NCBI GenBank assembly: GCA_032718475.1
Contig: JAUCBJ010001254.1
Location: forward strand, 1-64,000
Direction of reading: 5' to 3'
Length of the DNA: 64,000 nucleotides
Source: Nemertoderma westbladi
Taxonomy: Eukaryota; Animalia; Xenacoelomorpha
Part shown: piece after piece, positions 1-64,000 of the stretch
Position numbering within the stretch: position 1 is the stretch's first letter
Layout: every line of letters starts with the position of its first letter
Program-made: the position numbers and the translations under genes
Notes under the pieces: generated by a model
Seen by the model: the letters and a program-made list of their open reading frames with translations, nothing else
Told to the model about the DNA's origin: nothing
Database searches by the model: none

Positions 1-3000
1 TATCCTATCGCCTACATTGCCTCTCTCAGTGTGACCTACGGTATGTGCAGTAAGACCTACAGTATGCCCTACAGTCTGCATGTGTTGCTCGGGATCGAAG
101 TTTATTCTTCTCGAATAATCCTCCCCGCGGCTACCGTAGTCTCGATCGATAGGTGTATTCCGTCGGAAAGTTTCTCTTCGACCCCCCCCTCTACTGTTCT
201 CATCTTCGTACCGGTACATCATGTACCCCTCTCTCGGCGCGTAATGCATCTCACCGGATCGCATCTCTCCGGGGCGACGGCAATCTCCCGGAGTCCGACC
301 CCACTGACTCTCCGTTCTCATCTCGACTACCGACGGCTCGCTGTCCGTCCTCGCTCTTCTATCGTTTGCGGCGATACTTCTACTACTGTCTTCCTTTCTT
401 CTCCTATCAGTGGAATATTCCCGCTCGCGAGATCTCTCGTCGACCTCCCGGTTAAACCCCACTGTTCTTCTTCCCTCCTCTGATCGGGCTCGACGCTTCG
501 TCCGCCCTCTCGCGACGTCAACCTGTCTCTCTCTGCTCGGTCGCACGCCGCTGGGGATACTCGCGATCCCCCTATTACTTTCCGTCGCCGGTCGTTGCGG
601 TTTACCTATTTCGGCCCTCGCATTATCCGCTGACGGCTGTGGGACACTCCCTGCCCCCCCCCCCCTCTCGCCGCTAACTCTCTGTTGTGGGGTCCTCGTA
701 GCCCCCCCCCCCCCCCACTCGCTACATCTAACTTCGCTACCTCTCTCCCCACTATTATATATCTCTCCAGTCGACACATCAACCCTACTGCGGTCGGGTC
801 CATTCACCCCCGCCTCTCCCTCTGCTATTGCGTGGCCTACCAGGCCCTCTACTCCCTGCCTACCAACTACGTGGCCTACCAGGCCCTCTGCTCCCTGTCT
901 ACTAACTACGTGGCCTACCAGGCCCTCTGCTCCCTGTCTACTAACTACGTGGCCTACCAGGCCCTCTCCTCCCTGGTTATGTAGGCCCGACGTGTTTACA
1001 TTAATAGCACCCATATTGGAAACGGAATTATTTTGCTCGTTTGGAACAAAGTTATTTGTATTATTCTGCACGACTACGTTATCTGAATTATTTTGTAAAT
1101 TCGGGCATAGGTCATTATTTAAATTATTCGAATTATTTTGCGTAATTGCGTTATTTAAATTATTTTGTAGATTCGAATCTGGGTTATTATTTTGATTATT
1201 TGAATTATTTTGCGTAGCTACATTAATATTAGAATTATTTCCTACATTAATACTAGGGGCGTTCTGATTTAAATTTAAATTACTACCACTATGTAAAGCA
1301 TTCCCTGTAATAAAGGTTTGATTAGTGTTGTCCCATACGGTATTATCAATATTAACAACGTCTACTGTACCATTATTATTATTACCCCCCCCGCCCGTAC
1401 GGTCGCACCAGTCTTGAGTCTGTCGTGCGGTCCCTGTCAGTGGGGTATTAATAAATGTATCTACGGCCCCCGGCTCCCTAAAAATACTCGAGCCGGCCCC
1501 GCTTTCAGACGGCGCTGTTCGCACGAGTTGCAACTCGTGCGCCCGTTTAATCTTATCTCCCGCAAACTCACTCTGTTGTCTCTCTATTTTCTTGTTCTCT
1601 CTTTCAGTCTCTGCCATTCTCCTCTCACGCTCCTGGGTGTCCCTAATGGCCGACTCTGCAGCACTCTTAATACTCTCCCTTCGTCTCACTTCGCGCTCCT
1701 TGCGTTCCTTTTCCTCCCTTGCCTCACGCTCCTTGCGTTCCGCCTCACGCTCCTTGCGTTCCCTTTCCTCCCTTGCCTCACGCTCCTTGCATTCCGCCTC
1801 ACGCTCCTTGCGTTCCCTTTCCTCCCTTGCCTCACGCTCCTTGCGTTCCCTTTCCTCTCTCGCCTCACGCTCCTTGCGTTCCGCCTCACGCTCCTTGCGT
1901 TCCGCCTCACGCTCCTTGCGTTCCCTTTCCTCTCTCGCCTCACGCTCCCTACACTCCCTTTCCTCTATCTCATCATACTCCCTTAGGCTTTTCAAAGCCC
2001 TTTCGGCCCTCTCTCCGGTTTCTTTAAGCAATGCCGTTTCCCTCTCTAACCGCACTCTCCCTTCCTCTAGCCGTTCCTTCATTTCTCTATGACATTGCTC
2101 TGCCATGCTGAGACGGTATGCGGCACCTATTTCTCTCACCACTCTTTCTTTCGCGGAGGATGTAACAGACTTATCGGTTACGACGGATTTCCCCCGCCTT
2201 CCCGACCTACTGACTTTCCCCCGCTTCCCGGAGCTTTCTCCGACCGACGAGGCCGAATCCTCGGGGTTAACCTCGGATTCGCCCCCTTCGAGTCCCCTCC
2301 AACCTACTGGTTTTACTCCCCGGGCATCGACCAAGTATGGCCCTATGTACACTGACGCTACGCTAGGTTCCATACTCCCACATTCCCATAGTTCAAACAG
2401 TTCCCCGGCAATCTCATGTGCTCTCGTTTCGGCTAGTTCTCTCTGCCCAAAACGTATTAGGTAATTTATGTGTCTATCCGACTCACCTAGTCGCTTTCTC
2501 AGTCTCACCTCGTCTACCTTCGCCCCTTCCTTCTTGGCGTCCTTCATCAGCTTCCGGGTCGCGTTGTAGGCCCGTCGAAGTCGCTCTGAAACCCCGACGT
2601 CCTCGTCGCCGACCTCTCCTCCGTCCCTCCGGGTTCGACGTCGTACCGGCGGCTCCACCGTCGCCGTTCCGGTGGGCCGTCCGTCGCACTCAGCCTGTAG
2701 CTGGCCGGCGACATCGGTACCAATCTCTCCTCCGTCTCTTCGCGTCCGGCGTCGCACCGTCGGCCCCACCGTCGCCGTTCCGGTGGGCCGCTCGTCGCCC
2801 TCGGCCGGTAGCTGGCCGGCGAAATCGGCGCGCCGTTCTCCGTTCCGTGTCGACTCATCTCCTTCTCCCTCCATCTCGCTCTCTTTCTCTCTTGGCTCGA
2901 CTTCGGGTTCCAGGCCCCCCTCATCCTCAACTTCCGGTTCGCCCGTTATCGATGGCTCCGGCGTCGTGGGCCTGTATCACTTGGTCGCGGCCTCGCGGAT

Positions 3001-3051
3001 CGTTTGATCTTCGTCCGGGGTCCGCGTCGGTGTCTCGCCCGATTCACTCAT
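1..3051 (-). CDS. Gag-like low-complexity/coiled-coil polyprotein N-terminus of A1 (absent from the ORF track, probably because it has no stop inside the window)
   Basis: Manual translation: ATG at 3051 (MSESGETPTRTPDEDQTIREAATK*YRPTTP), one TGA at 2977-2979, then no stop from 2976 to base 1. Contains ERKEREA repeats, an Asn-rich tract and GLVGHVVSRQGAE repeats. Confidence 0.7.
829..975. repeat. 39-bp coding tandem repeat (~3.7 copies)
   Basis: cgtggcctaccaggccctctgctccctgtctactaacta repeated; encodes GLVGHVVSRQGAE on the minus strand. Confidence 0.9.
1692..1950. repeat. 21/36-bp coding tandem repeats (E/R/K-rich coiled coil)
   Basis: cgcctcacgctccttgcgtt units; minus frame reads ERKEREA / REERERKERE. 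Confidence 0.9.
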
Positions 3052-3131
3052 CTCGTCTGGTCGGTGGAGTTCGGCTAGCTAGCAGTGTAGTTCTTAGAGT
3101 TTAACTGGGGCGGCAGCTCGGATTTAGTTAC

Positions 3132-3672
3132 TGTGACGGGATCCAGGGGGGATCCCGATTTATCCGATGTGGTAATTTAGTCCACGCGTCCCCGCCGTGT
3201 ATAAGGGTGAAATAGAGTAACTGAGTTCTGAAGTTCGGTGTATAATAATAATAGGGCATAGGATATAGATATAGATATAATGTGTACAAGGCGGGATACG
3301 GTAACTAAAGTCCCGTGATCCCCTAACTAAACTAATTGACTACTAACCTACGCTAGCACTGCTACACTGAGATAACTGAATCACTGATTAATAGGTTATT
3401 GGTTATATTGCACGGTGGCCTTACTGCTACTCAATCGATGCCTTTCCCCCCTCTGATTGGTTAATACCCTTGTTGGCGCCCCGTGGAGTATTCCCGTTCA
3501 CTCCACCTGTTCTCTCTGGGTTAGGGGTTTGGCCCCTGACCCTCTATTGTGTGCTTCCTTCCCACTCTTATTGGGATGGCACGAGTTGGTTAATTGCCCA
3601 ATCTCGTGGCTCCCAATATTGCTTATCGGCTTATAACTTTATGGGGTGTTGGCGGGATTGAATAAGCTAACA
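3132..3672 (-). repeat. 5' LTR of A1
   Basis: tgtgacgggatcc...gaataagctaaca; termini shared with 11979-12549. Confidence 0.85.
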
Positions 3673-4219
3673 TACTAAGACCAAAAAAGATCTTAATTTT
3701 CGTATTACAAACTTTAAGACCAAAAGCAATCTACATTTTACCAATAGAGGAAGACTTATTAAAAATGTCATAACGTGGTAACATGGTAACGTGGCTAAAA
3801 AATCTGGGTAACTGACAACCGAGGACAAGCCATCGACATTCATATAACCCAATTGATAAATTGTTATTCCCGACATTAGTACCAGTATTTTCTATGGAAT
3901 TGGAATTTAACATGGATTCGTGGGCGCTTTACTTGAAATCCACTGGCTTGGCATTGTGTTGGTCGCCACAAGAAGACATTGCACCAGTATGAGTCATTGT
4001 AACAAAGGTGTCTGACATTGTGACATTTTTTGGCCTCTTATTACACTCATTGGCATAGGCAATGCGAGTCAATGTATTTATCAATGCACGACCTTGGGTC
4101 ATTGCGAAATGAATTATTAACATATACATTTTAACATTACATATTAACATATGTTGTCTTATATTGTAACTTTATTATACGGCATTGTGTCTTAAAATAC
4201 AAAAATTACAGAAATAATA

Positions 4220-5592
4220 AACTCAGTGTACTTGGGCTGCAACTGAGGTAATTAGTTTCTATTCCAGAAATGCAACTCCAGTGTTTGGCTGTTTGCTTGA
4301 TCTTTCTAAAGCATTTGATATGGTGGAATGGTGCAAGCTGTTCCTTGAGCTCTTAAAGAAGGGGTTTTCTCCGTTTTACATCCGGTCTCTGTTATTTATC
4401 TACAATAATCAATCTTGTGTAGTGCGATGGAATAATACGCATTCTGAGTCTTTTACATCGTCCAATGGGGTACGCCAAGGGTCTGTTGCCTCGCCAATCT
4501 TATTCTGTATCTTACTTGATAAGCTGTTTAGGAAATTAAGAAATTCCAAAGTAGGTTGCTTCGTGGGGTCTGTATATTTTGGGGCGGTTGGTTATGCCGA
4601 TGACCTATTTTTGCTATGTCCGTCCATCGTAGGCCTTCAGCATATGGTTAAATTGTGCGAAGAGTTTGCATCGGAAAACAAGTTAATATTCAGCACGAAT
4701 CCGAATCCGGACAAGTCCAAGTCAAAGTGTATAGCTTTCGGGCGGGTCTGGGTTAAGCCTTTAGCGACAATTAAGTTGAACGGTTCGCCTCTTCCATGGG
4801 TTAAGGAGGCGCTGCATCTCGGTAACCTTCTTGACTTTAAAAACTCAATGGAATCTGATATCGTGCGTAAACGAGGGCAGTTTATAGGCAAATTGAATGC
4901 CTTAAGGCAGGAACTATATTTTTCGGACCCGTTTGTGCTTTGCAATGTACAACGTAGTTATTGCACTAGTTTCTACGGTAGTAACCTGTGGAACCTTCTT
5001 TCGCCAACATGTATAAGAATTTTTAGCACCTGGAATGTAAATGTTAGAATGATTTTTGGATTACCATTTAATTCTCATCGATATATTGTTGAAAACCTAG
5101 TGCAGTTTAAACACCCGTGTATTATGCTTTACTCTCGCTTCGTTTCATTTTGTTTATCATTACGTAGGTCTAACAAAATGTGCATTCGTTTTCTTGCTAA
5201 TATATGTTTAGTTGATTGTCGTACCCGGTCTGGGAGAAATTTACGAGAAATAGGAAACATGTGTAACATATTTAATCTTGAATTGCTGACATCTCGTGCG
5301 GTATCTAATCTTACTTATGTACCGTTACTGAACGCAGATAAGTGGCGAGTTAATTTTTGTAGGGAAATTATTTGGTGCCTAAACAACGGAGGTATTGTAG
5401 ATGGCTTTACCCGCCAGGAATTGAGTAATATTTTAAATAGTGTATCCTCATCATAATTAATTACCTTCTTAGATCTGCAGTACTTAGACATATCATATTA
5501 TTTTATAATAGTGCTTGTATTATTATCCTATTGTGCTTTGTGTACCCATCTGTATATTTGGTGTACGAAATTAAATTAAATTAAAATTAAAT
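4220..5592 (+). mobile_element. 5'-truncated non-LTR retrotransposon (LINE, CR1/L2-group-like)
   Basis: RT fragment followed by a short 3' UTR and an (aaatt)n tail at ~5567-5592. Confidence 0.8.
4281..5456 (+). CDS. LINE reverse transcriptase, C-terminal part (5'-truncated)
   Basis: Motifs LDLSKAFD, NGVRQGSVASPILF, GYADD and HLG. Confidence 0.9.
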   Translation: MFGCLLDLSKAFDMVEWCKLFLELLKKGFSPFYIRSLLFIYNNQSCVVRWNNTHSESFTSSNGVRQGSVASPILFCILLDKLFRKLRNSKVGCFVGSVYFGAVGYADDLFLLCPSIVGLQHMVKLCEEFASENKLIFSTNPNPDKSKSKCIAFGRVWVKPLATIKLNGSPLPWVKEALHLGNLLDFKNSMESDIVRKRGQFIGKLNALRQELYFSDPFVLCNVQRSYCTSFYGSNLWNLLSPTCIRIFSTWNVNVRMIFGLPFNSHRYIVENLVQFKHPCIMLYSRFVSFCLSLRRSNKMCIRFLANICLVDCRTRSGRNLREIGNMCNIFNLELLTSRAVSNLTYVPLLNADKWRVNFCREIIWCLNNGGIVDGFTRQELSNILNSVSSS

Positions 5593-6156
5593 AATGTCAA
5601 CTTCTTTTATTTGCTTTATTTTCGAAACTTGTTACATGTTAGACTTTGGAATCAGCTTGGATGATTACATGATAAAATTCATATGTTTTGTTGAATTTTA
5701 TATTATACTACTGGTTTTAATAAATATTTCAAATGTAATAGGCCCTAACATATGAGAACTGACATCGGAAATGAAAGCATTGACGACTAGGAAAACAGAT
5801 AGACAGACCCACAGCCTTATTTCGAGAAGTAAGAGATTTTCTAAGCGATTTTCAGCTTTTGACATCCTCATATAAATCTGTTCAAGAAGAAGTGGATAAA
5901 AAACTATTTTAAATTAGGAAGCCAGCAAACCCCTCCACTTTAATTATGATTTCATTATTTTACTAAAATAATATTAAGTCCAAAAATGATGGACTTTGGT
6001 TATTGTTTTTAAGTCGTTTAAGAGTTGTATCTCACAAATTATTTGTAATATCGGGGAAATTGTGTGCGGTGGGTGGGGTGATCGATTTACTTCCATAAGC
6101 TACTAAATGAATAATATAGGCTACGTAATACCCGTGCAGTACAGTATCATCAGTCA

Positions 6157-6890
6157 TTAACCATATTAGCACCGGGCTATAAAATGTTGTACAAACCGGG
6201 GGGGTCATATTGACCCCCCCCCCCCCCCCCCCCCCCCCTCTAATATCTACAAATATTAACGAAAACGTCTAGTCACTACTCACTATCACTAGTCTGGATC
6301 CGACCGAAAAAAAAAATTTTCGAAAAAATGTACTGGAGTGGTTATATTGCAGCACCAAACATTGCAAGTAGTGCACAATTTTCACAAAATTTGAAAGTTA
6401 CATTTTTCGGCTAATTGTTTTTCAATACAGGTTTTCTGGGGCGCAAAATACATTGGAAAATATTTAAAAATGATATGGTTACTATATATGGCTGTTTAGT
6501 CCTCTCTGCGTAGGAAAAAAATGAAAAAAACAAGTAACCAGCACTTTTCAGTTTGAACACAAAATTTTTAATTCTCTTATACGATGCTATAAATTCACAT
6601 TTTCAGGTTTTCGTGGGTCGCTGATTCTAATGGAGTACATTTCTAATATGCCAGATCATTGCTACTTGTATTTTTCGGCGGAATTTGGCAAATTTTGGTG
6701 CTAGCACCAAATTTCGTACCCATCACCAAAAAGTACAAGTTTGCGATGTCCAGTGCTGTTTTTATTGATTCCATCGGATTCAGGACCCTCATAAACCCGT
6801 ATAACGCAAGAAACAAGGTGATACTATCTATGTGATCAATTTGCTTATTTTCCAAAATTTGGTGCTGGCACCACATTTCTGAAAAAAAAT
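6157..6890. mobile_element. Possible left end of a non-autonomous piggyBac-like DNA transposon
   Basis: TTAA followed by CC, then the hairpin ggggggtcatattgacccccc and a poly-C tract. No right end found, so extent and family are uncertain. Confidence 0.3.
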
Positions 6891-7042
6891 CATAGAAACA
6901 CTCTATACCTATATTACTAAACTAAACCTCTTACAGCGTAACAAACAAACTAACCGAGTAATATATAGGCCTACAGCACAAAAATCCAAAGCGAAACCAA
7001 AAAACGAAAACAACACAACCAGAGAGTCAAGACCAGACCAAT

Positions 7043-7125
7043 AGAATTCTGTAAAAACTTCTTCTGTAAAAACTAAGAATTCCGTAATAAACTTCTGTAA
7101 AAACTAAGAATTCTGTAAAAAAAAC
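7043..7125. repeat. Short degenerate tandem repeat (ttctgtaaaaactaagaa)
   Basis: About 5 imperfect units visible. Confidence 0.7.
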
Positions 7126-8599
7126 TCAAGTTTATCATATTTTCGCCTGCTGTCAGGACTTTTCCACCAGATCTGTAGGCCTACATTACATACAAGATTT
7201 ACATTTAAATTTTGATATTATAACTATTAAATCAATCTGCTAGTATTATCTATTTCAGTTTTTACAAAGCTGAGTAAGTGAAACGGTAACATGGCAATAT
7301 TGTTATTGCTCGCCAGTATCACATCTTTGGGGTTCAGCCTCGCTGCTGGGAGTTGCCTTCCTAGTATACAGCTGAGATGTCAAATGACCCCAATGCTGTT
7401 CAGATCACTGCCACAACCAACATGGAGGAATTAACTGCTCTGGGTATGACTGACGCAGTTCCGTCAGTTCTTGTCACCTGCGGCAGGTAATTAAATATCA
7501 CGGAAGCCCTTATGGTGGAATCATTCACTGCATAATTTACTTGTACTGTAGTTGAGAAGCAACATGTTGTTGAAGCGATATTATGTATGAAACTGCTTTA
7601 TTTACCGTCCAGTTACGGTTTTGTTCTCACTAACGCGTACTGCAAGCTTAGCAGCGCTGTGAGAGCTGGCAATAATGGACGGATCCATTGCTATCAATAT
7701 TGTTGCAATAACTTACTCGCTTATGCTGGGCAGCCTAATAACGAAAAACGAAACATTGGGCGAGTATCGTCTGTAATTTTATAAAGGGATAGTTTACAAA
7801 CCACAGGGAGTTAGATCCGGTTTCTCGGTGTAACATGGTGTGAAGAGTTGTTAAAAAATTAATTAAAACCGAGATCGACAACAATGTTTTAATAATAAAA
7901 ATATATATATAGAATATAATATTACAGTAGCTTTCGATGAATTATTAAAACATCATTAAATTATTAATTATTATTTAATACCTCAATATGGGGTGTCGAC
8001 AGAATTTTGAATGAGTGAATTCTACGATTATGATCGCCCATTTTAGAATAAATTTCGCTGTTGCTAGGCAACCAACAGATCCCTCGCAACCAAAACCTTG
8101 CTTACACAACTAGGTCCTATAATGAACCTATCGTCAAAGTTTCATCCAATTCCATCAACATTAAATGGAAGAAGTTGTGTGTACAAACAAACACACAAAC
8201 AAACAAGCAAACAAACACGCATGAGAAATAAGGAAATCCAATTCTTGTATCCGTCCAATATCCAATTACTGGATCCGTCAGCGTCCAATATATCAAATCC
8301 TTGCTGTATCTAGTCAATCATAGGCCACAAAGGCTATAAGTGAATATAACTATGTTTGTTAAGTATAATGATGTACGAAATACAAAATATAGATATAAGT
8401 GGTCTGACTTCGATATTCAAAATATAATTAATATAAGTGTTTCAACGGAACAATGGCGGTTAATAGAAAAAGTTTAGATAGTTTTTTTTTTGCTATTTTT
8501 CTGACACTTTACGGATGACCGTTGTCAGGCAGTAAAGCAGCAGTAATACGGAACTGTTTCTATCTATTAACCGTCCATTGTTCCGTTTAAACACTTATA

Positions 8600-10000
8600 T
8601 TAATTACAAATACTGTATATATTTATTTTCTTTATATTTGTACATTTTTTCCTGTTGATATTGTACGAAGATCTAATTTTCCCGTCTTCACCGGTGTAAA
8701 CTTTGTTGGAAATCCTGGTCACGGCCATCTTGCTCAGTCTAGTCTTCAATCCCAACCTCTTGGCCACCCATTCTTCCATTAGCATAAATGCTGCTCCACT
8801 ATCGATCAACATCAAGGTTGTTATCGATAGTCCTATTTCTCCCCTATTGCTTCCTAGCAGCACTGTCCCTTTCCTCATGACATCCGTGGTGCTCATCGCC
8901 ATCGTCTGGCCTCCAGTTTCATCGGTCTCAGCATACTTGGGTGGATGTTCTCGACACTCATCCTTCCTATGTCCCCCAACTGCACATCGATGACATAACC
9001 AAAACCTCCCCATATAGGCTATTCGATCTTGTTTAAGCAATGCCTGCCAATGCTTGTAATCGATGGTCTTATGCGCCCCATTTCTGAGCAATTGACATTT
9101 GTAGTTGGGGTTGTAGCATTCCTTATATAGCGCATTGCGTATTGTGTTTAAGTTCAGGTCGGCTGGTTTATTGTTTGGGTTGTTTGGGTTTGGTCTACTG
9201 GGGGTATATGACTTGTTACTACTGTAATTGTTATTTTGTCTCTGTCCCTGCCACGATGTGGTTTTGTTTCCAGGGCTCTGTGGACTTGTAGTCCCCTGAG
9301 TAGCCGCGGACGGTAGTGATTGTCTTACTTTCGGAAGTGCGCTTGCCGTGCTATGTTTTGGTTTAGGTTGATTATATTCCACTTTTTGTGTTTTGCCGAG
9401 ACTGTCCTCGCTATATACTGGATCCGTTAGTAATTTCACCTCATAGTTAAGAAAGTTCGACATTTCTTCCAACCCTGGCTCCGCACCCTTCTTCTCTCGA
9501 GTAGAGAAAGCGATCTTTCTCCATTTATTCCTCAACCACATTGGTAGTGCCTGCGCTAATGTCATGATGTTGTTTGAAGCATTAAGTTCGTATGGTGCTT
9601 CTAGCGTCTTCAAGACTATCAATGATTTCTCTATCCTGGTTGCGAAAGCTTTGATACTGACAGGGTTATCTGCTAGTCCATCTGATGTTATTCCCCTTAA
9701 GGTTTGTCGGATGATCTTCACTGGATGGCCAAATTCCCCTATCCAAGGCTCTCATGCTGCTGTAAAACGTCCTTGGATTCCTTGGTATACATACATTACA
9801 GTATCATAGGCTGGCCCCCCTGTATAAACTTGTAAGTACTTAAGGCACTCCTTCTGTGTCAGATTCTTTGTAAGAATCTCGTTACATCCTCCGGAACTGT
9901 AGATATTCTTCCGTCTTGCTACCGTCGAACTTGAAAGGCTCCACGGGTGGTAGCTCTATTCCAGTTTTTAGCGCGTCAATGAGTGTTGCCATTCCCATCG
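8600..10000 (-). pseudogene. gag: Bel/Pao gag-protease relic (element E)
   Basis: PFKFDGS upstream, ALPMWLRNKW...NFLNYE gag core, knuckle CHRCAVGGHRKDEC, protease LIDSGA. Frameshifted, no LTRs seen. Confidence 0.8.
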
Positions 10001-10172
10001 CCTGAATTTCCATTGCATTTGACGACAAATATCAGTGTTCACTAGTGAACTGAATAGCTAGGCCTATACTACTGTACCGTGTGTACTCAGCCATATTACA
10101 GATAGTACCTACCACCTACCTGCCTACCTGCCTACCCCATTCCCGGACCCTGGTACCTACTGCTGCACCACA

Positions 10173-11978
10173 GTGAGTATGACCTTAGATGAAGACATAC
10201 CACCCGATGTTGCTGTTAGTCCCTGCTGTCATGTAGGGAATGATATTTTAGCCTACATCTGGACTGCCCACACCCGTGCGTTGCACCCCAACTCAATTGC
10301 CACTGTCATTGGGCCGTGGCCAAAGTTTCCAGATGCGCTGCTGAAGGAGGCCAAGTCCCTTCTCTTAGATTTGCTATCATCAGGTTTGGGTAGCTCGAAC
10401 GAGAGGAGAGCTGCTCTTTCGAAACAGAGCTTCGCAAAGAACAGGAAACAAGGTGAGGATATGAGGAAACTTATTGTAAAGGACATCCTAGAGATGTTCG
10501 AATTTCCAGGGTTCCAGTCCTTGGAACTTAGGCCAATTTTCGTTCCATGCAATCTATCTGTTATCCCGTCATTGGGGACCACAGACTCTGATATGCTGTT
10601 CCTTCTAAACATGGTTAGCTCACTCCACGTGGCTGGACCACGTTGTCAGCTCTAGGGGTGCTAGCAATTTAATAACAAATGTATCTGTTGATTATGATCA
10701 ATGCACTTTCGATCATATGCCGGTTGTAACTGACATTAATTTTGCTCCGGGTTATCTATCTTCCCCAGAACCTAATGTGTCTGGAGAGGGCGGTGATTCT
10801 GTGAGAGATAACACTGATTGGGTAAAAAGTGTCTGATTGTGAACGTGAATCGTATTCCAATCTTCTTAATTCTTTATTAAATTCAGTTAATATACCCTTT
10901 GATGCGTTAAATTGTACCAATGGGTTGGGCAATAACTGTAGTGTTCACAAATCTGATATTAACGATTATTATGAGAATGTTATTGCTGCTATGCGTACTG
11001 CCTCTGTAAAAACAATGCCCCAAAAACATCGCAATTATAATAACGGTCCAAAAGTTATTCCCGGCTGGAATGATTTTCAAAAATTTAAATACGATGAATC
11101 TAAAATGTTCTTTAGACTTTGGAAGTCAAATGGCTGCCCTAGATCTGGACCTATGTTTCAGATTTACATTAAAGCTAAATTGGAATTCAAACGGTCACTT
11201 AAGGACTGTAAACGGAATGAACAGCAGATTCGTTCCGATAAAATGGCCCATTCTGTCTATGCTAACAACGCGAATGATTTTTGGCGTAATGTTAAGAGTA
11301 ATTGTTCTACTTGTGTAATAATTATAATGTATATAATTCTACTGTGCCTCTGCCCAGTAAGGTGGGCGATGCTGTAGGTGAGCAGCAAATCTGTGACCTT
11401 TTCAAAGAAAAGTTTTCTGGTTTGTACAATTCTGTAGATAATGATGAATTGAAAGATCATGTTGAGAAGTTGTTTGATTCTGTTGTATTTTCTGATGAGA
11501 TGATTGTATCTGCAGATGAGGTTGTTGACGATGTGTGCAGCAAGCTGTCAACCGGCAAAACAGCTGGTCCGGATGGTTTAGCGCCGAACATTTTAAGTTC
11601 GGCCCTTGCAGTCTTGCAGTACATTTTTCTAAGTTATTTACTACATTTAATGTCCATGGCTTTATCTCACACTCTTTTATTGTGAGTCAGTTAATCCCGT
11701 TAGTAAAGGATAAAAACGGTGATCTTACCGATTTCGATAATTATCGCGCTATTGCTATTGCTAATGTTTCTAGTAAAGTACTTGAGTTAATATATCTCAA
11801 TCGTTTTAAAAGTTTACTACTAACTACTGATTCGCAGTTTGGGTTCAATAAAGAGGGTGTAGGTACTGAACTTGCTGTTGCCACACTGAAAGAAATTATT
11901 CAGTTTTATCTCGATAACGACAGTCCTGTTTACATAGTATATCTTGACTCTTCTAAGGCCTTCGAGCTAATTAATCAT
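10173..11978 (+). mobile_element. Degraded LINE (ORF1 remnant, endonuclease end, RT start) cut by the A2 LTR
   Basis: FDHMPV near 10710, IPGWND, GKTAGPDGL, KDKNGDLTDFDNYRAIAI, QFGF, LDSSKAF. Frameshifts present; ends exactly at the LTR at 11979. Confidence 0.85.
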
Positions 11979-12549
11979 TGTGACGGGATCCACGGAGGAT
12001 CCCGGTTTATCCGGTTTTCAATCTACGCGTCCCCGCCGTGTGTGAAAGGTAAAGAGAGTTATTGATCGCTGTATATAGTTCTCTGGGTATAATAGTATAA
12101 GATATGATATAAGGTATACTGATGATAACACAAAGTATAAGATACAATATTGGATACATGGATGATATACGAAGACGGTAATTGAAGTTCCGGTACTACC
12201 CTAGCTAAACTGACTTACTACATACAAGTGAATGAAATGATTACTGTTCTGATAATATATATTGCACGGTTGGCCGTGTTACTTTACTCAACCGATGCCT
12301 TCCCCCCATTGGCTAATAACCCTGTTGTCGCCCTTTGCCTCCCCTGGAGAGTTTCCCTTCACCTCTGTTACTCTCTCTCTCTCTCTCTCTCTCAGGGGTG
12401 TAACCCCTGACCCTTATTGTGTGTGTGTGTGTGCTTTCTCCTTCCCACTTTGTTGGGGTGACACGAGGTTGATTGCTCACCCTCGTGTTCCCCAATATTG
12501 CTTAACGGCTCACTTTATGGGGTGGTTAGCGGAATTGAATAAGCTAACA
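11979..12549 (-). repeat. 3' LTR of family A copy A2
   Basis: tgtgacgggatcc...aagctaaca; adjacent 12550-12558 reads GGGGGGGAG on the minus strand (polypurine tract). Confidence 0.85.
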
Positions 12550-13291
12550 CTCCCCCCCATGCTATCTTCCCGGTGAGAAGATAGCATCCACCTCTAGTGC
12601 GCTACAATTCCGCTGGATCCCGATCTAGTATCGGGTGTGGGGTGGAACTAGTTTCTTTCGGAGCCGGCTTTCCAGGCCGCTCCCTATGGGTATGATAATG
12701 CTACCCCGTTTGCCTGGCGTCCCGTGTCGGGCCGATCGTGCGCTCCTCCCACACGACTTTTGTTTCCCCAACACTTTCGCCACTCCAACTCCACTCTGTT
12801 CTCACCCTGACCCTCCTCTACTTTTCCTCACTTCGGCTCTAACTCTCGGACTCCCCTGTCCCTTACTCAGCCTCTTATTCCCCCTCCCCCCCACACTTGA
12901 ATTGCGCTCGCACTCTCTCTACACTCCGCACTCTCTCCGCACTACAACTCAACCTCTATCTCGACCACTCACTCCCGACGAGTTTCACCCCCCCCCCCCC
13001 TTTGTGCCGTCGCACTCAAGAAGCGTGATGTCGTCCAATGTCTTGTCCGCGGTAGTATTATAGTCCGTTGGTCCCCAGTCCCAGTAGCTAATTGAGAAAG
13101 GTTATATGACTATAGTACTTACTTCGAATATATATATTTCGTTACTAGATTACTGATTGCTACGTACGTACATACAAATTGCACTTATTCGATTATTTTA
13201 CATTACTTGAATTTGTATTTAAGAGTTCGCACGTCTCGCGTGGTGCCTTCCAGGCATGTTACACCGAAGTCTTAGTTCGTTCCACCAGCCT

Positions 13292-15861
13292 TTAGAACCA
13301 CCTCAAGTCTTTCCCTTTGTCGTCCTCCTCCCTGGGTCGTTTCCTGGTCACTGCTGCTCCTCTGGTCTTGTCTGCTTTCTGGCTTCGGACTCTCGCCGCC
13401 ACCTCCTTACTGATCCCGGTCGTCAACTCCTTGGGTGCCGGTGTTATTAGCTCCCGGTATCGCTTCGCGGGAGGCACCTCCGAGTGGCCCTGTTGTCTCC
13501 CCCTGGTGGCGTCCCATAGGATCATCTTCATTGCCCGCGGCACATGCTCCGCCAAGAAATCCCTAAACTCTCCTCTACTCTGTGGCGTCCACCTATCCAA
13601 ATACCTCTGCGTATTTATCACTCCGGCATATGATGCCGCCATCGCCACTTCCTGGTAGGTAAACGGAAGCCTCCGTTTGATAATCTCCATGTGAGCCTCC
13701 TGATTGATGTTAAAGAAGCCCCACCGGAACTCCTGGGCCTTCATACGCTGCCGAGTCATCGCCCCGACTTCGGCCCACTCCTCGAAGATCCTAAATTTCT
13801 CTTCGTCGTCCATCCAGTCGCACTGGCGTCCATAATGTCCCCGAAAGTTACACTTCGAACATCGGTTATGCAACCGTGGACACGCCCCCATCCTGTGGCT
13901 CGACTCGCAGCAATAGAGACAACTAGTCCCTTTCTGGAACCGGTACAAACAGCTCCTTTCCTGGTGGGTCTGTCTCCCACAGTAGTCGCAGCCGAGTACC
14001 AATGTCTCCCGCCCCACGTCGTCTTTCGTCCCAAGCGATCTCCGTGGTCTGTGGAGTCGCTGGTAAGCGAACTTCCGGACGTTAGTGTCCCTATCTACGT
14101 CGATCTCCTCGCCCCTCTCGGGCATCGTATCCCCGAATACTACCCATGGTGCCGTCCCCAGTTGCTCGCCCAACCTGATAGTGCTCCCCGCGAAATCCAT
14201 CGCCGGCTCCACGTGCACCCAGGCCCGCTTGCCGGGTCTATCCCAGAAGGCCCTCGCCCCACTGGCCGTCACCACCCTCCCGCCAACCCAGTCCGTGTCC
14301 GAGTGGCCGATCCTCCCGATGGGCGGCATCTCTCTGAACTCGTCGTCGTCTTCGTCCTCCTCTGGCAGTGGCTCCAACCCCGGTATCCCGGTGGACCCAC
14401 TATGTCCCTTCCCGCCTTGGCTCTCGCCCATAGCTCTCCATCCCTCTAGCTCCCCTAGCCTCCTTAGCGGCTGGTCGCCCTCGGCGCCCGCTGGTATGGG
14501 CGTCGCTTGCAATCCCGACGTCGACTGTTTCGGTGATCCCACCGTCCATCCCAGTTCTCGCCCTAGAGACTCCCCCGAACTCCCTGACGAAGTCCAACGA
14601 AGTTCGTCTAAGCCCGCCTGTTCCTCGAAGCCGTAGCTCTGTGCCCTAGCTTCCTCCTCCCTTTCCTCTGCTTCTCTCCTCTCCCGTCTAGCGACTTCTT
14701 CCAGTCGCTTCGCCTCTCGTCTATCCATCTCTAGCTGCTCCCATCTCTGATACGGCGTATCTATCTCCCCGTCTACCAGATGTCGGCTGTTGTAGTACAC
14801 TGACTCGCCCTTCAGCCCCGGGTGGTCTACCAGACCCACGAAAGCCGCCTTAAAGGCTCTTCTGTAGTTTAGGGGTGATCCCGATAATAGGAATGCCGCT
14901 GGTTCCCTCTCGATAACCACGGTCATGAATAGGTTAAGCAAACCTATCATTATCCAGTCCTCTGCAGGATATATCGCTACTGATATACCTTTATCGCTCC
15001 TCTTCGGAATTGATATACCTCTTGTTTTCCCGGCCTCGCTCCCCACTTCAGCGAGTTCGCTAATTCTGCTCCGTACTCTTCCCTGAACTTCGCCCAGTCC
15101 ATTGGTTTGTGACATACGAGCCCCAATAGCTGGCCCATCGCCACCGCTCCGCAATGGCCTGTGTTCTCGACTAGTCCCAACCCATCTGGTGCTGTCATAG
15201 CCATGAAGACCGTCTGCATATCCAGGAGGTTGGGGGTGTCCGGACCAATGATTCTCTCCGCGTCATCGCGAATCACCGATCCCACTTTCGTTGTCGACTT
15301 CTCTCTCACTAGGACTTGCACCGCCCTCGGCAACCGGTTTAACTTCGGCCCGTCCTTTTTCCCATACGTTCCCAGGTCAAATAGGAAAATATCCCCATTT
15401 GGCGCGGCCAAATGTAGGAGTATGGTTCTGGCCGATCCCGCCGATCCTCTCCTTGAACCCCCCTTGTCTTCCACGGTCCCTTCGTCGTCTAGGATCATGT
15501 ATCCTCCCCTGTTGACGGACTCTATGAACCTCTTCCAATCTTTCCTCGTTGACTCTCTCACGTACTTTGGAATCCCGAACTTCGCCTCGTCTCCTTTCAC
15601 CACGTAGTGGAAATGCTCGAAGATCGCGTTGTCCAGCGACGGCGTCCCGTAGGTCCCGACCAGCCGCTGTTCGTGCACCTCCCTGAAGTGGTCCTGTAGC
15701 GCTCGCGCTGCGTGACCCTTTTCTAACTGCTCGTAGTATCCCCTCGTCCTCTCTTCCGGATGCCTCTTGGTGAAATCCACCAGTATCTCCTTTCCCCCTA
15801 GCTCCGCCTTTCTCTTTCGCACAAGTTTGCTTGCCATCTCGAACCCTGCCAGATCGCTCAC
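13292..15861 (-). pseudogene. Accessory gene: DnaQ-like DEDDy (WRN/EXD/Mut-7-like) 3'-5' exonuclease + coiled coil + 3 CCHC zinc knuckles
   Basis: ExoI ILDDEG; LLHLAAPNGDIFLFDL; LPRAVQVLV...KVGSVIRDD (ExoII); LLDMQ; LGLVCHK...KWGARP. ExoIII YILQD is restored by removing 2 nt at ~14962 and reading through TAG 14977-14979. Knuckles CDYCGRQTHQERSC, CLYCCESSHRMGAC, CSKCNFRGHYGRQC. Confidence 0.7.
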
Positions 15862-16309
15862 CCTTTGGGTGGTGCCTTACCAAGGCGCTATAGGATGAGT
15901 GATAGGTTTAGATGGTTTATTTCAGTTCGATGGCCTATCTCTCTCTGAATTTCTGAGTTGTCGCCTATTCTTTACACTACTTAATTATGAAGCTACTAAA
16001 TGTACCCTAAATAGCAATTTTGTCCGTTACTTTAATCATATTCCAGAATTTCCTTTTCTACTGTTACCATAATTTGCTAATTTTTAGCCCTATTCTTATT
16101 TTATTTTAATTTAATTTAATTCTACTGTCCTACTACTTACTATTGCCTATGGATTATTCTATTTTATAATCCACATTCTGGCCTATTCTGTGGGCCTGTG
16201 CAGTACAACAGTATGCGTCGCGTGGCCACACGACCCACCCAGCTGCACTCACACGCCCCCCTCCCGCCACTCACTACTGACTAATATCTATACTATATAT
16301 ACCCTTCTA

Positions 16310-16562
16310 CCTCTATCTCTTACTAACTGGTACTACGTACCCTCTTACTAACTTCTAACTCTCTCTAACTAACTAACGGTACTACGTACCCTCTAACTCT
16401 TACTCTCTCTAACTAACGGTACTACGTACCCTCTTACTACTCTAACTCCACTGACTAACGGTACTACATACCCTCTTACTAACCTCTAACTCCACTAACT
16501 AACGGTACTACGTACCCTCTTACAACTCTAACTCCACTAACTAACTAACGGTACTACGTACC
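16310..16562. repeat. Minisatellite (~40-46 bp unit), left part
   Basis: ctaactaacggtactacgtaccctcttactactctaactcca units. Confidence 0.9.
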
Positions 16563-17428
16563 TATAAAGGACATCGCCCGCCTCCTATCCTAACTAATTT
16601 CAAATTTGTCTGTCTGTCTGCATTTGGCTGTTTCGGTTGGTTTGGGAATTCTAAGTCAGTAAGTATAAAAGAAAAAGACGAACAATCCAACTGTCTGACG
16701 AGTGCAAGGTCCAGGATATAATCCACCTAATCTAATTATAACCGAAAAGCTAGGACCTTGACGCTATTCCGGCTAGATAAGGCTTTAGTCCACTACAGTA
16801 CTGGATGATAGATTGGTAAAAGATAAATATATGATAACATAATAATATACTTGCATTTATTTTATTTACAGAGTTAGGTATGGCATATGGTACCGTTACA
16901 TTACATATAATAACTGAATAATAAATCAACTAATCTAGGGTATTGATAAATGACTAAATAATGACTGAATGAGATTAATATTATCGGGCAGTTAATAATA
17001 CCGTATACTTCTGTCTGTTCTTTATAAAATAGTTACCGGTCCCGCACTGTCTTAGGTAATAGTACAATATTATATTACAGGGTATGCAAGCAAAATCTAT
17101 ATCTACATCTAACTATCTAACCATCTAACATCAGAATATTAGTGGGAAAATCCGCACATGTCAGACATGGTGAGTTGAGACTGCCAGACTGCAGACAGCT
17201 TACTGCTGTTGTACTGACTAGCTATTTTACAGCTGTCAGTCAGACTGTTGACTGCATTCTGGTCACGTGGTCAGCTCACGGTCGACTCTTACTAATTAAA
17301 TAATGAAAGTAATTATGTATACTGTATTTATTGCTACGAACTGAAATGTATTATACTGTAGGTTGATTATTTTATACTTATACTATATTATATTAAAATA
17401 TTTGAGTTACGAGGAGATGGTGAACACA
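16563..17428 (-). repeat. 3' LTR of C
   Basis: Direct repeat of 27894-28759, preceded by the PPT on the minus strand. Confidence 0.97.
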
Positions 17429-17990
17429 CTCCTCCGCTGAACTGAGTGAAACTTAGTTCAAAAAAAATCTTGTCACCTCTCATCGTAGCGAATATAAACA
17501 CGCACCAAAAACTAAAATAATAATGATTGAGCCTTCTGCCTGTTTCACTCAAAACGAAAATAATGCACCTCATTAATAAAGTACAAATAGTAATACAAAT
17601 AGTAATAATATATAACTTCAGTCTATTCCATTATAATGTATGTACGGCGACCACCACTTTTAAAATTAAACAATCTAAGCACAATCTCAAGGCTAAAAAA
17701 TATTTTTCGTTACATATTATATAGGGTGTTTCTCCATTACTTATTTCTTCAAATAAAGTATATTAAAAAATCTAGCATAAAGGGTTCTGTAATAAGTTCA
17801 CTTTGTGGATTACTAAGACAAAATAATAATAATTCATTATAGAGACCTCTGGCTCATTAAAATAGTTTCCATACAATTCTGGGTTTACCATAAAGGCGCC
17901 ACAAAAGTGGGTCAAAAGACATGTTAGTTAAACACAAACACTAATAGAAATAATAATAATTAATAATTTACTATTATCGTTTTAGGTACA

Positions 17991-20900
17991 TTACTCGCTG
18001 GTTTTATTTACTGCCTCCACTAATTCCTCTTCCAACAAACAACACCGTTCGATCGACCGTTTAAGTTTTCCACTTGCTGTTTGTAATTCGACAGTTCTAA
18101 CTAGTCCATCATTCCCTGGAAAAACATCACATACTCTCGCTAAATTCCAATCATTTCTCCTATTACTGTCGTCCTTTAATAAAACTAAGTCGCCCTTTCG
18201 GACGTTTCGCGTTACGAATTGGTTTATTTTTCGTTTGTGCAATGTTGGCAGATAGAACTTCTGCCACATATCCCAAAACTCATTGGCACATTCTTGACTA
18301 CGCCTCCACGCCTTTCTTGAGCTCAGGTCTCCCGGATCAGGAGTTTCAAGAGGTAATCCTATACCTCCTCCTACACCGAGAATTTTGTTGGGAGTTATTG
18401 CTGTTATTCCACTAGGGTTATCAGTAACTTGAAATAACGGTCTAGAATTGATGGAATATTGAATCTCCGCAAGTGCTGTTCTCAAAACGTCAAATGTAAC
18501 TGTTTTATTACCAATTGTTGCTGCTAGCGCTTCCTTTGTAGAGCGGACCATACGTTCCCATACACCCCCAGCATGAGGATTAATAGGTGTTATATTCTTC
18601 CATGTTATATTTCTTGCAGCGAGTTCTGATTGGAGTTTATGTTTATTCAAGTCCTTTACAACCTGTGTCAATTCATTATTTGCTCCAATGAAGTTCGATC
18701 CATTGTCGCTGTACATAAGTCTAACATTGCCTCTGGTTGATATGAATCTCCGGTATGCACAAAGAAATGCATCTGTTGACGCGCTTTCAGCGATATCTAA
18801 ATGTACTGCCCTTGTTGAAAGACAAGTAAACAATACTCCATAAACCTTCATCGTTGTTCTTACTCGTTTGCACATTATAGGTCCCCAGTAGTCAACTCCA
18901 CAAGTTTCGAAAGGCAATCCTCCAATTACGAGTCTTTCTCGAGGCAAGTCACCCATTCTTTGTACTAATAATTCAGCATTACGTTTTCTACACACATAAC
19001 ATTTCTTTAGTAAGCGACGTATTCGAGGCCTTGCTTGAACTACCCAATAAGTCTCCCTCAACTTAGCTAGAGTATGATCTTCTCCTTTGTGTAGTATTTT
19101 CCAATGTACATCGTATATTAATGAGTCAATTATCCAAGAATCCTTAGGTATAATTATTGGTTCTTTGTGATCAATAGGTATATCGGCATTTTTAATCCGC
19201 GAATCGATTTTCATAATTCCACTTACTAATTTGGGACACAAAGATTTCAGTTGAGAACTTCCAGAAATAAGTTTATCTTGTGCCAATGTTTCATATTCAT
19301 CGCAATATTTCCTTCTTTGCTCAAAGCCAATAATTCCTCTGGCGCATGAATTACTTTCACTTACAGTTAAAGGAGAGAACTTAACCTTTTCACCTCGCAT
19401 CATTTTAATCCGCCAATCAACTAGTCGACGTATCCATCCCAACTTCCTACATGTATCTGTAAAACTATTGGAATGTGTGAGAAGTTTTTTAACAGATTCC
19501 ATTCCATCATCGTCTGCAGCTATCCAATAACTAACTCCTTTCAAACTTCCTTTGTAACTAATTTCAGCATCCTTTGGTAAATTCAGATGCATTTCGTTTA
19601 TAGGTGGGGTCCAAGTTTCCTCACAATCCTTTAAGAATGCCGGGCCATTCCACCACTTGTCTTCTGCTAATAAATGTTTCGCTGTTAAACCACGACTAAG
19701 GAAATCGGCTGGATTGTCTTTACCTGCACAATGATGCCACTGTTCAACCTCACTTGTCCCCATAATTTCTTGAACTCGATTTGCTACGAACACCTGAAAC
19801 CTATGTTCATTATTAGCTATATATTGAAGAGCCACCATTGAGTCACTCCAGTAATAATGACGAACTCCACATGGGTCTTCTACTAAAGGTAATTCCTTGA
19901 TAATAATTCGTGCGTTTCTAATGGCAATAACAGCTGCTAGAAGTTCAAGACGGGGTACTGTAACTTTCTTCATTGGCGCTACTCTCGCCTTTGACATTAT
20001 GAGTGCGGTTTCAACACATCCATTAAGTGGCTGTCTTCGTAAGTACGATACTGCCCCATAACCTGCTTCTGATGCATCACAAAAATGGTGAATCGAGTAT
20101 ATATCATCGGTATCTCGTGTTTTGAAGAAAGGTCGTGGTATTTGTAATTGTTCTAATCCAATAATATCATCCTTCCAGAGCAACCATTCTTTAATAATAT
20201 CTTTGGGCAGCTTAGCATCCCATGTCAACTTAGCTTTCCACATCTCTCGTAATAGTAATTTTCCTTTCAGGATAAATGGTGTTAGAAATCCTATTGGGTC
20301 ATAGACGGAACTCAAGAGTGATAAACTTCCTCTCTTTGTTAATCTGTAAGTCTCTTTATTAGTTGAGTATGTAAATACATCTTTACTTGGAATCCATTTC
20401 ACTCCTAATGCTCTTGAAGACGAAATCAACATAGAAGAAACACCATCTAGATCTAAGTCTTTGGGGACATCTTGCAAGCCAATGACTTTTTCTTTGGGTA
20501 GGTTTGACAAAAACTCTACACTATTACTTATAAACTTTGTTATATTAAAACCTCGATTATCTAAGCACTTTATAATCCCCATAGCCACTCTCAGGGCCTT
20601 TTCCACCGTTGGTTGAGAATTGAGGCCATCATCAACATAAAAACCATAGAGAATTGCTCTTATCACTTCTATTGAGAAATGTTCTCTTTGGTCCAATGCC
20701 GCTTGTTTTAATCCATAAGTGGCGACACATGGCGAATCCTTCTTTCCAAATGCATGAACCCTCATTTGCATAACTGTGAAGTCATCCAAATTTCCACTCT
20801 CTGGGAAATCCTCAATTGGCCCATCAAACCACAGGATGCGCATAGTATCACTGTCACTGTCTGTAGTCCTTAGCTGATGAAACATCTTCTTAATGTCACA

Positions 20901-21383
20901 CATAAAGCAAATAGAATGACATCGAAATCGCATTAAACAACCAAAAATACTGTTGTAAATATTGGGACCCTGCATAAGCAACTTATTCAAACTCATTCCA
21001 GAATATTCGGCAGCCGCATCATTTACAATTCGAATTTCTCCTGGTTTATTCGCATTTTCGACAAAGTGAGTAGGTAAATAATATGTTCGCGGTGACTCTA
21101 TTAAATCATTTCCTGCTAGAATTCTGGCATGATCATTCTTCAAATACTCATGTAAGTTTTCAACATACAATTTCTCAATCTCAGGTCTTTTAGACAGGCG
21201 TTTCTTTAAACCTTTTAGTCTCTGTATAGCTAATGCTTTGTTGTTTTTTAAACATCTTTCTTTGTCTTTCCACAACATACCTATGGTATAGTGACCATTT
21301 TCGAATGTAATTGTATTTTTCAAAATTTCTAATGACTTAAGATCTTCCTTCGAATAACCGAGTTCGATGTTGTCTACATCCAT
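17991..21383 (-). CDS. pol: Bel/Pao Pol: reverse transcriptase, RNase H, integrase
   Basis: RIVNDAA, CDIKKMFHQ, FYVDD (RT); FCDAS, PRLELLAA, WSDS, NPADFLSRG (RH region); HHCC H..H..CYVC, GVDYWGP, SDNGSNF, WERMV (IN). Confidence 0.97.
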   Translation of the reverse strand: MDVDNIELGYSKEDLKSLEILKNTITFENGHYTIGMLWKDKERCLKNNKALAIQRLKGLKKRLSKRPEIEKLYVENLHEYLKNDHARILAGNDLIESPRTYYLPTHFVENANKPGEIRIVNDAAAEYSGMSLNKLLMQGPNIYNSIFGCLMRFRCHSICFMCDIKKMFHQLRTTDSDSDTMRILWFDGPIEDFPESGNLDDFTVMQMRVHAFGKKDSPCVATYGLKQAALDQREHFSIEVIRAILYGFYVDDGLNSQPTVEKALRVAMGIIKCLDNRGFNITKFISNSVEFLSNLPKEKVIGLQDVPKDLDLDGVSSMLISSSRALGVKWIPSKDVFTYSTNKETYRLTKRGSLSLLSSVYDPIGFLTPFILKGKLLLREMWKAKLTWDAKLPKDIIKEWLLWKDDIIGLEQLQIPRPFFKTRDTDDIYSIHHFCDASEAGYGAVSYLRRQPLNGCVETALIMSKARVAPMKKVTVPRLELLAAVIAIRNARIIIKELPLVEDPCGVRHYYWSDSMVALQYIANNEHRFQVFVANRVQEIMGTSEVEQWHHCAGKDNPADFLSRGLTAKHLLAEDKWWNGPAFLKDCEETWTPPINEMHLNLPKDAEISYKGSLKGVSYWIAADDDGMESVKKLLTHSNSFTDTCRKLGWIRRLVDWRIKMMRGEKVKFSPLTVSESNSCARGIIGFEQRRKYCDEYETLAQDKLISGSSQLKSLCPKLVSGIMKIDSRIKNADIPIDHKEPIIIPKDSWIIDSLIYDVHWKILHKGEDHTLAKLRETYWVVQARPRIRRLLKKCYVCRKRNAELLVQRMGDLPRERLVIGGLPFETCGVDYWGPIMCKRVRTTMKVYGVLFTCLSTRAVHLDIAESASTDAFLCAYRRFISTRGNVRLMYSDNGSNFIGANNELTQVVKDLNKHKLQSELAARNITWKNITPINPHAGGVWERMVRSTKEALAATIGNKTVTFDVLRTALAEIQYSINSRPLFQVTDNPSGITAITPNKILGVGGGIGLPLETPDPGDLSSRKAWRRSQECANEFWDMWQKFYLPTLHKRKINQFVTRNVRKGDLVLLKDDSNRRNDWNLARVCDVFPGNDGLVRTVELQTASGKLKRSIERCCLLEEELVEAVNKTSE

Positions 21384-24300
21384 CCATCCATCATGTCAAC
21401 GTCCCAAAACTCCTTCATGTGATTATCCAAGATTTCATCTTTTCCTCTTTGCAAATCCTTTAATTGTTGTATCAATTCAATCGGAATAGTTTTATGTATT
21501 TCCTCATGAACTAAATATGTGCAATATTGGGCTAATCCTGGACTTGGATAAATTGGACCTAGGGCTGTCCAACCAAAAACTGTCTCGATGGCCACTGGAT
21601 CTATATCACGTGGTCCTGGAACTTCATTCAGATGCCTATGTGCAGCTGGAGTTGTAATACCAATTATTAAAGTTACAGCTGGGATATCAACATCTATAAA
21701 TTCTGGAATATGTCTGAGATGCTGATACTTTTCTCGAGCCTCATCATTTAATTTATATTTCTCAAATTTGACATTGTCTTTAACTAATACATTATTTATT
21801 CTGGTCGAATAATCATATCCTGGCATAATAGCATCAACTATAAGACTAACTTGCCCAACTTTAGTACGCTGGTTATTAGATGTGATTGTAGTCAAACTAA
21901 TTTCAGTTTTCTCAGTTTGCAATTTCAACTCCTTGACCACAATTGTATCTGAAAATGTAAGACTTCCACAAGTATCAATTAATGCATATGTCGTTAATGA
22001 TGCATCCCCTTGACCAACTCCTTTTATTCGAACTGGAACTATCTTCTGCAACAATCTTGTTTGCTGCACTTCTTGAAAGTTGGAAATAACCTTCAGTGAC
22101 GCCTGAATCATGTCCACTGATTTTTGAATTTCGATTTCCTCCCCCGCATTGGCTATTTCCTCATTAGGTCTACCAATTTCGGCTGATTCATTACAGGCTG
22201 TAACATTTAGTTCACATAGCCTCTCAGCGTGAATTGATTCTGCAGAATCATATTTCACTTTATAGTGTCTTGATGCCATATTTGGGCCCCCCGCAGCGCT
22301 AGCACTGCCAATCATGTTAGTAGTGTTAGTAATCAGTTGTGTAGTCGGTGTCGATCTCACACTAAATGCATTACCACAACTAGTCACATGCCCCATTTGT
22401 CCTGTTTGTCCGGGGCTTGTCATGTTACGCACGTACAACTTAGGATCATAACCATGCAATAATGTATGATGACTACCATTACACACATCACACCATATAT
22501 TCCATGGACATTGATACATAATATGGCCCTTATTAGTACACCTATGACACACACCTTCACTCATAAGATAATTACCTCTCTGTACAGTATCTAACTTAGC
22601 TAAGTTCATACAGCGACCTACATGGTGCGTCCTTGCTGTTGGCAAATTTAACACTCTTTCACAATATATACAATTTTTATCTCCTACTACACCTGGTGTT
22701 ATCGCAGTCGTAACTGGTCTCAGTTGTATCTGCCTACCAATATTGTATCCCCTCCCTCGAGGAACTGAACTATTGTACATATTATTGTCTCCCCTACTGG
22801 GCCTATTGTTCCCTATTCGTGCTGGTAAAACAGACCTACTAAAGTCTGGCTGAGAATAGCCACCTCGGCCTGGTTGATAATAATTTGATCTAAAGGCAGC
22901 ACCATTAGACCAATTTGTATATCTAGATTGCCTGTTTAAAGGCATTGACATTTGTCTATTTTGATTGGGTTGTTGTTTAAAATTGCTTGCAGAACTTTTC
23001 ATAGGCTTACCAGCTGGATCCCAAATTTCATGCTCTGCCTCTACACCAAATAATTCATTACACATGGAGTAACTATGCATTTCAATGAATGCTGATAATT
23101 GTACAAGGTCAGGGTCCCGTCCTTTCAGACGTTTAATATTCTCAGCGTGTGGCCTCCATTTATTTTGTATAAAATCTGGTAAGGTCCATAGTGTATTTTG
23201 TACATTTGAGGACAATGTTAAATATTCCTGTGCTCCTATATACTGGAGACAATTTACCATAGACCGAATCATATCTGAGTATCTACGAACATCTTTACCA
23301 GATGCATTGTTTGGGAATTTGGGATGTTCCCTAATTTTCTGTTCACATTTTCGCTGTATTAGAGCTGGATCCCCATAACGTCTAGATAAAAGTCCCCATG
23401 CTCTAACATAGCCATCTGGTGTCCCCCGTAATGGTTTCACTAATGTATATGCTTCACCCTTTAAATGTTTTAATAACAGCTGTAATTTTTCATCCTCACT
23501 CCAATACCTTTTTTGAGCTACATTTTGGACAAATTCTATTTTAAAATTTATGAATTCAATAGGGTCTCCTGCAAATTTCTCATCATCAGAAGGTTGCCAC
23601 ACTGTCTGTCTATCATGAAGTCTTTCAAAATACTCCCTTGTTAAACTATCAATTCCACCACCTCCAAAATAACGTTGATTTGGATTCTGGATCGAATTAT
23701 CTTGTCCTGTGTTTGGGTATCTTCTTTCCCTGTTTGGGTGACCTCTTCTATCATCCCAATCACCATCATCTCCTCCATCAGGTGGTCCACTTCCTCCATC
23801 AGGAGGTCCACTTCCTCTACAAGAGCTATGTGAATTACCGTCATTGAAATCATAATCTCCCCTATATTGTTCGGGATTTCCACCGTTCCTATTATCTCCT
23901 GCTGCTGAATTTCCTGATGGAATCATTCCCCCTTGGAATTCACTAAACCTTTCCACTGGTGCCTTTTCTGGTGCTCGATATGGTCCAGTATGGCAAGCAA
24001 AACCCTCTCCTTTATCTTCATATTGCAGAAAATAAGAAGGGGGTGGTCTCTGAGGAATGTCATTGCTATCAACTGGTGCATAGATCCATTCTGGCTTATC
24101 TGGATGTAACATTTCTTTAAACTTTGCCCCATCTTGCGACTTATATTGATCCATTTCAATCTTCAAAGGATTTCTATTATAAAGGAGATATGGATTCGCC
24201 TCTGGTTGATTAATCCGAGCTAATGGATCATCTTTCCAAATTTCCCGTTCATGGTCTTGCATCATTTTTGTATCCGTAAGAGCTGTTTGTTGTATGGATT

Positions 24301-26815
24301 CGGCTAATAACTCTGTTCGTTGAACTAGCACATCATCATCATCATGTAACGCATAATTACATGCCTCTAAATAATTTTCCTCGTATCGTAAATGACCATA
24401 CTTATCATTAGGTATTTGCTTAGGAATAGCTCTGTCTACCATTGGTTCTTGTGTATCACCACCTGCCACTATTTGGCGAATTGACCTGAGTGGTTGTGCC
24501 TGCTGCTCATCCTTCTCTAAAGCCAAATGATCCATGTTAAATTTAGCAGGTTTATCATTTATTGTGATAGTGTTAGCCCGTGGAATTGGCTCCACATTTA
24601 ATCTACTTCTTGTAAAGTGATCAAACTTGTTACTTAGTTCAAAATATTTTCCATCATTTACTGCTTGTATTTTTAAAAAATCATTTTGTACTCTTTGCAT
24701 TTCCTTTGTAATACTACCTACTATATCTTCAACATGTTCTAAAGCATTAACTGTATGACTCTCTTGTCGATTTTTTAAAATAGGTTCTCTATTGAAAGAG
24801 TTAATATCCATATTGGGATCAAAATGGACATGCAATCTCGGTTGTAAATATGGGGTTGTAGTAGTGACAGGCATCAAAGGCGTTGATGCAGAAGATATGC
24901 CTACATTTAGATCTTCAAAACTGTCATTAAAGTGATAATCATCAAAAAATGTTATCAAACTGCTATTTGAATTTTGTAAGCTACTGGCTTGTTTGTGTAC
25001 ACTGAGAGGCTCTGGATCTCTCTTTTTATTAAAATGTACATTTAATACATCTGAGCCCCTTTGGGATGTTGAAATTTTTGTAGCAACATTAGAACCTGCC
25101 ACACATTGAACCAATCCTACATCACTGCTCAGCCTAGCTGAGGTGCTAATCCCTTGAGTAGTTAGACCTATATCTTGCAAAAAATTTGTATCTAAATTTA
25201 CCATTTCAGAACAAATGGGTCCACTAATACTAACTGCTGGTTCTAATGAATAACCTACATTAACTACCTTTGGTTCATCATCTGTATCTGCTCTGCCTAC
25301 ATTTCTTAATACTGTAATATTATCAAGAGGCTGTGATTCATTGAATAATTCCGGTACATTGATACTACTAATTGCATCTGACACCAGATTATCAATACTG
25401 GTATCGAAATCATCGGCTTCTTGATCCAATTCAGCTGTAGTTGTACTGATTACCTCTCCATGGGTATTTTCATAATATCTTACCCATTGTGCCTCCTCAA
25501 AGTTAAGATTATCGGCTGATATTAATCTATTGACAGTTTCTTCATGCAATCTTCTCCTACTCTCCTCCGCACTGAGCTCAGCTTCCTTCTCTTTATTTAA
25601 ACGCTCTTGTTCCGTTTCTATTTGAGTCAGAGTCCGCTCTTTCTCAATTCTTTGTTCAACTAATGTCTTCTCCAGTGCAGCTTGTTCACTTTCATATCTA
25701 ATCTTCTCTAACTGTTGCCGATTTTCTTCTTCAATTCTCTCTAAGTCCAAACGTTTCTCATTGCAAATTCGTTCCTGCTCTAAACTATTTCTGCGCTTTG
25801 TATTTTCAGCTTCACGTTTTTGGTTTTTCAGCTCCGTTTCTGATATCAAAAGCCTTTCCTGCTGTTGTAAATCAACTTTCAATAACTCATTCTGAAAATT
25901 AATGGCACTACTGCTTGCTCTCCTACCTGCTTCTAATGCCGCTGCTTTCTTTGCTATTTCTAAGTCACTCTTAATTATCTCCCCTTGAAGTGTAGCGTTG
26001 ACTTGAGCAGCTACACGTTCTTTACGGGCCTTCACTCTTAACTCAATAATTCGCTCCATAGTACAGCTGGCCGAACTTCGTGCTGAAGACCTCGACCGTT
26101 TACTACTATGAGATTTACTGCTACCTAAACTACTTGCTACTGATTCATTACATACAGAAATATCTTCTTCAAAATTAACATTCTGAACATAATTGGAGCA
26201 CTTTTCTTGAAGGTCAATTCCTTCCTTTGGTACATCAGGTTCAACTACAAATTCTTGTGCTAAAATGGTCTCCCCCAATCCTAGCACATTCTTATTTACT
26301 ACATCACCTACACTATTATTTATTCCACACCTTTTCTTTAATCTATTCCATGAATTATTAAGTGCATCCTTTTCCTTAGTTTGTGCTGTCACATACTTAG
26401 AATCATCTACTCCTGCTAAACGTACTAGTTCCTGAAAATTAATATGATATGTCTGTAAAGAATGGTCTGTTCTATTTATTATATCTCGTACTTCCTCCAA
26501 TCTGGCATTATCACTAATTCTAGCCGACAACTTGTCTATAACAGATTGGATATGCGTTCGTGAAGTCGTGATAGATCGTTTGAGCTGCTTTACCCGATCC
26601 TGACTCCCCAGGTTGGCCAAACCTCGAGAGCTAGAACGAACATTTTCAGCAACTCTCCGACCATCAAGCGACCCACTATAGCAAGTTCCAGATCGTGTCA
26701 TATGCTTGTCTCGGCATGTTGCACTTGCCTCTGCACCTGCAGGTTGCGAGGTTTGTACAACATTAACTACTGTACTGGTACTGTCAACATTACTTTCTAA
26801 ATCTTTCTGTTCCAT
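21374..26815 (-). CDS. gag: Bel/Pao Gag + aspartic protease (1813 aa)
   Basis: KFAGDPIEF...LKGEA...RYG core; knuckles CHRCTNKGHIMYQC and CDVCNGSHHTLLH; protease ALIDTCGS, LIIG and TVFGWTALGP. Confidence 0.95.
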   Translation of the reverse strand: MEQKDLESNVDSTSTVVNVVQTSQPAGAEASATCRDKHMTRSGTCYSGSLDGRRVAENVRSSSRGLANLGSQDRVKQLKRSITTSRTHIQSVIDKLSARISDNARLEEVRDIINRTDHSLQTYHINFQELVRLAGVDDSKYVTAQTKEKDALNNSWNRLKKRCGINNSVGDVVNKNVLGLGETILAQEFVVEPDVPKEGIDLQEKCSNYVQNVNFEEDISVCNESVASSLGSSKSHSSKRSRSSARSSASCTMERIIELRVKARKERVAAQVNATLQGEIIKSDLEIAKKAAALEAGRRASSSAINFQNELLKVDLQQQERLLISETELKNQKREAENTKRRNSLEQERICNEKRLDLERIEEENRQQLEKIRYESEQAALEKTLVEQRIEKERTLTQIETEQERLNKEKEAELSAEESRRRLHEETVNRLISADNLNFEEAQWVRYYENTHGEVISTTTAELDQEADDFDTSIDNLVSDAISSINVPELFNESQPLDNITVLRNVGRADTDDEPKVVNVGYSLEPAVSISGPICSEMVNLDTNFLQDIGLTTQGISTSARLSSDVGLVQCVAGSNVATKISTSQRGSDVLNVHFNKKRDPEPLSVHKQASSLQNSNSSLITFFDDYHFNDSFEDLNVGISSASTPLMPVTTTTPYLQPRLHVHFDPNMDINSFNREPILKNRQESHTVNALEHVEDIVGSITKEMQRVQNDFLKIQAVNDGKYFELSNKFDHFTRSRLNVEPIPRANTITINDKPAKFNMDHLALEKDEQQAQPLRSIRQIVAGGDTQEPMVDRAIPKQIPNDKYGHLRYEENYLEACNYALHDDDDVLVQRTELLAESIQQTALTDTKMMQDHEREIWKDDPLARINQPEANPYLLYNRNPLKIEMDQYKSQDGAKFKEMLHPDKPEWIYAPVDSNDIPQRPPPSYFLQYEDKGEGFACHTGPYRAPEKAPVERFSEFQGGMIPSGNSAAGDNRNGGNPEQYRGDYDFNDGNSHSSCRGSGPPDGGSGPPDGGDDGDWDDRRGHPNRERRYPNTGQDNSIQNPNQRYFGGGGIDSLTREYFERLHDRQTVWQPSDDEKFAGDPIEFINFKIEFVQNVAQKRYWSEDEKLQLLLKHLKGEAYTLVKPLRGTPDGYVRAWGLLSRRYGDPALIQRKCEQKIREHPKFPNNASGKDVRRYSDMIRSMVNCLQYIGAQEYLTLSSNVQNTLWTLPDFIQNKWRPHAENIKRLKGRDPDLVQLSAFIEMHSYSMCNELFGVEAEHEIWDPAGKPMKSSASNFKQQPNQNRQMSMPLNRQSRYTNWSNGAAFRSNYYQPGRGGYSQPDFSRSVLPARIGNNRPSRGDNNMYNSSVPRGRGYNIGRQIQLRPVTTAITPGVVGDKNCIYCERVLNLPTARTHHVGRCMNLAKLDTVQRGNYLMSEGVCHRCTNKGHIMYQCPWNIWCDVCNGSHHTLLHGYDPKLYVRNMTSPGQTGQMGHVTSCGNAFSVRSTPTTQLITNTTNMIGSASAAGGPNMASRHYKVKYDSAESIHAERLCELNVTACNESAEIGRPNEEIANAGEEIEIQKSVDMIQASLKVISNFQEVQQTRLLQKIVPVRIKGVGQGDASLTTYALIDTCGSLTFSDTIVVKELKLQTEKTEISLTTITSNNQRTKVGQVSLIVDAIMPGYDYSTRINNVLVKDNVKFEKYKLNDEAREKYQHLRHIPEFIDVDIPAVTLIIGITTPAAHRHLNEVPGPRDIDPVAIETVFGWTALGPIYPSPGLAQYCTYLVHEEIHKTIPIELIQQLKDLQRGKDEILDNHMKEFWDVDMMDGWM

Positions 26816-27880
26816 TTTATATCCCTTTGTTATTACAAATTTTATTTATTTATAAATTTTTATTCTTTCTTACTTCTAATTATATATCAGTCTTATGTTC
26901 TATTCCTATCACTTCCTATCTGCCTATTTTAAACAAATATCGTGCTGTAGAGATAAGTCCTTTATATAATTCCTTTCTCCTTTCTGGCTGTCTGGTAAAC
27001 CTACAGTAATATATACCTACCGCTATAACGGCAGAACGGCAATTTCTTTCCTATAATTTATTTAGGCCTAGGCCTATATCTGTACATAATTAATTTCTTG
27101 ATAGGGGTAGGCCTACCAACTAAAGAGAAACAGGCAGACAGGTATTCGTCAACAATGTTCATGTACAAGTTTCCTTCATATATAGTATCGACGGTATATA
27201 TAAAGGCCTACTAAAGGTATCACTGTATCATAATTATAATAAATATTCCGGTCTGTTCAAATTTTATCTGTCAGTCTTTCTGTATTTACTTAGGTAATTG
27301 GTAATAGACGTGTATCTGCCTATCAACAATCCAGTCAAATAAGTTTAGCAATACCGGTATTAAAATTCTGCCTATTACAGTATTACATAAGAAGAAGATC
27401 TGCCATTATAATATATATCATATCATATCATATCATATTCATAAGACAATCAACATTAAATAACAATATTATTCAAATTTCATAAATTACTCAAAATTAG
27501 GCCTAATTACCGGTATCCAAATTCGAACAAAATTAAGCCTACACAAACTGAAAGGCAGAAAAGGTAATCATCAGTACTGAACCGGTATATAATGTACGTA
27601 TATATATATATCATATCATTCTGCCATTACAACATTAAATTCAAAATTTCCAAATATCAACCAATCAATATTATTTACATAGGCTGATAGGCCTAAACAG
27701 CTAAATACTGAAATATGCTGTAACCTACCTACCAACCCATACTGCCATATAAGCCTACCGTTCCATCAGTCTGAAAGTTATATAGCCTAGATCTGTCAGT
27801 CTGTAGACTGGTAGATGACTAGCCTAAAAAGCTGTAGGCCTACAGTCAGACGGTAGGCCCCTAACTACTGAATTAATCCT

Positions 27881-27893
27881 CTAATATTCTGAT
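27881..27893 (-). promoter_or_regulatory. Primer-binding position of C (non-tRNA, complementary to own LTR)
   Basis: Sense ATCAGAATATTAG abuts the 5' LTR and is the exact complement of sense CTAATATTCTGAT at 28461-28473. Confidence 0.75.
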
Positions 27894-28759
27894 TATAAAG
27901 GACATCGCCCGCCTCCTATCCTAACTAATTTCAAATTTGTCTGTCTGTCTGCATTTGGCTGTTTCGGTTGGTTTGGGAATTCTAAGTCAGTAAGTATAAA
28001 AGAAAAAGACGAACAATCCAACTGTCTGACGAGTGCAAGGTCCAGGATATAATCCACCTAATCTAATTATAACCGAAAAGCTAGGACCTTGACGCTATTC
28101 CGGCTAGATAAGGGTTTAGTCCACTACAGTACTGGATGATAGATTGGTAAAAGATAAATATATGATAACATAATAATATACTTGCATTTATTTTATTTAC
28201 AGAGTTAGGTATGGCATATGGTACCGTTACATTACATATAATAACTGAATAATAAATCAACTAATCTAGGGTATTGATAAATGACTAAATAATGACTGAA
28301 TGAGATTAATATTATCGGGCAGTTAATAATACCGTATACTTCTGTCTGTTCTTTATAAAATAGTTACCGGTCCCGCACTGTCTTAGGTAATAGTACAATA
28401 TTATATTACAGGGTATGCAAGCAAAATCTATATCTACGTCTAACTATCTAACCATCTAACATCAGAATATTAGTGGGAAAATCCGCACATGTCAGACATG
28501 GTGAGTTGAGACTGCCAGACTGCAGACAGCTTACTGCTGTTGTACTGACTAGCTATTTTACAGCTGTCAGTCAGACTGTTGACTGCATTCTGGTCACGTG
28601 GTCAGCTCACGGTCGACTCTTACTAATTAAATAATGAAAGTAATTATGTATACTGTATTTATTGCTACGAACTGAAATGTATTATACTGTAGGTTGATTA
28701 TTTTATACTTATACTATATTATATTAAAATATTTGAGTTACGAGGAGATGGTGAACACA
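27894..28759 (-). repeat. 5' LTR of C
   Basis: Direct repeat of 16563-17428; sense termini TGTGTT...TTTATA. Confidence 0.97.
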
Positions 28760-29045
28760 GTACCCTCTTACTACTCTAACTCCACTAACTAACTAACGGT
28801 ACTACGTACCCTCTTACTAACCTCTAACTCCACTAACTAACTAACGGTACTACGTACCCTCTTACTAACTCCTCTAACACTCCTCTTACTACTCTAACTC
28901 CACTAACTAACTAACGGTACTACGTACCCTCTTACTACTCTAACTCCACTAACTAACTAACGGTACTACGTACCCTCTTACTAACCTCTAACTCCACTAA
29001 CTAACTAACGGTACTACGTACCCTCTTACTCTTACTATCTAACTT
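28760..29045. repeat. Minisatellite, right part (same array as 16310-16562)
   Basis: Same unit resumes in register after the TSD. Confidence 0.9.
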
Positions 29046-29099
29046 CTATCTGCCTACTTACTGCGTACCTAGTTATGTACTATTATTTATATTTTTTTT

Positions 29100-30743
29100 T
29101 TATTTTATTTTTATGTGTGGGAAGGGCGTCTCGCCCTCAATCCCACCCCGTGTTGCTCTTGTCGGTATAAACTTATCCGGAATAACGAACCTGTGTTCCG
29201 TCGCATCATGGATAGGAGATATATTACTACTTCCCGCAATCGAAACAGGTTCTTTGGTCGTAATTGGTGCAAACATATGAGTTACTTGAGGAAATCGTTG
29301 ACATAATTCACCAACCAGCTCTCGTCCTCGCTCAGGTGCTCCTACACTTCCTTCCTTTATTTGCTCCTGAATTTGGCGGTGCCTTACCTCTATTCGGTCT
29401 AGATCGTGTCCGTCTCGAGATCTCATCGATCGATCGTGGGCTTTAAGATCCAGATCCTCCTTGGCGTTAGCTAATTCTCTCGCCTTCCTTTCGAGTTCGA
29501 AATGAAGTTTAACCTCTTTCTCGCGTTGTTCCGTTTGTTGTTGTTGCGCCTCGAACTCCGCTAGTCGTATAGCTGATTGAGCCTTCATTTGCCGTTTTTT
29601 CATTTCGGCTCTCGCTTCTGAAACTAACCTTTGTCGCTCTAACTCAGCCGCTGCCGCTGCCGCCGCCTCTTGTCGCTCTAACTCAGCCGCTGCCGCCACC
29701 GCTTGTCGCTCTAACTCAGCCGCTGCCGCTGCCGCCGTTTGTTGTGCAATGTCCAACTCTAACCTTTCCATCTCGGCTGCTTCCAACTCGGCTTGTTCTT
29801 GCAGATGAGAGATTCTCGCAACATTCGCAACGCGTAGTTTCTCTTCCTCTACTGCTGCTTGTACCATTAGCAGTAGAGTTTGTTCCTCCATCTCCTGTTG
29901 TTGTCTGTAGAGCTGCTGTTGTCGAGCAATTTCTGACGTTACCATACTCACCTCGCCAATTTCGCTGCAAATACTCACCAATGATTGATCCATTATTCCC
30001 GGTGCCAGTTCGATTTGTGCGGATGAAGTTTCCCTCGTAGCCTCCGGCATGGTTTCCCAATCTCCGACGTCTTCGCCGCACATACGTAAGTGATCCGTCA
30101 GATGTTTCAATTGTCCATCCAGCCTATACAATTCCTGTTGTTCCTCGGGCTGTAATAACTCGTCGGAAACTGACTCACCTAGCAACTGGTCCACTTGTTC
30201 CTGTTGTATCTGTCTAACAGTCGTCTTAAACTGAATTAGTTTCTCCCTGGCGATTATTAATTTCTCGAGGATTCTAAGCTGAGTGTCCGCGTCCTGTCTT
30301 TGTCTAGCTAGATCTTGTAGACTGATTAGGTTATCTACGGACTTATGTACTTTACTTTGTACTCTAACCTGTAGGGTGTAAAACTCGAACCGAGACATCG
30401 GAGCGGTCAACTCGTCTAATATGCGTTGGCCTTCTCCAATACTCCTGGTAATATGCGCCATGTATCCTCCGACGCTTCTAACAATGCTCTCTTGGCTTCC
30501 TACTGAACTTACCATGTCCGTTTCCCTGTATCTAGGTTGCGGGACCGTTAGAAAATCCTCAGTCCTGCCGTCGCCTCGTACTACGGCATCCGGTACTCCC
30601 GTTGGATGTACTGGTGACGCGCACGGTGTAGGTTCGGTAGGCTTGCGAGTCTTCCCTTGTGGTTCTTCCGCTACTGACTTATCCGCGTCACATGAGTCAT
30701 AGTCGGTTTGTGTATTCTTCGTATAGTCCTGTTTGTCACTCAT
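29100..30743 (-). CDS. gag: Truncated Gag N-terminus of Bel/Pao-related element D
   Basis: RSVGGYM...ARQRQDADTQ resembles RSAAGYV...SKRRQDTSLQ of B1 Gag; Ala/Glu coiled coil; ends in an AT-rich junction before the gag core. Confidence 0.65.
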   Translation of the reverse strand: MSDKQDYTKNTQTDYDSCDADKSVAEEPQGKTRKPTEPTPCASPVHPTGVPDAVVRGDGRTEDFLTVPQPRYRETDMVSSVGSQESIVRSVGGYMAHITRSIGEGQRILDELTAPMSRFEFYTLQVRVQSKVHKSVDNLISLQDLARQRQDADTQLRILEKLIIAREKLIQFKTTVRQIQQEQVDQLLGESVSDELLQPEEQQELYRLDGQLKHLTDHLRMCGEDVGDWETMPEATRETSSAQIELAPGIMDQSLVSICSEIGEVSMVTSEIARQQQLYRQQQEMEEQTLLLMVQAAVEEEKLRVANVARISHLQEQAELEAAEMERLELDIAQQTAAAAAAELERQAVAAAAELERQEAAAAAAAELERQRLVSEARAEMKKRQMKAQSAIRLAEFEAQQQQTEQREKEVKLHFELERKARELANAKEDLDLKAHDRSMRSRDGHDLDRIEVRHRQIQEQIKEGSVGAPERGRELVGELCQRFPQVTHMFAPITTKEPVSIAGSSNISPIHDATEHRFVIPDKFIPTRATRGGIEGETPFPHIKIK

Positions 30744-32830
30744 TTTGGTAGTTGTAAGTCAAGTAAAGTGAGTGTCAAAGTATCAAACTTACCGTATTTA
30801 TATCTAAACGGTATTAATTACAGTCATATAAAATGGATAATGGCAAATGGATAAAATTAGCCTAGCGGCCAATTTTACAACAAATAAATGTCACGGAGTA
30901 AGTATATAATAAAATTAGCCTACCGGCCAATTTTATAACAAATAAAATCGGATAACGATATACGTTATCAAAAAGGTAGATTAAACACAAATAATACAGA
31001 CTAATTCAGCAATAAACAAAGAAATCGTACGGAATGCATAAATACTTGAGACAGTGGAACCCACAATAATTTTAACTAATACGGTAATGCCTAACTGATT
31101 TATGCAACTTTTCGAACTCACCCCCTCCAATGATTCTCCAGAAAAACAGATTCCCAGATACAAACCGGACGTGAACCTTTCCGTTTCCAGCGTTGTGGAC
31201 GAAGTGCGATTTTCCCAACCAAAATTGTTGAGTTATCTATCTCCCAAACTTGCGAAACACGGTCTTGCTCTCGTTACAGTCTAGAAATGAGCTCTGAATC
31301 CTGAAAAACAAAAGAGTTCGGTTTTACTTTTACGAAAATTTTGTACCGGTACAATATGGTATTTAAACCCTTTTTAAACACCGGTATTCAATTCCAAATA
31401 TTTTACACGCGGTTCAAATCAAAATTTTATTTCAAAATACTAGCACTTAGCTAATCAAATACAAATTTTACCTCAAAATACAAAATTTCAAATAATTTTA
31501 GTCCTACTGATCCGTAGTTCAGTAAAACATATTCCTACTGTGCGAAGAGACGTACCTGATATCCTGCAATATCTTACTGTAAAGTTTGTAAATCAAAACA
31601 TAATCCGACCTTCTCACCAAAACAGTAAACTCTAAGCAAGCAAATCGATTGCAGTATCGGTCTCTTATAACCGGTGAGGCAGAAAACAGTCTACGAACGG
31701 ACAAACTTCGATGAAACAAAATCCCGCGCAGCGAATCCTAAAATCGGGCTGACTCACTGACGGACTAAGGGCGCTCGTATACTTTGCCGCGGTGTGATTT
31801 ATATGGGTGAGAGATAGAGGCGCTAGCTAGATGTCTTACTAGCGGGCAAAGTGCAGTATGGACAAAAATTATTTTATATATTTTGAGGTGTAAATAATTT
31901 CTAACGCGTGTGTGTCTTGATTCTAACAGTCAAAATCAGTTTTAGATCCTTCATATATATAATTACTGGGTCCGGTGTACATTTTACAAATATTCTAATT
32001 TTATAGCTTGTAGGTCCAATACTCACGAATGATGAGGCTCCTTCCCCTTTTGTGTATTTCCAGGACTCAAATTCAGGCATAAGGTTAATACTACGCCCAG
32101 AATTCGGCAATTTAATTTACCAGGTCCCTAATACTAAGAAGAAATGTGTTAGTTTACTACAGTAGGCGTACAGTTACAAATAGCTAGCCTGGTGTTCTAT
32201 CTTGAATTTTGGTTGCCTAGGTGGGCACGGCAACTCCCTATCAGAATGTCGGCGGGGACACGGTAGATGTTAGTATCCCTAATAGCCTCAATTTATATGC
32301 ACCTAGCAGTAAACTGCCTTACCGCCTGAACGGTACAATCCCAATTCAGGTAAAAACACAGTAACCCTTCCTGGCCTACAAGTTCTAATGCAAATGGACA
32401 CCGTTGCACTACAAACAAGCCACCGACGCACCTATACCTGGCAAATGAGTTAGGCGTACAGCTTGCTGCACCCTAATAATGTGTATGCCTTGTACTGGTG
32501 TGCCTGTGTTCTATCTGTGTACTAGTATCTCTCTGCCTGATCTCCTCCTCCCCCGTAGGAATATGAAGGTCTACTGTGGGTTTTTCTGAATTAAGACAGT
32601 ACAGTCCCTAAATGTAATTTTAGCGCACAGCGTGTCAGTACCTCTACCTTCGATCTTAGGTCTTACACTTAGGTAACGAGGCATCGAACGCTGTCTAACC
32701 TTTCAGGCGATGGGCGAATAACTAAGAATGGGTATTGCGGGTTGTCTCCTTTCTACATTCCTCCGATGTTCCCGTCTATTGCCGCGGTCCGCTGTCTAGC
32801 CAGCCATCTGTCTCTCAGTGGTGTTCACCA

Positions 32831-33177
32831 TGGTGAAACATAGTAAAAGCAGATGTAACAAATACTTTCTAACTTTATTACAAATAAACGATAACTAATA
32901 TACAATAAATCGAATGTAACAAGTGAATGAAGATATATAACTAATGAACAAAATCGCACCTTTTATAGCAAATTAGTGCTGCTAACAATCTAGATAAATC
33001 TCGATTGTTCTATGAGTTCTACTAGGTTTTTAAAGATAATCATTGGTCCAGCAAACACGTACGTATCTTACACGACATTGGTTGCTATCTAATAACTGCA
33101 ATCGCATTGGTTAATCTACCTTAAGCAGATACAATTAAATCGTAGCGGTTAATTCAAATGAGTTGAAACTTAGCACA
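32831..33177 (-). repeat. Probable 5' LTR of element D
   Basis: TG...CA ends, minus-strand TATAAAA (32961-32967) and AATAAA (32874-32879), followed by TGG. Single copy, so boundaries are unverified. Confidence 0.5.
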
Positions 33178-33189
33178 AAAAATAATTCA

Positions 33190-33260
33190 CACTTGCAAGG
33201 ATTCGAACACGATACCTACTACACGATTTTCTAACGCTTAACCGACTGAGCTACTGAACC
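33190..33260 (-). other. tRNA-derived SINE head or tRNA pseudogene
   Basis: A box TAGCTCAGTCGGT and B box GTTCGAATCC; no convincing acceptor or anticodon stems. Confidence 0.65.
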
Positions 33261-33512
33261 ACTTGAATAATCGTTGCACAAATAGATATAGTAAATACGA
33301 ATGAGGACTTAATGTAATCTTTATAGCAAATTAATTCGAATGAAATAAAATTTTGAAAATCCACGGCTTTTATGAGGATATAATTCTATATGTTTATTTG
33401 TTGTGTATTTTTATTTTTTTTGTATCAATTCTGCAATTTTACGGAGTTGTTTTATAGATTAACTTAAACAAAAAAGGAAGAGCGGAGCTAACAGAAGGGC
33501 CAAGCTAAATCT

Positions 33513-33709
33513 CTGAATGGTCCAACTGGTTGACCAAAGAGGTGGGTTACACTGAATGGTCCAACTGGTGGACCGATGAGGTGGGTTACACTGAATGGTC
33601 CAACTGGTGGACCGATGAGGTGGGTTACACTGAATGGTCCAACTGGTTGACCAAGGAGGTGGGTTACACTGAATGGTCCAACTGGTGGACCAAGGAGGTG
33701 GGTTACACT
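33513..33709. repeat. 39-bp tandem repeat x5
   Basis: ctgaatggtccaactggtggaccgatgaggtgggttaca. Confidence 0.95.
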
Positions 33710-34156
33710 AAAAGGTTGATGTTCGTTCAGCTTTATATTTCACAAAAATTGAAAAGAGAAGATGTAATCGGGCAATGCATCCTTTGCATACGACAACAGT
33801 AGTGCCGAAAGTAATTACGACTGTCTTATTCTATTCATTGAGCCGAGCCTCAAAGGAATGCTGCGAGGTATTATCAATCGACTAATTGGTTACCAGAGAT
33901 TACGTATCATGGGACAGATCCGTCGCTAGTATGACTGCTATCAAGTTATCAAGAGTTATCTGATTTTAGAATGAATTAATTATAATTTATTTATTATATA
34001 AGCTTTACATATCAGCGGGTAATGTTAATTGTGAAAATTTAAGTACTTGTAAAATGGCAATTGCGTAAATTAAAGAGATTTTGCTCTGATAAATAAATCT
34101 TGTTGTATTATAAAAACACAATGTCAAATAGAATTAACAATTATATATATTATATA

Positions 34157-34567
34157 CACAATGACCCGTAATATAGTGTCATTTTCTGATGACACGGACC
34201 CCCCCCCCCCCCCCCCCCCCCAAATTTTTCTACAAATCTTTATCATATTGCTTGAAATTTGAAACACAACTAGTTCAACTCACCGTGGTTGTTACCATGA
34301 AGCCGGAATTTTCGATTTCGCCTTTAAATTTTATTTATAAGCGTTTTAAAAAAGTGTCTTTTGCGAAATCGCACCCTCTGTATCATTGCCATTCTTCACT
34401 TTAGTCGTAATTTTTTCTTATCATTAGAAAGCTTGCGTTGCAAGGATTCCAAATATGTAGCAATATTTGAATTTCGTTGAGAAACAGCTGAGATATAGGC
34501 GTTCAAAGATTGCAAGAATTATTGTCACTATTGGCAGAAAAATGACACTATATTACGTGTCATGGTG
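34157..34567. mobile_element. Tc1/mariner-type MITE
   Basis: ~30-bp imperfect TIRs (cacaatgacccgtaatatagtgtcattttctg / cagaaaaatgacactatattacgtgtcatggtg) flanked by TA. Confidence 0.8.
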
Positions 34568-34615
34568 TATATATATTATATATATGTATATATATTAGAA
34601 TTACCATTTCGCTTC

Positions 34616-35340
34616 GGATAGTTATAAATCCCGAAAATAACGAAAACAGCGAAATTATCAACGAAACTATCGAAATCATAAAATCTACAAAATCTCGCAT
34701 TCTAATAAGATCGGTATTATTATTAGAAGGCACACTTTACATTTTTTAATTAATAAATTCCGATAATTTCGCCCCATTTTCGACCTTAAAAGTAATTTAA
34801 TACCAAATGCTTGGATGAATAAATTCAGCATCAGCAGGCAGTGGTAGAACCTGGTCAACTGGTGTATTACAAGCATTCTACAGCCTGTAGGGTAAGGTTA
34901 AAGGAACCGGTCTGGTCAGCCGGTACCCTAACCAAACACTGCATACGCATTACGGCGTACTGTACCTTCGCGTTGCAGGTTCACACTGTACAGTGACTGC
35001 CAGGCAAGTGGCGCAGCGCGGCTAGTGTGTATTTGGATTATAATTATATTCTATTATTATATTCTGAGGTTGCAGTCGTGCAGTCGCAATGCAGTATAAC
35101 TGCTAGCAGTAGGCCTACACTCTGACTGTACTGTCCTAATTTGATCGCCATCTTGTGGTGTTTTGACATCATTGGATTACCCCTAATAACCAAGTACTAA
35201 TAATAATAATAATAATAATTGATAATCTAATAATAATACCGATCTGAATGGAAAGTGAGATTTTATTTAAAGTTTTATAATTTCGATATTTTCGTTAATA
35301 ATTTCGTGTTTTTCGTTATTTTCGGGTTTTATAACTATCC
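34616..35340. mobile_element. Mutator/MULE-like MITE
   Basis: Long TIRs ggatagttataaatcccgaaaataacgaaaa / ttttcgttattttcgggttttataactatcc with exact 9-bp TSD TTTCGCTTC (34607-34615 and 35341-35349). Confidence 0.85.
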
Positions 35341-35405
35341 TTTCGCTTCGCATTGCTACAGTAATTAAATATTTTGACTTAAAAGACAAAGTTGAAACTA
35401 CATTT

Positions 35406-36569
35406 TTACAAATTGAATTCTTCAATAACTCTGTCTATCCATATTATCATTTCCGGTTCCCGGATTATCATATTCGAATTCTCCCACATCATCTGAGTTG
35501 TAAATTCTGTTTGTCGTTTTATATCAATTTCTGTCCAATGCAATTTGTTTTCCAGCACAAACCCAATAACCTCTTCCAATTTTTCTATCGGGACATATTG
35601 CACATCTTCTTGACTAAAATGCTTTAGTTTATCATAAATTAGTTCATCGTCTCTCATCATTTGCTTCAATTTTTTCACAACGAAGAAATAACTAATTTTC
35701 ATCTGATTTTCATCGGACCATATATCGAAACTTCTTTTCACGCAGGCTGAATTATCAGAAAGGAATTTTATCATTTGTTGATCGTCTAGATTGTCTTCTA
35801 ATAGTAAAAGTAACTTATCGCAGATGGTACCATGTACATGCTTTGTATTCTCAACTAACATTTTTGTTACATAACTTTCCTGCAATTTATCATATTTATC
35901 AACTTGGGATTTCATTTTATCTTCCAATATATTTACTGCAACATTAACTATAATACCAACCCTCCCCACAAATTGTACTATTTCTGCTTTTGTGTTTTCC
36001 AGATATTCTTTATTTAAATTTCTCAACTCTTCCATTTGTTTTCTCATTTGAATATTAGTTTCCATGACCATTGTCGTTTTATTTTGGATCATTATATTTT
36101 TAACGCAAGCTGTAAGGCTGGCCTTAATTTGGTTACTTCTAAAATTAGGTTGATATAGAGAAGGGAGCCGATCCCGTTCTTCTTGAAACAGAAGCCGTCG
36201 CAACCTCCAGTAGCGATTCACGAGTATCATCTTATTGCAAAAGCGCTTATTATCAGAATAATAATGAAATTCTACTCGAATCCCCTCTCCATGCCAACCA
36301 TTATTATAAATGTCAGTGTATTCACATCTGAATTTCCTTCCGAAATTGGAAGTATCATTTTCGCAGGTGACGAAATGATAATAGTTTTGAGTAACCATAC
36401 TATCCTCATTCACATTCTTGAATATTATTGTTTCTATAGAACTGGCAGATCCCTGTAATTTTTTCGTGATCGTACCATCCTCTGTAATCATGATAGAAAA
36501 TTGTTGTTGATAATTGGGAATATAACGCTGTACCAGTGCAGGCACCCCAGTTACTTTGGGACAATTCAC
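35406..36569 (-). CDS. Uncharacterised 387-codon ORF
   Basis: Uninterrupted, non-repetitive frame in AT-rich DNA; no recognised motif. Start uncertain (GTG; first ATG at codon 27). Confidence 0.5.
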   Translation of the reverse strand: MNCPKVTGVPALVQRYIPNYQQQFSIMITEDGTITKKLQGSASSIETIIFKNVNEDSMVTQNYYHFVTCENDTSNFGRKFRCEYTDIYNNGWHGEGIRVEFHYYSDNKRFCNKMILVNRYWRLRRLLFQEERDRLPSLYQPNFRSNQIKASLTACVKNIMIQNKTTMVMETNIQMRKQMEELRNLNKEYLENTKAEIVQFVGRVGIIVNVAVNILEDKMKSQVDKYDKLQESYVTKMLVENTKHVHGTICDKLLLLLEDNLDDQQMIKFLSDNSACVKRSFDIWSDENQMKISYFFVVKKLKQMMRDDELIYDKLKHFSQEDVQYVPIEKLEEVIGFVLENKLHWTEIDIKRQTEFTTQMMWENSNMIIREPEMIIWIDRVIEEFNL

Positions 36570-36855
36570 ACTGTGATAATGCGGCGTATGATTTCAAACT
36601 ATAGTTCTATCTATATAATTGTTAACTTTCACAAAAAAAACTGCAATTATCCCAGGGCTTCCTTCCAAATGCCCATGTGTGGGGTGTAGTGTGAAAAAGA
36701 CACTACACTTACGACACATTTTATGGCTTCTTACACAGACACATGAGTGAGGCCCGCAGTAGCCAACCTAGAGCCACGGACACACCCCACAGACATTTGG
36801 AAAACTTTTTTATAACTTTTTCGTTGGGGACAGCTTAGCAAAGTCGGCAATGAGT

Positions 36856-36910
36856 TCCAGGTGGGATTGAACTCGTGACCTCAGGGTTGGAAGTCTGACG
36901 CTCTAACCTA
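36856..36910 (-). other. tRNA-derived SINE remnant
   Basis: GGTTAGAGCGTCAGAC...TGAGGTCACGAGTTCAATCCC: tRNA-like 3' two-thirds with B box. Confidence 0.5.
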
Positions 36911-38455
36911 ATGGATAAGGTAAAGGGTAGACCTGGAAATACTACCTGATACCTTGTATGTCCGTAATTTACCTCCTCATGACCTCCCATCTGTCAATAC
37001 CACAATCTGCTGCCATTGTGCTCAACCCTACAGTACCGGGCCGTCAATAACCACACGCTGCAATGAAAGGAAAGGGTAGTATATTGAAACCATGAACCAT
37101 CACGGCCATAATGATTAATTACACACTCTAACTATTTAGGTAGGACAGTTACACCCATAGAGAAATGCGAGCGGTATATATTTTTCGGCTAGAGTTCCGT
37201 AAAGTACTACATTTTTAAAACTTTAAATCATTGTTACTAGGGCAACGTTGAAGAGTTCTAGAACAATAGAAAAGTATTACATATTATTCTAGAACATAAA
37301 TCAAATTAAAAATGTAATGTTCTAGAACATTTTTAATTTCAAAATAGCTAGTAAATTAATAAAAATTTATTTTTAAATAAATTTCTGAATACATTTAAAT
37401 AAATATTGATCATTATAGTGTTTGTATACCGATATAACTGATTAGTTTATATATTTCCATTGGGTATTTTGTTGGCCTTTAAAATCTCATGGAATCCGTT
37501 CAATTATCCTTTTCTTATCTGTCGCGCCTCTATATGTTATTCTGTCAGATTTTAGGATAATTTATCTTCATAGTTAATGCACTCATAAGACATAGCTCTG
37601 GCGTCGTATATATTTATATTATTTTTGCACGTACCTGTCTTTTAAATGCCTTAATTTGACTTGTGCATTTCGTACCCCAAAAAGGATTGAATAATCTTTT
37701 TAATCACTGGCAATTTTAAATTTGAAAAATAACTAGCTATATTTTCTAGAACATTATATTTGTAATGGGATCCGAGTTGGCAAGAGATCCCGACCGGTAT
37801 TTGTGTCGTGGTTGATACGCGTCGCCGCGTCCGCTAATGTGGTTTTCACTGAAGGCTTGGGGCTGAAAGGCCGAAGGCCGGTATAATAAAGTTCTGAGTT
37901 TAAAGCTTGTGGATATTGATAATCTCTGATGTATGAGTACCGGTAATATAGCACAATCAGTATTGTACAGTGACAGCAGTACCGACGACGGTTTAAACCG
38001 TTTAACATCTACTCTGAATATTAGTAAACTGAATCATAATTAACACTGGATAACATCATCCATCCCACTAACTTAATCCCCCGCGCATCTACTAGATAAG
38101 GCCCTATGTACACTACACCATATGGCATTATCCCCGTTCACCACAATTCAAACAGTTCTGTGGCGACCTCTCTCGCCCTCTCATTCACCAATTCGCCCTT
38201 CCCAAATCGGACTAAGTAGTGAAAATGTTTATTGCACTCACCGAGTCTGTGGCATAACTTGGGCTTGTCTACCTTTCCTCCTTTCTTGGCGTCATTGGGG
38301 ATCTTTCTCGTGGCGATGTACCCACATCGTAGGTGATCGCTCGTCCCAACGTCCTCCTCCTGAACTTTCTAACCTCCTCTCCTCGCCTGGCGTGGCACCG
38401 TCGGCCCCACCATTGCTGTTCTGGTGGGCCACTCGCCGCCTGTAGCCACTGGTTG

Positions 38456-39632
38456 TATAAAGGCTTTTGCGGATCTAGCTAGTTATTTTCCCCGCAAAGT
38501 ACTCTGTAGGTGTTTTAAAGGACATAAAAAGCCGTTTCCTTACTGTACCGGTGTTTTAGTGGACATAAAAAGCCATTTCTTCTGTATGTGTACTTTAGCG
38601 GACATAACTAGCGATTTTATGTCGCAATAAGCCAAAATCCTCTTGATACAGTGTAGTTACGATGACGACATCTATCAGCTGATATGTACAGGTACACGTG
38701 TAATTTTTCCCTTGTTCTTTGTTCGGTCGACCAATCAGAGCGATTTTCTTTGTGTTGGACAGTGCATATATAAACTCACGCAATTCAGTCAGTATGTATC
38801 TTTCTAAGCCCAGAACACCGGCTTAGGATTCTTCTGTACTTCTGTGGAAGTTTCAGACTTTAGCCAAACATTAGAACGGCTTTGATCATAGAAACGTATA
38901 ACTGTTATCCTGCCATACCTGGCATACCAGACTCACCTAACCTTTCACCGCATTATTTTACTGCTATTTGCTGTCGATTATTAATTGTTAGAAGTTGATT
39001 GATATGTTGTTATATTTGGAGAATATCGATGAATAATCATAAAACCCCAATCTTCTTGATATACTGAAGGTTAGAGAGACCGGTTACATATAGCAATTGC
39101 GACTTACATTAAAGTGGTTTTGGAGTGAATCTAATGCTATTTAATAGGCCCTACATGTGTCGGTTGCTATTCTCCTTATGTATGATCAAATTCAGTGAAG
39201 GTCGGCAGATCAGTGTGCAGCAGTGTGAGGTAGTGTGCATGAGTGTGACAGGTAACAAAGCATTTCCTAAAGAATGCGCCTTATACGTAAATCATTAGCC
39301 ATCCTGTTGTGCTTAGTGTAAGTCATAACTCTGTTTACATACTTAGAGCGCCACGTCCTAAAGGAACTGTTGATATTTCCCGAAAGTGAATAATATTTGT
39401 CAGAGATTATATATTAACGATCAATCGAATAATACAGTAGGCCTACACCGCAATAAGGTCAGAGCTTCCGAATCCAGTCTCCCGGGTATATCCAGCGGGT
39501 GAATGGTCGCGCATAGGCTGGCTTCGGCTAATGTAGTGTATCCAATACTCGTCATAGGCTAAAGTCGATTTATAACCTAGAAGACACCTAAATTTGGAAG
39601 GTTAAACTGCTAAAGGTCTGAAAGCGCGAACA
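38456..39632 (+). repeat. 5' LTR of B1
   Basis: Direct repeat of 61377-62548; starts TA here versus TG in the 3' copy; TATATAAA at 38767 and TCAGT initiator-like motifs at 38785-38793. Confidence 0.95.
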
Positions 39633-39643
39633 ATAACAGTTAT
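39633..39643 (+). promoter_or_regulatory. Primer-binding position of B1 (complementary to own LTR)
   Basis: ATAACAGTTAT is the reverse complement of ATAACTGTTAT at 38898-38908. Confidence 0.75.
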
Positions 39644-39980
39644 TAATTCTGATTGCAGTGTAGGCAATAAATACAGTTTACTATTGTTCTGGTAAGAACA
39701 ATAACAGTTATAGGATCTTTATTGCGACGTAGGCAATAAAGACTAAAGTACCAGTCGATCGGTAACTAGTAGGCCTAACTACCTAACCACCCGAACCGGT
39801 ACTTACAGCAGTACAGGTACCAGTATTATTTCGATTGTGATATATTGTATATTGTAGGCTGTTAGGGGATTAGGGATTGATCACCCCTTATTCCTTTGTA
39901 TGGTTTACTTATTTCTGTCAGTTTTATTTATTTGTAGGTTAATATTGAGCAGAAGACGTGTAAGCCTGCTCAGATTGTAC

Positions 39981-40562
39981 AGATAATTTGTAGGCTGGAC
40001 TGTTGTCTGACTGTTGTTAAGTCTGAAGGGATTGCAGTGTGTGTAGAGTGTATGTCCGATAAAGTACTAGTTAGGAAAGTGGTGGGCATCCAGTGCTGTA
40101 AGGTAAATCCCCGTGAAAGAATAAGTCGTACTACTCGGTTAGAACGCATACTAACTAACCATTTCGGAGTCTGCATATACTGTAGTTTGTTTAGGCTTGA
40201 TAGTAGTCTGCCAGCGTTTGGTCTGTATTTTGTTTGTGTAGTCTGTACGGGTAGCGTAATATTTCTTATTTAGATAATTTGTAGGCTGGATTGTTGCCTG
40301 GCTGTTGTTAGGTCTGAAGAGATTGCGGTGTGTGTAGAGTGTATGTCCGATAAAGTACTAGTTAGGAACGTAGGGGCTTCCAGTGCTGTGAGGTAAATCC
40401 CCCCGAAAGAATAAGTCGTACTACTCGGTTAGAACGCATACTAACTAACCATTTCGGAGTCTGCATATACTGTAGTTTGTTTAGGCTTGATAGTAGTCTG
40501 CCAGCGTTTGGTCTGTATTTTGTTTGAGTAGTCTGTACGCGTAGCGTAATATTTATTATTCA
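39981..40562. repeat. ~291-bp tandem duplication in the B1 leader
   Basis: Units start at 39981 and 40272; equivalent duplication in B2 at ~55060-55635. Confidence 0.9.
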
Positions 40563-41955
40563 GAGTTTATGCGATTATTCGCAACATTCATACCCCAAGT
40601 TTATTCCTACAGTAATTGTGCTTGTTATAAACCCATAATATTTCCCCTGAACAAACCCATAATATTACACCTTGTTATACATACCGTTATAGTTAAATTA
40701 ACCCCGGTACTACATCAGGGCTGTTTGGCGTAGGTAAAGACTGGAGATTTTATGCTTTGGTCACTCCGGCAGATACCGTGGTTCCTTTAGCTGTACAAGT
40801 ATTTCTAACTGCTGGTTATTTGTTGTATAAGTACTTGTACCTAATTTAGGGTTTAGTGTACAGTGCTTTCCGAAAGTAATTAGTATGTAGGCAGTATATT
40901 TGTGTTGTAAAGTGGTTAATAGGCACGTTGGCTCTGGTAGGCCGCGGTAATTAACTTCTAGGTAGGAACACTCCGTGAAACATAACGTAGTACTTATAGC
41001 GATACGGCTATAAGTCGTCAGACGGTGGTATTTTTCCTATCTGGACAACGCAGTATATTTACTACTGCTTTGTTATTTTCAAATACCGTAGAATCCTGTC
41101 TGTTAGTAATAACCAGATATTCTAACCCTTTGTTAGGCTGGTTTGTAGACTTCTTGTAAAATTACCCTAAAAATTTCGTACGTGTAATTTTTGTGTTTGT
41201 TTAGAGATTGTAATCTCACCCCGAATTGTACGTAATTTGTAGTATTAAGTAACTTAGGTAAATTAGAATTATTTGTTTTAGTGTCCAACAAGTAGCACTT
41301 CACTGAGAGCGTACAGCTTCTGTGCGGTGACTCTTCCCCAGAAATAATAACATTTATTTCAAATATTGACAAAAACCCATTAAACGGGTATATATATATT
41401 ATAAATCAACTCAAACCGATTTATAAAATAGTAGGCCTGTCATACAACAATTAGGTCTTAATATCAGTTGGACTACCTACTGCTTAAATAACGGTAATAA
41501 GGTAAAGTAAAGTAACCAAGTAACCCCTAAAATTCAGAAATTCAATTATTCTAAAATAATTGACATACCGGTATTTACAATAGGCTTATTATATTTATTT
41601 CTATAAATTTGAGCTGAAATTATATACCGCTATTCTGTAATTAATTATAGTCCATAATTATACTTATATATACTATAAGTGTAAGCTGTATACCGGTATT
41701 CACGATAGGCTTATTATATATTTCTATATATTTGTGCTGAAATTATATACCGGTATTCTGTGACAAACCTAGTCTGTAATAATACTTATATATACTATAA
41801 GTGTATACCGGTACTCTAATATATTATATATATATCACGTTACACTGAGTAACAGTATCGGTAATTAATTAATTACTAGGCTAACAGTTGATACTGAATT
41901 ACTAGACTTGCTTTAACTGTAATATAGCAGTAGGCATTCAACTGTACCAACAAAC

Positions 41956-44900
41956 ATGTCTGACACAAAGCAAAACCTGTCAGACAGTCTCCTAGATACA
42001 ACCATCTGTGACCCAGACAGGAGTGTGGAACGTGTGAGACCGAAGTTCAACTCACCTCCTACTGTAAGAAAGATCATCCCTCCAGTAGTAGTATCAGACC
42101 CTAGGCTAGTCCAACACCGTAGGTCTATCATAGGCACTCGAGCTCAAGTCAAGCGAGACCAAGAAGCAGCTGTTGAACAGCAGCAACACTCGAGCCGAGA
42201 ACTTATTTCTCAGCGGCCCGACAGCTCCAGTAGTGCGGATACTGTAGAGCTGACACCCGAGCGCGGAGTAAAGATGGCAGATGCGGTTTATTCGGATCCC
42301 CTTCTCATCCTTCCTGCAGCCGTACTCACTAGGGTATTGATTGCGGTGGAGGAACACCAGATTGATTGGGCGAGAAGTAAGCGATCGACCAAGGATAGTT
42401 ATGCGGGATACACAAGGGAAGAACTGAAGTCTATTGTCGAGTCGCAATGGAACTTCCCCGGACCCGGACTCCCGTTTGACTTATCGGAAGCTGCCTGGGA
42501 AGACATACACAGGATGGGAGTGACAAAAGACACCAGTGATCCAGCTGTATGGAAGAGGTCGGCAGCAGGATACGTACAGGGATTCTTCAGCTCTTTGGAG
42601 CGATTAGAGGAACAACTGTTTCGACAACCCCAAGGACCTCAAGAGCAGGGACAGCTGCTTTATCAAGTTAGAGAAAGAATTCTAAGAATCAGACTAATCC
42701 TATCGGCCTTTGAGGAAGCTTCGAAAAGAAGACAAGACACGTCGTTGCAAGTTGCTGTAAAGACTTGGTTCCAGCGGGTGAGTCTCAAGGTTCAAGGAAC
42801 GGCCCAGTGGAAATCTCAGCTGGCTGAGCGCTCAACCCATGGAGAATCAACAGATGCTACATTTTCTCAAGTGGAAAGCAAAGCGACAGCAGAGAAACCT
42901 CATAAGAGGGATGCTATTGACATCTATCTGTCAGACTATCAACGCTTTCTAGGTGATGAAGAGTTGAGGAGAAGGCTGGATGGACTTCGCCCTAATAGTG
43001 AAGGAGCCAAGCTTGTGTTGGACGCAATAGATGTGGAAATGTTAGCTGCGAACCAAGCTAAATTTGATGAAAGCAGCCGCATCGCTAGGGTCCAAGAAGA
43101 ACAAGTAAAGAAAAAACGTATAGAAGACAGAAAGACAGCAGCAGCGGCAATGGCAGCGGCAGAAGCGGAAAGAAAGGCGGCAGAGGCAGCGGCAGAGGCA
43201 AAAGCAGCAGCTGCAGCAATAAAAGCGGCAGCGGCAGAGGCAAAAGCGGCAGCTGCAGCAGTAGAAACGGAAAGTAAAGCGGCAGCGGCAGAAGCGGAAA
43301 GAAAGATAGCAGTGGCAGAAGCAGAACGAAGAGCATCTGAAGAGACCACCCAACTAGAGTTGGAAATCTGCAAGAGAAGCAAGACTACATAGATAAACAG
43401 AGAACAGCTACTCAGTGGCAGCTGATAAGTCGATCCACCCCCAAGCGACAGGGCTTTACATCATCGGATGAAGGCGATACCAGAGATCCTGAAGGCGGAG
43501 GAAATAGATCTCGTCTCAGCAGGCATAGAAGAATGTCCCACCGTCAGAAATTGCCTGATTTGTCCCCAGCTGTGAGAAGGCAACTAGCTAGCACAGACTT
43601 AGGTAGTACAGAACCCACAGACCAAATTATTAAAGTAGAAAGACTCCCTACTATAGTAGATGAACCTGAAATAATTAGGCCTGTTCTCGAAGCCACCCCT
43701 TCGGTGATAGAGACACCTTTACTCCCAGAACCTACCTCTAAATTCCCTTTGCACAGCACTAAACTACCTGTGCCCAGCAGAACCGCCCCTGAGACAGTTC
43801 CTGTCCTGGACTCCGAGCGAAATATCAATGATTTGTCGCCCTTGGTCCCTCGTCTGCCCGCTACTATGTTGGCGGCTCCCGCTTCGGCGGTCGAGTGGGT
43901 GGATGAGGGGCGGCAGGGGATGAATCTCCTGCTCAGGCAGATGCAGGAGACTGTTCATCAGTTTAAAGGAACAGTAAGGGAAAGTAGGTTAGAGTTGCAA
44001 GAAGTGCAGCAGAGTATCGCGTTAGAATGCGATAAATTAGTAAATACACAAAAGGGTATACCACCACCCCCTGTAACAATGTGTCAACCTGTTAGGTCTG
44101 AAGTATTTCATGCGCAAGGTGTGGAGCCTACACGCATCTATACTGCTAGTGAAGTAGAAACTCCTATAGTAAACCCTATTCAGGGTGATTATAAACCTGT
44201 TGATAATAATATTCCATATAGACCTGATCATAATGAGAGAAATTTATATACCGATAACTCGATATTAAATAATACGATGGCCCAAGAAAGTTTTACGCGT
44301 CAAATGGCTAGAACCGAAGCCCGTCAAGCGGTAAAAGTGGGAGAGATCGTCAAGTTCAATGGAGATGAGATGAAATGGTTACCTTTTAATGAATATTACA
44401 AAGATAACATACAGAACTCTGTGCTATCTAACGGAGAGAAACTTAGATTCCTCATCGAGTGCTTGGAAGGATCTCCCAAGTTAATGGCGTTAAAGTTTAT
44501 TGGACATCCAGATGGATTAAGACAAGTTTGGGATACACTAAACATCAGGTACGGTAATAGGAATAACATAGCTAGGTTTGTATGCAAAATTGGTAGCCCC
44601 CCGAAAGTTCATTAGCAGCGGGATTATAGAGTTTTCCGATGAGATTCAGGAGATCTGTAGACAATTAGATTGGCTAGGTAAATCTCATGAATATCAGAGT
44701 TCTATGGTTATTGGAGCCGTGGCCTCTACTTTACCGAAGGGTGGAGTAGGTACACGCTGGGATAAGAAAGTGTTATATATCACAACAACGGCGAGACCCT
44801 ACCATGGCTGATCTCATGTCATTCTTAAATGGAGAAGTGAAATTACAGCTCCTAAAGCAGTCCAGAGAGAAGACACCGGAAAACAAGGTAAGTGAGAAAC

Positions 44901-45983
44901 CCGTTTCTAGGAGAAAGGTAACACCAGTGTGTTATACCGACGACGGCGAAAGCCAGGCTTCTCAAGAAGAAGACAGCGGGAAAGACACTGAAAGATCTTA
45001 TTATGTCAACAAAACGCCTAAAGACGTAAGTAAATTCAAGTCTCGAACCAATGACAGGAGAGAACAGGTAAGAAAAACTCCTCCTACGTCTCCTAAGAGA
45101 ATTCATGTAAGAAAGCCCGAAGAAAGAACGAGTGTGCACATCGTTACTCAAAATAAGGTAAGTAACATCAAACCGAAATGTGCGCTGTGTGACGGGCCCC
45201 ACCGTTTAAATGTGTGTGATGAATTCCTAAAGAAATCATTAAAGGATAGACGGGAAGTCATGTGGGATAAGCGGTTGTGTTATAATTGCCTCAGACAAGG
45301 ACACCAACGGCGAACCTGTTACTCCGATGCAAGGTGTGCGAAGTGCAGCGCGAAGCATCATATCTTGTTGCACACTGAATTCGAACGAAACAGCCAGAGT
45401 CAGGTAAGTGAGTCCGAACTACATGTCCAATTCAGTGATGTGAACGACACCGACCAAAGTTCTGAGATGGAAGGATTCTATACGGACGAATTCTCCGACG
45501 AAAACGAATCCTGTTACCTGATAAATACCGCAGTGTATTGAGCACTTACGTATGAAAAAGACACCGACAGCGAGCTCCCCCTAACTAATTCTGACCAACA
45601 ACCATCTTGGAAAGCATCAACTTCCAATGTAGGAATCCGAGAATTTCCCGTAGTGCAGTTGAGGGTCCACGGACCTAAAAGGAGTTATATAGTGAACGCC
45701 CTCCTTGACTCCGGTAGCACAGGAACATTCATCGACAAAGAACTAGCCGAAGACATCTTTGCTGGACAACCCAAGTTCCGAACTAAGTTAAACATGTCAG
45801 GAATTATGCAGGTTTGGAAATCTACAGTAATAACAGATTATTATGTAGGTGCGTTGTCCACCCCCCAGGATGAACTAGGAGAACACAGTATAAGGTCAGT
45901 AAAAATGGTGGCGATAAAGAACTTCGCTACCAGCCAAGTAGAACCTTATAACTGGGATGAGGACGATTTCACCCAGCAGCTTA
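41956..45983 (+). pseudogene. gag: B1 gag-protease, disrupted
   Basis: KFNGDEMKW, CLEGSP, RYG, knuckles CALCDGPH..C, CYNCLRQGH..C and CAKCSAKHHILLH, protease ALLDSGS. Stops or frameshifts at ~43390, 44580, 44780 and 45540; cut by B2. Confidence 0.9.
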
Positions 45984-47193
45984 TGTTCGCGCTTTCAGAC
46001 CTTTGGCAGTTTAACCCGCCAAATTAGGATGTCTTCTAGATAATAAATCACCTTTAGCCTATGACAAGTATTTAATTCACTACACTAGTCGAAACCAATC
46101 TGTGCGCGATCATTCACCCATTGGATATACCCGGGAGATTGGGTTCGACGGCTTAATTTTATTGCTATGTAAGCCTAATGTATTATTCGACTGACAGTAT
46201 TATATAATCTCTGACAATATTATTCACTTTCGGGAAATATTAACAGTTCCTTTAGGACGTGGCGCTCTATTTATACAAACAGAGTTATGACTTAAACTAC
46301 TCACAACGATATGGCTTAGTTATAATTCACATATATGGCGCATTCTTTAGGAAATGCTTCGTTATCAGTCTCACTCATACACAATGCTGCACAATACTGC
46401 ACACTGATCTGCCGATCTTCACTGATTTTAGTCACATATAAAAGGAACACGGACCGAATCATGTAGGGTCTATCAAATAACATTAGATTCACTTCAAACC
46501 ACTCAACATAGGTCGCAATCATTTATCTGTAACCTTTCTCTCTTACCTTCGGTATATCAAGAATATTGGGTTTTCGGGGTTATTTGTCGTTATTCCAAAT
46601 ATAATAATTCATCAACCATATTATGAAGAACTGACAGTAAATAGCAGTATAACAATATAAAGTATGCACAGTGTTACACAGTATGCAGTGTATGCAGTAC
46701 TGCAGTATGCAGTATGCAGTGATCAGACATCAGACATCAGATAACGGATATATGTCCTTATAATTAAGCCTACTAGTGTAGGACTAAAAACTGAAAACAC
46801 GGAGGTGCCAAAAGCCGGTTCTTAGGCTCTGGGCAAAAAATAACACTGAACTACTGAGTTTCTGTATACACCTCTAACACAGAGACAACAAACGCTCTGA
46901 TTGGTCAACCTGAACAACGAGAGAACAAAGAAACAAAGAAACGTCGACGTGGCAATATCAGCTGCTAGCCGTCGTCATGGTAGCGACACTGTTTTCAAGA
47001 GTATCGAGCTTTTACGTCACGGAATTACGGATTATGTCCTCTAAAGTACAAATACCGAAGAAATAGCTTTTATGTCCGCTAAAACACCAGTACAGCAAGG
47101 ACACGGCCTTTTTATGCCTGGTAAACCAACTACAGAGTATTTTACGGGAAAAATAAGGAAAAATAACCGGACAATTCAGCAAAAGCTTTTACA
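45984..47193 (-). repeat. 3' LTR of B2
   Basis: Direct repeat of 56002-57211; diverged inverted homologue of the B1 LTRs. Confidence 0.96.
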
Positions 47194-47289
47194 CCGCTCC
47201 CAGAAAATGGGATTTTCAGTCTATAAAATATAAAAATCACAGTTTCTAAAACATAAAGATACTCTAAACAGTTAGTCTTTCTTACGCAG

Positions 47290-48557
47290 ACGGCGTTTAC
47301 GCAGTTTTTTGAGGCTAGCAAGAGTCTTTTTCTCTTTGGGGGGAGCCACTTTACTAGGAGGGCCATAACTCCTGGGTGAAAGGTGCAATATGATTGCATC
47401 AGAAGGTGTAGGATTGTGGTCGAGGTATCTGCCGTTTCGATATGCTTCTCCTCGAGCTGATTTTCCTCCGCTCGTAGCTGGATACGTTCATCCAAAAACT
47501 CTCGCAGAGAATAGGATCGTCCAAGTTCGATAACTTCTTAGAGATTCTGGATTTCCCAATCGAATTGAGATAAGGCCAATTCGTTTATCGATTGGACTTA
47601 CTGTTATAACTTACGTTTATCTGAACAAACGCAGGTTTCCCTTTTGATCTTTATAGAATAGCGTTTAACTCGTTTCGTACAACGCTCTCCTTCACCTTGA
47701 TGAGGGGTTGTATCGCGTTAAACGTGGACGACCATACGGTTGGATAGTGATATTAGGTGTCCGCGTCACAATCCGGCTAGGTAAGATGGGCGGCTAGCTA
47801 GAAATCACTGTCGGAGTGTTACCGATTAATTGTTAGGGTAGCACTAGATCTTTGAACAGTGAATACAGTCCGCGAGGATCCGCGACACCACCAGGATCGC
47901 AGGTCTGAGGTCCAACTAAGGAATGAGGAGGTTTGACCGAGTATTCCGGGACTCTGATCGTAGGTTTACTCCAGGATCGTTCGAGCCGAGTGAGCATAGG
48001 TGATACGTCAACAAGTTTCGGTTTACGTGGATGTTTATGTCTTTCCGTTTATTAGTTGGGTCTAGGGCATTTATCGTAATAATACCAAAGACGCACGTCT
48101 GGTAGGGTAAACGCGGGTGATATTTATTTGTTGTTACAATGCTTCTATCAAGAATTCCAAATATACGTTGGAGTTACCGCGTCCATTTGTTTCTTTAGTG
48201 TCTTTTCTTTCGAGTCGATTTCGAATAGAATTTTCGCATTCGAATTTCAGTTTATGGTTCCGACTCCGCTGGGCAGGATATATAGTCGACATAGTCCGTA
48301 TTGTGTAAATCGATAGGATGACCAGTAGTTAAGAAGCCCATATACATACCATTACGCTGCGTATATCGAGCAGCAAATTTTCTATAGTCCAACTCACGCG
48401 TGAGCTGCTCTTGGGACATTGGCGGTTCGATATAACGACCATCGTCCTCCGCAGCAGTTGGACTAACGTCGCCGCGTATTAAGCTATCAACAAACGCTTG
48501 TAAAAGTAGAGTATATCGCTCCCCGATACCAAGACCATCTTCTATCAACTCCGTCAT
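47290..48557 (-). pseudogene. Degraded accessory ORF region of B2
   Basis: MTELIEDGLG...YIEPPMSQEQLTRELDYRKF and downstream pieces homologous to 59748-61298. Confidence 0.55.
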
Positions 48558-50203
48558 ATCTGCTATATATGAGTTTATCCATATTATAATGAGTTTATAT
48601 TTAGGCGAGCGGGCGTCGCTGCCTACCCCAATCAACCCCCGGACAGTACGAGATCCTCAGCGCCGATGTGTCGTCGCCGCTGTACTTTCGCCAACGACGT
48701 AGCCGCACAACGACAACGACAACCGGCACAAGTCACTCAACTGTCCGTCCCAAAGGCTTAGATGTACTTCAGGTTTTCCTTGGAGAGTTAGGTTACTTTT
48801 ACGATTGCGACTAGCTACTGTAAACACACCTTAGCAGTAACATTCACCTATAAACTCACAAATACCACACAACTGGTCACAACTACGCACATTCGGGCCA
48901 TTTGTCCGTTAGTCAATGCCTTCCAGAATGTCACTGTATTATTATGTATCCTTGGATACTAGTAGTGCGCTATTTATTCCCTATGCTATTCAATGGGACA
49001 AGCTTTCTATTGTTCGTTTAACTCAATTCTAATTCTAGCGTGGTTGTTGCTATGGTGACATTATGCAAAGCTAGCGGTAGAATTAGGGTAATTCCAATGC
49101 ATACAGATCTGGGATGTTATTTAATAGTATTCTTTAATAGTCAATGTTCGGTTTTATACATGACTTTATGAATTTTATCGGCTATTGACTATGTTTGGGA
49201 GACTTTCGCACACTCATATGCATAATAAGATAAATCTCCGCTCCCTTGATCTATTAATTAATGGAAATTTTGGGAATGTTATAAATTGTGTAAAAATGGC
49301 AATTTATTAAATTCATTAAAAGGCATGAATTTAAATTATTCCCTGAAATTTTATTATTTGATAATTAAATGGACATGTTTTGATTCTAGAACATGGCTGG
49401 GGACACAAGATCCTTAATTCTATGACAATTGTCTTTTTAAGAATATCGGTAAATGCTATGATATCTTAATTGACTAGAATTGTTGAAGGATCTGAATTTT
49501 ACAGATTTTGACTTATTAGATTTGCAAATATTAAATAATTAATATTTGAGATGGGCACCGATTTATTCCAGAACTTGCCTGGGGACGTTAACCACTGATT
49601 CTAGAATTTGTCTTTCAAGTATATCGGTGGGTGCCGCGATATCTTAATCGACTAGAATTACAGATGGTCAAAGGGTTTAACAGATTTATTTTGCGTTATA
49701 CGCTACTGTTAAAGGGACATCACGCTACTATATGTATTATTTAATATACGGTATGAGAGCAATATCGCACGAAGCAATGTCAGTGTGAAGAGGCAAGTCG
49801 TTTCCAAGGTCTACCCAGAGCTTGGTTTAGCCGAGACACGAGGATCTGAACTTTGCATTCCTAATACTCTGCCTACCAATAATACTTAAATATAGTAGTG
49901 GCTTTATTGTACTTTAATAAGTACGGATATGTCATCTTACTGTAGTTACGTATTTATAATATAATACGGACAGTAAGGAAAGAAGAAAAGAATTATTTCT
50001 TGCCGTCGCACTAAATATAATATAAGTAATTACGTACGCAATAAACACGAATATATTGCACTATTCTACTAAATAATCGCTAAATAATATTCTACTAAAT
50101 TAAATAAAACGATTATAATAAAATTACATAGTAATACATACATAAATATAAAAATAATAAAATAATATAAAATAATAGAGTCACACACCCACTCCATATG
50201 TTG

Positions 50204-53200
50204 TTACGTTATGGAGTCCCTAGATGTTTGAAGGATTAGGGAGGTGGTCGTGGGAAGAGAATCTTGCCTTCCACAGTTTCCGGAGAGTCCTCCATTCCCT
50301 TCCGATAAACACAAACGACCGACTGGGTGATTGAGTCGCTGCATCCTGAATACAATTCCAGGTTTCCTCTTCGTCCTGGAATAGTGACGATAGAAACATC
50401 GCTCAAAGTATATGACGGCGTCACAAAGCCGATTCCAGGAGCTATAGTGGTCCGTCGCTCTCTGCAGGAGAGGTGAGAGTCCCTGCGAGACGTCTGATGT
50501 TCCAGAGCTCCAATCGCTCTCTCTGATCTTCATGAAGGATCCACTCGCGGTGGGGAGGCCCAGATCCACGGCGTCGTCCCTGGCAACATGTAATACCGAC
50601 AGATCTATCCCGGGTTCAAATAACTCCGATCCACCCGTCCGGGTTTCAGGTTCGACTTTCTCCGCTCCCTTGGCTGGTCTAATCTCAGTCGGAGTAAGAT
50701 GGGGAGGCCATTCATTCTCCTTACTCAGGAAGTCGGGTTCACTTAACCGGTCTATAGTATCTGTCAGTTCTTGAGGAGTTGCTCCTCTGGAAGCGATGTC
50801 CGTTGGATTAAACTTCTTGGGGCAATATCTCCATTGATCTACATTGGAGCTAAGATTGTCATTATCTGAGGAGTGTGGTGTTCCCTCAGTTGGGTCGTCT
50901 CCCTCACTAGTATCATCTTCCCATTCACTCACCTGGCGGACGCGATCTTGAAGCAGTCTTTCTCTGAGCGTTCTTCGGGAAGGTCCAGTAAGGTACCAAC
51001 CTACTCTAGTTCTTACCGCATAGGTCTGTAGTGGCTGCGGTTGAGCAGGTCGTTTCTCTAATGTCTCCAGCGCCTCATGCGCGTTTTGGCCGATGAGTAT
51101 TTGCACTCCAGGATAATCAGTCTGGAATCGAGGTATGTTAAGATGTTGGATGCTCTCATCCTCGTCCCAATTATAAAGGTCTGCTTGAGTAGTAGCGAAG
51201 TTCTTTATAGCCACCATTTTCACTGACCTTATACTGTATTCTCCTAGTTTATCCTGTGGGGTGGACAACTCACCTATATAATAGTCGGCAGCTACAGTAG
51301 AATTCCAAACCTGCATGATCCCTGACATGTTTAGCTTGGTTCGGAACTTGGGTTGTCCAGCAAAGATGACTTCGGCTAGTTCTTTATCGATGAATGTTCC
51401 TGTGCTACCGGAGTCCAGGAGGGCGTTCACTATATAGCTCTTCTGAGGTCCGTGGACCCGTAACTGGACTACAGGAAATTCTCGGATTCCTATATTGGAA
51501 GTTGGCGCTTTCCAAGATGGTTGTTGATCGGAAGTAGTTAAGGTAAGGTCGCTGTCTGTGTCTTTCTCGTACACGAGTGTTCGATACACTGCGGTGGTGT
51601 TTATTAGGTAACAGGATTCGTTTTGGTCGGAGAACTCGTCCGTATAGAATCCTTCCATCTCAGATTGATCAGTGTCGTTCACATCACTGAATTGGACATG
51701 TAGTTCGGACTCACTTACCTGACTCGGGCTGTTTCGTTCGAATTCCGTGTGCAACAAGATATGATGTTTTGCGCCGCACTTTGCACACCTTGCGTCGGAG
51801 TTACAGGTTCGCCGTTGGTGTCCTCGTCTGAGGCAATTATAACACAACCGCTTATCCCACATGACTTCACGTCTATCCTCGAGTGATTTCCTCAGGAATT
51901 TATCACACGCATTTAAACGGTGGGGCCCATCGCACAGCACACATTTCGGCTTGATGTTACTTACCTTAACCTGTGCTATGTGGTGCACACTTGTTCTTTC
52001 CTCGGGCTTTCTCACCTGAATTCTTTTAGGAGACGTAGGAGGGGTTTTTTGTACCGGTTCCCTTCTGTCATTGGGTCGAGACTTGAATTTACTTACCTGG
52101 TCTTTAGGCGTTTTGTTGTCGTAGTAAGATCTCTCAGTGTCTTTCCCGCTATCCTCTCCTTGAGAAGTCTGGCTTTCGCCGTCGTCTGTATAACACACTG
52201 GTGTTACCCTTCTCCTAGAAACGGGTTTCTCACTTACCTTGTTTTCCAGTGTCTTCTCTCTGGACTGCCTTAGGAGCTGTAATTTCACTTCTCTATCTAA
52301 GAATGACATGAGATCAGCCATGGTAGGGTCTCGTCGTTGTTGTTCCATCATATATAACACTTTCTTGTCCCAGCGTGTACCTACTCCACCCTTGGGCAAA
52401 GTAGATGCTAGGGCTCCTACAACCATAGAATTCTGGTATTCATGAGACTTACCTAACCAATCTAGTTGTCTACAGATCTCCTGAATCTCGTCGGAAAACT
52501 CTATAATCCCGCTGCTAAGAAACTTTCGGGGCGCCATTAATTTCGCATATAAATACCTAGCTATGTTAGTCCTATTACCATACCTGATGTTTAGGGTATC
52601 CCAAACTTGTCTTAATCCATCTGGATGTCCAATAAATTTTAATGCCATTAACTTGGGAGATCCTTCCAAGCACTCGATGAGGTATCTAAGTTTCTCTCCA
52701 TTAGATAGCACAGAGTTCTGTATGTTATCTTTGTAATATTCATTAAAAGGTAACCATTTCATCTCATCTCCATTGAACTTGACGATCTCTCCCACCTTTA
52801 CCGCTTGCCGGGCTTCGGTTCTAGCCATTTGACGCGTAAAACTTTCTTGAGCCATCGTATTATTGAATATAGAATTATCGGTATATAAGTTTCTCGGATT
52901 AGGATCAGGTCTATATGGAATATTATTATCAACAGGTTTATAATCACCCTGAATAGGGTTTACTATAGGAGTTTCTACTTCACTAGCAGTATAGATGCGT
53001 GTAGGCTCTACACCTTGCGCATGAGATACTTCAGACCTAACGGGTTGACACATTGTTACAGGGGGTGGTGGTATACCCTTTTGTAAATTGACTAATTTAT
53101 CGCGTTCTAACGCGATACTTTGCTGCACCTTTTGCAACTCTAACCTACTTTCCCTGACTGTTCCCTTGAGCTGCTGGACAGTCTCTTCCATTTCCCGGAC

Positions 53201-53632
53201 CTGCTGAGAGGAGCACAAACAGTGTTCCCTCAGCTGCTCGAGCAGGAGACCCATCTCCCGTCGTCCCTCAGCTACCCACTCAACCGCCGAAGCGGGAGTC
53301 GCCAACGTTGTAGCGGGCGAGCGAGAGACAACGGGAGATAAATTCTTAATATCTCGCTCGGCGTCCAGGATGGGTTCGGACTCGGGAACAGTCCTACTGG
53401 GCACAGGTAGTTTAGTACTGTACAAAGGGAATTTATAGGCAGGTTCTGGGAGTACAGGTGTCTCTATCTTTCTTTCCGCTTCTACTGTTGCCATTGCCTC
53501 TGCCGCCTTTCTTTCCGCTTCTGCTGTTGCCATTGCCTCTGCCATCTTCCTTTCAAGACCCTGTCCAAGTCTAAGACTCATTCTAACACCTTCCAAAAGA
53601 CTATCTGACAGTGCCCGTTTTGTGTCAGACAT
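50204..53632 (-). CDS. gag: B2 Gag-protease fused in frame to the post-RNase H tail (1142 aa); no RT, RH or IN
   Basis: Gag core, three knuckles, ALLDSGS, GWYLTGP, then after a ~45-aa acidic linker QWRYCPKKFNPTDIASRG. Confidence 0.92.
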   Translation of the reverse strand: MSDTKRALSDSLLEGVRMSLRLGQGLERKMAEAMATAEAERKAAEAMATVEAERKIETPVLPEPAYKFPLYSTKLPVPSRTVPESEPILDAERDIKNLSPVVSRSPATTLATPASAVEWVAEGRREMGLLLEQLREHCLCSSQQVREMEETVQQLKGTVRESRLELQKVQQSIALERDKLVNLQKGIPPPPVTMCQPVRSEVSHAQGVEPTRIYTASEVETPIVNPIQGDYKPVDNNIPYRPDPNPRNLYTDNSIFNNTMAQESFTRQMARTEARQAVKVGEIVKFNGDEMKWLPFNEYYKDNIQNSVLSNGEKLRYLIECLEGSPKLMALKFIGHPDGLRQVWDTLNIRYGNRTNIARYLYAKLMAPRKFLSSGIIEFSDEIQEICRQLDWLGKSHEYQNSMVVGALASTLPKGGVGTRWDKKVLYMMEQQRRDPTMADLMSFLDREVKLQLLRQSREKTLENKVSEKPVSRRRVTPVCYTDDGESQTSQGEDSGKDTERSYYDNKTPKDQVSKFKSRPNDRREPVQKTPPTSPKRIQVRKPEERTSVHHIAQVKVSNIKPKCVLCDGPHRLNACDKFLRKSLEDRREVMWDKRLCYNCLRRGHQRRTCNSDARCAKCGAKHHILLHTEFERNSPSQVSESELHVQFSDVNDTDQSEMEGFYTDEFSDQNESCYLINTTAVYRTLVYEKDTDSDLTLTTSDQQPSWKAPTSNIGIREFPVVQLRVHGPQKSYIVNALLDSGSTGTFIDKELAEVIFAGQPKFRTKLNMSGIMQVWNSTVAADYYIGELSTPQDKLGEYSIRSVKMVAIKNFATTQADLYNWDEDESIQHLNIPRFQTDYPGVQILIGQNAHEALETLEKRPAQPQPLQTYAVRTRVGWYLTGPSRRTLRERLLQDRVRQVSEWEDDTSEGDDPTEGTPHSSDNDNLSSNVDQWRYCPKKFNPTDIASRGATPQELTDTIDRLSEPDFLSKENEWPPHLTPTEIRPAKGAEKVEPETRTGGSELFEPGIDLSVLHVARDDAVDLGLPTASGSFMKIRESDWSSGTSDVSQGLSPLLQRATDHYSSWNRLCDAVIYFERCFYRHYSRTKRKPGIVFRMQRLNHPVGRLCLSEGNGGLSGNCGRQDSLPTTTSLILQTSRDSIT

Positions 53633-55989
53633 GCTTATGTGTACAGTTGAATGTCTACTGCTGTATTACAGTCTGAGCAAGTCTAGTAACTCAGTATTAA
53701 CTGCTAGCCTAGTAATTAATTACCGGTACTGCTACTCAGTGTAGCGTGATATATATAATATATTAGAATACCGGTATGCTTATAGTATATATAACTATTA
53801 TTACAGACTAGGTTTATCACAGAATACCGGTATAATTTTAGCACAAATATATATAAATATATAATAGGCCTATCGGAATACCGGTATACAGCTTACAGTT
53901 TGTAGTATATATAATTCTGGACTAGAATTAATTACAAGTACCGGTATAATTTCAGCCTAAATTTATAGAAATAAAGATAATAGGCCTATCGTAAATACCG
54001 GTATGCAGTTTACACTTATAGTGTATATATATAAGTATAATTACAAACTAGAATTAATTACAAGTACCGGTATAATTTCAGCCGAAATTTATAGAAATAA
54101 AGATAATAGGCCTATCGTAAATACCGGTATATCAATTATTTTAAATAATTGAATTTCTGAATTTTAGGGTTACTTGGTTACTTTACTTACTTTATTACCG
54201 TTATTTGAGCAGTAATCCAACTGATATTGAGACCTAATGGTTGTATGGTAGGCCTACGATTTATAAATCGTTAGATTTGATTTATAATATATATATACCC
54301 GTTTTAATGGGTGTAGTCAATGTTTGAAATAAATGTTATTATTTCTGGGGTAATTACTACACAAAGCGGTACGCTTTCAGTGAAGTGTTACGTATAGGAC
54401 ACTAAAACAAATGATTCTAATTTACCTAAGTTACTTAATACTACAAATTACGTACAATTCGGGTGAGATTACAATCTCTAAATAAACACAAAAATTTACA
54501 AAAACACAAAATACGAATTTTTAGGGTAATTTTACAAGAAGTCTACAAACCAGTCTAACTAAGGGTTAGAATCTGGTTATTACAACGGACAGGGTACTAC
54601 GGTATTTGAAATAATAAGTAGTAGTAAGTACACTGCGTTGTCCAGATAGGAAAATACCACCGCCTGACGACCTATAGCCGTATCGCTATAGGTTCTACGT
54701 TATGTATCACGGAGTGTTCCTACCTAGAAGTTAATAGAGCTAATCGAACGTGCCTATCAACCACTTTACAACACAAATATAATGTCTACACTAATTACTT
54801 CGGAAAGTACTGTACACTAAACCCTAAATTAGGTACGAGTACTTGTACAACATATAATCAGTAGTTAAATATACTTGAACAGTTAAAAGAACCACGGCAT
54901 CTGCTGGAGTGACCGATGCACAAAATCACCAGTCTTTACCTACGCCAAGCAGCCCGTGTAGTACCGGGGTTAATTTAACTATAGCGGTATGTATAACAAA
55001 CACAATTACTGTAGGAACAAACTTGGGGAATGAATGTTGCGAATAATCGCATAAACTCTGAATAATAAATATTACGCTACGCGTACAAACTACTCAAACA
55101 AAATGCAGACCGAACACTGACAGACTACTATCAAGCCTAAACAAACTACGGTATATGCAGACTCCGAAATGATTAGGGAGTATGCGCTCTAACCCAGTAG
55201 TGCGACTTATTCTTTAGTTGGGGGTTTACCTTACAGCGTTCGCTGCCCCTACTTCCTAACCGTACTTAATCAGACAAATGATCTACACACACTGCAGTCC
55301 GTTCAGACCTAATAACAGCCGGACAACTATCCAGCCTACAAATTATCTAAATAAAATTATACGCTACCCGTACAGACTTACACAAACAAAGTACAGACTA
55401 AACGATGGCAGACTACTCTCAAGCCTAAATAAACTACAGGACATGCAGACTCCGAAATGATTAGGGAGTATGCGTTCTAACCCAGTAGTACGACTTATTC
55501 TTTAGTTGGGGGTTTACCTTACAGCATTCGCTGCCCCTACTTCCTAACCGTACTTAATCGGACAGGTGATCTACACACACTGCAATCCGTTCAGACTTAA
55601 CAGCAATCAGACAACAGCTCAGCCTACAAATCGTCTGTACAATCTGATCAGGTTTACACGCCTTCTGTTCAATACTGACCTACAAATAAATAAAACTGAC
55701 AGAAATAGGCCTAAGTAAAATCCCAATAAAAACCAGGCGTCCCCGATTAATTATTAAGACCTACCGGCATATATAATCAAATCGAATAATACTGCTGTAC
55801 TTGTACGGGAAGTACCGGTTAGGACAGTTAGGCCTACCGACCTACTGAAGTACCGGTTCTGGCAGTTGGACCTACGGGCCTACGGCAGTACCGGTTCTGG
55901 CAGTTGGGCCTACTGACCTACAGATGGACCGTTCAGGTTTACCGGTTGACCGGTACTTTCAACTTTATTGCTTACTGCAATAAAGAAGC

Positions 55990-56001
55990 TATATCCGTTA
56001 T
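55990..56001 (-). promoter_or_regulatory. Primer-binding position of B2 (complementary to own LTR)
   Basis: Sense ATAACGGATATA is the exact complement of sense TATATCCGTTAT at 56759-56770. Confidence 0.8.
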
Positions 56002-57211
56002 TGTTCGCGCTTTCAGACCTTTGGCAGTTTAACCCGCCAAATTAGGATGTCTTCTAGATAATAAATCACCTTTAGCCTATGACAAGTATTTAATTCACTA
56101 CACTAGTCGAAACCAATCTGTGCGCGATCATTCACCCGTTGGATATACCCGGGAGATTGGGTTCGACGGCTTAATTTTATTGCTATGTAAGCCTAATGTA
56201 TTATTCGACTGACAGTATTATATAATCTCTGACAATATTATTCACTTTCGGGAAATATTAACAGTTCCTTTAGGACGTGGCGCTCTATTTATACAAACAG
56301 AGTTATGACTTAAACTACTCACAACGATATGGCTTAGTTATAATTCACATATATGGCGCATTCTTTAGGAAATGCTTCGTTATCAGTCTCACTCATACAC
56401 AATGCTGCACAATACTGCACACTGATCTGCCGATCTTCACTGATTTTAGTCACATATAAAAGGAACACGGACCGAATCATGTAGGGTCTATCAAATAACA
56501 TTAGATTCACTTCAAACCACTCAACATAGGTCGCAATCATTTATCTGTAACCTTTCTCTCTTACCTTCGGTATATCAAGAATATTGGGTTTTCGGGGTTA
56601 TTTGTCGTTATTCCAAATATAATAATTCATCAACCATATTATGAAGAACTGACAGTAAATAGCAGTATAACAATATAAAGTATGCACAGTGTTACACAGT
56701 ATGCAGTGTATGCAGTACTGCAGTATGCAGTATGCAGTGATCAGACATCAGACATCAGATAACGGATATATGTCCTTATAATTAAGCCTACTAGTGTAGG
56801 ACTAAAAACTGAAAACACGGAGGTGCCAAAAGCCGGTTCTTAGGCTCTGGGCAAAAAATAACACTGAACTACTGAGTTTCTGTATACACCTCTAACACAG
56901 AGACAACAAACGCTCTGATTGGTCAACCTGAACAACGAGAGAACAAATAAACAAAGAAACGTCGACGTGGCAATATCAGCTGCTAGCCGTCGTCATGGTA
57001 GCGACACTGTTTTCAAGAGTATCGAGCTTTTACGTCACGGAATTACGGATTATGTCCTCTAAAGTACAAATACCGAAGAAATAGCTTTTATGTCCGCTAA
57101 AACACCAGTACAGCAAGGACACGGCCTTTTTATGCCTGGTAAACCAACTACAGAGTATTTTACGGGAAAAATAAGGAAAAATAACCGGACAATTCAGCAA
57201 AAGCTTTTACA
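56002..57211 (-). repeat. 5' LTR of B2
   Basis: Direct repeat of 45984-47193. Confidence 0.96.
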
Positions 57212-57216
57212 GCTTA

Positions 57217-58114
57217 AGATACCTAGATTCAACACAGACTACCCTGGAGTGCAAATACTCATCGGCCAAAATGCGCATGAGGCGCTTGAGACATTGGAGA
57301 AACGGCCTGCTCAACCGCAACCACTACAACTGGCCCTTCCCGTAGAACTTTCATGGAAAGGTTACCAAAAGAACGGGTATACCAAGTAAGTGAATGGGAA
57401 GCGGAGAGCAGTGAGGTAGACGACCCAACTGAGGGAACACCATACTCCTCAGATAATGACGATATTAACTCCAATGTAGATCAATGGAGACATTGCCCCG
57501 AGACGATTAATCTAGCCGACATCGCTTCCAGAGGAGCAACTCCTCAAGAACTGACAGATACTCCAGACTGGTTAGGTGGACCCTACTTCCTAAGTAAAGA
57601 AGATGAATGGCCTCCCCATCTTACCACGGCTGAGATTAGACAAGCCAAGGGAGCGGAGAAAGTCAAACCTAAAACCCGGACGAGTAAATCAAGGTTATTT
57701 AAACCCGTGATAGATCTGTCTGTACTACACATTGCCAGGGACGACGCTGTGGATCTAAACTCCCCCACCGCGAACCGATCTGTTGTGGAGATCAGAGAGA
57801 GAGACTGGAGATCTGGAACACCAGATGTCTCGCCGGGACTCTCACCTCTCCTGCCGGGAGCGATGGACCACTATAGATCCTGGAATCGGCTTTGTAAGGC
57901 CGTCGTGTATTTGAAGCGATGTTTTTATCGTCACTATTCCAGGACGAAAAGGAAACCTGGAATTGTATTCGAAACACAACAACTCAATCGCCCAGTTGGT
58001 CGTTTATGTTTACTGGAAAGAGACCGAGAACTGTCCGGAAACTATGGAAGGCAAGATACTCTTCCCACGACCACCTTCCTAATCCAACAAACATCTAGGG
58101 ACTCCCCAGCGTAA
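57217..58114 (+). pseudogene. Remainder of the B1 protease/tail ORF after the B2 insertion
   Basis: KIPRFNTDYPGVQILIGQNAH...QWRHCPETINLADIASRG, collinear with the B2 ORF. Confidence 0.88.
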
Positions 58115-59747
58115 CAGCGTCTGGAGTGGGTGTGTGACTATATTTTATATTTGTTTTTATTATTTTATATTTATGTATGTATTATTATGTAATTTTATTA
58201 TAATCGTTTTCTTTAATTTTATTTAGTAGAAGGTTATTTTAGCTATTATTTAGTAGATTAGTGCCATATATATTCGCGTTTATTACTTAATTACTTATAT
58301 ATTATATATTTAGTGCGACGGCGAGAAATAATTATTTTTCTCTTTCCTTACTGTCCGTATTATATTATAAATACGTGACTACAGTAAGATGAAATATCCG
58401 TACTTATTAAAGTACAATAAAGCTCCTACTATATTCAAGTATTATTGGTAAGTAGAGTATTAGGAATGCAAAATTCAGATCCTCGTGTCTCGGCTAAACC
58501 AAGCTCTGGGTAGACCTTGGAAACGACTTGCCTCTTCTCACTGACATTGCTTCTTGCGATATTGCTCTCATACCGTATATTAAATAATACATATAGTAGC
58601 GTGATGTCCTTTTAACAGTAGCGTAAAACGCAAAATAAATCTGTTAAACCCTTTGACCATCTGTAATTCTAGTCGATTAAGATATCGCGGCACCCACCGA
58701 TATACTTAAAAGACAAAATTCTAGAATCAGTGGTTAACGTCCCCAGACAAGTTCTGGAATAAACTGGTGCCCATCCTAAATATTCACTATTAATATTTAT
58801 AAAATCTGTCAAATTTTAGATCCTTTAAAATTCTAGTCTATTAAGATATCGTAGCACTTACCGATATTCTTAAAAAGACCAATTTCCTAGAATCAAGGAT
58901 CCTAGTCCCCAGACATGTTCTGGAATAAAATTGTGTCTATTTAATATTAAATAATAAAATTTATGGGAATAAATTTAAATTCATATTTTAATGAATTTGA
59001 TAAATTGTCATTTTTATACAATTTATAACATTCCCGAAATTCCATAAATTAATAGATCATGGGAGCGGAGATTCACCCTATTAAGTGTATTAGTGTGCGA
59101 GAATCTCCAATATATAGTCAATAGCCAATAAAATTCATAAAATCATGTATAAAGGGGATATTGACAATTAAAGAATTACTATTAAATAGCATCCCAGATC
59201 TGTATGCATGAGAATTACCCTAATTCTACTGCTAGCTTTCCATAATGTCACCATGGCAACAACCACGCTAGAATTAGAAGTGAGTTAAAAGAACAATAGA
59301 AAGCTTGCCCCATTGAATAGCATAGGGAGTAAATAGCACACTGCTAGTATCCAAGGATACATAATAATAACGTGGCATTCTGGAAGGCACTGACTAACGG
59401 ACAAATGGCCCGAATGTGTACGGTTTGTGACAGTTGTGTGGAATTTGTGCGTTTATAGGTGAATGTTACTACTAAAGTGTGTTTACAGTAGCGAGTCGCA
59501 ATTGTGAAAGTAGCCCTAACTCTCCAGTAAGAACCTGAAGTAAATCTAAGCCTATGGGACGGACGGTGGAGTGACTCGCGCTGGTTGTTGTGGTCGTTGT
59601 GCAGCTACTACGTTGGCGATAGGCACATCGGCGAAAGTACACCAGCGCTGAGGATCTTGCGCTGTCCGGGGGCCGAGAGGGGTAGGCAGTGACACCCGCT
59701 AGCCTAATTATAACTAATTATAATATTGATAAACTCATATAGCAGCT

Positions 59748-61298
59748 ATGACTGAGTTGATAGAAGATGATCTTGGTATCAGGGAGAAATATACTCTACC
59801 GTTGCAAGCGTTTGTTGATAGCTTGATACGCAGCGACGCTAGTCCAACTACTATGGAGGACGATGGTCGTTATATCGAACCGCCGATGTCCCAGGAGCAA
59901 CTTACGCGTGAATTGGACTATCGAAAATTCACTGCTCGCTATACGCATCGTAATGGTACGCATATGGACTTCTTAAATACTGGTCATCCTATCGATTTAC
60001 ACGATACGGACGATGTCGACACCGAAAGGGAAATGGTACTATTTAAATATCCTACCCAGCGGAGTCGGAACAATAAACTGAAAATCGAATGCGAAAATTC
60101 TATTCGAAATCGACTCGAAAGAGAAGACGTTAAAGAACCGGATAAACGCGGTAACTCCAACGTATATTTGGAATTCTTGAGAGAAACATTGTAAAACCGA
60201 ATAAATATCACCCACGTTTCCCCTACAAGACGTGCGTCTTTGGTATTATTGCGATGAGTGCCCAAGACCCAACCAACGAGCGGAAAGACGTGAACATCCG
60301 TAGAGACGTTGCTTTAAACACGGTTTTACTCGCTATATTTACGGGAGTTTCGAGCGAAACTTGTTCGATGTATCACCTACGCTCATTCGATTCAAACGAT
60401 CCTTAAATAAACCTATGATCAGAGTTCCGGAATACTTGGTCAGGCCTCCTCATTCCCTAGTTAGACTTCAGACTCTTGATCCTAATAGTATCACGGATCC
60501 TCCCAAACTGTACTCACTGTTCAAAGATCTAGTGTTACCCGAACAGTTAGTCGGTGGCACTCCGGTTGTGGGCTCCCTAAATATTCGCCCATCTTACCTA
60601 GCCGGATTGGGACACGGACATCTAATATCGCCATTCAATCGTATTATCGTCCTGGTTTAACCCGATACAACCTGTCACCGAGGCAGAGGAGAGAGTTGTA
60701 CGAAACGCGTTGGACACTATTCTTCAAAAGATCGGAAAAGGAACCTACAATTGTTTAGAGAAATGTAAATTGCAGCAACAAGTCCAAGCGGTAAACGAAT
60801 TAGCTTTATCTCAGTTCGATCAGGAAATCCAGAATCTCTAAGAAGATATCGAACCTGGATGGCTCTACTTTCTGCAAGAGTTTGGATAAATGTTTTCAAC
60901 GACAAGCGGAGGAAAATCAGCTCGAGGAGAAGCATATCGATCCCGATAGAGCCCGAGAACGCAAGTTGGAAAGAATCATCAAACCGAGGAAATTTCTCAC
61001 TATACACAGTCCACCTACCGCTATCGTTCAGACGACCCGTCAGGGACCAGTAAGAGCTGCTGTCTCAAAACACGCTCTCAAGGTTGTTCGACCTCGTTCC
61101 ACTGAGGTTGATACCGATCAACCGGGTACCTCGACCGGCGGATACACCGACCGTAACCCTAAACCTTCTGATGCAATTGTATTGCACCCTTCACCCAAGG
61201 GTTATAGCTCTCCTAGTAAAGTGGCTCGCCCCAAAGAGAAAAGGACTCTTGCTAGCCTCAAAAAACTGCGTAAACGCCGTCCGCGCAAGAAAAACTAA
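59748..61298 (+). pseudogene. Accessory ORF region of B1 in the env position (fragments 59748-60194, 60361-60660, 60882-61298)
   Basis: Sense-strand frames just before the PPT, homologous in B2; basic C-terminus KKLRKRRPRKKN; no recognised domain. Confidence 0.55.
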
Positions 61299-61376
61299 CT
61301 GTTTAGAGTATTTTTATATTTTAGAAACTGGGATTTTTTATATTTTATAGAATTAAATCCCATTTTCTGGGAGCGG

Positions 61377-62548
61377 TGTAAAGGCTTTTGCGGATCTAGC
61401 TAGTTATTTTCCCCACAAAGTACTCTGTAGGTGTTTTAACGGACATAAAAAGCCGTTTCCTTACTGTACCGGTGTTTTAGTGGACATAAAAAGCCATTTC
61501 TTCTGTATGTGTACTTTAGCGGACATAACTAGCGATTTTATGTCGCAATAAGCCAATAATCCTCTTGATACAGTGTAGTTACGATAACGACATCTATCAG
61601 CTGATATGTACACGTGTAATTTTTCCCTTGTTCTTTGTTCGGTCGACCAATCAGAGCGATTTTCTTTGTGTTGGACAGTGCATATATAAACTCACGCAAT
61701 TCAGTCAGTATGTATCTTTCTAAGCCCAGAACACCGGCTTAGGATTCTTCTGTACTTCTGTGGAAGTTTCAGACTTTAGCCAAACATTAGAACGGCTTTG
61801 ATCATAGAAACGTATAACTGTTATCCTGCCATACCTGGCATACCAGACTCACCTAACCTTTCACCGCATTATTTTACTGCTATTTGCTGTCGATTATTAA
61901 TTGTTAGAAGTTGATTGATATGTTGTTATATTTGGAGAATATCGATGAATAATCATAAAACCCCAATCTTCTTGATATATTGAAGGTTAGAGAGACCAGT
62001 TACATATAGCAATTGCGACTTACATTAAAGTGGTTTTGGAGTGAATCTAATGCTATTTAATAGGCCCTACATGTGTCAGTTGCTATTCTCCTTATGTATG
62101 ATCAAATTCAGTGAAGGTCGGCAGATCAGTGTGCAGCAGTGTGAGGTAGTGTGCATGAGTGTGACAGGTAACAAAGCATTTCCTAAAGAATGCGCCTTAT
62201 ACGTAAATCATTAGCCATCCTGTTGTGCTTAGTGTAAGTCATAACTCTGTTTACATACTTAGAGCGCCACGTCCTAAAGGAACTGTTGATATTTCCCGAA
62301 AGTGAATAATATTTGTCAGAGATTATATATTAACGATCAATCGAATAATACAGTAGGCCTACACCGCAATAAGGTCAGAGCTTCCGAATCCAGTCTCCCG
62401 GGTATATCCAGCGGGTGAATGGTCGCGCATAGGCTGGCTTCGGCTAATGTAGTGTATCCAATACTCGTCATAGGCTAAAGTCGATTTATAACCTAGAAGA
62501 CACCTAAATTTGGCAGGTTAAACTGCTAAAGGTCTGAAAGCGCGAACA
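61377..62548 (+). repeat. 3' LTR of B1
   Basis: TGTAAAGG...GCGAACA following the PPT. Confidence 0.95.
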
Positions 62549-62828
62549 GGTTGGCTGGAGACCTCGGTCCTCGACTCACGTTCCTCTTCACCTCGTGCTC
62601 GTCCATTTTCATCCTCTCCAACCAAACCGCCATTCTTCAGCGAATCCGGTGTGGCGGGCCGGTAACACCTTATCGCCGCCTCCCGAATCGTTGCGTCTCT
62701 GTCACTGGGAGTGCGCTGCAGACTTCTTCCCTTCTCCGAACCCTGGGACGTTGTTGGTTAGCTCATTGTTGTTGGCATGATCTAAACTTGTTGTGGGTGT
62801 TAGTCACAATCTCGAAGTCGGTTTAAAC

Positions 62829-63456
62829 TGTGACGGGATCCGAGTTGGCGAGGGATCCCGCCCGGTGTGTGTTTCGTGGTTAATACGCGTCGCCGCATCC
62901 GCTAATGTGGTTCTCACTAAAGGCTTGGTGCTGAAAGGCCGAAGGCCAGTATAATAAAGTTCTGAGTTTTAGGGTAAACCCAATTATTGTTGTTAATAAT
63001 CTCAGAAGTATGAGTACCGATAATATAGCACAATCAGTATTGCACAATAATAGCAGTTACAACGACGGTTTAAACCGTTTAGCTTCCACCCTGAATAATA
63101 GCCAACTGAACCATAATTAACACTGGGTAACATATTTAGTTATATGGACATTACATGGGAGGTTACACACATTGCTTACTGTAATACCTACCAGTAAATG
63201 CGCGCTAATTGATGGTGTACCGCCCCGCTATTGGTTGGTTTACCTCCCCTAGCCACTCCCTGTCTTTCCTGGCCCTATGTCGGCTTCCCCTTGAGATGTG
63301 CTGGCATCTCTCTCTCTCTAGCTGGCAATGTATATTGCCTCGTTCCCTCTAGTATGCAATATTGCGTTGGGCAATATTGCATATCTAATCGTGATTCGTA
63401 AATCACGACTTTCCCCATTCTCCGCTGGGTGGTGCAGCGGATTGGATCCGCTAACA
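62829..63456 (-). repeat. 5' LTR of A3
   Basis: tgtgacgggatcc...gctaaca; similar to 37761-38055. Confidence 0.85.
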
Positions 63457-63589
63457 CCAAATCCAGGTGCTATATTTAAGGATTCAGCAATCAGCAGCCA
63501 ACCAAATCTATCTACAAACAAAAATTAATCATATCCCCAAACTAACAAGATTAAGAATAAAAACCAAAACTGCACCACTATCAACACCA

Positions 63590-63890
63590 ATATTAATATC
63601 ATTACTTTCAATAGTCGGGGTTTATTAAATAATTATGAACTCATACAAGATCTTCTCAGGAAGATGTCCTTATGTCCTTATGGTGCAAGAGCACTGGCTG
63701 GATGGACAGGAAGCAATCAAGATATTTGGAGGACTACTAGATTGTATAATTTTATACCACCTCTATAGACCCTGATTCCTAACTTTTTGGACAATCAACT
63801 ACTGGATTTATAAGAGCTGGTGTTGCAATTTTCATCCGCAGAAATATAGTTGAGGAAGTTGAACAAGTGATAAGTGGGGATAATTTCTAA
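63590..63890 (+). pseudogene. LINE APE endonuclease N-terminal relic
   Basis: IITFNSRGL, VQEHWL and RAGVAIFIR, separated by frameshifts. Confidence 0.65.
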
Positions 63891-63955
63891 CACGTTTAAA
63901 ATCCCTTCAGCAGCTCAATGGGAATGCAATTCCTTTTATAGTAGTAGACTGTGTC

Positions 63956-64000
63956 AGAATTGTCCGGGTCGGAATTGTCCAGCTCGGAATTGTCCGGGTC
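63956..64000. repeat. 15-bp tandem repeat (ggaattgtccgggtc), runs off the window
   Basis: Three units visible. Confidence 0.75.

What the first reader, a model, noticed from the sequence alone, without database searches (positions are those of the whole stretch)
13292..15890. LTR element carrying a DEDDy 3'-5' exonuclease fused to three zinc knuckles in the env position
Seen: a sense-strand gene upstream of the A2 PPT/3' LTR whose two overlapping ORFs join into a WRN/EXD-like exonuclease (DxE, D, reconstructed YxxxD), a coiled coil and three CCHC knuckles. An acceptor-like CTCATCCTATAG precedes it at ~15888, suggesting a spliced subgenomic RNA. Established: Mut-7/Nibbler and EXD1 are members of this fold acting in small-RNA/piRNA pathways, and retroviral-type RTs lack proofreading. 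Inference: a captured nuclease for counter-silencing, cDNA end processing, or trimming of the self-primer 3' end. This copy has one stop and one frameshift.
Basis: partly seen in the sequence, partly recalled or inferred. Interest (0 to 1): 0.8.

Follow-up and report, generated by a model that had tools for sequence, protein, structure and literature searches.

The report
Retrotransposon gene: exonuclease plus zinc knuckles
A broken copy of a high-copy jumping gene carries, just before its end repeat, an extra gene that likely encodes a WRN-like end-trimming nuclease joined to three zinc knuckles, predicted to act on RNA; this is a new version of a cargo already described in rotifer retrotransposons.

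Summary
The gene is real. On the minus strand an intronless frame of about 850 codons (15837 to 13292) lies in sense before a polypurine tract and a 571-bp TG..CA LTR. Its first part is a very divergent DEDDy-type 3'-5' exonuclease domain. Support: 25 of 30 ESM Atlas hits are PF01612/WRN-like at 0.93, and a WRN-like profile was matched or beaten by 1 of 5000 shuffles. Pfam, NCBIfam, PDB and two large protein searches found nothing. A charged coil and three CCHC knuckles follow. Contigs from three samples show a high-copy family in which the stop is private to this copy, and 6 of 6 listed variants shared among copies at the domain's 3' end are synonymous. This copy has no A-type gag-pol or 5' LTR, so 'env position' is inferred. 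DEDDy cargo is already published for rotifer LTR elements, and exonuclease plus CCHC knuckles exists in trypanosome RNase D. Most likely a knuckle-guided RNA-trimming enzyme that blunts small-RNA silencing (about 40%); function untested. New variant of a known kind.

The parts
11979..12549 (-). 3' LTR of element A2 (571 bp, TG..CA), inserted into a LINE-like RT fragment
   Evidence: Aligns with A1 LTR 3133-3672. Flank contigs of X1-X3 stop matching at 11979 and run on 205 letters; six X5 contigs carry differing flanks there.
12550..12558 (-). Polypurine tract directly before the LTR
   Evidence: Sequence
12559..13291 (-). 3' non-coding region between gene and PPT
   Evidence: Sequence; high summed contig depth
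13292..14959 (-). Second part of the gene (555 aa): end of the exonuclease helix, charged coil, acidic linker, beta-rich stretch of unknown family, three knuckles, C-terminal region
   Evidence: ESM leads under 0.9 to CCHC proteins; cold-shock idea rejected
13820..13990 (-). Three C-x2-C-x4-H-x4-C zinc knuckles
   Evidence: Pattern match; Pfam zf-CCHC_4 E 0.041, below cut-off; top PDB sequence hit T. brucei RNase D 7c42, E 0.053
14650..14749 (-). E/R-rich predicted coiled coil (by composition only)
   Evidence: Sequence; no coiled-coil predictor was run
14959..14979 (-). The two breaks of this copy: stop at 14979-14977 and frame change near 14961, both inside ExoIII
14900..15540 (-). Divergent DEDDy/WRN-like 3'-5' exonuclease domain
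   Evidence: homolog-guided model pLDDT 67
15541..15837 (-). Start codon and N-terminal ~100 residues of unknown family
15888..15912 (-). Candidate splice acceptor (pyrimidine tract + TAG); untested
   Evidence: Best of 65 YAG sites
15913..16562 (-). AT-rich spacer and ~44-bp tandem repeats upstream of the gene; the repeats continue at 28760-29030
   Evidence: high contig depth
16563..28759 (-). Younger BEL/Pao element B nested in the repeats (LTRs 99.8% identical, 5-bp target duplication); not part of A2

Best explanation
This is the accessory third gene of a multi-copy LTR element family, encoding a divergent DEDDy-type exonuclease domain, a charged coil and three CCHC knuckles, which likely works as a knuckle-guided 3'-5' RNA-trimming enzyme that helps the element by eroding small silencing RNAs or their precursors. 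Shown: gene layout, sense position before PPT and LTR, high copy, private stop, synonymous shared variants at the domain's 3' end. Supported but weak: the exonuclease homology. Inferred: expression from a spliced subgenomic RNA via the 15888 acceptor; RNA as substrate (from the knuckles, by analogy with T. brucei RNase D, whose CCHC domain gives RNA binding and boosts cleavage); small RNAs as target; benefit to the element. This copy is dead. I put about 0.9 on 'element-borne DEDDy-fold gene' and about 0.4 on the counter-silencing mechanism.
For: ESM Atlas: 25 of 30 hits PF01612/WRN-like, top 0.93, 163-171 shared features, recognition 2535. Profile of 50 bacterial WRN-like domains: E 2.9e-4 for one comparison, 1 of 5000 shuffles as good, best of 245 window ORFs; hhalign E 0.0019 over 80 columns, 1 of 260 shuffles; ExoII segment 1 of 2000 shuffles, and four motif matches in the right order. 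Summed contig depth 13,000-65,000 over the gene against 91-201 in the flank in X1-X3 (not a copy number). Six listed variants shared among copies at 15004-15079 are all third-position and synonymous. No membrane segment (max KD19 1.35), so not an env. Knuckles best match those of TbRND (E 0.053); TbRND trims guide-RNA tails and depletes guide RNAs when overexpressed (PMC7797062, abstract and sections 13, 21). A separate ORF, not fused to pol, and absent from intact neighbour B, suits a host-facing accessory role.
Against: No hit in Pfam, NCBIfam, PDB sequence or the 1.8-billion-protein search (one unrelated hit). An RNase D/Pol I profile does not see it (451 of 1000 shuffles). hhalign probability is only 14%. 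ExoI is not among the top three ungapped matches, and the ExoIII, beta2-3 and SNW matches are each non-significant. The fourth catalytic position is on the break, and MAFFT placed ExoIII ten residues earlier, on a segment with no acid. The selection signal rests on 6 sites from 40 of 1017 listed variant rows; 4 of 5 listed sites shared among copies in the second part are not third-position. No contig links exonuclease and LTR in one piece. Nothing here identifies the substrate. Rodriguez et al. found no clear link between ORF3 and copy number (PMC5408684, discussion).
Confidence: 0.4

Rival explanations
1. The protein is packaged through its knuckles and trims the element's own nucleic-acid ends during reverse transcription: the self-primer, untemplated 3' additions on cDNA, or mismatches (proofreading).
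For: The sequence after the A1 5' LTR pairs with a site inside the LTR (9 nt, 33 of 4000 random), a self-priming signature. Knuckles also resemble retroviral nucleocapsid. WRN-type domains act on DNA (PMC5408684, section 3.3 passage); Dada DNA transposons carry a DEDDy domain proposed to process 3' ends (PMC3706591, passage).
Against: Elements B, C and D show the same signature (13, 11, 12 nt), yet tblastn finds no second exonuclease in the window, and B is young with an open pol and only ~560 bp between pol and LTR. The gene is not fused to pol.
Confidence: 0.25
2. The exonuclease fold is catalytically dead and serves, with coil and knuckles, as an RNA-binding adaptor like EXD1 or Egalitarian, for RNP assembly, transport or sequestering silencing factors.
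For: ExoI and ExoIII fit poorly; one alignment puts ExoIII on an acid-free segment; extreme divergence. Inactive DEDD derivatives act in piRNA biology (PMC5408684, discussion).
Against: D-x-E, the ExoII Asp (aligned to an invariant Asp) and a Tyr at the best ExoIII match are all retained.
Confidence: 0.2
3. A captured host-gene fragment carried passively by a decaying or non-autonomous element, with no function for it.
For: This copy lacks pol and a 5' LTR; other copies show internal deletions (joints); rotifer ORF3s showed no significant departure from neutrality within genomes (PMC5408684, discussion).
Against: Six of six synonymous shared variants; an ~850-codon frame whose stop is private to this copy; no close cellular relative found.
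Confidence: 0.1
4. The N-terminal domain is not a DnaQ-fold exonuclease; the motifs are chance.
For: All curated libraries negative; the alignment-free fold failed (pLDDT 34, no Foldseek match); shuffled proteins reach 0.9 in the Atlas 4-10 times in 100.
Against: The Atlas result and the independent profile test name the same family, with motifs in order.
Confidence: 0.05

Closest known systems
DEDDy-exonuclease ORF3 of bdelloid rotifer Juno and Vesta LTR retrotransposons (Rodriguez, Kenefick, Arkhipova 2017, PMC5408684; read: abstract, introduction, methods, discussion, passages of results)
   Same: DEDDy-type exonuclease as a non-env third ORF of an LTR element; function untested; 3'-end processing and silencing roles were already proposed there.
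   Different: The rotifer ORFs are called RNase D-like and are stated to lack coiled-coil and TM domains; 'CCHC' occurs 0 times in the text. Here the domain scores with WRN-like, not RNase D/Pol I, profiles and is fused to a coil and three knuckles in ~850 residues. No sequence comparison with the rotifer ORFs was made.
Trypanosoma brucei RNase D (TbRND; PDB 7c42; PMC7797062; read: abstract, sections 13 and 21)
   Same: DEDDy-family exonuclease followed by CCHC knuckles; top PDB sequence hit for the knuckle triplet (E 0.053).
   Different: A cellular mitochondrial gene with four fingers close to the catalytic domain; here three knuckles lie ~320 residues downstream. The exonuclease domains show no sequence hit. 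Homology beyond the two common domains is not shown.
WRN / EXD2 / plant WEX-like exonucleases (PF01612)
   Same: Best family by language-model features and profile; ExoII segment clearly of this type.
   Different: About 17-25% identity to bacterial WRN-like domains, below Pfam detection; longer spacing before ExoIII.
Dada DNA transposons of Laccaria and Ectocarpus (PMC3706591; passages) and Athena/Terminon retroelements (PMC6431247; passages)
   Same: Mobile elements with a captured DEDDy exonuclease.
   Different: Not LTR elements; in Dada the domain sits inside the transposase.
BEL/Pao LTR retrotransposons, Belpaoviridae (ICTV profile PMC8742986, whole text)
   Same: Neighbours B, C, D are BEL/Pao by Pfam and share the 5'-end signature with family A.
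   Different: The profile lists gag, pol and sometimes env, and tRNA priming; no exonuclease. Family A's own superfamily could not be determined.

Membership tests
DEDDy 3'-5' exonucleases (PF01612, WRN-like) | Reaches Pfam's curated cut-off | tested here: not met
   0 families at E 0.1 and at E 10
DEDDy 3'-5' exonucleases (PF01612, WRN-like) | Profile-level similarity to family members | tested here: met
   WRN-like profile E 2.9e-4, 1 of 5000 shuffles; Atlas 25 of 30 hits; weak, and the RNase D/Pol I profile was negative
DEDDy 3'-5' exonucleases (PF01612, WRN-like) | ExoI D-x-E | tested here: inconclusive
   D-D-E at 15489-15481 in the expected place, but not among the top three ungapped matches; MAFFT pairs the Glu differently
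DEDDy 3'-5' exonucleases (PF01612, WRN-like) | ExoII Asp | tested here: met
   Segment scores above 1999 of 2000 shuffles; Asp aligns to an invariant column
DEDDy 3'-5' exonucleases (PF01612, WRN-like) | ExoIII Y-x3-D | tested here: inconclusive
   Best match spans the break, with X at the Asp column; 233 of 2000 shuffles as good
DEDDy 3'-5' exonucleases (PF01612, WRN-like) | DnaQ fold | tested here: inconclusive
   Model guided by 42 WRN-like homologs: pLDDT 67, Z 10.6 to RNase D and 10.4 to WRN over ~143 residues, but circular; alignment-free model failed
DEDDy 3'-5' exonucleases (PF01612, WRN-like) | Metal-dependent 3'-5' activity | not testable with these tools
   Needs an assay
Non-env ORF3 cargo of LTR retrotransposons | Sense ORF followed by PPT and 3' LTR | tested here: met
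Non-env ORF3 cargo of LTR retrotransposons | Downstream of the element's own pol | tested here: inconclusive
   No A-type gag, pol or 5' LTR upstream in the window; no genome held
Non-env ORF3 cargo of LTR retrotransposons | Multi-copy with the LTR, at several sites | tested here: met
   High depth in every bin from LTR to spacer, diverged contigs tiling the region, differing flanks at the LTR end; no single contig spans gene and LTR
Envelope glycoproteins | Signal peptide / transmembrane anchor | tested here: not met
   Max 19-residue hydropathy 1.07 and 1.35
Belpaoviridae (for family A) | gag (DUF1759) and PR-RT-RH-IN pol | tested here: inconclusive
   A1's gag-like ORF leaves the window with no Pfam hit and does not match B or C gag
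Belpaoviridae (for family A) | tRNA primer-binding site after the 5' LTR | tested here: inconclusive
   A1 and A3 show 9-10 nt complementary to the LTR itself at that place; no comparison with host tRNAs was possible
TbRND-type RNase D with zinc-finger domain | CCHC fingers C-terminal to the exonuclease | tested here: met
TbRND-type RNase D with zinc-finger domain | Sequence relationship of the exonuclease domain | tested here: not met
   No PDB sequence hit at E 10
Cold-shock domain + CCHC (Lin28-like) | CSD before the knuckles | tested here: not met
   707 of 3000 shuffles as good

The most novel reading that the evidence does not exclude
A self-priming BEL/Pao-type lineage independently assembled a TbRND-like enzyme (WRN-type exonuclease plus CCHC knuckles) and expresses it from a spliced RNA as an element-encoded anti-piRNA/siRNA nuclease, an enzymatic silencing suppressor of an animal retrotransposon.
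Probability: 0.2. Interest if true: 0.8.

Novelty: new variant of a known kind. Interest (0 to 1): 0.5.

Why it matters
DEDDy exonuclease cargo in LTR elements has been known since 2017 but never assigned a function. This version adds RNA-binding knuckles in an architecture whose cellular counterpart (TbRND) is a proven small-RNA trimmer. It sits in a high-copy family with signs of selection, which makes the counter-silencing versus end-processing question directly testable. It also suggests repeated, independent capture of different DEDDy subfamilies by retroelements.

Tried and rejected
No relatives found: word-seeded protein searches for each part, near lengths only; phmmer over 1.8 billion representatives, one unrelated hit over 34 residues; metagenome contigs for each part; plasmids; earlier scan findings by place and sequence. 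These collections are poor in animal transposon proteins, so this does not show absence. No genome is held. No RNA holder was listed; this says nothing on expression. The alignment-free fold was uninformative. The RNase D/Pol I profile was negative; pairwise BLAST with one WRN-like protein gave E 0.33. Rejected: cold-shock domain before the knuckles; env-like membrane protein; that the long second frame codes upstream of the break (variants follow the first frame at 15004-15079); that the 552-aa ORF at 30758-29100 is A-type gag (no match to A1 gag, while A3 gag is 59% identical to A1's); an ordinary host gene (intronless, high-copy, inside element ends). One search was out of frame and timed out; both are ignored. 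Literature: searches gave no paper on an exonuclease-knuckle ORF in LTR elements or an exonuclease in BEL/Pao; 'exonuclease' occurs 0 times in PMC3118150, PMC2774666 and PMC9094657 (term counts only). I recall, unverified, that an exonuclease-like extra domain was noted in a nematode Cer (BEL/Pao) element in papers from about 2000; PMID 10984449 is not held. Subscription papers, Repbase and supplements, including the rotifer paper's, were not seen.

Full report
Observation. The window is a nest of LTR elements and LINE fragments from a eukaryote, probably an invertebrate animal, since three neighbours are BEL/Pao by Pfam and that group is metazoan (PMC8742986). On the minus strand two long frames overlap, 15876-14977 and 15262-13292. 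The first Met is at 15837; there is one stop at 14979-14977 and a frame change near 14961. Read with X at each break the product is about 850 residues: ~100 unassigned residues, an exonuclease-like domain, an E/R-rich coil from 14749, an acidic linker, three C-x2-C-x4-H-x4-C knuckles at 13990, 13921 and 13861, and a ~175-residue tail. About 730 nt after the stop come a polypurine tract (12550-12558) and a 571-bp TG..CA LTR (11979-12549), related to the A1 LTR at 3133-3672 (72% over the best 306-column block).

Is it an exonuclease? Standard searches are blank: Pfam, NCBIfam, PDB sequences, two word-seeded searches and phmmer over 1.8 billion representatives (one unrelated hit). The alignment-free fold failed. 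Two sensitive tests agree, however. The ESM Atlas returned 25 of 30 hits in PF01612-bearing clusters, including 'Werner syndrome-like exonuclease', at 0.93; the family is carried by 11-38% of those clusters' members. A profile of 50 bacterial WRN-like domains (the seed's best PDB hit is WRN) scored the domain at E 2.9e-4, matched or beaten by 1 of 5000 shuffles, and ranked its ORF first of 245 window ORFs. hhalign gave E 0.0019 over 80 columns but only 14% probability. Motif by motif, only ExoII is significant alone (1 of 2000); beta2-3, SNW and ExoIII matches fall in the right order without being significant, and the D-D-E is not a top ExoI match. An RNase D/Pol I profile saw nothing (451 of 1000). 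A model guided by the WRN-like alignment reached pLDDT 67 and matched RNase D, WRN, Nibbler and EXD proteins; this is circular and shows compatibility only. I judge the fold about 90-95% likely and catalytic competence of intact copies open.

Is it cargo of an element family? Contigs of four runs from at most three samples were laid on 11500-17000. Summed depth over the gene is 13,000-65,000 in X1-X3 against 91-201 in the LINE-like flank; this is no copy number but shows a large family, and every bin from LTR to upstream repeats is high. All contigs covering 14979 differ from the window there (17, 28, 18 and 2 contigs), so the stop is private. A length difference near 14961 is listed in 2, 2, 3 and 1 contigs (23-35% of summed depth in X1-X3, all in X5; 165 further indel rows were not shown). 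Flank contigs stop matching at 11979 and run on, and six X5 contigs bear differing flanks there, as expected for insertions at several sites. Only 40 of 1017 variant rows were shown. Among them the six shared variants at 15004-15079 are all third-position and synonymous in the first frame, which fixes the coding frame and hints at purifying selection; of five shared sites listed in the second part, four are not third-position. No listed contig spans both exonuclease and LTR, and a finer look at the variants was not obtained.

What is missing. Upstream lie an AT-rich spacer and tandem repeats, split by the young BEL/Pao element B (5-bp target duplication), then a 552-aa ORF unrelated to A-type gag. 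No A2 5' LTR or pol exists in the window, and no genome is held. So 'env position' is inferred from the 3' end, and family A's superfamily is undetermined, though its neighbours and shared 5'-end signature point to BEL/Pao. The acceptor at 15888 is the best of 65 candidates and lies 50 nt before the Met; splicing is untested.

Mechanism. The protein has no membrane segment and is not an envelope. The knuckles' best PDB sequence match is T. brucei RNase D (E 0.053), itself a DEDDy-family exonuclease with a C-terminal CCHC domain that supplies RNA binding and boosts cleavage of guide-RNA tails (PMC7797062, sections 13 and 21). By that analogy the most likely activity is knuckle-guided RNA trimming, and for a free-standing accessory ORF the most likely benefit is blunting small-RNA silencing (0.4, inferred). 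Processing of the element's own ends (0.25) gains from the self-priming signature at all five 5' LTRs but loses because B has that signature and an open pol without any exonuclease. A dead RNA-binding adaptor (0.2), passive cargo (0.1) and a false fold call (0.05) remain.

Comparison and novelty. DEDDy exonuclease ORF3s are published for rotifer Juno and Vesta LTR elements, with the same functional guesses (PMC5408684), and are cited as a known accessory domain (PMC6338049, passage). Dada transposons and Terminons carry them too (PMC3706591, PMC6431247, passages). Three unchecked notes of this scan report Rrp6-like ORF3s, one with a knuckle, in other genomes; they are leads only. What I did not find in searches is a WRN-like domain fused to a coil and three knuckles, or any exonuclease in BEL/Pao; I recall an unverified older mention for a nematode Cer element that I could not retrieve. 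Verdict: real, new variant of a known kind, interest 0.5.

Noticed in passing
window 3133-3672, 27894-28759, 38455-39632, 56002-57211, 62830-63348: All five 5' LTRs are followed at once by 9-13 nt complementary to a site inside the same LTR (33, 0, 5, 0, 5 of 4000 random 25-mers as good; four 3' LTR controls give 5-7 nt). This resembles Tf1-type self-priming. B, C and D are BEL/Pao, which the ICTV profile describes as tRNA-primed; the listings of searches showed no title on self-priming BEL/Pao. Possibly more novel than the exonuclease.
   Followed up: partly
window 16563-28759: Young, apparently complete BEL/Pao element: LTRs 99.8% identical, ending TG..TA rather than TG..CA, with an 1823-aa gag-protease ORF and an 1134-aa pol ORF.
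   Followed up: partly
window 47200-48800 (-) and 59700-61300 (+): Two related C/D-type elements carry decayed ORF fragments between a deleted pol and the 3' LTR, with no Pfam hit: probably a different accessory gene.
   Followed up: partly
window 29100-30758 (-): 552-aa coiled-coil-rich ORF that ends abruptly at the A2 tandem repeats and matches no other gag in the window; its LTR was not found.
   Followed up: partly
window 37761-38454 and 62549-63348: Remnant of a third A-like element (LTR E 2e-6 to the A profile; gag piece 59% identical to A1's), split by nested C and D insertions.
   Followed up: partly
window 35406-36593 (-): 395-aa ORF with no Pfam hit.
   Followed up: no
window 15024-14962 (-): A 10-residue near-duplication (two V-Y-Q units 30 nt apart) just before ExoIII, which creates two candidate registers for the motif.
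   Followed up: partly

What the first reader, a model, noticed from the sequence alone, without database searches (positions are those of the whole stretch)
27881..28476. Autonomous-type Bel/Pao element C also has a PBS complementary to its own LTR
Seen: the 13 nt abutting the 5' LTR (sense ATCAGAATATTAG) pair perfectly with CTAATATTCTGAT at 28461-28473, and 15/16 when extended, closing a ~570-nt loop; there is no TGG. Rough chance of such a match is 866/4^13, about 1e-5, and higher for AT-rich DNA. The primer sequence is unrelated to the B-family one beyond a terminal AT, so the geometry rather than the sequence is conserved. C encodes RT and RNase H, so it provides a candidate enzyme set for the mechanism.
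Basis: partly seen in the sequence, partly recalled or inferred. Interest (0 to 1): 0.9.

Follow-up and report, generated by a model that had tools for sequence, protein, structure and literature searches.

The report
Self-priming signature in Bel/Pao retrotransposon
A recently inserted Bel/Pao jumping gene has, exactly where a host tRNA normally lands to start DNA copying, 13 letters that pair with its own terminal repeat, and distant relatives keep such pairing with different letters, so this group likely starts copying itself with a piece of its own RNA, contrary to the family's official description.

Summary
Observation confirmed. Element C (minus strand; LTRs 28759-27894 and 17428-16563, 2 differences; 5-bp TSD) is Bel/Pao. 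The 13 nt right after its 5' LTR lack TGG and are the exact complement of LTR nt 287-299. This is the longest LTR complement among 10,440 internal positions; 1 of 5,000 shuffles reaches it. Two B elements in the window show the same with mirrored changes. In 11 outside Bel/Pao loci with a visible LTR end, 3 have TGG and no self-match; all 8 without TGG have a 10-15-nt self-match, 2 contiguous and 6 only across a splice junction in the LTR. C groups with the self-matching loci (99/93, long branch). Best reading: Tf1-like self-priming (0.7). Not shown: start site, cleavage, priming. There is no RNA data and no host tRNA set. Folding predicts the duplex only if transcription starts within about 20 nt of the site. 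This copy has a frame break before RT, so 'autonomous' fits the family, not the copy. No Bel/Pao self-priming paper appeared in 10 searches. This scan noted it before on other genomes. New variant of a known kind; interest 0.65.

The parts
27894..28759 (-). 5' LTR of element C, 866 bp, ends TG...TA
   Evidence: 99.8% identical to 16563-17428; edge confirmed by loose ends in 4 runs
28461..28473 (-). Predicted self-primer, LTR nt 287-299; predicted cut just 3' of it (sense)
   Evidence: exact complement of the PBS; primer role inferred
27881..27893 (-). Primer-binding site, abutting the LTR (offset 0), no TGG
28187..28197 (-). Two overlapping AATAAA hexamers (LTR nt 563, 568), downstream of the predicted primer; would leave about 290 nt of R for strand transfer
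   Evidence: use as poly(A) signal inferred
21374..26845 (-). gag-protease ORF, 1823 aa (first ATG 26815): DUF1759, three Cys-His boxes, atypical protease motif
17991..21395 (-). RT-RNase H-integrase ORF, 1134 aa, in another frame than gag-protease in this copy. RT D167 and YVDD 253-256; RNase H D440, E484, D518, D564; integrase HHCC and D835, D897, E947
   Evidence: predicted model matches RT and integrase structures
17429..17438 (-). Polypurine tract abutting the 3' LTR
16563..17428 (-). 3' LTR of element C; second copy of the primer site at 17130-17142
28760..28764 (-). 5-bp target-site duplication (GGTAC sense), upstream copy, inside a 44-48-bp tandem array
16558..16562 (-). Target-site duplication, downstream copy
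55990..56001 (-). PBS of element B1 (LTRs 57211-56002 and 47193-45984); 12-nt complement at 56759-56770
39633..39643 (+). PBS of element B2 (LTRs 38455-39632 and 61376-62548); 11-nt complement at 38898-38908; two PBS differences from B1 are mirrored in the LTR site

Best explanation
Element C is a Bel/Pao LTR retrotransposon whose primer-binding site pairs with 13 nt of its own LTR instead of a tRNA end, so it likely primes minus-strand DNA synthesis with its own RNA, cut probably by its own RNase H. Shown in the sequence: the duplex, its end exactly at the LTR edge, the missing TGG, a poly(A) hexamer downstream of the site, intact RT and RNase H motifs. Inferred steps: (1) a transcript starting in the 5' LTR at or shortly before nt 287 folds so that nt 287-299 pair with the PBS; (2) RT-RNase H cuts after nt 299, as in Tf1, leaving a 3' OH at the LTR edge; (3) RT copies U5 and R back to the cut; (4) the R segment from nt 300 to the poly(A) site allows the first strand transfer, and the primer site is re-made from the 3' LTR copy; (5) plus-strand copying of the attached primer would rewrite the PBS from the LTR site, which would explain why the two change together. 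C lies in an aquatic-animal Bel/Pao clade where this arrangement looks general, in many members with the primer completed only by splicing an intron in the LTR.
For: Chance rejected. B1 and B2, whose LTRs are about 74% identical, differ at two PBS positions and both changes are mirrored at the aligned LTR site. Outside loci with a visible LTR end, 11 of 98 fetched: 8 of 8 without TGG have a 10-15-nt self-match at offset 0-3, 3 of 3 with TGG have 4-5 nt. Shuffles reach the best score in 0-1 of 200 for the eight. Only 7 of 182 cross PBS/LTR pairs reach 10 nt, 6 of them within one related group. Six of the eight matches span canonical GTAAG...YAG junctions, which argues that the pairing acts at the RNA level. 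A poly(A) hexamer lies downstream of the primer end in 11 of 11 self-matching LTRs. ML tree: C and 12 self-type loci fall in a 99/93 clade with none of 6 TGG loci. Folding gives the duplex P 0.84-0.96 for RNA starting at LTR nt 268-287. Tf1 precedent: 11-nt primer, RNase H cut (PMC7175516, passage).
Against: No experiment or RNA evidence for start site, cut or extension. The duplex is predicted not to form (P 0.0) if RNA starts at LTR nt 260 or earlier; forcing it costs 6-10 kcal/mol. For B2 it is not predicted from either start tested (P 0.0-0.01). B1 and B2 share CCAAT, TATA-like and TCAGT motifs about 100 nt upstream of their site, which suggests an internal rather than 5'-terminal primer, unlike Tf1. 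C has no TATA box 30 nt upstream of nt 287. In L083 a blind 13-nt hit overlaps a TATA-like box and would lie upstream of the start. L035 and L066, inside the clade, gave no significant match in the blind scan (11 of 30 and 16 of 30 shuffles; LTR end not located). C is a long branch (1.99) and the one-clade test did not finish. The host tRNA set could not be searched.
Confidence: 0.7

Rival explanations
1. The primer is LTR-derived but not made the Tf1 way. It comes in trans from short transcripts ended at the 5' LTR poly(A) signal, from solo LTRs or the second packaged RNA, or is cut by a host nuclease or small-RNA pathway.
For: A 567-nt loop (720-760 nt in B) and poor predicted cis folding from upstream starts. 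LTR contig depth exceeds internal depth in the runs, and a divergent LTR variant keeps the site but changes downstream. L083's hit overlaps a TATA-like box.
Against: The site sits upstream of the poly(A) hexamer in 11 of 11 cases, as cis priming needs. The cis duplex is strongly predicted for starts at nt 268-287. Non-autonomous B elements each match their own LTR, not C's (cross score 6-8).
Confidence: 0.15
2. The duplex is a structural or regulatory RNA element (packaging, dimerisation, translation switch, or sensor of start site or splicing), and priming uses something else.
For: Predicted pairing switches with the start site. Start-site control of a self-primer is described for Tf2 (PMC5341516, passages). 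Long-range leader pairings exist in tRNA-primed elements (recalled).
Against: The duplex ends 0-3 nt from the LTR edge in all 11 self-matching elements, where DNA synthesis must start. Self-match and TGG are mutually exclusive in 14 of 14 elements. No other PBS is seen.
Confidence: 0.09
3. A host tRNA half, a tRNA lacking CCA, or another host small RNA primes at this PBS, and the LTR match is incidental.
For: ICTV describes the family as tRNA-primed (PMC8742986, whole text). Half-tRNA primers are known in Copia lineages (PMC6317226, passages). The host tRNA set was not available.
Against: No TGG. About 8 unrelated PBS sequences each match only their own LTR, including across splice junctions. 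The B1/B2 mirrored changes are not expected for a conserved host RNA.
Confidence: 0.05
4. Chance complement in AT-rich DNA, or an assembly artefact.
For: Only 4 of the 13 pairs are G-C; 1 of 5,000 shuffles reached 13.
Against: Position-specific (1 of 10,440), repeated in B1, B2 and 8 outside loci. Contigs of four runs bridge both sites with no letter change listed.
Confidence: 0.01

Closest known systems
Tf1/Tf2 (Schizosaccharomyces pombe), Tj1 (S. japonicus) and the Tf1/sushi and Tcn1 groups of Ty3/gypsy chromoviruses
   Same: PBS directly after the 5' LTR is complementary to 11-13 nt of the element's own LTR RNA; no tRNA site; RT with RNase H encoded (PMC7175516, PMC4600332, PMC5341516, passages).
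   Different: C is Bel/Pao, not Ty3/gypsy. [quoted passage not shown] The loop is 567 nt. Many relatives need splicing to form the primer. Cleavage is shown for Tf1, only inferred here.
TAR lineage (Houba, Osr-1) of plant Ty1/copia
   Same: Self-priming predicted from the same sequence criterion: at least 10 nt complement starting 0-5 bp after the 5' LTR (PMC6317226, passages). C meets that criterion.
   Different: Other superfamily and kingdom; also prediction only.
Belpaoviridae / Semotivirus (Bel/Pao) as described by ICTV
   Same: LTRs of 0.2-1.2 kb, PPT of about 10 nt, gag then PR-RT-RH-IN order, Pao-type domains.
   Different: ICTV gives an 18-nt PBS for tRNA-Arg or tRNA-Gly and tRNA-primed replication; C has neither. 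C is 12.2 kb (ICTV 4.2-10 kb) and its LTRs end TG...TA.

Membership tests
Bel/Pao (Belpaoviridae) | LTR-flanked gag-pol with domain order PR-RT-RH-IN | tested here: met
Bel/Pao (Belpaoviridae) | Pao-type domains (DUF1759, Peptidase_A17, DUF5641) and triple Cys-His box in Gag | tested here: met
   Pfam E 1.6e-13, 9.6e-47, 2.9e-24; three boxes at aa 1392, 1433, 1452; hallmark per PMC554778 passage
Bel/Pao (Belpaoviridae) | Pol similarity to Bel/Pao proteins | tested here: met
   all 120 listed of 344 hits carry PF05380, 29-40% identity
Bel/Pao (Belpaoviridae) | 18-nt PBS complementary to the 3' end of tRNA-Arg or tRNA-Gly (ICTV profile) | tested here: not met
   no TGG, self-complementary instead. 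I treat this as a described trait of known members, not as the basis of the family, which rests on Pol.
[quoted passage not shown] | RT phylogeny with named reference elements | not testable with these tools
   no lineage-named reference among the hits; integrase spacing D(61)D(49)E is near Sinbad's D(62)D(49)E, a lead only
Self-primed elements (Tf1 mechanism) | PBS complementary to own LTR, at least 10 nt, 0-5 nt from the LTR end | tested here: met
   13 nt, offset 0
Self-primed elements (Tf1 mechanism) | Primer is the 5' end of the genomic RNA | not testable with these tools
   no RNA run listed; folding favours a start within about 20 nt of the site; B promoter motifs point further upstream
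Self-primed elements (Tf1 mechanism) | RNase H cuts the RNA duplex at the primer end and RT extends it | not testable with these tools
   catalytic residues present; activity needs an assay
Tf1/sushi group (Ty3/gypsy chromoviruses) | Ty3/gypsy-type Pol | tested here: not met
   Bel/Pao-specific domains and relatives; C works like Tf1 at most, it is not a member

The most novel reading that the evidence does not exclude
A large clade of aquatic-animal Bel/Pao elements has dropped tRNA priming. Its primer is an internal piece of the LTR transcript, in many members completed only when the host spliceosome removes an LTR intron, so splicing gates replication. Contiguous elements such as C arise repeatedly by loss of that intron; three sister pairs in the tree have one spliced and one contiguous member. 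The Bel/Pao RNase H would then cut an RNA-RNA duplex, an activity evolved independently of Tf1.
Probability: 0.45. Interest if true: 0.85.

Novelty: new variant of a known kind. Interest (0 to 1): 0.65.

Why it matters
The ICTV profile says Bel/Pao replication is poorly understood and tRNA-primed. Self-priming is shown for Ty3/gypsy Tf1 and predicted for some plant Copia. If right, all three LTR superfamilies have reached tRNA-free priming. A large share of marine Bel/Pao elements would be mis-annotated by tools that demand a tRNA PBS. C offers a simple test case, a contiguous 13-nt primer beside an unbroken RT-RNase H frame, for whether an unrelated RNase H cuts RNA-RNA duplexes. The spliced relatives would tie retrotransposon replication to host splicing.

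Tried and rejected
No whole genome is held, so no host tRNA search and no copy survey were possible. ARAGORN found no tRNA in the window or in 33 of 100 loci scanned. Rfam over 26800-28800 gave only a chance sRNA hit, E 0.73. Sequencing runs: no RNA holder listed; this says nothing on expression. The absence of letter changes in the two 13-nt sites across four runs is not evidence of constraint: 26 variable places in 1,000 nt predict only about 0.7 in 26 nt, and 18 indel rows were hidden. P0002 alone found no loci in viral or genome contigs; alignment A1 found none in viral contigs. A2 added only two short loci, L099 and L100, not analysed. C's nearest locus, L001, lacks its 5' LTR and PBS. 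The first blind scan over all CA positions was too noisy (10-12-nt hits arise in long regions; the 17- and 25-nt hits in L009 and L094 are not at LTR ends). My first splice scan missed offset-3 cases and was redone with offsets 0-5. L010 was tagged TGG in the FastTree run and relabelled self-type after a 14-nt junction hit. The 'self' and 'tRNA' labels of L002, L009, L010, L017, L030, L052, L093 and L004, L016, L074 rest on blind calls. The one-clade test did not finish. A splice-junction primer for C was tested and rejected: best spliced score 5 versus 13 contiguous. PDB sequence search found only weak integrase hits. PMC1563812 is not held. Look-ups of earlier findings by sequence and by genome were empty. 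A fancied likeness of the primer to tRNA-Leu ends or tRNA-Ile anticodon loops is recall only, was not tested, and is not used.

Full report
1. Anatomy. A self-comparison of the window gives an 866-bp repeat at 16563-17428 and 27894-28759 with two differences. On the minus strand it starts TGTGTT and ends TTTATA. It is flanked by a GGTAC duplication inside a tandem array, and a purine tract precedes the downstream copy. Between the LTRs lie a 1823-aa gag-protease ORF and an 1134-aa ORF. Pfam gives DUF1759, Peptidase_A17, an integrase zinc domain and DUF5641. All 120 listed of 344 protein relatives carry PF05380, the best at 38-40% from marine invertebrates. A predicted model (pLDDT 77) matches RT and integrase structures. 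RT, RNase H and integrase acidic residues are present. C is therefore a young Bel/Pao insertion. The two ORFs are in different frames with the break after the protease, and the protease motif is atypical. The dominant contigs of four runs differ from this copy at both places, so the copy is probably damaged while the family is coding-competent (inference).

2. The observation. The 13 nt after the 5' LTR are the exact complement of LTR nt 287-299, with 15 of 16 on extension and a 567-nt loop. One of 5,000 dinucleotide shuffles reaches 13; the composition-based expectation is 6.6e-5. Among 10,440 internal positions only the first reaches 13. Contig loose ends at 27892-27894 in 4 of 4 runs, with four different flanks, confirm the LTR edge and several insertions. 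These runs are at most 3 samples, and one may be the window's source.

3. Same window. B1 has 12 nt and B2 11 nt of anchored complement at LTR nt 442 and 444 (4 and 3 of 5,000 shuffles reach these lengths). The sites align, and the two PBS differences are mirrored. B elements lack RT and integrase; nothing shows that C mobilises them.

4. Outside relatives. Alignment A1 fetched 80 loci (the best of 586, from 23 of 64 parts scanned) and 18 more. Of these 98, 35 had a flanking direct repeat, and I judged 11 to show the LTR 3' end directly; the other 87 are not in this count. Three have TGG within 5 nt and a self-match of 4-5 nt. All eight without TGG have a 10-15-nt self-match at offset 0-3: contiguous in L048 and L075, and across a GTAAG...YAG junction in L036, L042, L053, L062, L077 and L094. 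I looked for junctions because earlier notes of this scan reported them. Shuffles reached the best score in 0-1 of 200, but they destroy splice sites and are lenient. The cross test is stricter: 7 of 182 foreign PBS/LTR pairs reach 10 nt, six of them among the related L036/L042/L062. The eight loci are about six independent primer types. A blind scan of 27 loci (26 without a visible end) gave 7 hits at 2 or fewer shuffles of 30-40 and three borderline at 3 of 40. The other 17 gave none; many of these contigs appear too short to hold both the PBS and the LTR, but L035 and L066 have a 5' LTR start and stay unexplained. In 11 of 11 self-matching LTRs a poly(A) hexamer lies downstream of the primer end, as strand transfer requires.

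5. Tree. On RT-RNase H (91 rows FastTree; 31 chosen rows IQ-TREE), a 99/93 clade holds C, L001, cnidarian, mollusc, echinoderm and fish proteins and 12 self-type loci, and none of six TGG loci. One self-type blind call, L010, is unresolved at the base. C is a long branch, several labels are blind calls, and the one-clade test did not finish. Three sister groups pair a spliced with a contiguous site. Reverse transcription of an RNA whose 3' LTR copy was spliced would give exactly such intron loss (inference); the direction is not shown, and C's own history is unknown because L001 lacks its 5' end.

6. Against and open. Folding predicts the C duplex at P 0.84-0.96 for starts at LTR nt 268-287, 0.28 at 264 and 0.0 at 260 or earlier; B1 0.97 from its site and 0.0 from nt 340; B2 0.0-0.01. 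Predictions over 650-900 nt without Gag chaperoning are weak, but they make the start site the key unknown. B1 and B2 share promoter-like motifs about 100 nt upstream of the site. In spliced relatives only 4-9 nt of exon 1 pair, so the primer is probably internal there, unlike Tf1. No RNA run was listed and no host genome is held, so the start site and the tRNA alternative are untested directly.

7. Mechanism. Most likely the leader folds back, RNase H cuts after nt 299, RT extends through U5 and R, and strand transfer uses nt 300 to the poly(A) site. Only the geometry and the enzyme motifs are shown; the steps are borrowed from Tf1. PBS/LTR covariation could be kept by copying of the primer during plus-strand synthesis rather than by selection (inference from retroviral replication, recalled); either way it points to a primer role. 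Odds: cis self-priming 0.70, LTR-derived primer by another route 0.15, structural role 0.09, host RNA 0.05, chance 0.01.

8. Literature. Whole text read: PMC8742986, which gives an 18-nt tRNA-Arg/Gly PBS and 'replication is poorly understood'. Passages read: PMC7175516 (Tf1: first 11 bases, RNase H cut), PMC4600332 (Tj1), PMC5341516 (Tf2 start-site control), PMC6317226 (Tf1/sushi, Tcn1, TAR; the 10-nt criterion), PMC6934838, PMC5443660, PMC3601003, PMC8220671. PMC554778 and PMC3118150, the two Bel/Pao surveys, contain no occurrence of PBS or tRNA in their main text. Ten searches listed no paper whose title or abstract start reports self-priming in Bel/Pao; unread listed papers were seen as listings only. 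Subscription journals, Repbase reports and all supplements were not seen and could hold a prior note. The primary Tf1 papers were seen only as reference titles.

9. Verdict. The feature is real and most likely a self-primer. The mechanism is of a known kind, but in a superfamily described as tRNA-primed, and the comparison points to a clade-wide trait with a splice-dependent form. This scan's earlier notes report the same on other genomes; they are unchecked leads and were not counted as support. New variant of a known kind; interest 0.65.

Noticed in passing
L036, L042, L053, L062, L077, L094 (3' LTRs): The PBS complement exists only across a canonical GTAAG...YAG intron (76-388 nt) inside the LTR; 11-15 nt matched, 5-7 of them in exon 2.
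   Followed up: yes
L093/L075, L009/L048, L002/L030: Three sister groups on the RT tree have one spliced and one contiguous primer site, suggesting repeated intron loss or gain; L075 and L093 form an open fork with a fish protein.
   Followed up: partly
window 38455-62548 and 45984-57211: B1 (minus) is nested inside B2 (plus). Both carry Bel/Pao gag-protease and a roughly 65-aa piece of pol but no RT or integrase; both have a 288-290-bp tandem duplication in the leader.
   Followed up: partly
window 16276-16562 and 28760-29030: C is inserted into a 44-48-bp tandem array.
   Followed up: no
window 27894 and 16563: C's LTRs end in TA, not CA; junction contigs in four runs place the edge at the same spot, so it looks like a family trait.
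   Followed up: partly
window 21374-21395 and about 21965-21982: Frame break within a short tetranucleotide run between protease and RT, and an atypical protease motif; the dominant contigs of 4 of 4 runs differ from this copy at both places.
   Followed up: partly
window 28449-28522: A lower-depth LTR variant in all four runs keeps the primer site but diverges shortly downstream of it.
   Followed up: no
L083 1563-2044: Probable tandem element; a 13-nt blind self-match overlaps a TATA-like box, which would put it upstream of the start site. Chance (1 of 30 shuffles) or a counter-example.
   Followed up: partly
window 4221-5456, 8600-9751, 11529-12065, 13292-15262, 29100-30758: Other retroelement pieces (two RT fragments, an aspartic protease ORF) and two long ORFs of 656 and 552 aa without Pfam hits flanking C.
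   Followed up: no
L081-L098: Bel/Pao elements lie in 18 contigs filed as bacterial genomes, probably host-animal DNA in those assemblies.
   Followed up: no

Follow-up and report, generated by a model that had tools for sequence, protein, structure and literature searches.

Tf1 and Tf2 of Schizosaccharomyces pombe and Tj1 of S. japonicus, which belong to the Tf1/sushi group of Ty3/gypsy, have no tRNA-type primer-binding site (PBS). According to the available portions of the sources, ~11 nt of their own LTR RNA pairs with the PBS and would prime after an RNase H cut (PMC7175516, PMC4600332). Self-priming has been predicted, in the accessible part of a further paper, for Tcn1 (gypsy) and TAR (copia) of plants and fungi, where a stretch of at least 10 nt that starts 0–5 nt after the LTR is complementary to the LTR (PMC6317226). 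For the Belpaoviridae, the ICTV profile specifies a PBS of 18 nt that complements the 3' end of tRNA-Arg or tRNA-Gly, and calls Bel/Pao replication poorly understood (PMC8742986). Self-priming in Bel/Pao elements was not described in the literature searched, and the available portions of PMC554778, PMC3118150 and PMC6238403 hold no passage on the PBS, tRNA or priming.

The window, i.e. the whole 64,000-nt stretch of DNA analysed here, contains three young Bel/Pao elements, A, B1 and B2, with B2 nested on the minus strand inside B1 (Table 1). Judging from their sequences, these elements probably use their own RNA to prime minus-strand DNA, RNase H being predicted to cut first, at the 3' edge of a duplex between LTR and PBS. 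By analogy, the proposed mechanism would resemble that of Tf1, without placing the elements in Tf1/sushi. The proteins of A, B1 and B2 are of Bel/Pao type and not of Ty3/gypsy type. Pfam DUF1759 marks a Bel/Pao-type Gag in all three, together with zinc knuckles and a protease, and Peptidase_A17 is present in 11 of 11 homologs of the B2 Gag-protease. The Pol of A is ordered PR-RT-RH-IN (profile positions 549–1644), and LTRs, a polypurine tract and a target-site duplication (TSD) were found as in Bel/Pao elements. In line with the ICTV description, A carries Gag DUF1759, protease, RT, Peptidase_A17 (RNase H region), integrase and DUF5641, with a 5-bp TSD, and the LTRs measure 0.9–1.2 kb.

Table 1. 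Positions of the features of elements B1, B2 and A in the window.
Element	Feature	Position	Strand	Remarks
B1	5' LTR, 1177 nt	38456..39632	+	TSD GGTTG at 38451-38455 and 62549-62553
B1	Predicted promoter	38731..38789	+	CCAAT 38731, TATA-like box 38767-38774, initiator-like TCAGT 38785; start predicted
B1	LTR site complementary to PBS	38898..38908	+	Candidate primer 3' end 38908
B1	Short imperfect tandem repeat, immediately after site	38909..38932	+	Top 1.5% of LTR 40-nt windows
B1	PBS	39633..39643	+	Flush with LTR end, without TGG
B1	Tandem duplicate of LTR end, PBS and hairpin	39696..39765	+	Second PBS 39701-39712
B1	Gag (DUF1759)-zinc knuckle-protease region	41923..45983	+	Several broken frames, B2 inserted
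B1	Remainder, short post-RNase H scrap	57290..58114	+	Without RT, without integrase
B1	3' LTR	61377..62548	+	Same site at 61814-61824; 98.7% identical to 5' LTR
B2	5' LTR, 1210 nt	56002..57211	-	TSD GCTTA at 45979-45983 and 57212-57216
B2	Predicted promoter	CCAAT 56922, initiator-like TCAGT 56875 and 56867	-	Motifs
B2	LTR site complementary to PBS	56759..56770	-	Candidate primer 3' end 56759
B2	7-nt tandem repeats, immediately after site	56697..56758	-	Tract varies between genomic copies
B2	PBS	55990..56001	-	Flush with LTR end, without TGG
B2	9-bp hairpin just 3' of PBS	55963..55985	-	Likewise after B1 second PBS
B2	Open frame, 1153 aa	50204..53665	-	Gag (DUF1759), zinc knuckles, aspartic protease, short post-RNase H scrap; without RT, without integrase
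B2	3' LTR	45984..47193	-	Same site 46741-46752; purine tract just upstream; LTRs 99.8% identical
A	5' LTR, 866 nt, TG...TA	27894..28759	-	TSD GTACC at 16558-16562 and 28760-28764; element 28759-16563
A	LTR site, 13/13 complementary to PBS	28461..28473	-	Then 8-nt tandem repeats
A	PBS	27881..27893	-	Flush with LTR end, without TGG; sequence unlike B PBSs
A	Coding region	17991..26845	-	Gag-protease frame 21374-26845 overlaps RT-RNase H-integrase frame 17991-21395
A	3' LTR	16563..17428	-	99.8% identical to 5' LTR

B1 and B2 are non-autonomous Bel/Pao derivatives without RT, RNase H and integrase of their own. Significant profile matches in B2 cover positions 14–517 and 1072–1127, with no match at all between them and no significant one beyond, and the same holds for B1. 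Since RT and integrase are lacking, these enzymes must come in trans. A search for an autonomous partner found none, the best Gag-protease matches being 23–29% identical over at least half of the region, and the 3-kb 3' region of B1 and B2 has no long conserved frame. Kinship of A and B2 in the Gag-protease tree was not used as evidence, because the placement rests on long branches. Exact LTR-end patterns gave no matches in metagenome or viral contigs, nor did the Pol profile in viral contigs.

Unlike the Belpaoviridae of the ICTV profile, A, B1 and B2 lack a TGG within 8 nt of their LTR ends, and the PBS of each pairs with its own LTR. The first-pass annotation had stated that no TGG-type PBS follows the 5' LTR of B1 or B2. 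The pairing that it reported, an exact reverse complement over 11/11 nt in B1 and 12/12 nt in B2 (offset 0 in both), agrees with the coordinates and with the LTR alignment, in which the two LTR sites are homologous. The PBS is flush with the LTR end, and the duplex does stop at the LTR boundary with the 3' end of the LTR segment toward U5. Element A, which was absent from the earlier annotation, has an unrelated PBS that matches its own LTR over 13/13 nt at offset 0. A second, duplicated PBS in B1 pairs over 12/12 nt with positions 38897–38908 of its own LTR. Complementarity of at least 10 nt to the own LTR, starting 0–5 nt after it, is the feature from which self-priming was predicted in Tcn1 and TAR, of other superfamilies and hosts (PMC6317226), and A, B1 and B2 have it (13, 11 and 12 nt).

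The B1 and B2 LTRs are 74% identical and form one family, and therefore count as one comparison with two covarying positions. Two positions, 6 and 8, differ between their PBSs; the alignment confirms that so do both partner positions in the LTR sites. Across elements, the B1 PBS matches the B2 LTR over 6 nt at offset 0 and 8 nt at offset 1, and for the B2 PBS the B1 LTR contains no match as long as 6 nt. The B1 PBS is nearly palindromic. Among dinucleotide-shuffled LTRs, the match was retained in 7 of 5000 for B1 and in 1 of 5000 each for B2 and A, and fake LTR ends across the window gave a match of at least 11 nt at 27 of 17,938 positions.

The Caenorhabditis elegans Bel/Pao element Cer7 has been proposed to carry a tRNA-like primer sequence of its own; no confirming text was found in the literature searched. 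That sequence is a tRNA-derived insert outside the LTR, whereas in A, B1 and B2 the complement lies within the LTR, and neither Rfam nor ARAGORN found a tRNA-like primer or ribozyme in the window.

Of 100 related loci, 58 had no repeat flanking pol and 25 of the other 42 had no defined LTR end, leaving 17 with both LTR ends defined; a stricter terminal-repeat filter was set aside as too strict. Four of the 17 have a TGG-type PBS, and none of these four matches its own LTR. All 13 non-TGG relatives match their own LTR over 11–14 nt, at offsets of 0–5 in 12 and of 6 in one, with LTR ends corrected by hand in four of the 13 after the first test had failed or come out weaker. Matches of at least 11 nt occurred with the own LTR in 12 of 12 elements versus 1 of 132 cross-element pairs, and none of 20 flank controls reached 10 nt. 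Five of the 13 matches are contiguous and eight exist only across a GT-AG intron within the LTR. The search for such junctions accepted any GT..AG pair; the donors found were GTAAGT (five times), GTAAGA, GTAAGC and GTACGT, and all acceptors were YAG. These GTA-type donors and YAG acceptors in all eight cases tie the pairing to RNA rather than DNA. The accessible part of the work on Tcn1 and TAR describes no splice-junction form (PMC6317226). A junction at the site was also considered for A, B1 and B2 and rejected: the best spliced matches, with non-canonical donors, reached 9–11 nt and fell short of the contiguous ones, and neither B1 nor B2 has a donor after the site.

Our results bear on the tRNA-independent, self-priming Bel/Pao lineage proposed in the first-pass annotation in two ways. 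Self-priming gains from the third element in the window and from the 13 relatives, all of it evidence from sequence. In contrast, the self-complementary trait is scattered over the tree of relatives, and the trees do not show one monophyletic self-priming lineage.

According to our preferred reading, transcription would begin ~75–110 nt upstream of the LTR site. The site would then anneal to the PBS across 570–760 nt of LTR RNA, or on a dimer partner RNA, with the help of Gag. RNase H, supplied in trans for B1 and B2, would cut after the site as in Tf1, and the resulting capped leader with its free 3'-OH would be the primer. Strong-stop DNA would end at the cut and jump to the 3' LTR. This may be the reason why short tandem repeats begin exactly at the position of the cut. 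Plus-strand synthesis would copy the primer end into the new PBS. An unremoved primer would in this way template the PBS. A change in the LTR site would thus be carried to the PBS, and although the covariation that the first-pass annotation attributed to compensatory mutations stands at both positions, two independent mutations are not required. In many relatives, the primer segment would be an exon–exon junction, and the contiguous form may come from intron loss.

As in the Tf1 group, a tRNA PBS is absent and the own LTR RNA pairs with the PBS. Several differences from the available description of Tf1 stand beside this likeness: A, B1 and B2 belong to another superfamily, B1 and B2 would need enzyme in trans, Bel/Pao relatives build the segment across an intron, and the predicted place of the segment is ~100 nt into the RNA and 570–760 nt away from the PBS, unlike the first 11 nt of the Tf1 RNA (PMC7175516, PMC4600332). 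Promoter motifs suggest a start 75–110 nt upstream of the site. B1 and B2 have a conserved CCAAT ~150–170 nt upstream of it, and a TATA-like box lies 122–135 nt upstream in B1 and two relatives (L023, L064) and 25–35 nt upstream in none of 12 elements tested. Both motifs speak against the strict Tf1 geometry, a sub-case of our reading in which transcription starts at the site and the primer is the first 11–13 nt; moreover, exon 1 of the junction types would then be just 4–10 nt. This sub-case seems unlikely, even though the arrangement is proven in Tf1, according to the part of the source available (PMC7175516), and the start in A, B1 and B2 is itself predicted, with a degenerate TATA box in B2 and unclear promoter motifs in A. 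Run X5 was rejected as RNA evidence, as its RNA nature is a guess and one of its contigs extends over LTR sequence that lies upstream of the predicted start.

The PBS–LTR duplexes are A/U-rich (−10 to −14 kcal/mol) with partners far apart, and equilibrium folding gave helix probabilities of 0.84 for the second PBS of B1, 0.00 for the first, 0.11 for B2 and 0.00 for A. Pairing across 570–760 nt, for which folding gives little support in A and B2, would not be needed if self-priming used a ready-made 3' end. In that case the genomic RNA, or else a short transcript of a solo LTR or of the LTR of a different copy, would end at the site and anneal to the PBS without an RNase H cut. This would account equally well for pairing and covariation, and the family is abundant enough for short transcripts in trans (99,560 contigs, run X1). 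However, AATAAA or ATTAAA occurs downstream of the site in 8 of 10 relatives examined, suggesting that the RNA runs past the site. B1 and B2 have no conserved AATAAA in common there, a point against our own reading. Spliceosomal first-step cleavage is not the source of such an end, since no GT follows the site in B1 and B2, and the tandem repeats adjoin the site and not the predicted start. We consider a ready-made end quite unlikely. The repeats begin right after the site in A, B1 and B2, ranking in the top 0.1% and 1.1% of LTR windows in the two elements other than B1. This signal was noticed post hoc and is weak when 14 elements, two discovery cases among them, are taken together (p = 0.034, against p = 0.097 for the upstream control).

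An improbable alternative is that priming really relies on a fragment of a host tRNA or on another small RNA, with the LTR–PBS pairing serving as a structural or regulatory switch. Bel/Pao elements are described as tRNA-primed (PMC8742986), and half-tRNA priming exists in Copia lineages, according to the accessible part of that paper (PMC6317226). Yet the PBS varies by family and tracks its own LTR each time, and no conserved host RNA could follow it in this way. The absence of self-matches from the TGG-type relatives also argues against it, as does the position of the duplex edge, which coincides with the LTR boundary, the point at which a primer has to stop, or falls a few nt from it at most. 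Coincidence, or a DNA-level fold-back duplication unrelated to priming, can hardly be the answer, despite the repeat-rich window and the palindromic tendency of the B1 PBS, given the matches in 3/3 window elements and 13/13 non-TGG relatives, the own-versus-cross comparison and the eight matches that need intron removal, which DNA fold-back cannot make.

Self-priming by the own RNA of A, B1 and B2, if true, would place a third LTR superfamily beside Tf1/sushi and the Copia cases predicted so far, and its geometry would differ from theirs (an internal primer, a long U5 and, in relatives, a splice-made primer). It would offer a direct handle on how Bel/Pao elements begin reverse transcription, help to decide between an ancestral and a repeated origin of self-priming, and help to explain empty PBS scans for many animal elements. 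Tentatively, and with rather less assurance, we propose that much of the Bel/Pao superfamily might prime with a segment from inside its own LTR RNA (released as a capped leader of ~100 nt), spliced from two exons in many families. A, B1 and B2 would then be contiguous by repeated intron loss, B1 and B2 would use enzymes in trans, and the primer would rewrite the PBS each cycle. From self-priming in these elements, if true, it would also follow that splicing is able to gate retrotransposition and that templating makes PBS and LTR site evolve together.

Among B2-like copies (runs X1 and X3), 30 places over 831 nt differ in at least 15% of the depth, and none of these falls in the PBS or the LTR site, which together make up 24 nt and would be expected to hold ~0.9, so that the absence is uninformative. 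Nine of the 25 loci with undefined LTR ends were scanned with 36–161 candidate ends each; L002, L010, L018, L026 and L085 gave no clear result, and in L028, L030, L032 and L063 a junction match of 11 nt followed an ACA end. Junction matches of 14 nt in L011 and 12 nt in L029 adjoin ends that are not fixed by a second LTR. In L023, the downstream LTR copy has a contiguous site, and the upstream copy has an acceptor-like tract there.

In both B1 and the nested B2, two Bel/Pao elements of the window, the primer-binding site (PBS) adjoining the 5' LTR pairs with a segment of the element's own LTR, here called the site. The 11 nt after the 5' LTR of B1 are the exact reverse complement of LTR positions 443-453, and the 12 nt after that of B2 of LTR positions 442-453. 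The two sites are aligned in the B1/B2 LTR comparison; between the two PBSs there are two differences, each mirrored at the pairing position of the LTR site. Neither PBS starts with TGG. The first-pass annotation had proposed this 11/11 and 12/12 pairing with matched changes, as well as the non-TGG PBS, and the exact complements, the aligned sites and the sequence after each 5' LTR bear it out; dinucleotide-shuffled LTRs contained the match in 7/5000 (B1) and 1/5000 (B2) cases. B1 holds a second PBS copy, and this copy is preferred in RNA folding (helix probability 0.84, with 0.00 for the first copy, 0.11 for B2 and 0.00 for the third Bel/Pao element, A). The PBS of A differs in sequence from those of B1 and B2; it too is complementary to the element's own LTR, over 13/13 nt and at offset 0, directly at the LTR end (1/5000 shuffles). 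Element A is young, with LTRs 99.8% identical and two long overlapping frames, and the best Pol relatives, at 36-40% identity, come from marine invertebrates.

Features of the window and of related loci
Feature	Position or loci	Strand	Remarks
B1, LTR element	38456-62548	+	TSD GGTTG
B2, LTR element nested in B1	57211-45984	-	TSD GCTTA
B1 second PBS copy	39701-39712	+	pairs 12/12 with LTR
B1 tandem duplication	39628-39765		~68 nt; spans LTR end, PBS, hairpin
B2 repeat-tract joints	56755-56760		
B1/B2 conserved stretch	47194-50200 and 58100-61376		~3 kb, 83% conserved between B1 and B2; no long open frame
A, third Bel/Pao element	28759-16563	-	TSD GTACC
Tandem-repeat array surrounding A	16322-16562 and 28760-29030		
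Gag-protease remnant	8600-9751	-	matches Bel/Pao profile; no LTR pair found
RVT_1 reverse-transcriptase fragments	4221-5456 and 11529-12065		other retroelements
Junction-type loci (LTR intron)	L022, L031, L050, L064, L094, L099, L016, L097		PBS pairs exon-exon junction only
L023 upstream LTR	L023:1-345		pyrimidine-rich tract and CAG

Related loci were fetched by Pol alignment, 80 from metagenomes and 20 from a genome collection; since the 80 were the top-ranking of at least 557 confirmed loci, the set is biased towards the query's kin. A repeat flanked pol in 42/100 loci, and two copies fixed the LTR end in 17, representing 16 families because L022 and L097 are 94% alike. The LTR ends of L016, L048, L050 and L097 were corrected by eye after the first pass. 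Four of the 17 have a TGG-type PBS, with own-LTR matches of at most 5 nt, and all 13 non-TGG loci with defined ends match their own LTR. Contiguous matches of 11-12 nt at offsets 0-4 occur in four loci, and L048 has one of 13 nt at offset 6, beyond the initial limit of 5 and in the downstream LTR only. In the remaining eight, the match of 11-14 nt exists only once a GT-AG intron inside the LTR (77-388 nt) is removed; the splice test admitted any GT and any AG, and in all eight the donor is GTA-type and the acceptor YAG. For nine further loci the start of the LTR was known but not its end; an 11-nt junction match appeared in four of them and nothing clear in five. The contigs carrying the Bel/Pao elements L081-L100 are catalogued under bacterial or archaeal genomes, and are most likely host-animal DNA in the bins.

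On this sequence evidence, B1, B2 and A are likely to prime themselves, RNase H cutting at the edge of the duplex. Less probably, a ready-made RNA 3' end primes synthesis. A host small RNA is an unlikely primer: in the comparison between elements, a match of at least 11 nt joined the PBS to its own LTR in 12/12 cases (12 of 20 elements) and to another element's LTR in 1/132 pairs. Chance pairing fares worst: 27/17,938 window positions taken as fake LTR ends gave a match of at least 11 nt, and the flank after the 3' LTR reached 10 nt in 0/20 elements. At the level of sequence, the self-pairing is genuine, clearly exceeds what chance would give and belongs to a pattern that is broad in Bel/Pao.

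If B1, B2 and A are self-priming, the primer is more likely to be an internal segment of the RNA than its 5' end. In Tf1 of Schizosaccharomyces pombe, it is bases 1-11 of the RNA that anneal to the PBS, and RNase H cleaves just after base 11 (PMC7175516). The Tf1 primer is the RNA 5' end; the segment here is probably internal, judging by promoter motifs upstream of the site. B1 and B2 have a CCAAT box in common; upstream of the site, B1 carries a TATA-like box at 131 nt and an initiator-like motif at ~110 nt, the initiator-like motifs of B2 lie at 97-105 nt, and L023 and L064 have TATA-like boxes at 122-135 nt. The remaining 8/12 elements have no promoter motif at a telling distance from the site. 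In each of B1, B2 and A, short tandem repeats start where the site ends, a pattern spotted post hoc and weak over 14 elements (p 0.034). In a few contigs the B2 repeat tract is replaced, and strong-stop DNA might end and jump at this position. Plus-strand synthesis would copy the primer end into the new PBS; if so, compensation between PBS and site is to be expected without a second mutation. The Tf1 primer is reportedly not removed. Among the reads, common variants were absent from both the PBS and the site, a zero that carries no weight with ~0.9 expected.

The first-pass annotation had also proposed a self-priming Bel/Pao lineage. Self-pairing extends to non-TGG relatives and, by sequence, is widespread in Bel/Pao, but the Pol and Gag-protease trees demonstrate no single lineage. 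In the Pol tree (42 rows, broken-gene pieces included, midpoint root for drawing), a 28-row group with 100% support holds 11 junction-type and four contiguous-type loci intermixed and no TGG type. A lies outside this group; its long branch is loosely associated with L048 and with two named proteins of marine invertebrates. L011 (junction type, 14 nt) falls among TGG-type loci, which may point to multiple origins or to reversals. In the Gag-protease tree, both A and B2 sit on long branches whose placement is uncertain. Contiguous forms are scattered among junction forms, with 5 changes over 5 rows and no clustering relative to shuffles. In L023, the pyrimidine-rich tract and CAG of the upstream LTR stand where the downstream LTR has the contiguous site. 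This looks like an intron present in one LTR and lost from the other, in copies 88% identical on a contig that may be chimeric, and suggests that intron loss may yield the contiguous form, a reading that rests on L023 and is not extended to A, B1 or B2.

Cer7 of C. elegans is said to have been proposed to encode its own tRNA-like primer. The ICTV account of Bel/Pao gives a PBS for tRNA-Arg or tRNA-Gly and calls replication poorly understood (PMC8742986), and self-priming is described for the Tf1/sushi, Tcn1 and TAR lineages (PMC6317226). The full-text literature searched held no description of self-priming in Bel/Pao, and subscription papers, Repbase or GyDB notes may hold an earlier mention. 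The papers covered include PMC4600332, PMC3601003, PMC6934838, PMC5443660, PMC3286476 and PMC8220671; PMC554778, PMC3118150 and PMC6238403 gave no relevant term match. Self-priming in these elements would be a variant of a known mechanism, in a family for which tRNA primers are the accepted description.

B1 and B2 encode Gag, zinc knuckles and protease, and are non-autonomous elements. On a Bel/Pao profile built from 38 proteins, the significant matches of B2 are confined to positions 14-517 and 1072-1127; those of A span 549-1644. Because B1 and B2 lack reverse transcriptase (RT) and integrase, the RNase H/RT enzyme would have to be supplied in trans; a search for Gag-protease homologues found no autonomous partner. 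With Gag identities to A of 27-31% over 115-212 aa, B1 and B2 are not close derivatives of A. The frame-free stretch conserved between them occupies the place of RT and integrase. Despite lacking both, the B family (47200-57300) is hugely abundant and diverse in DNA runs, with 99,560 contigs in X1 and 23,157 in X3.
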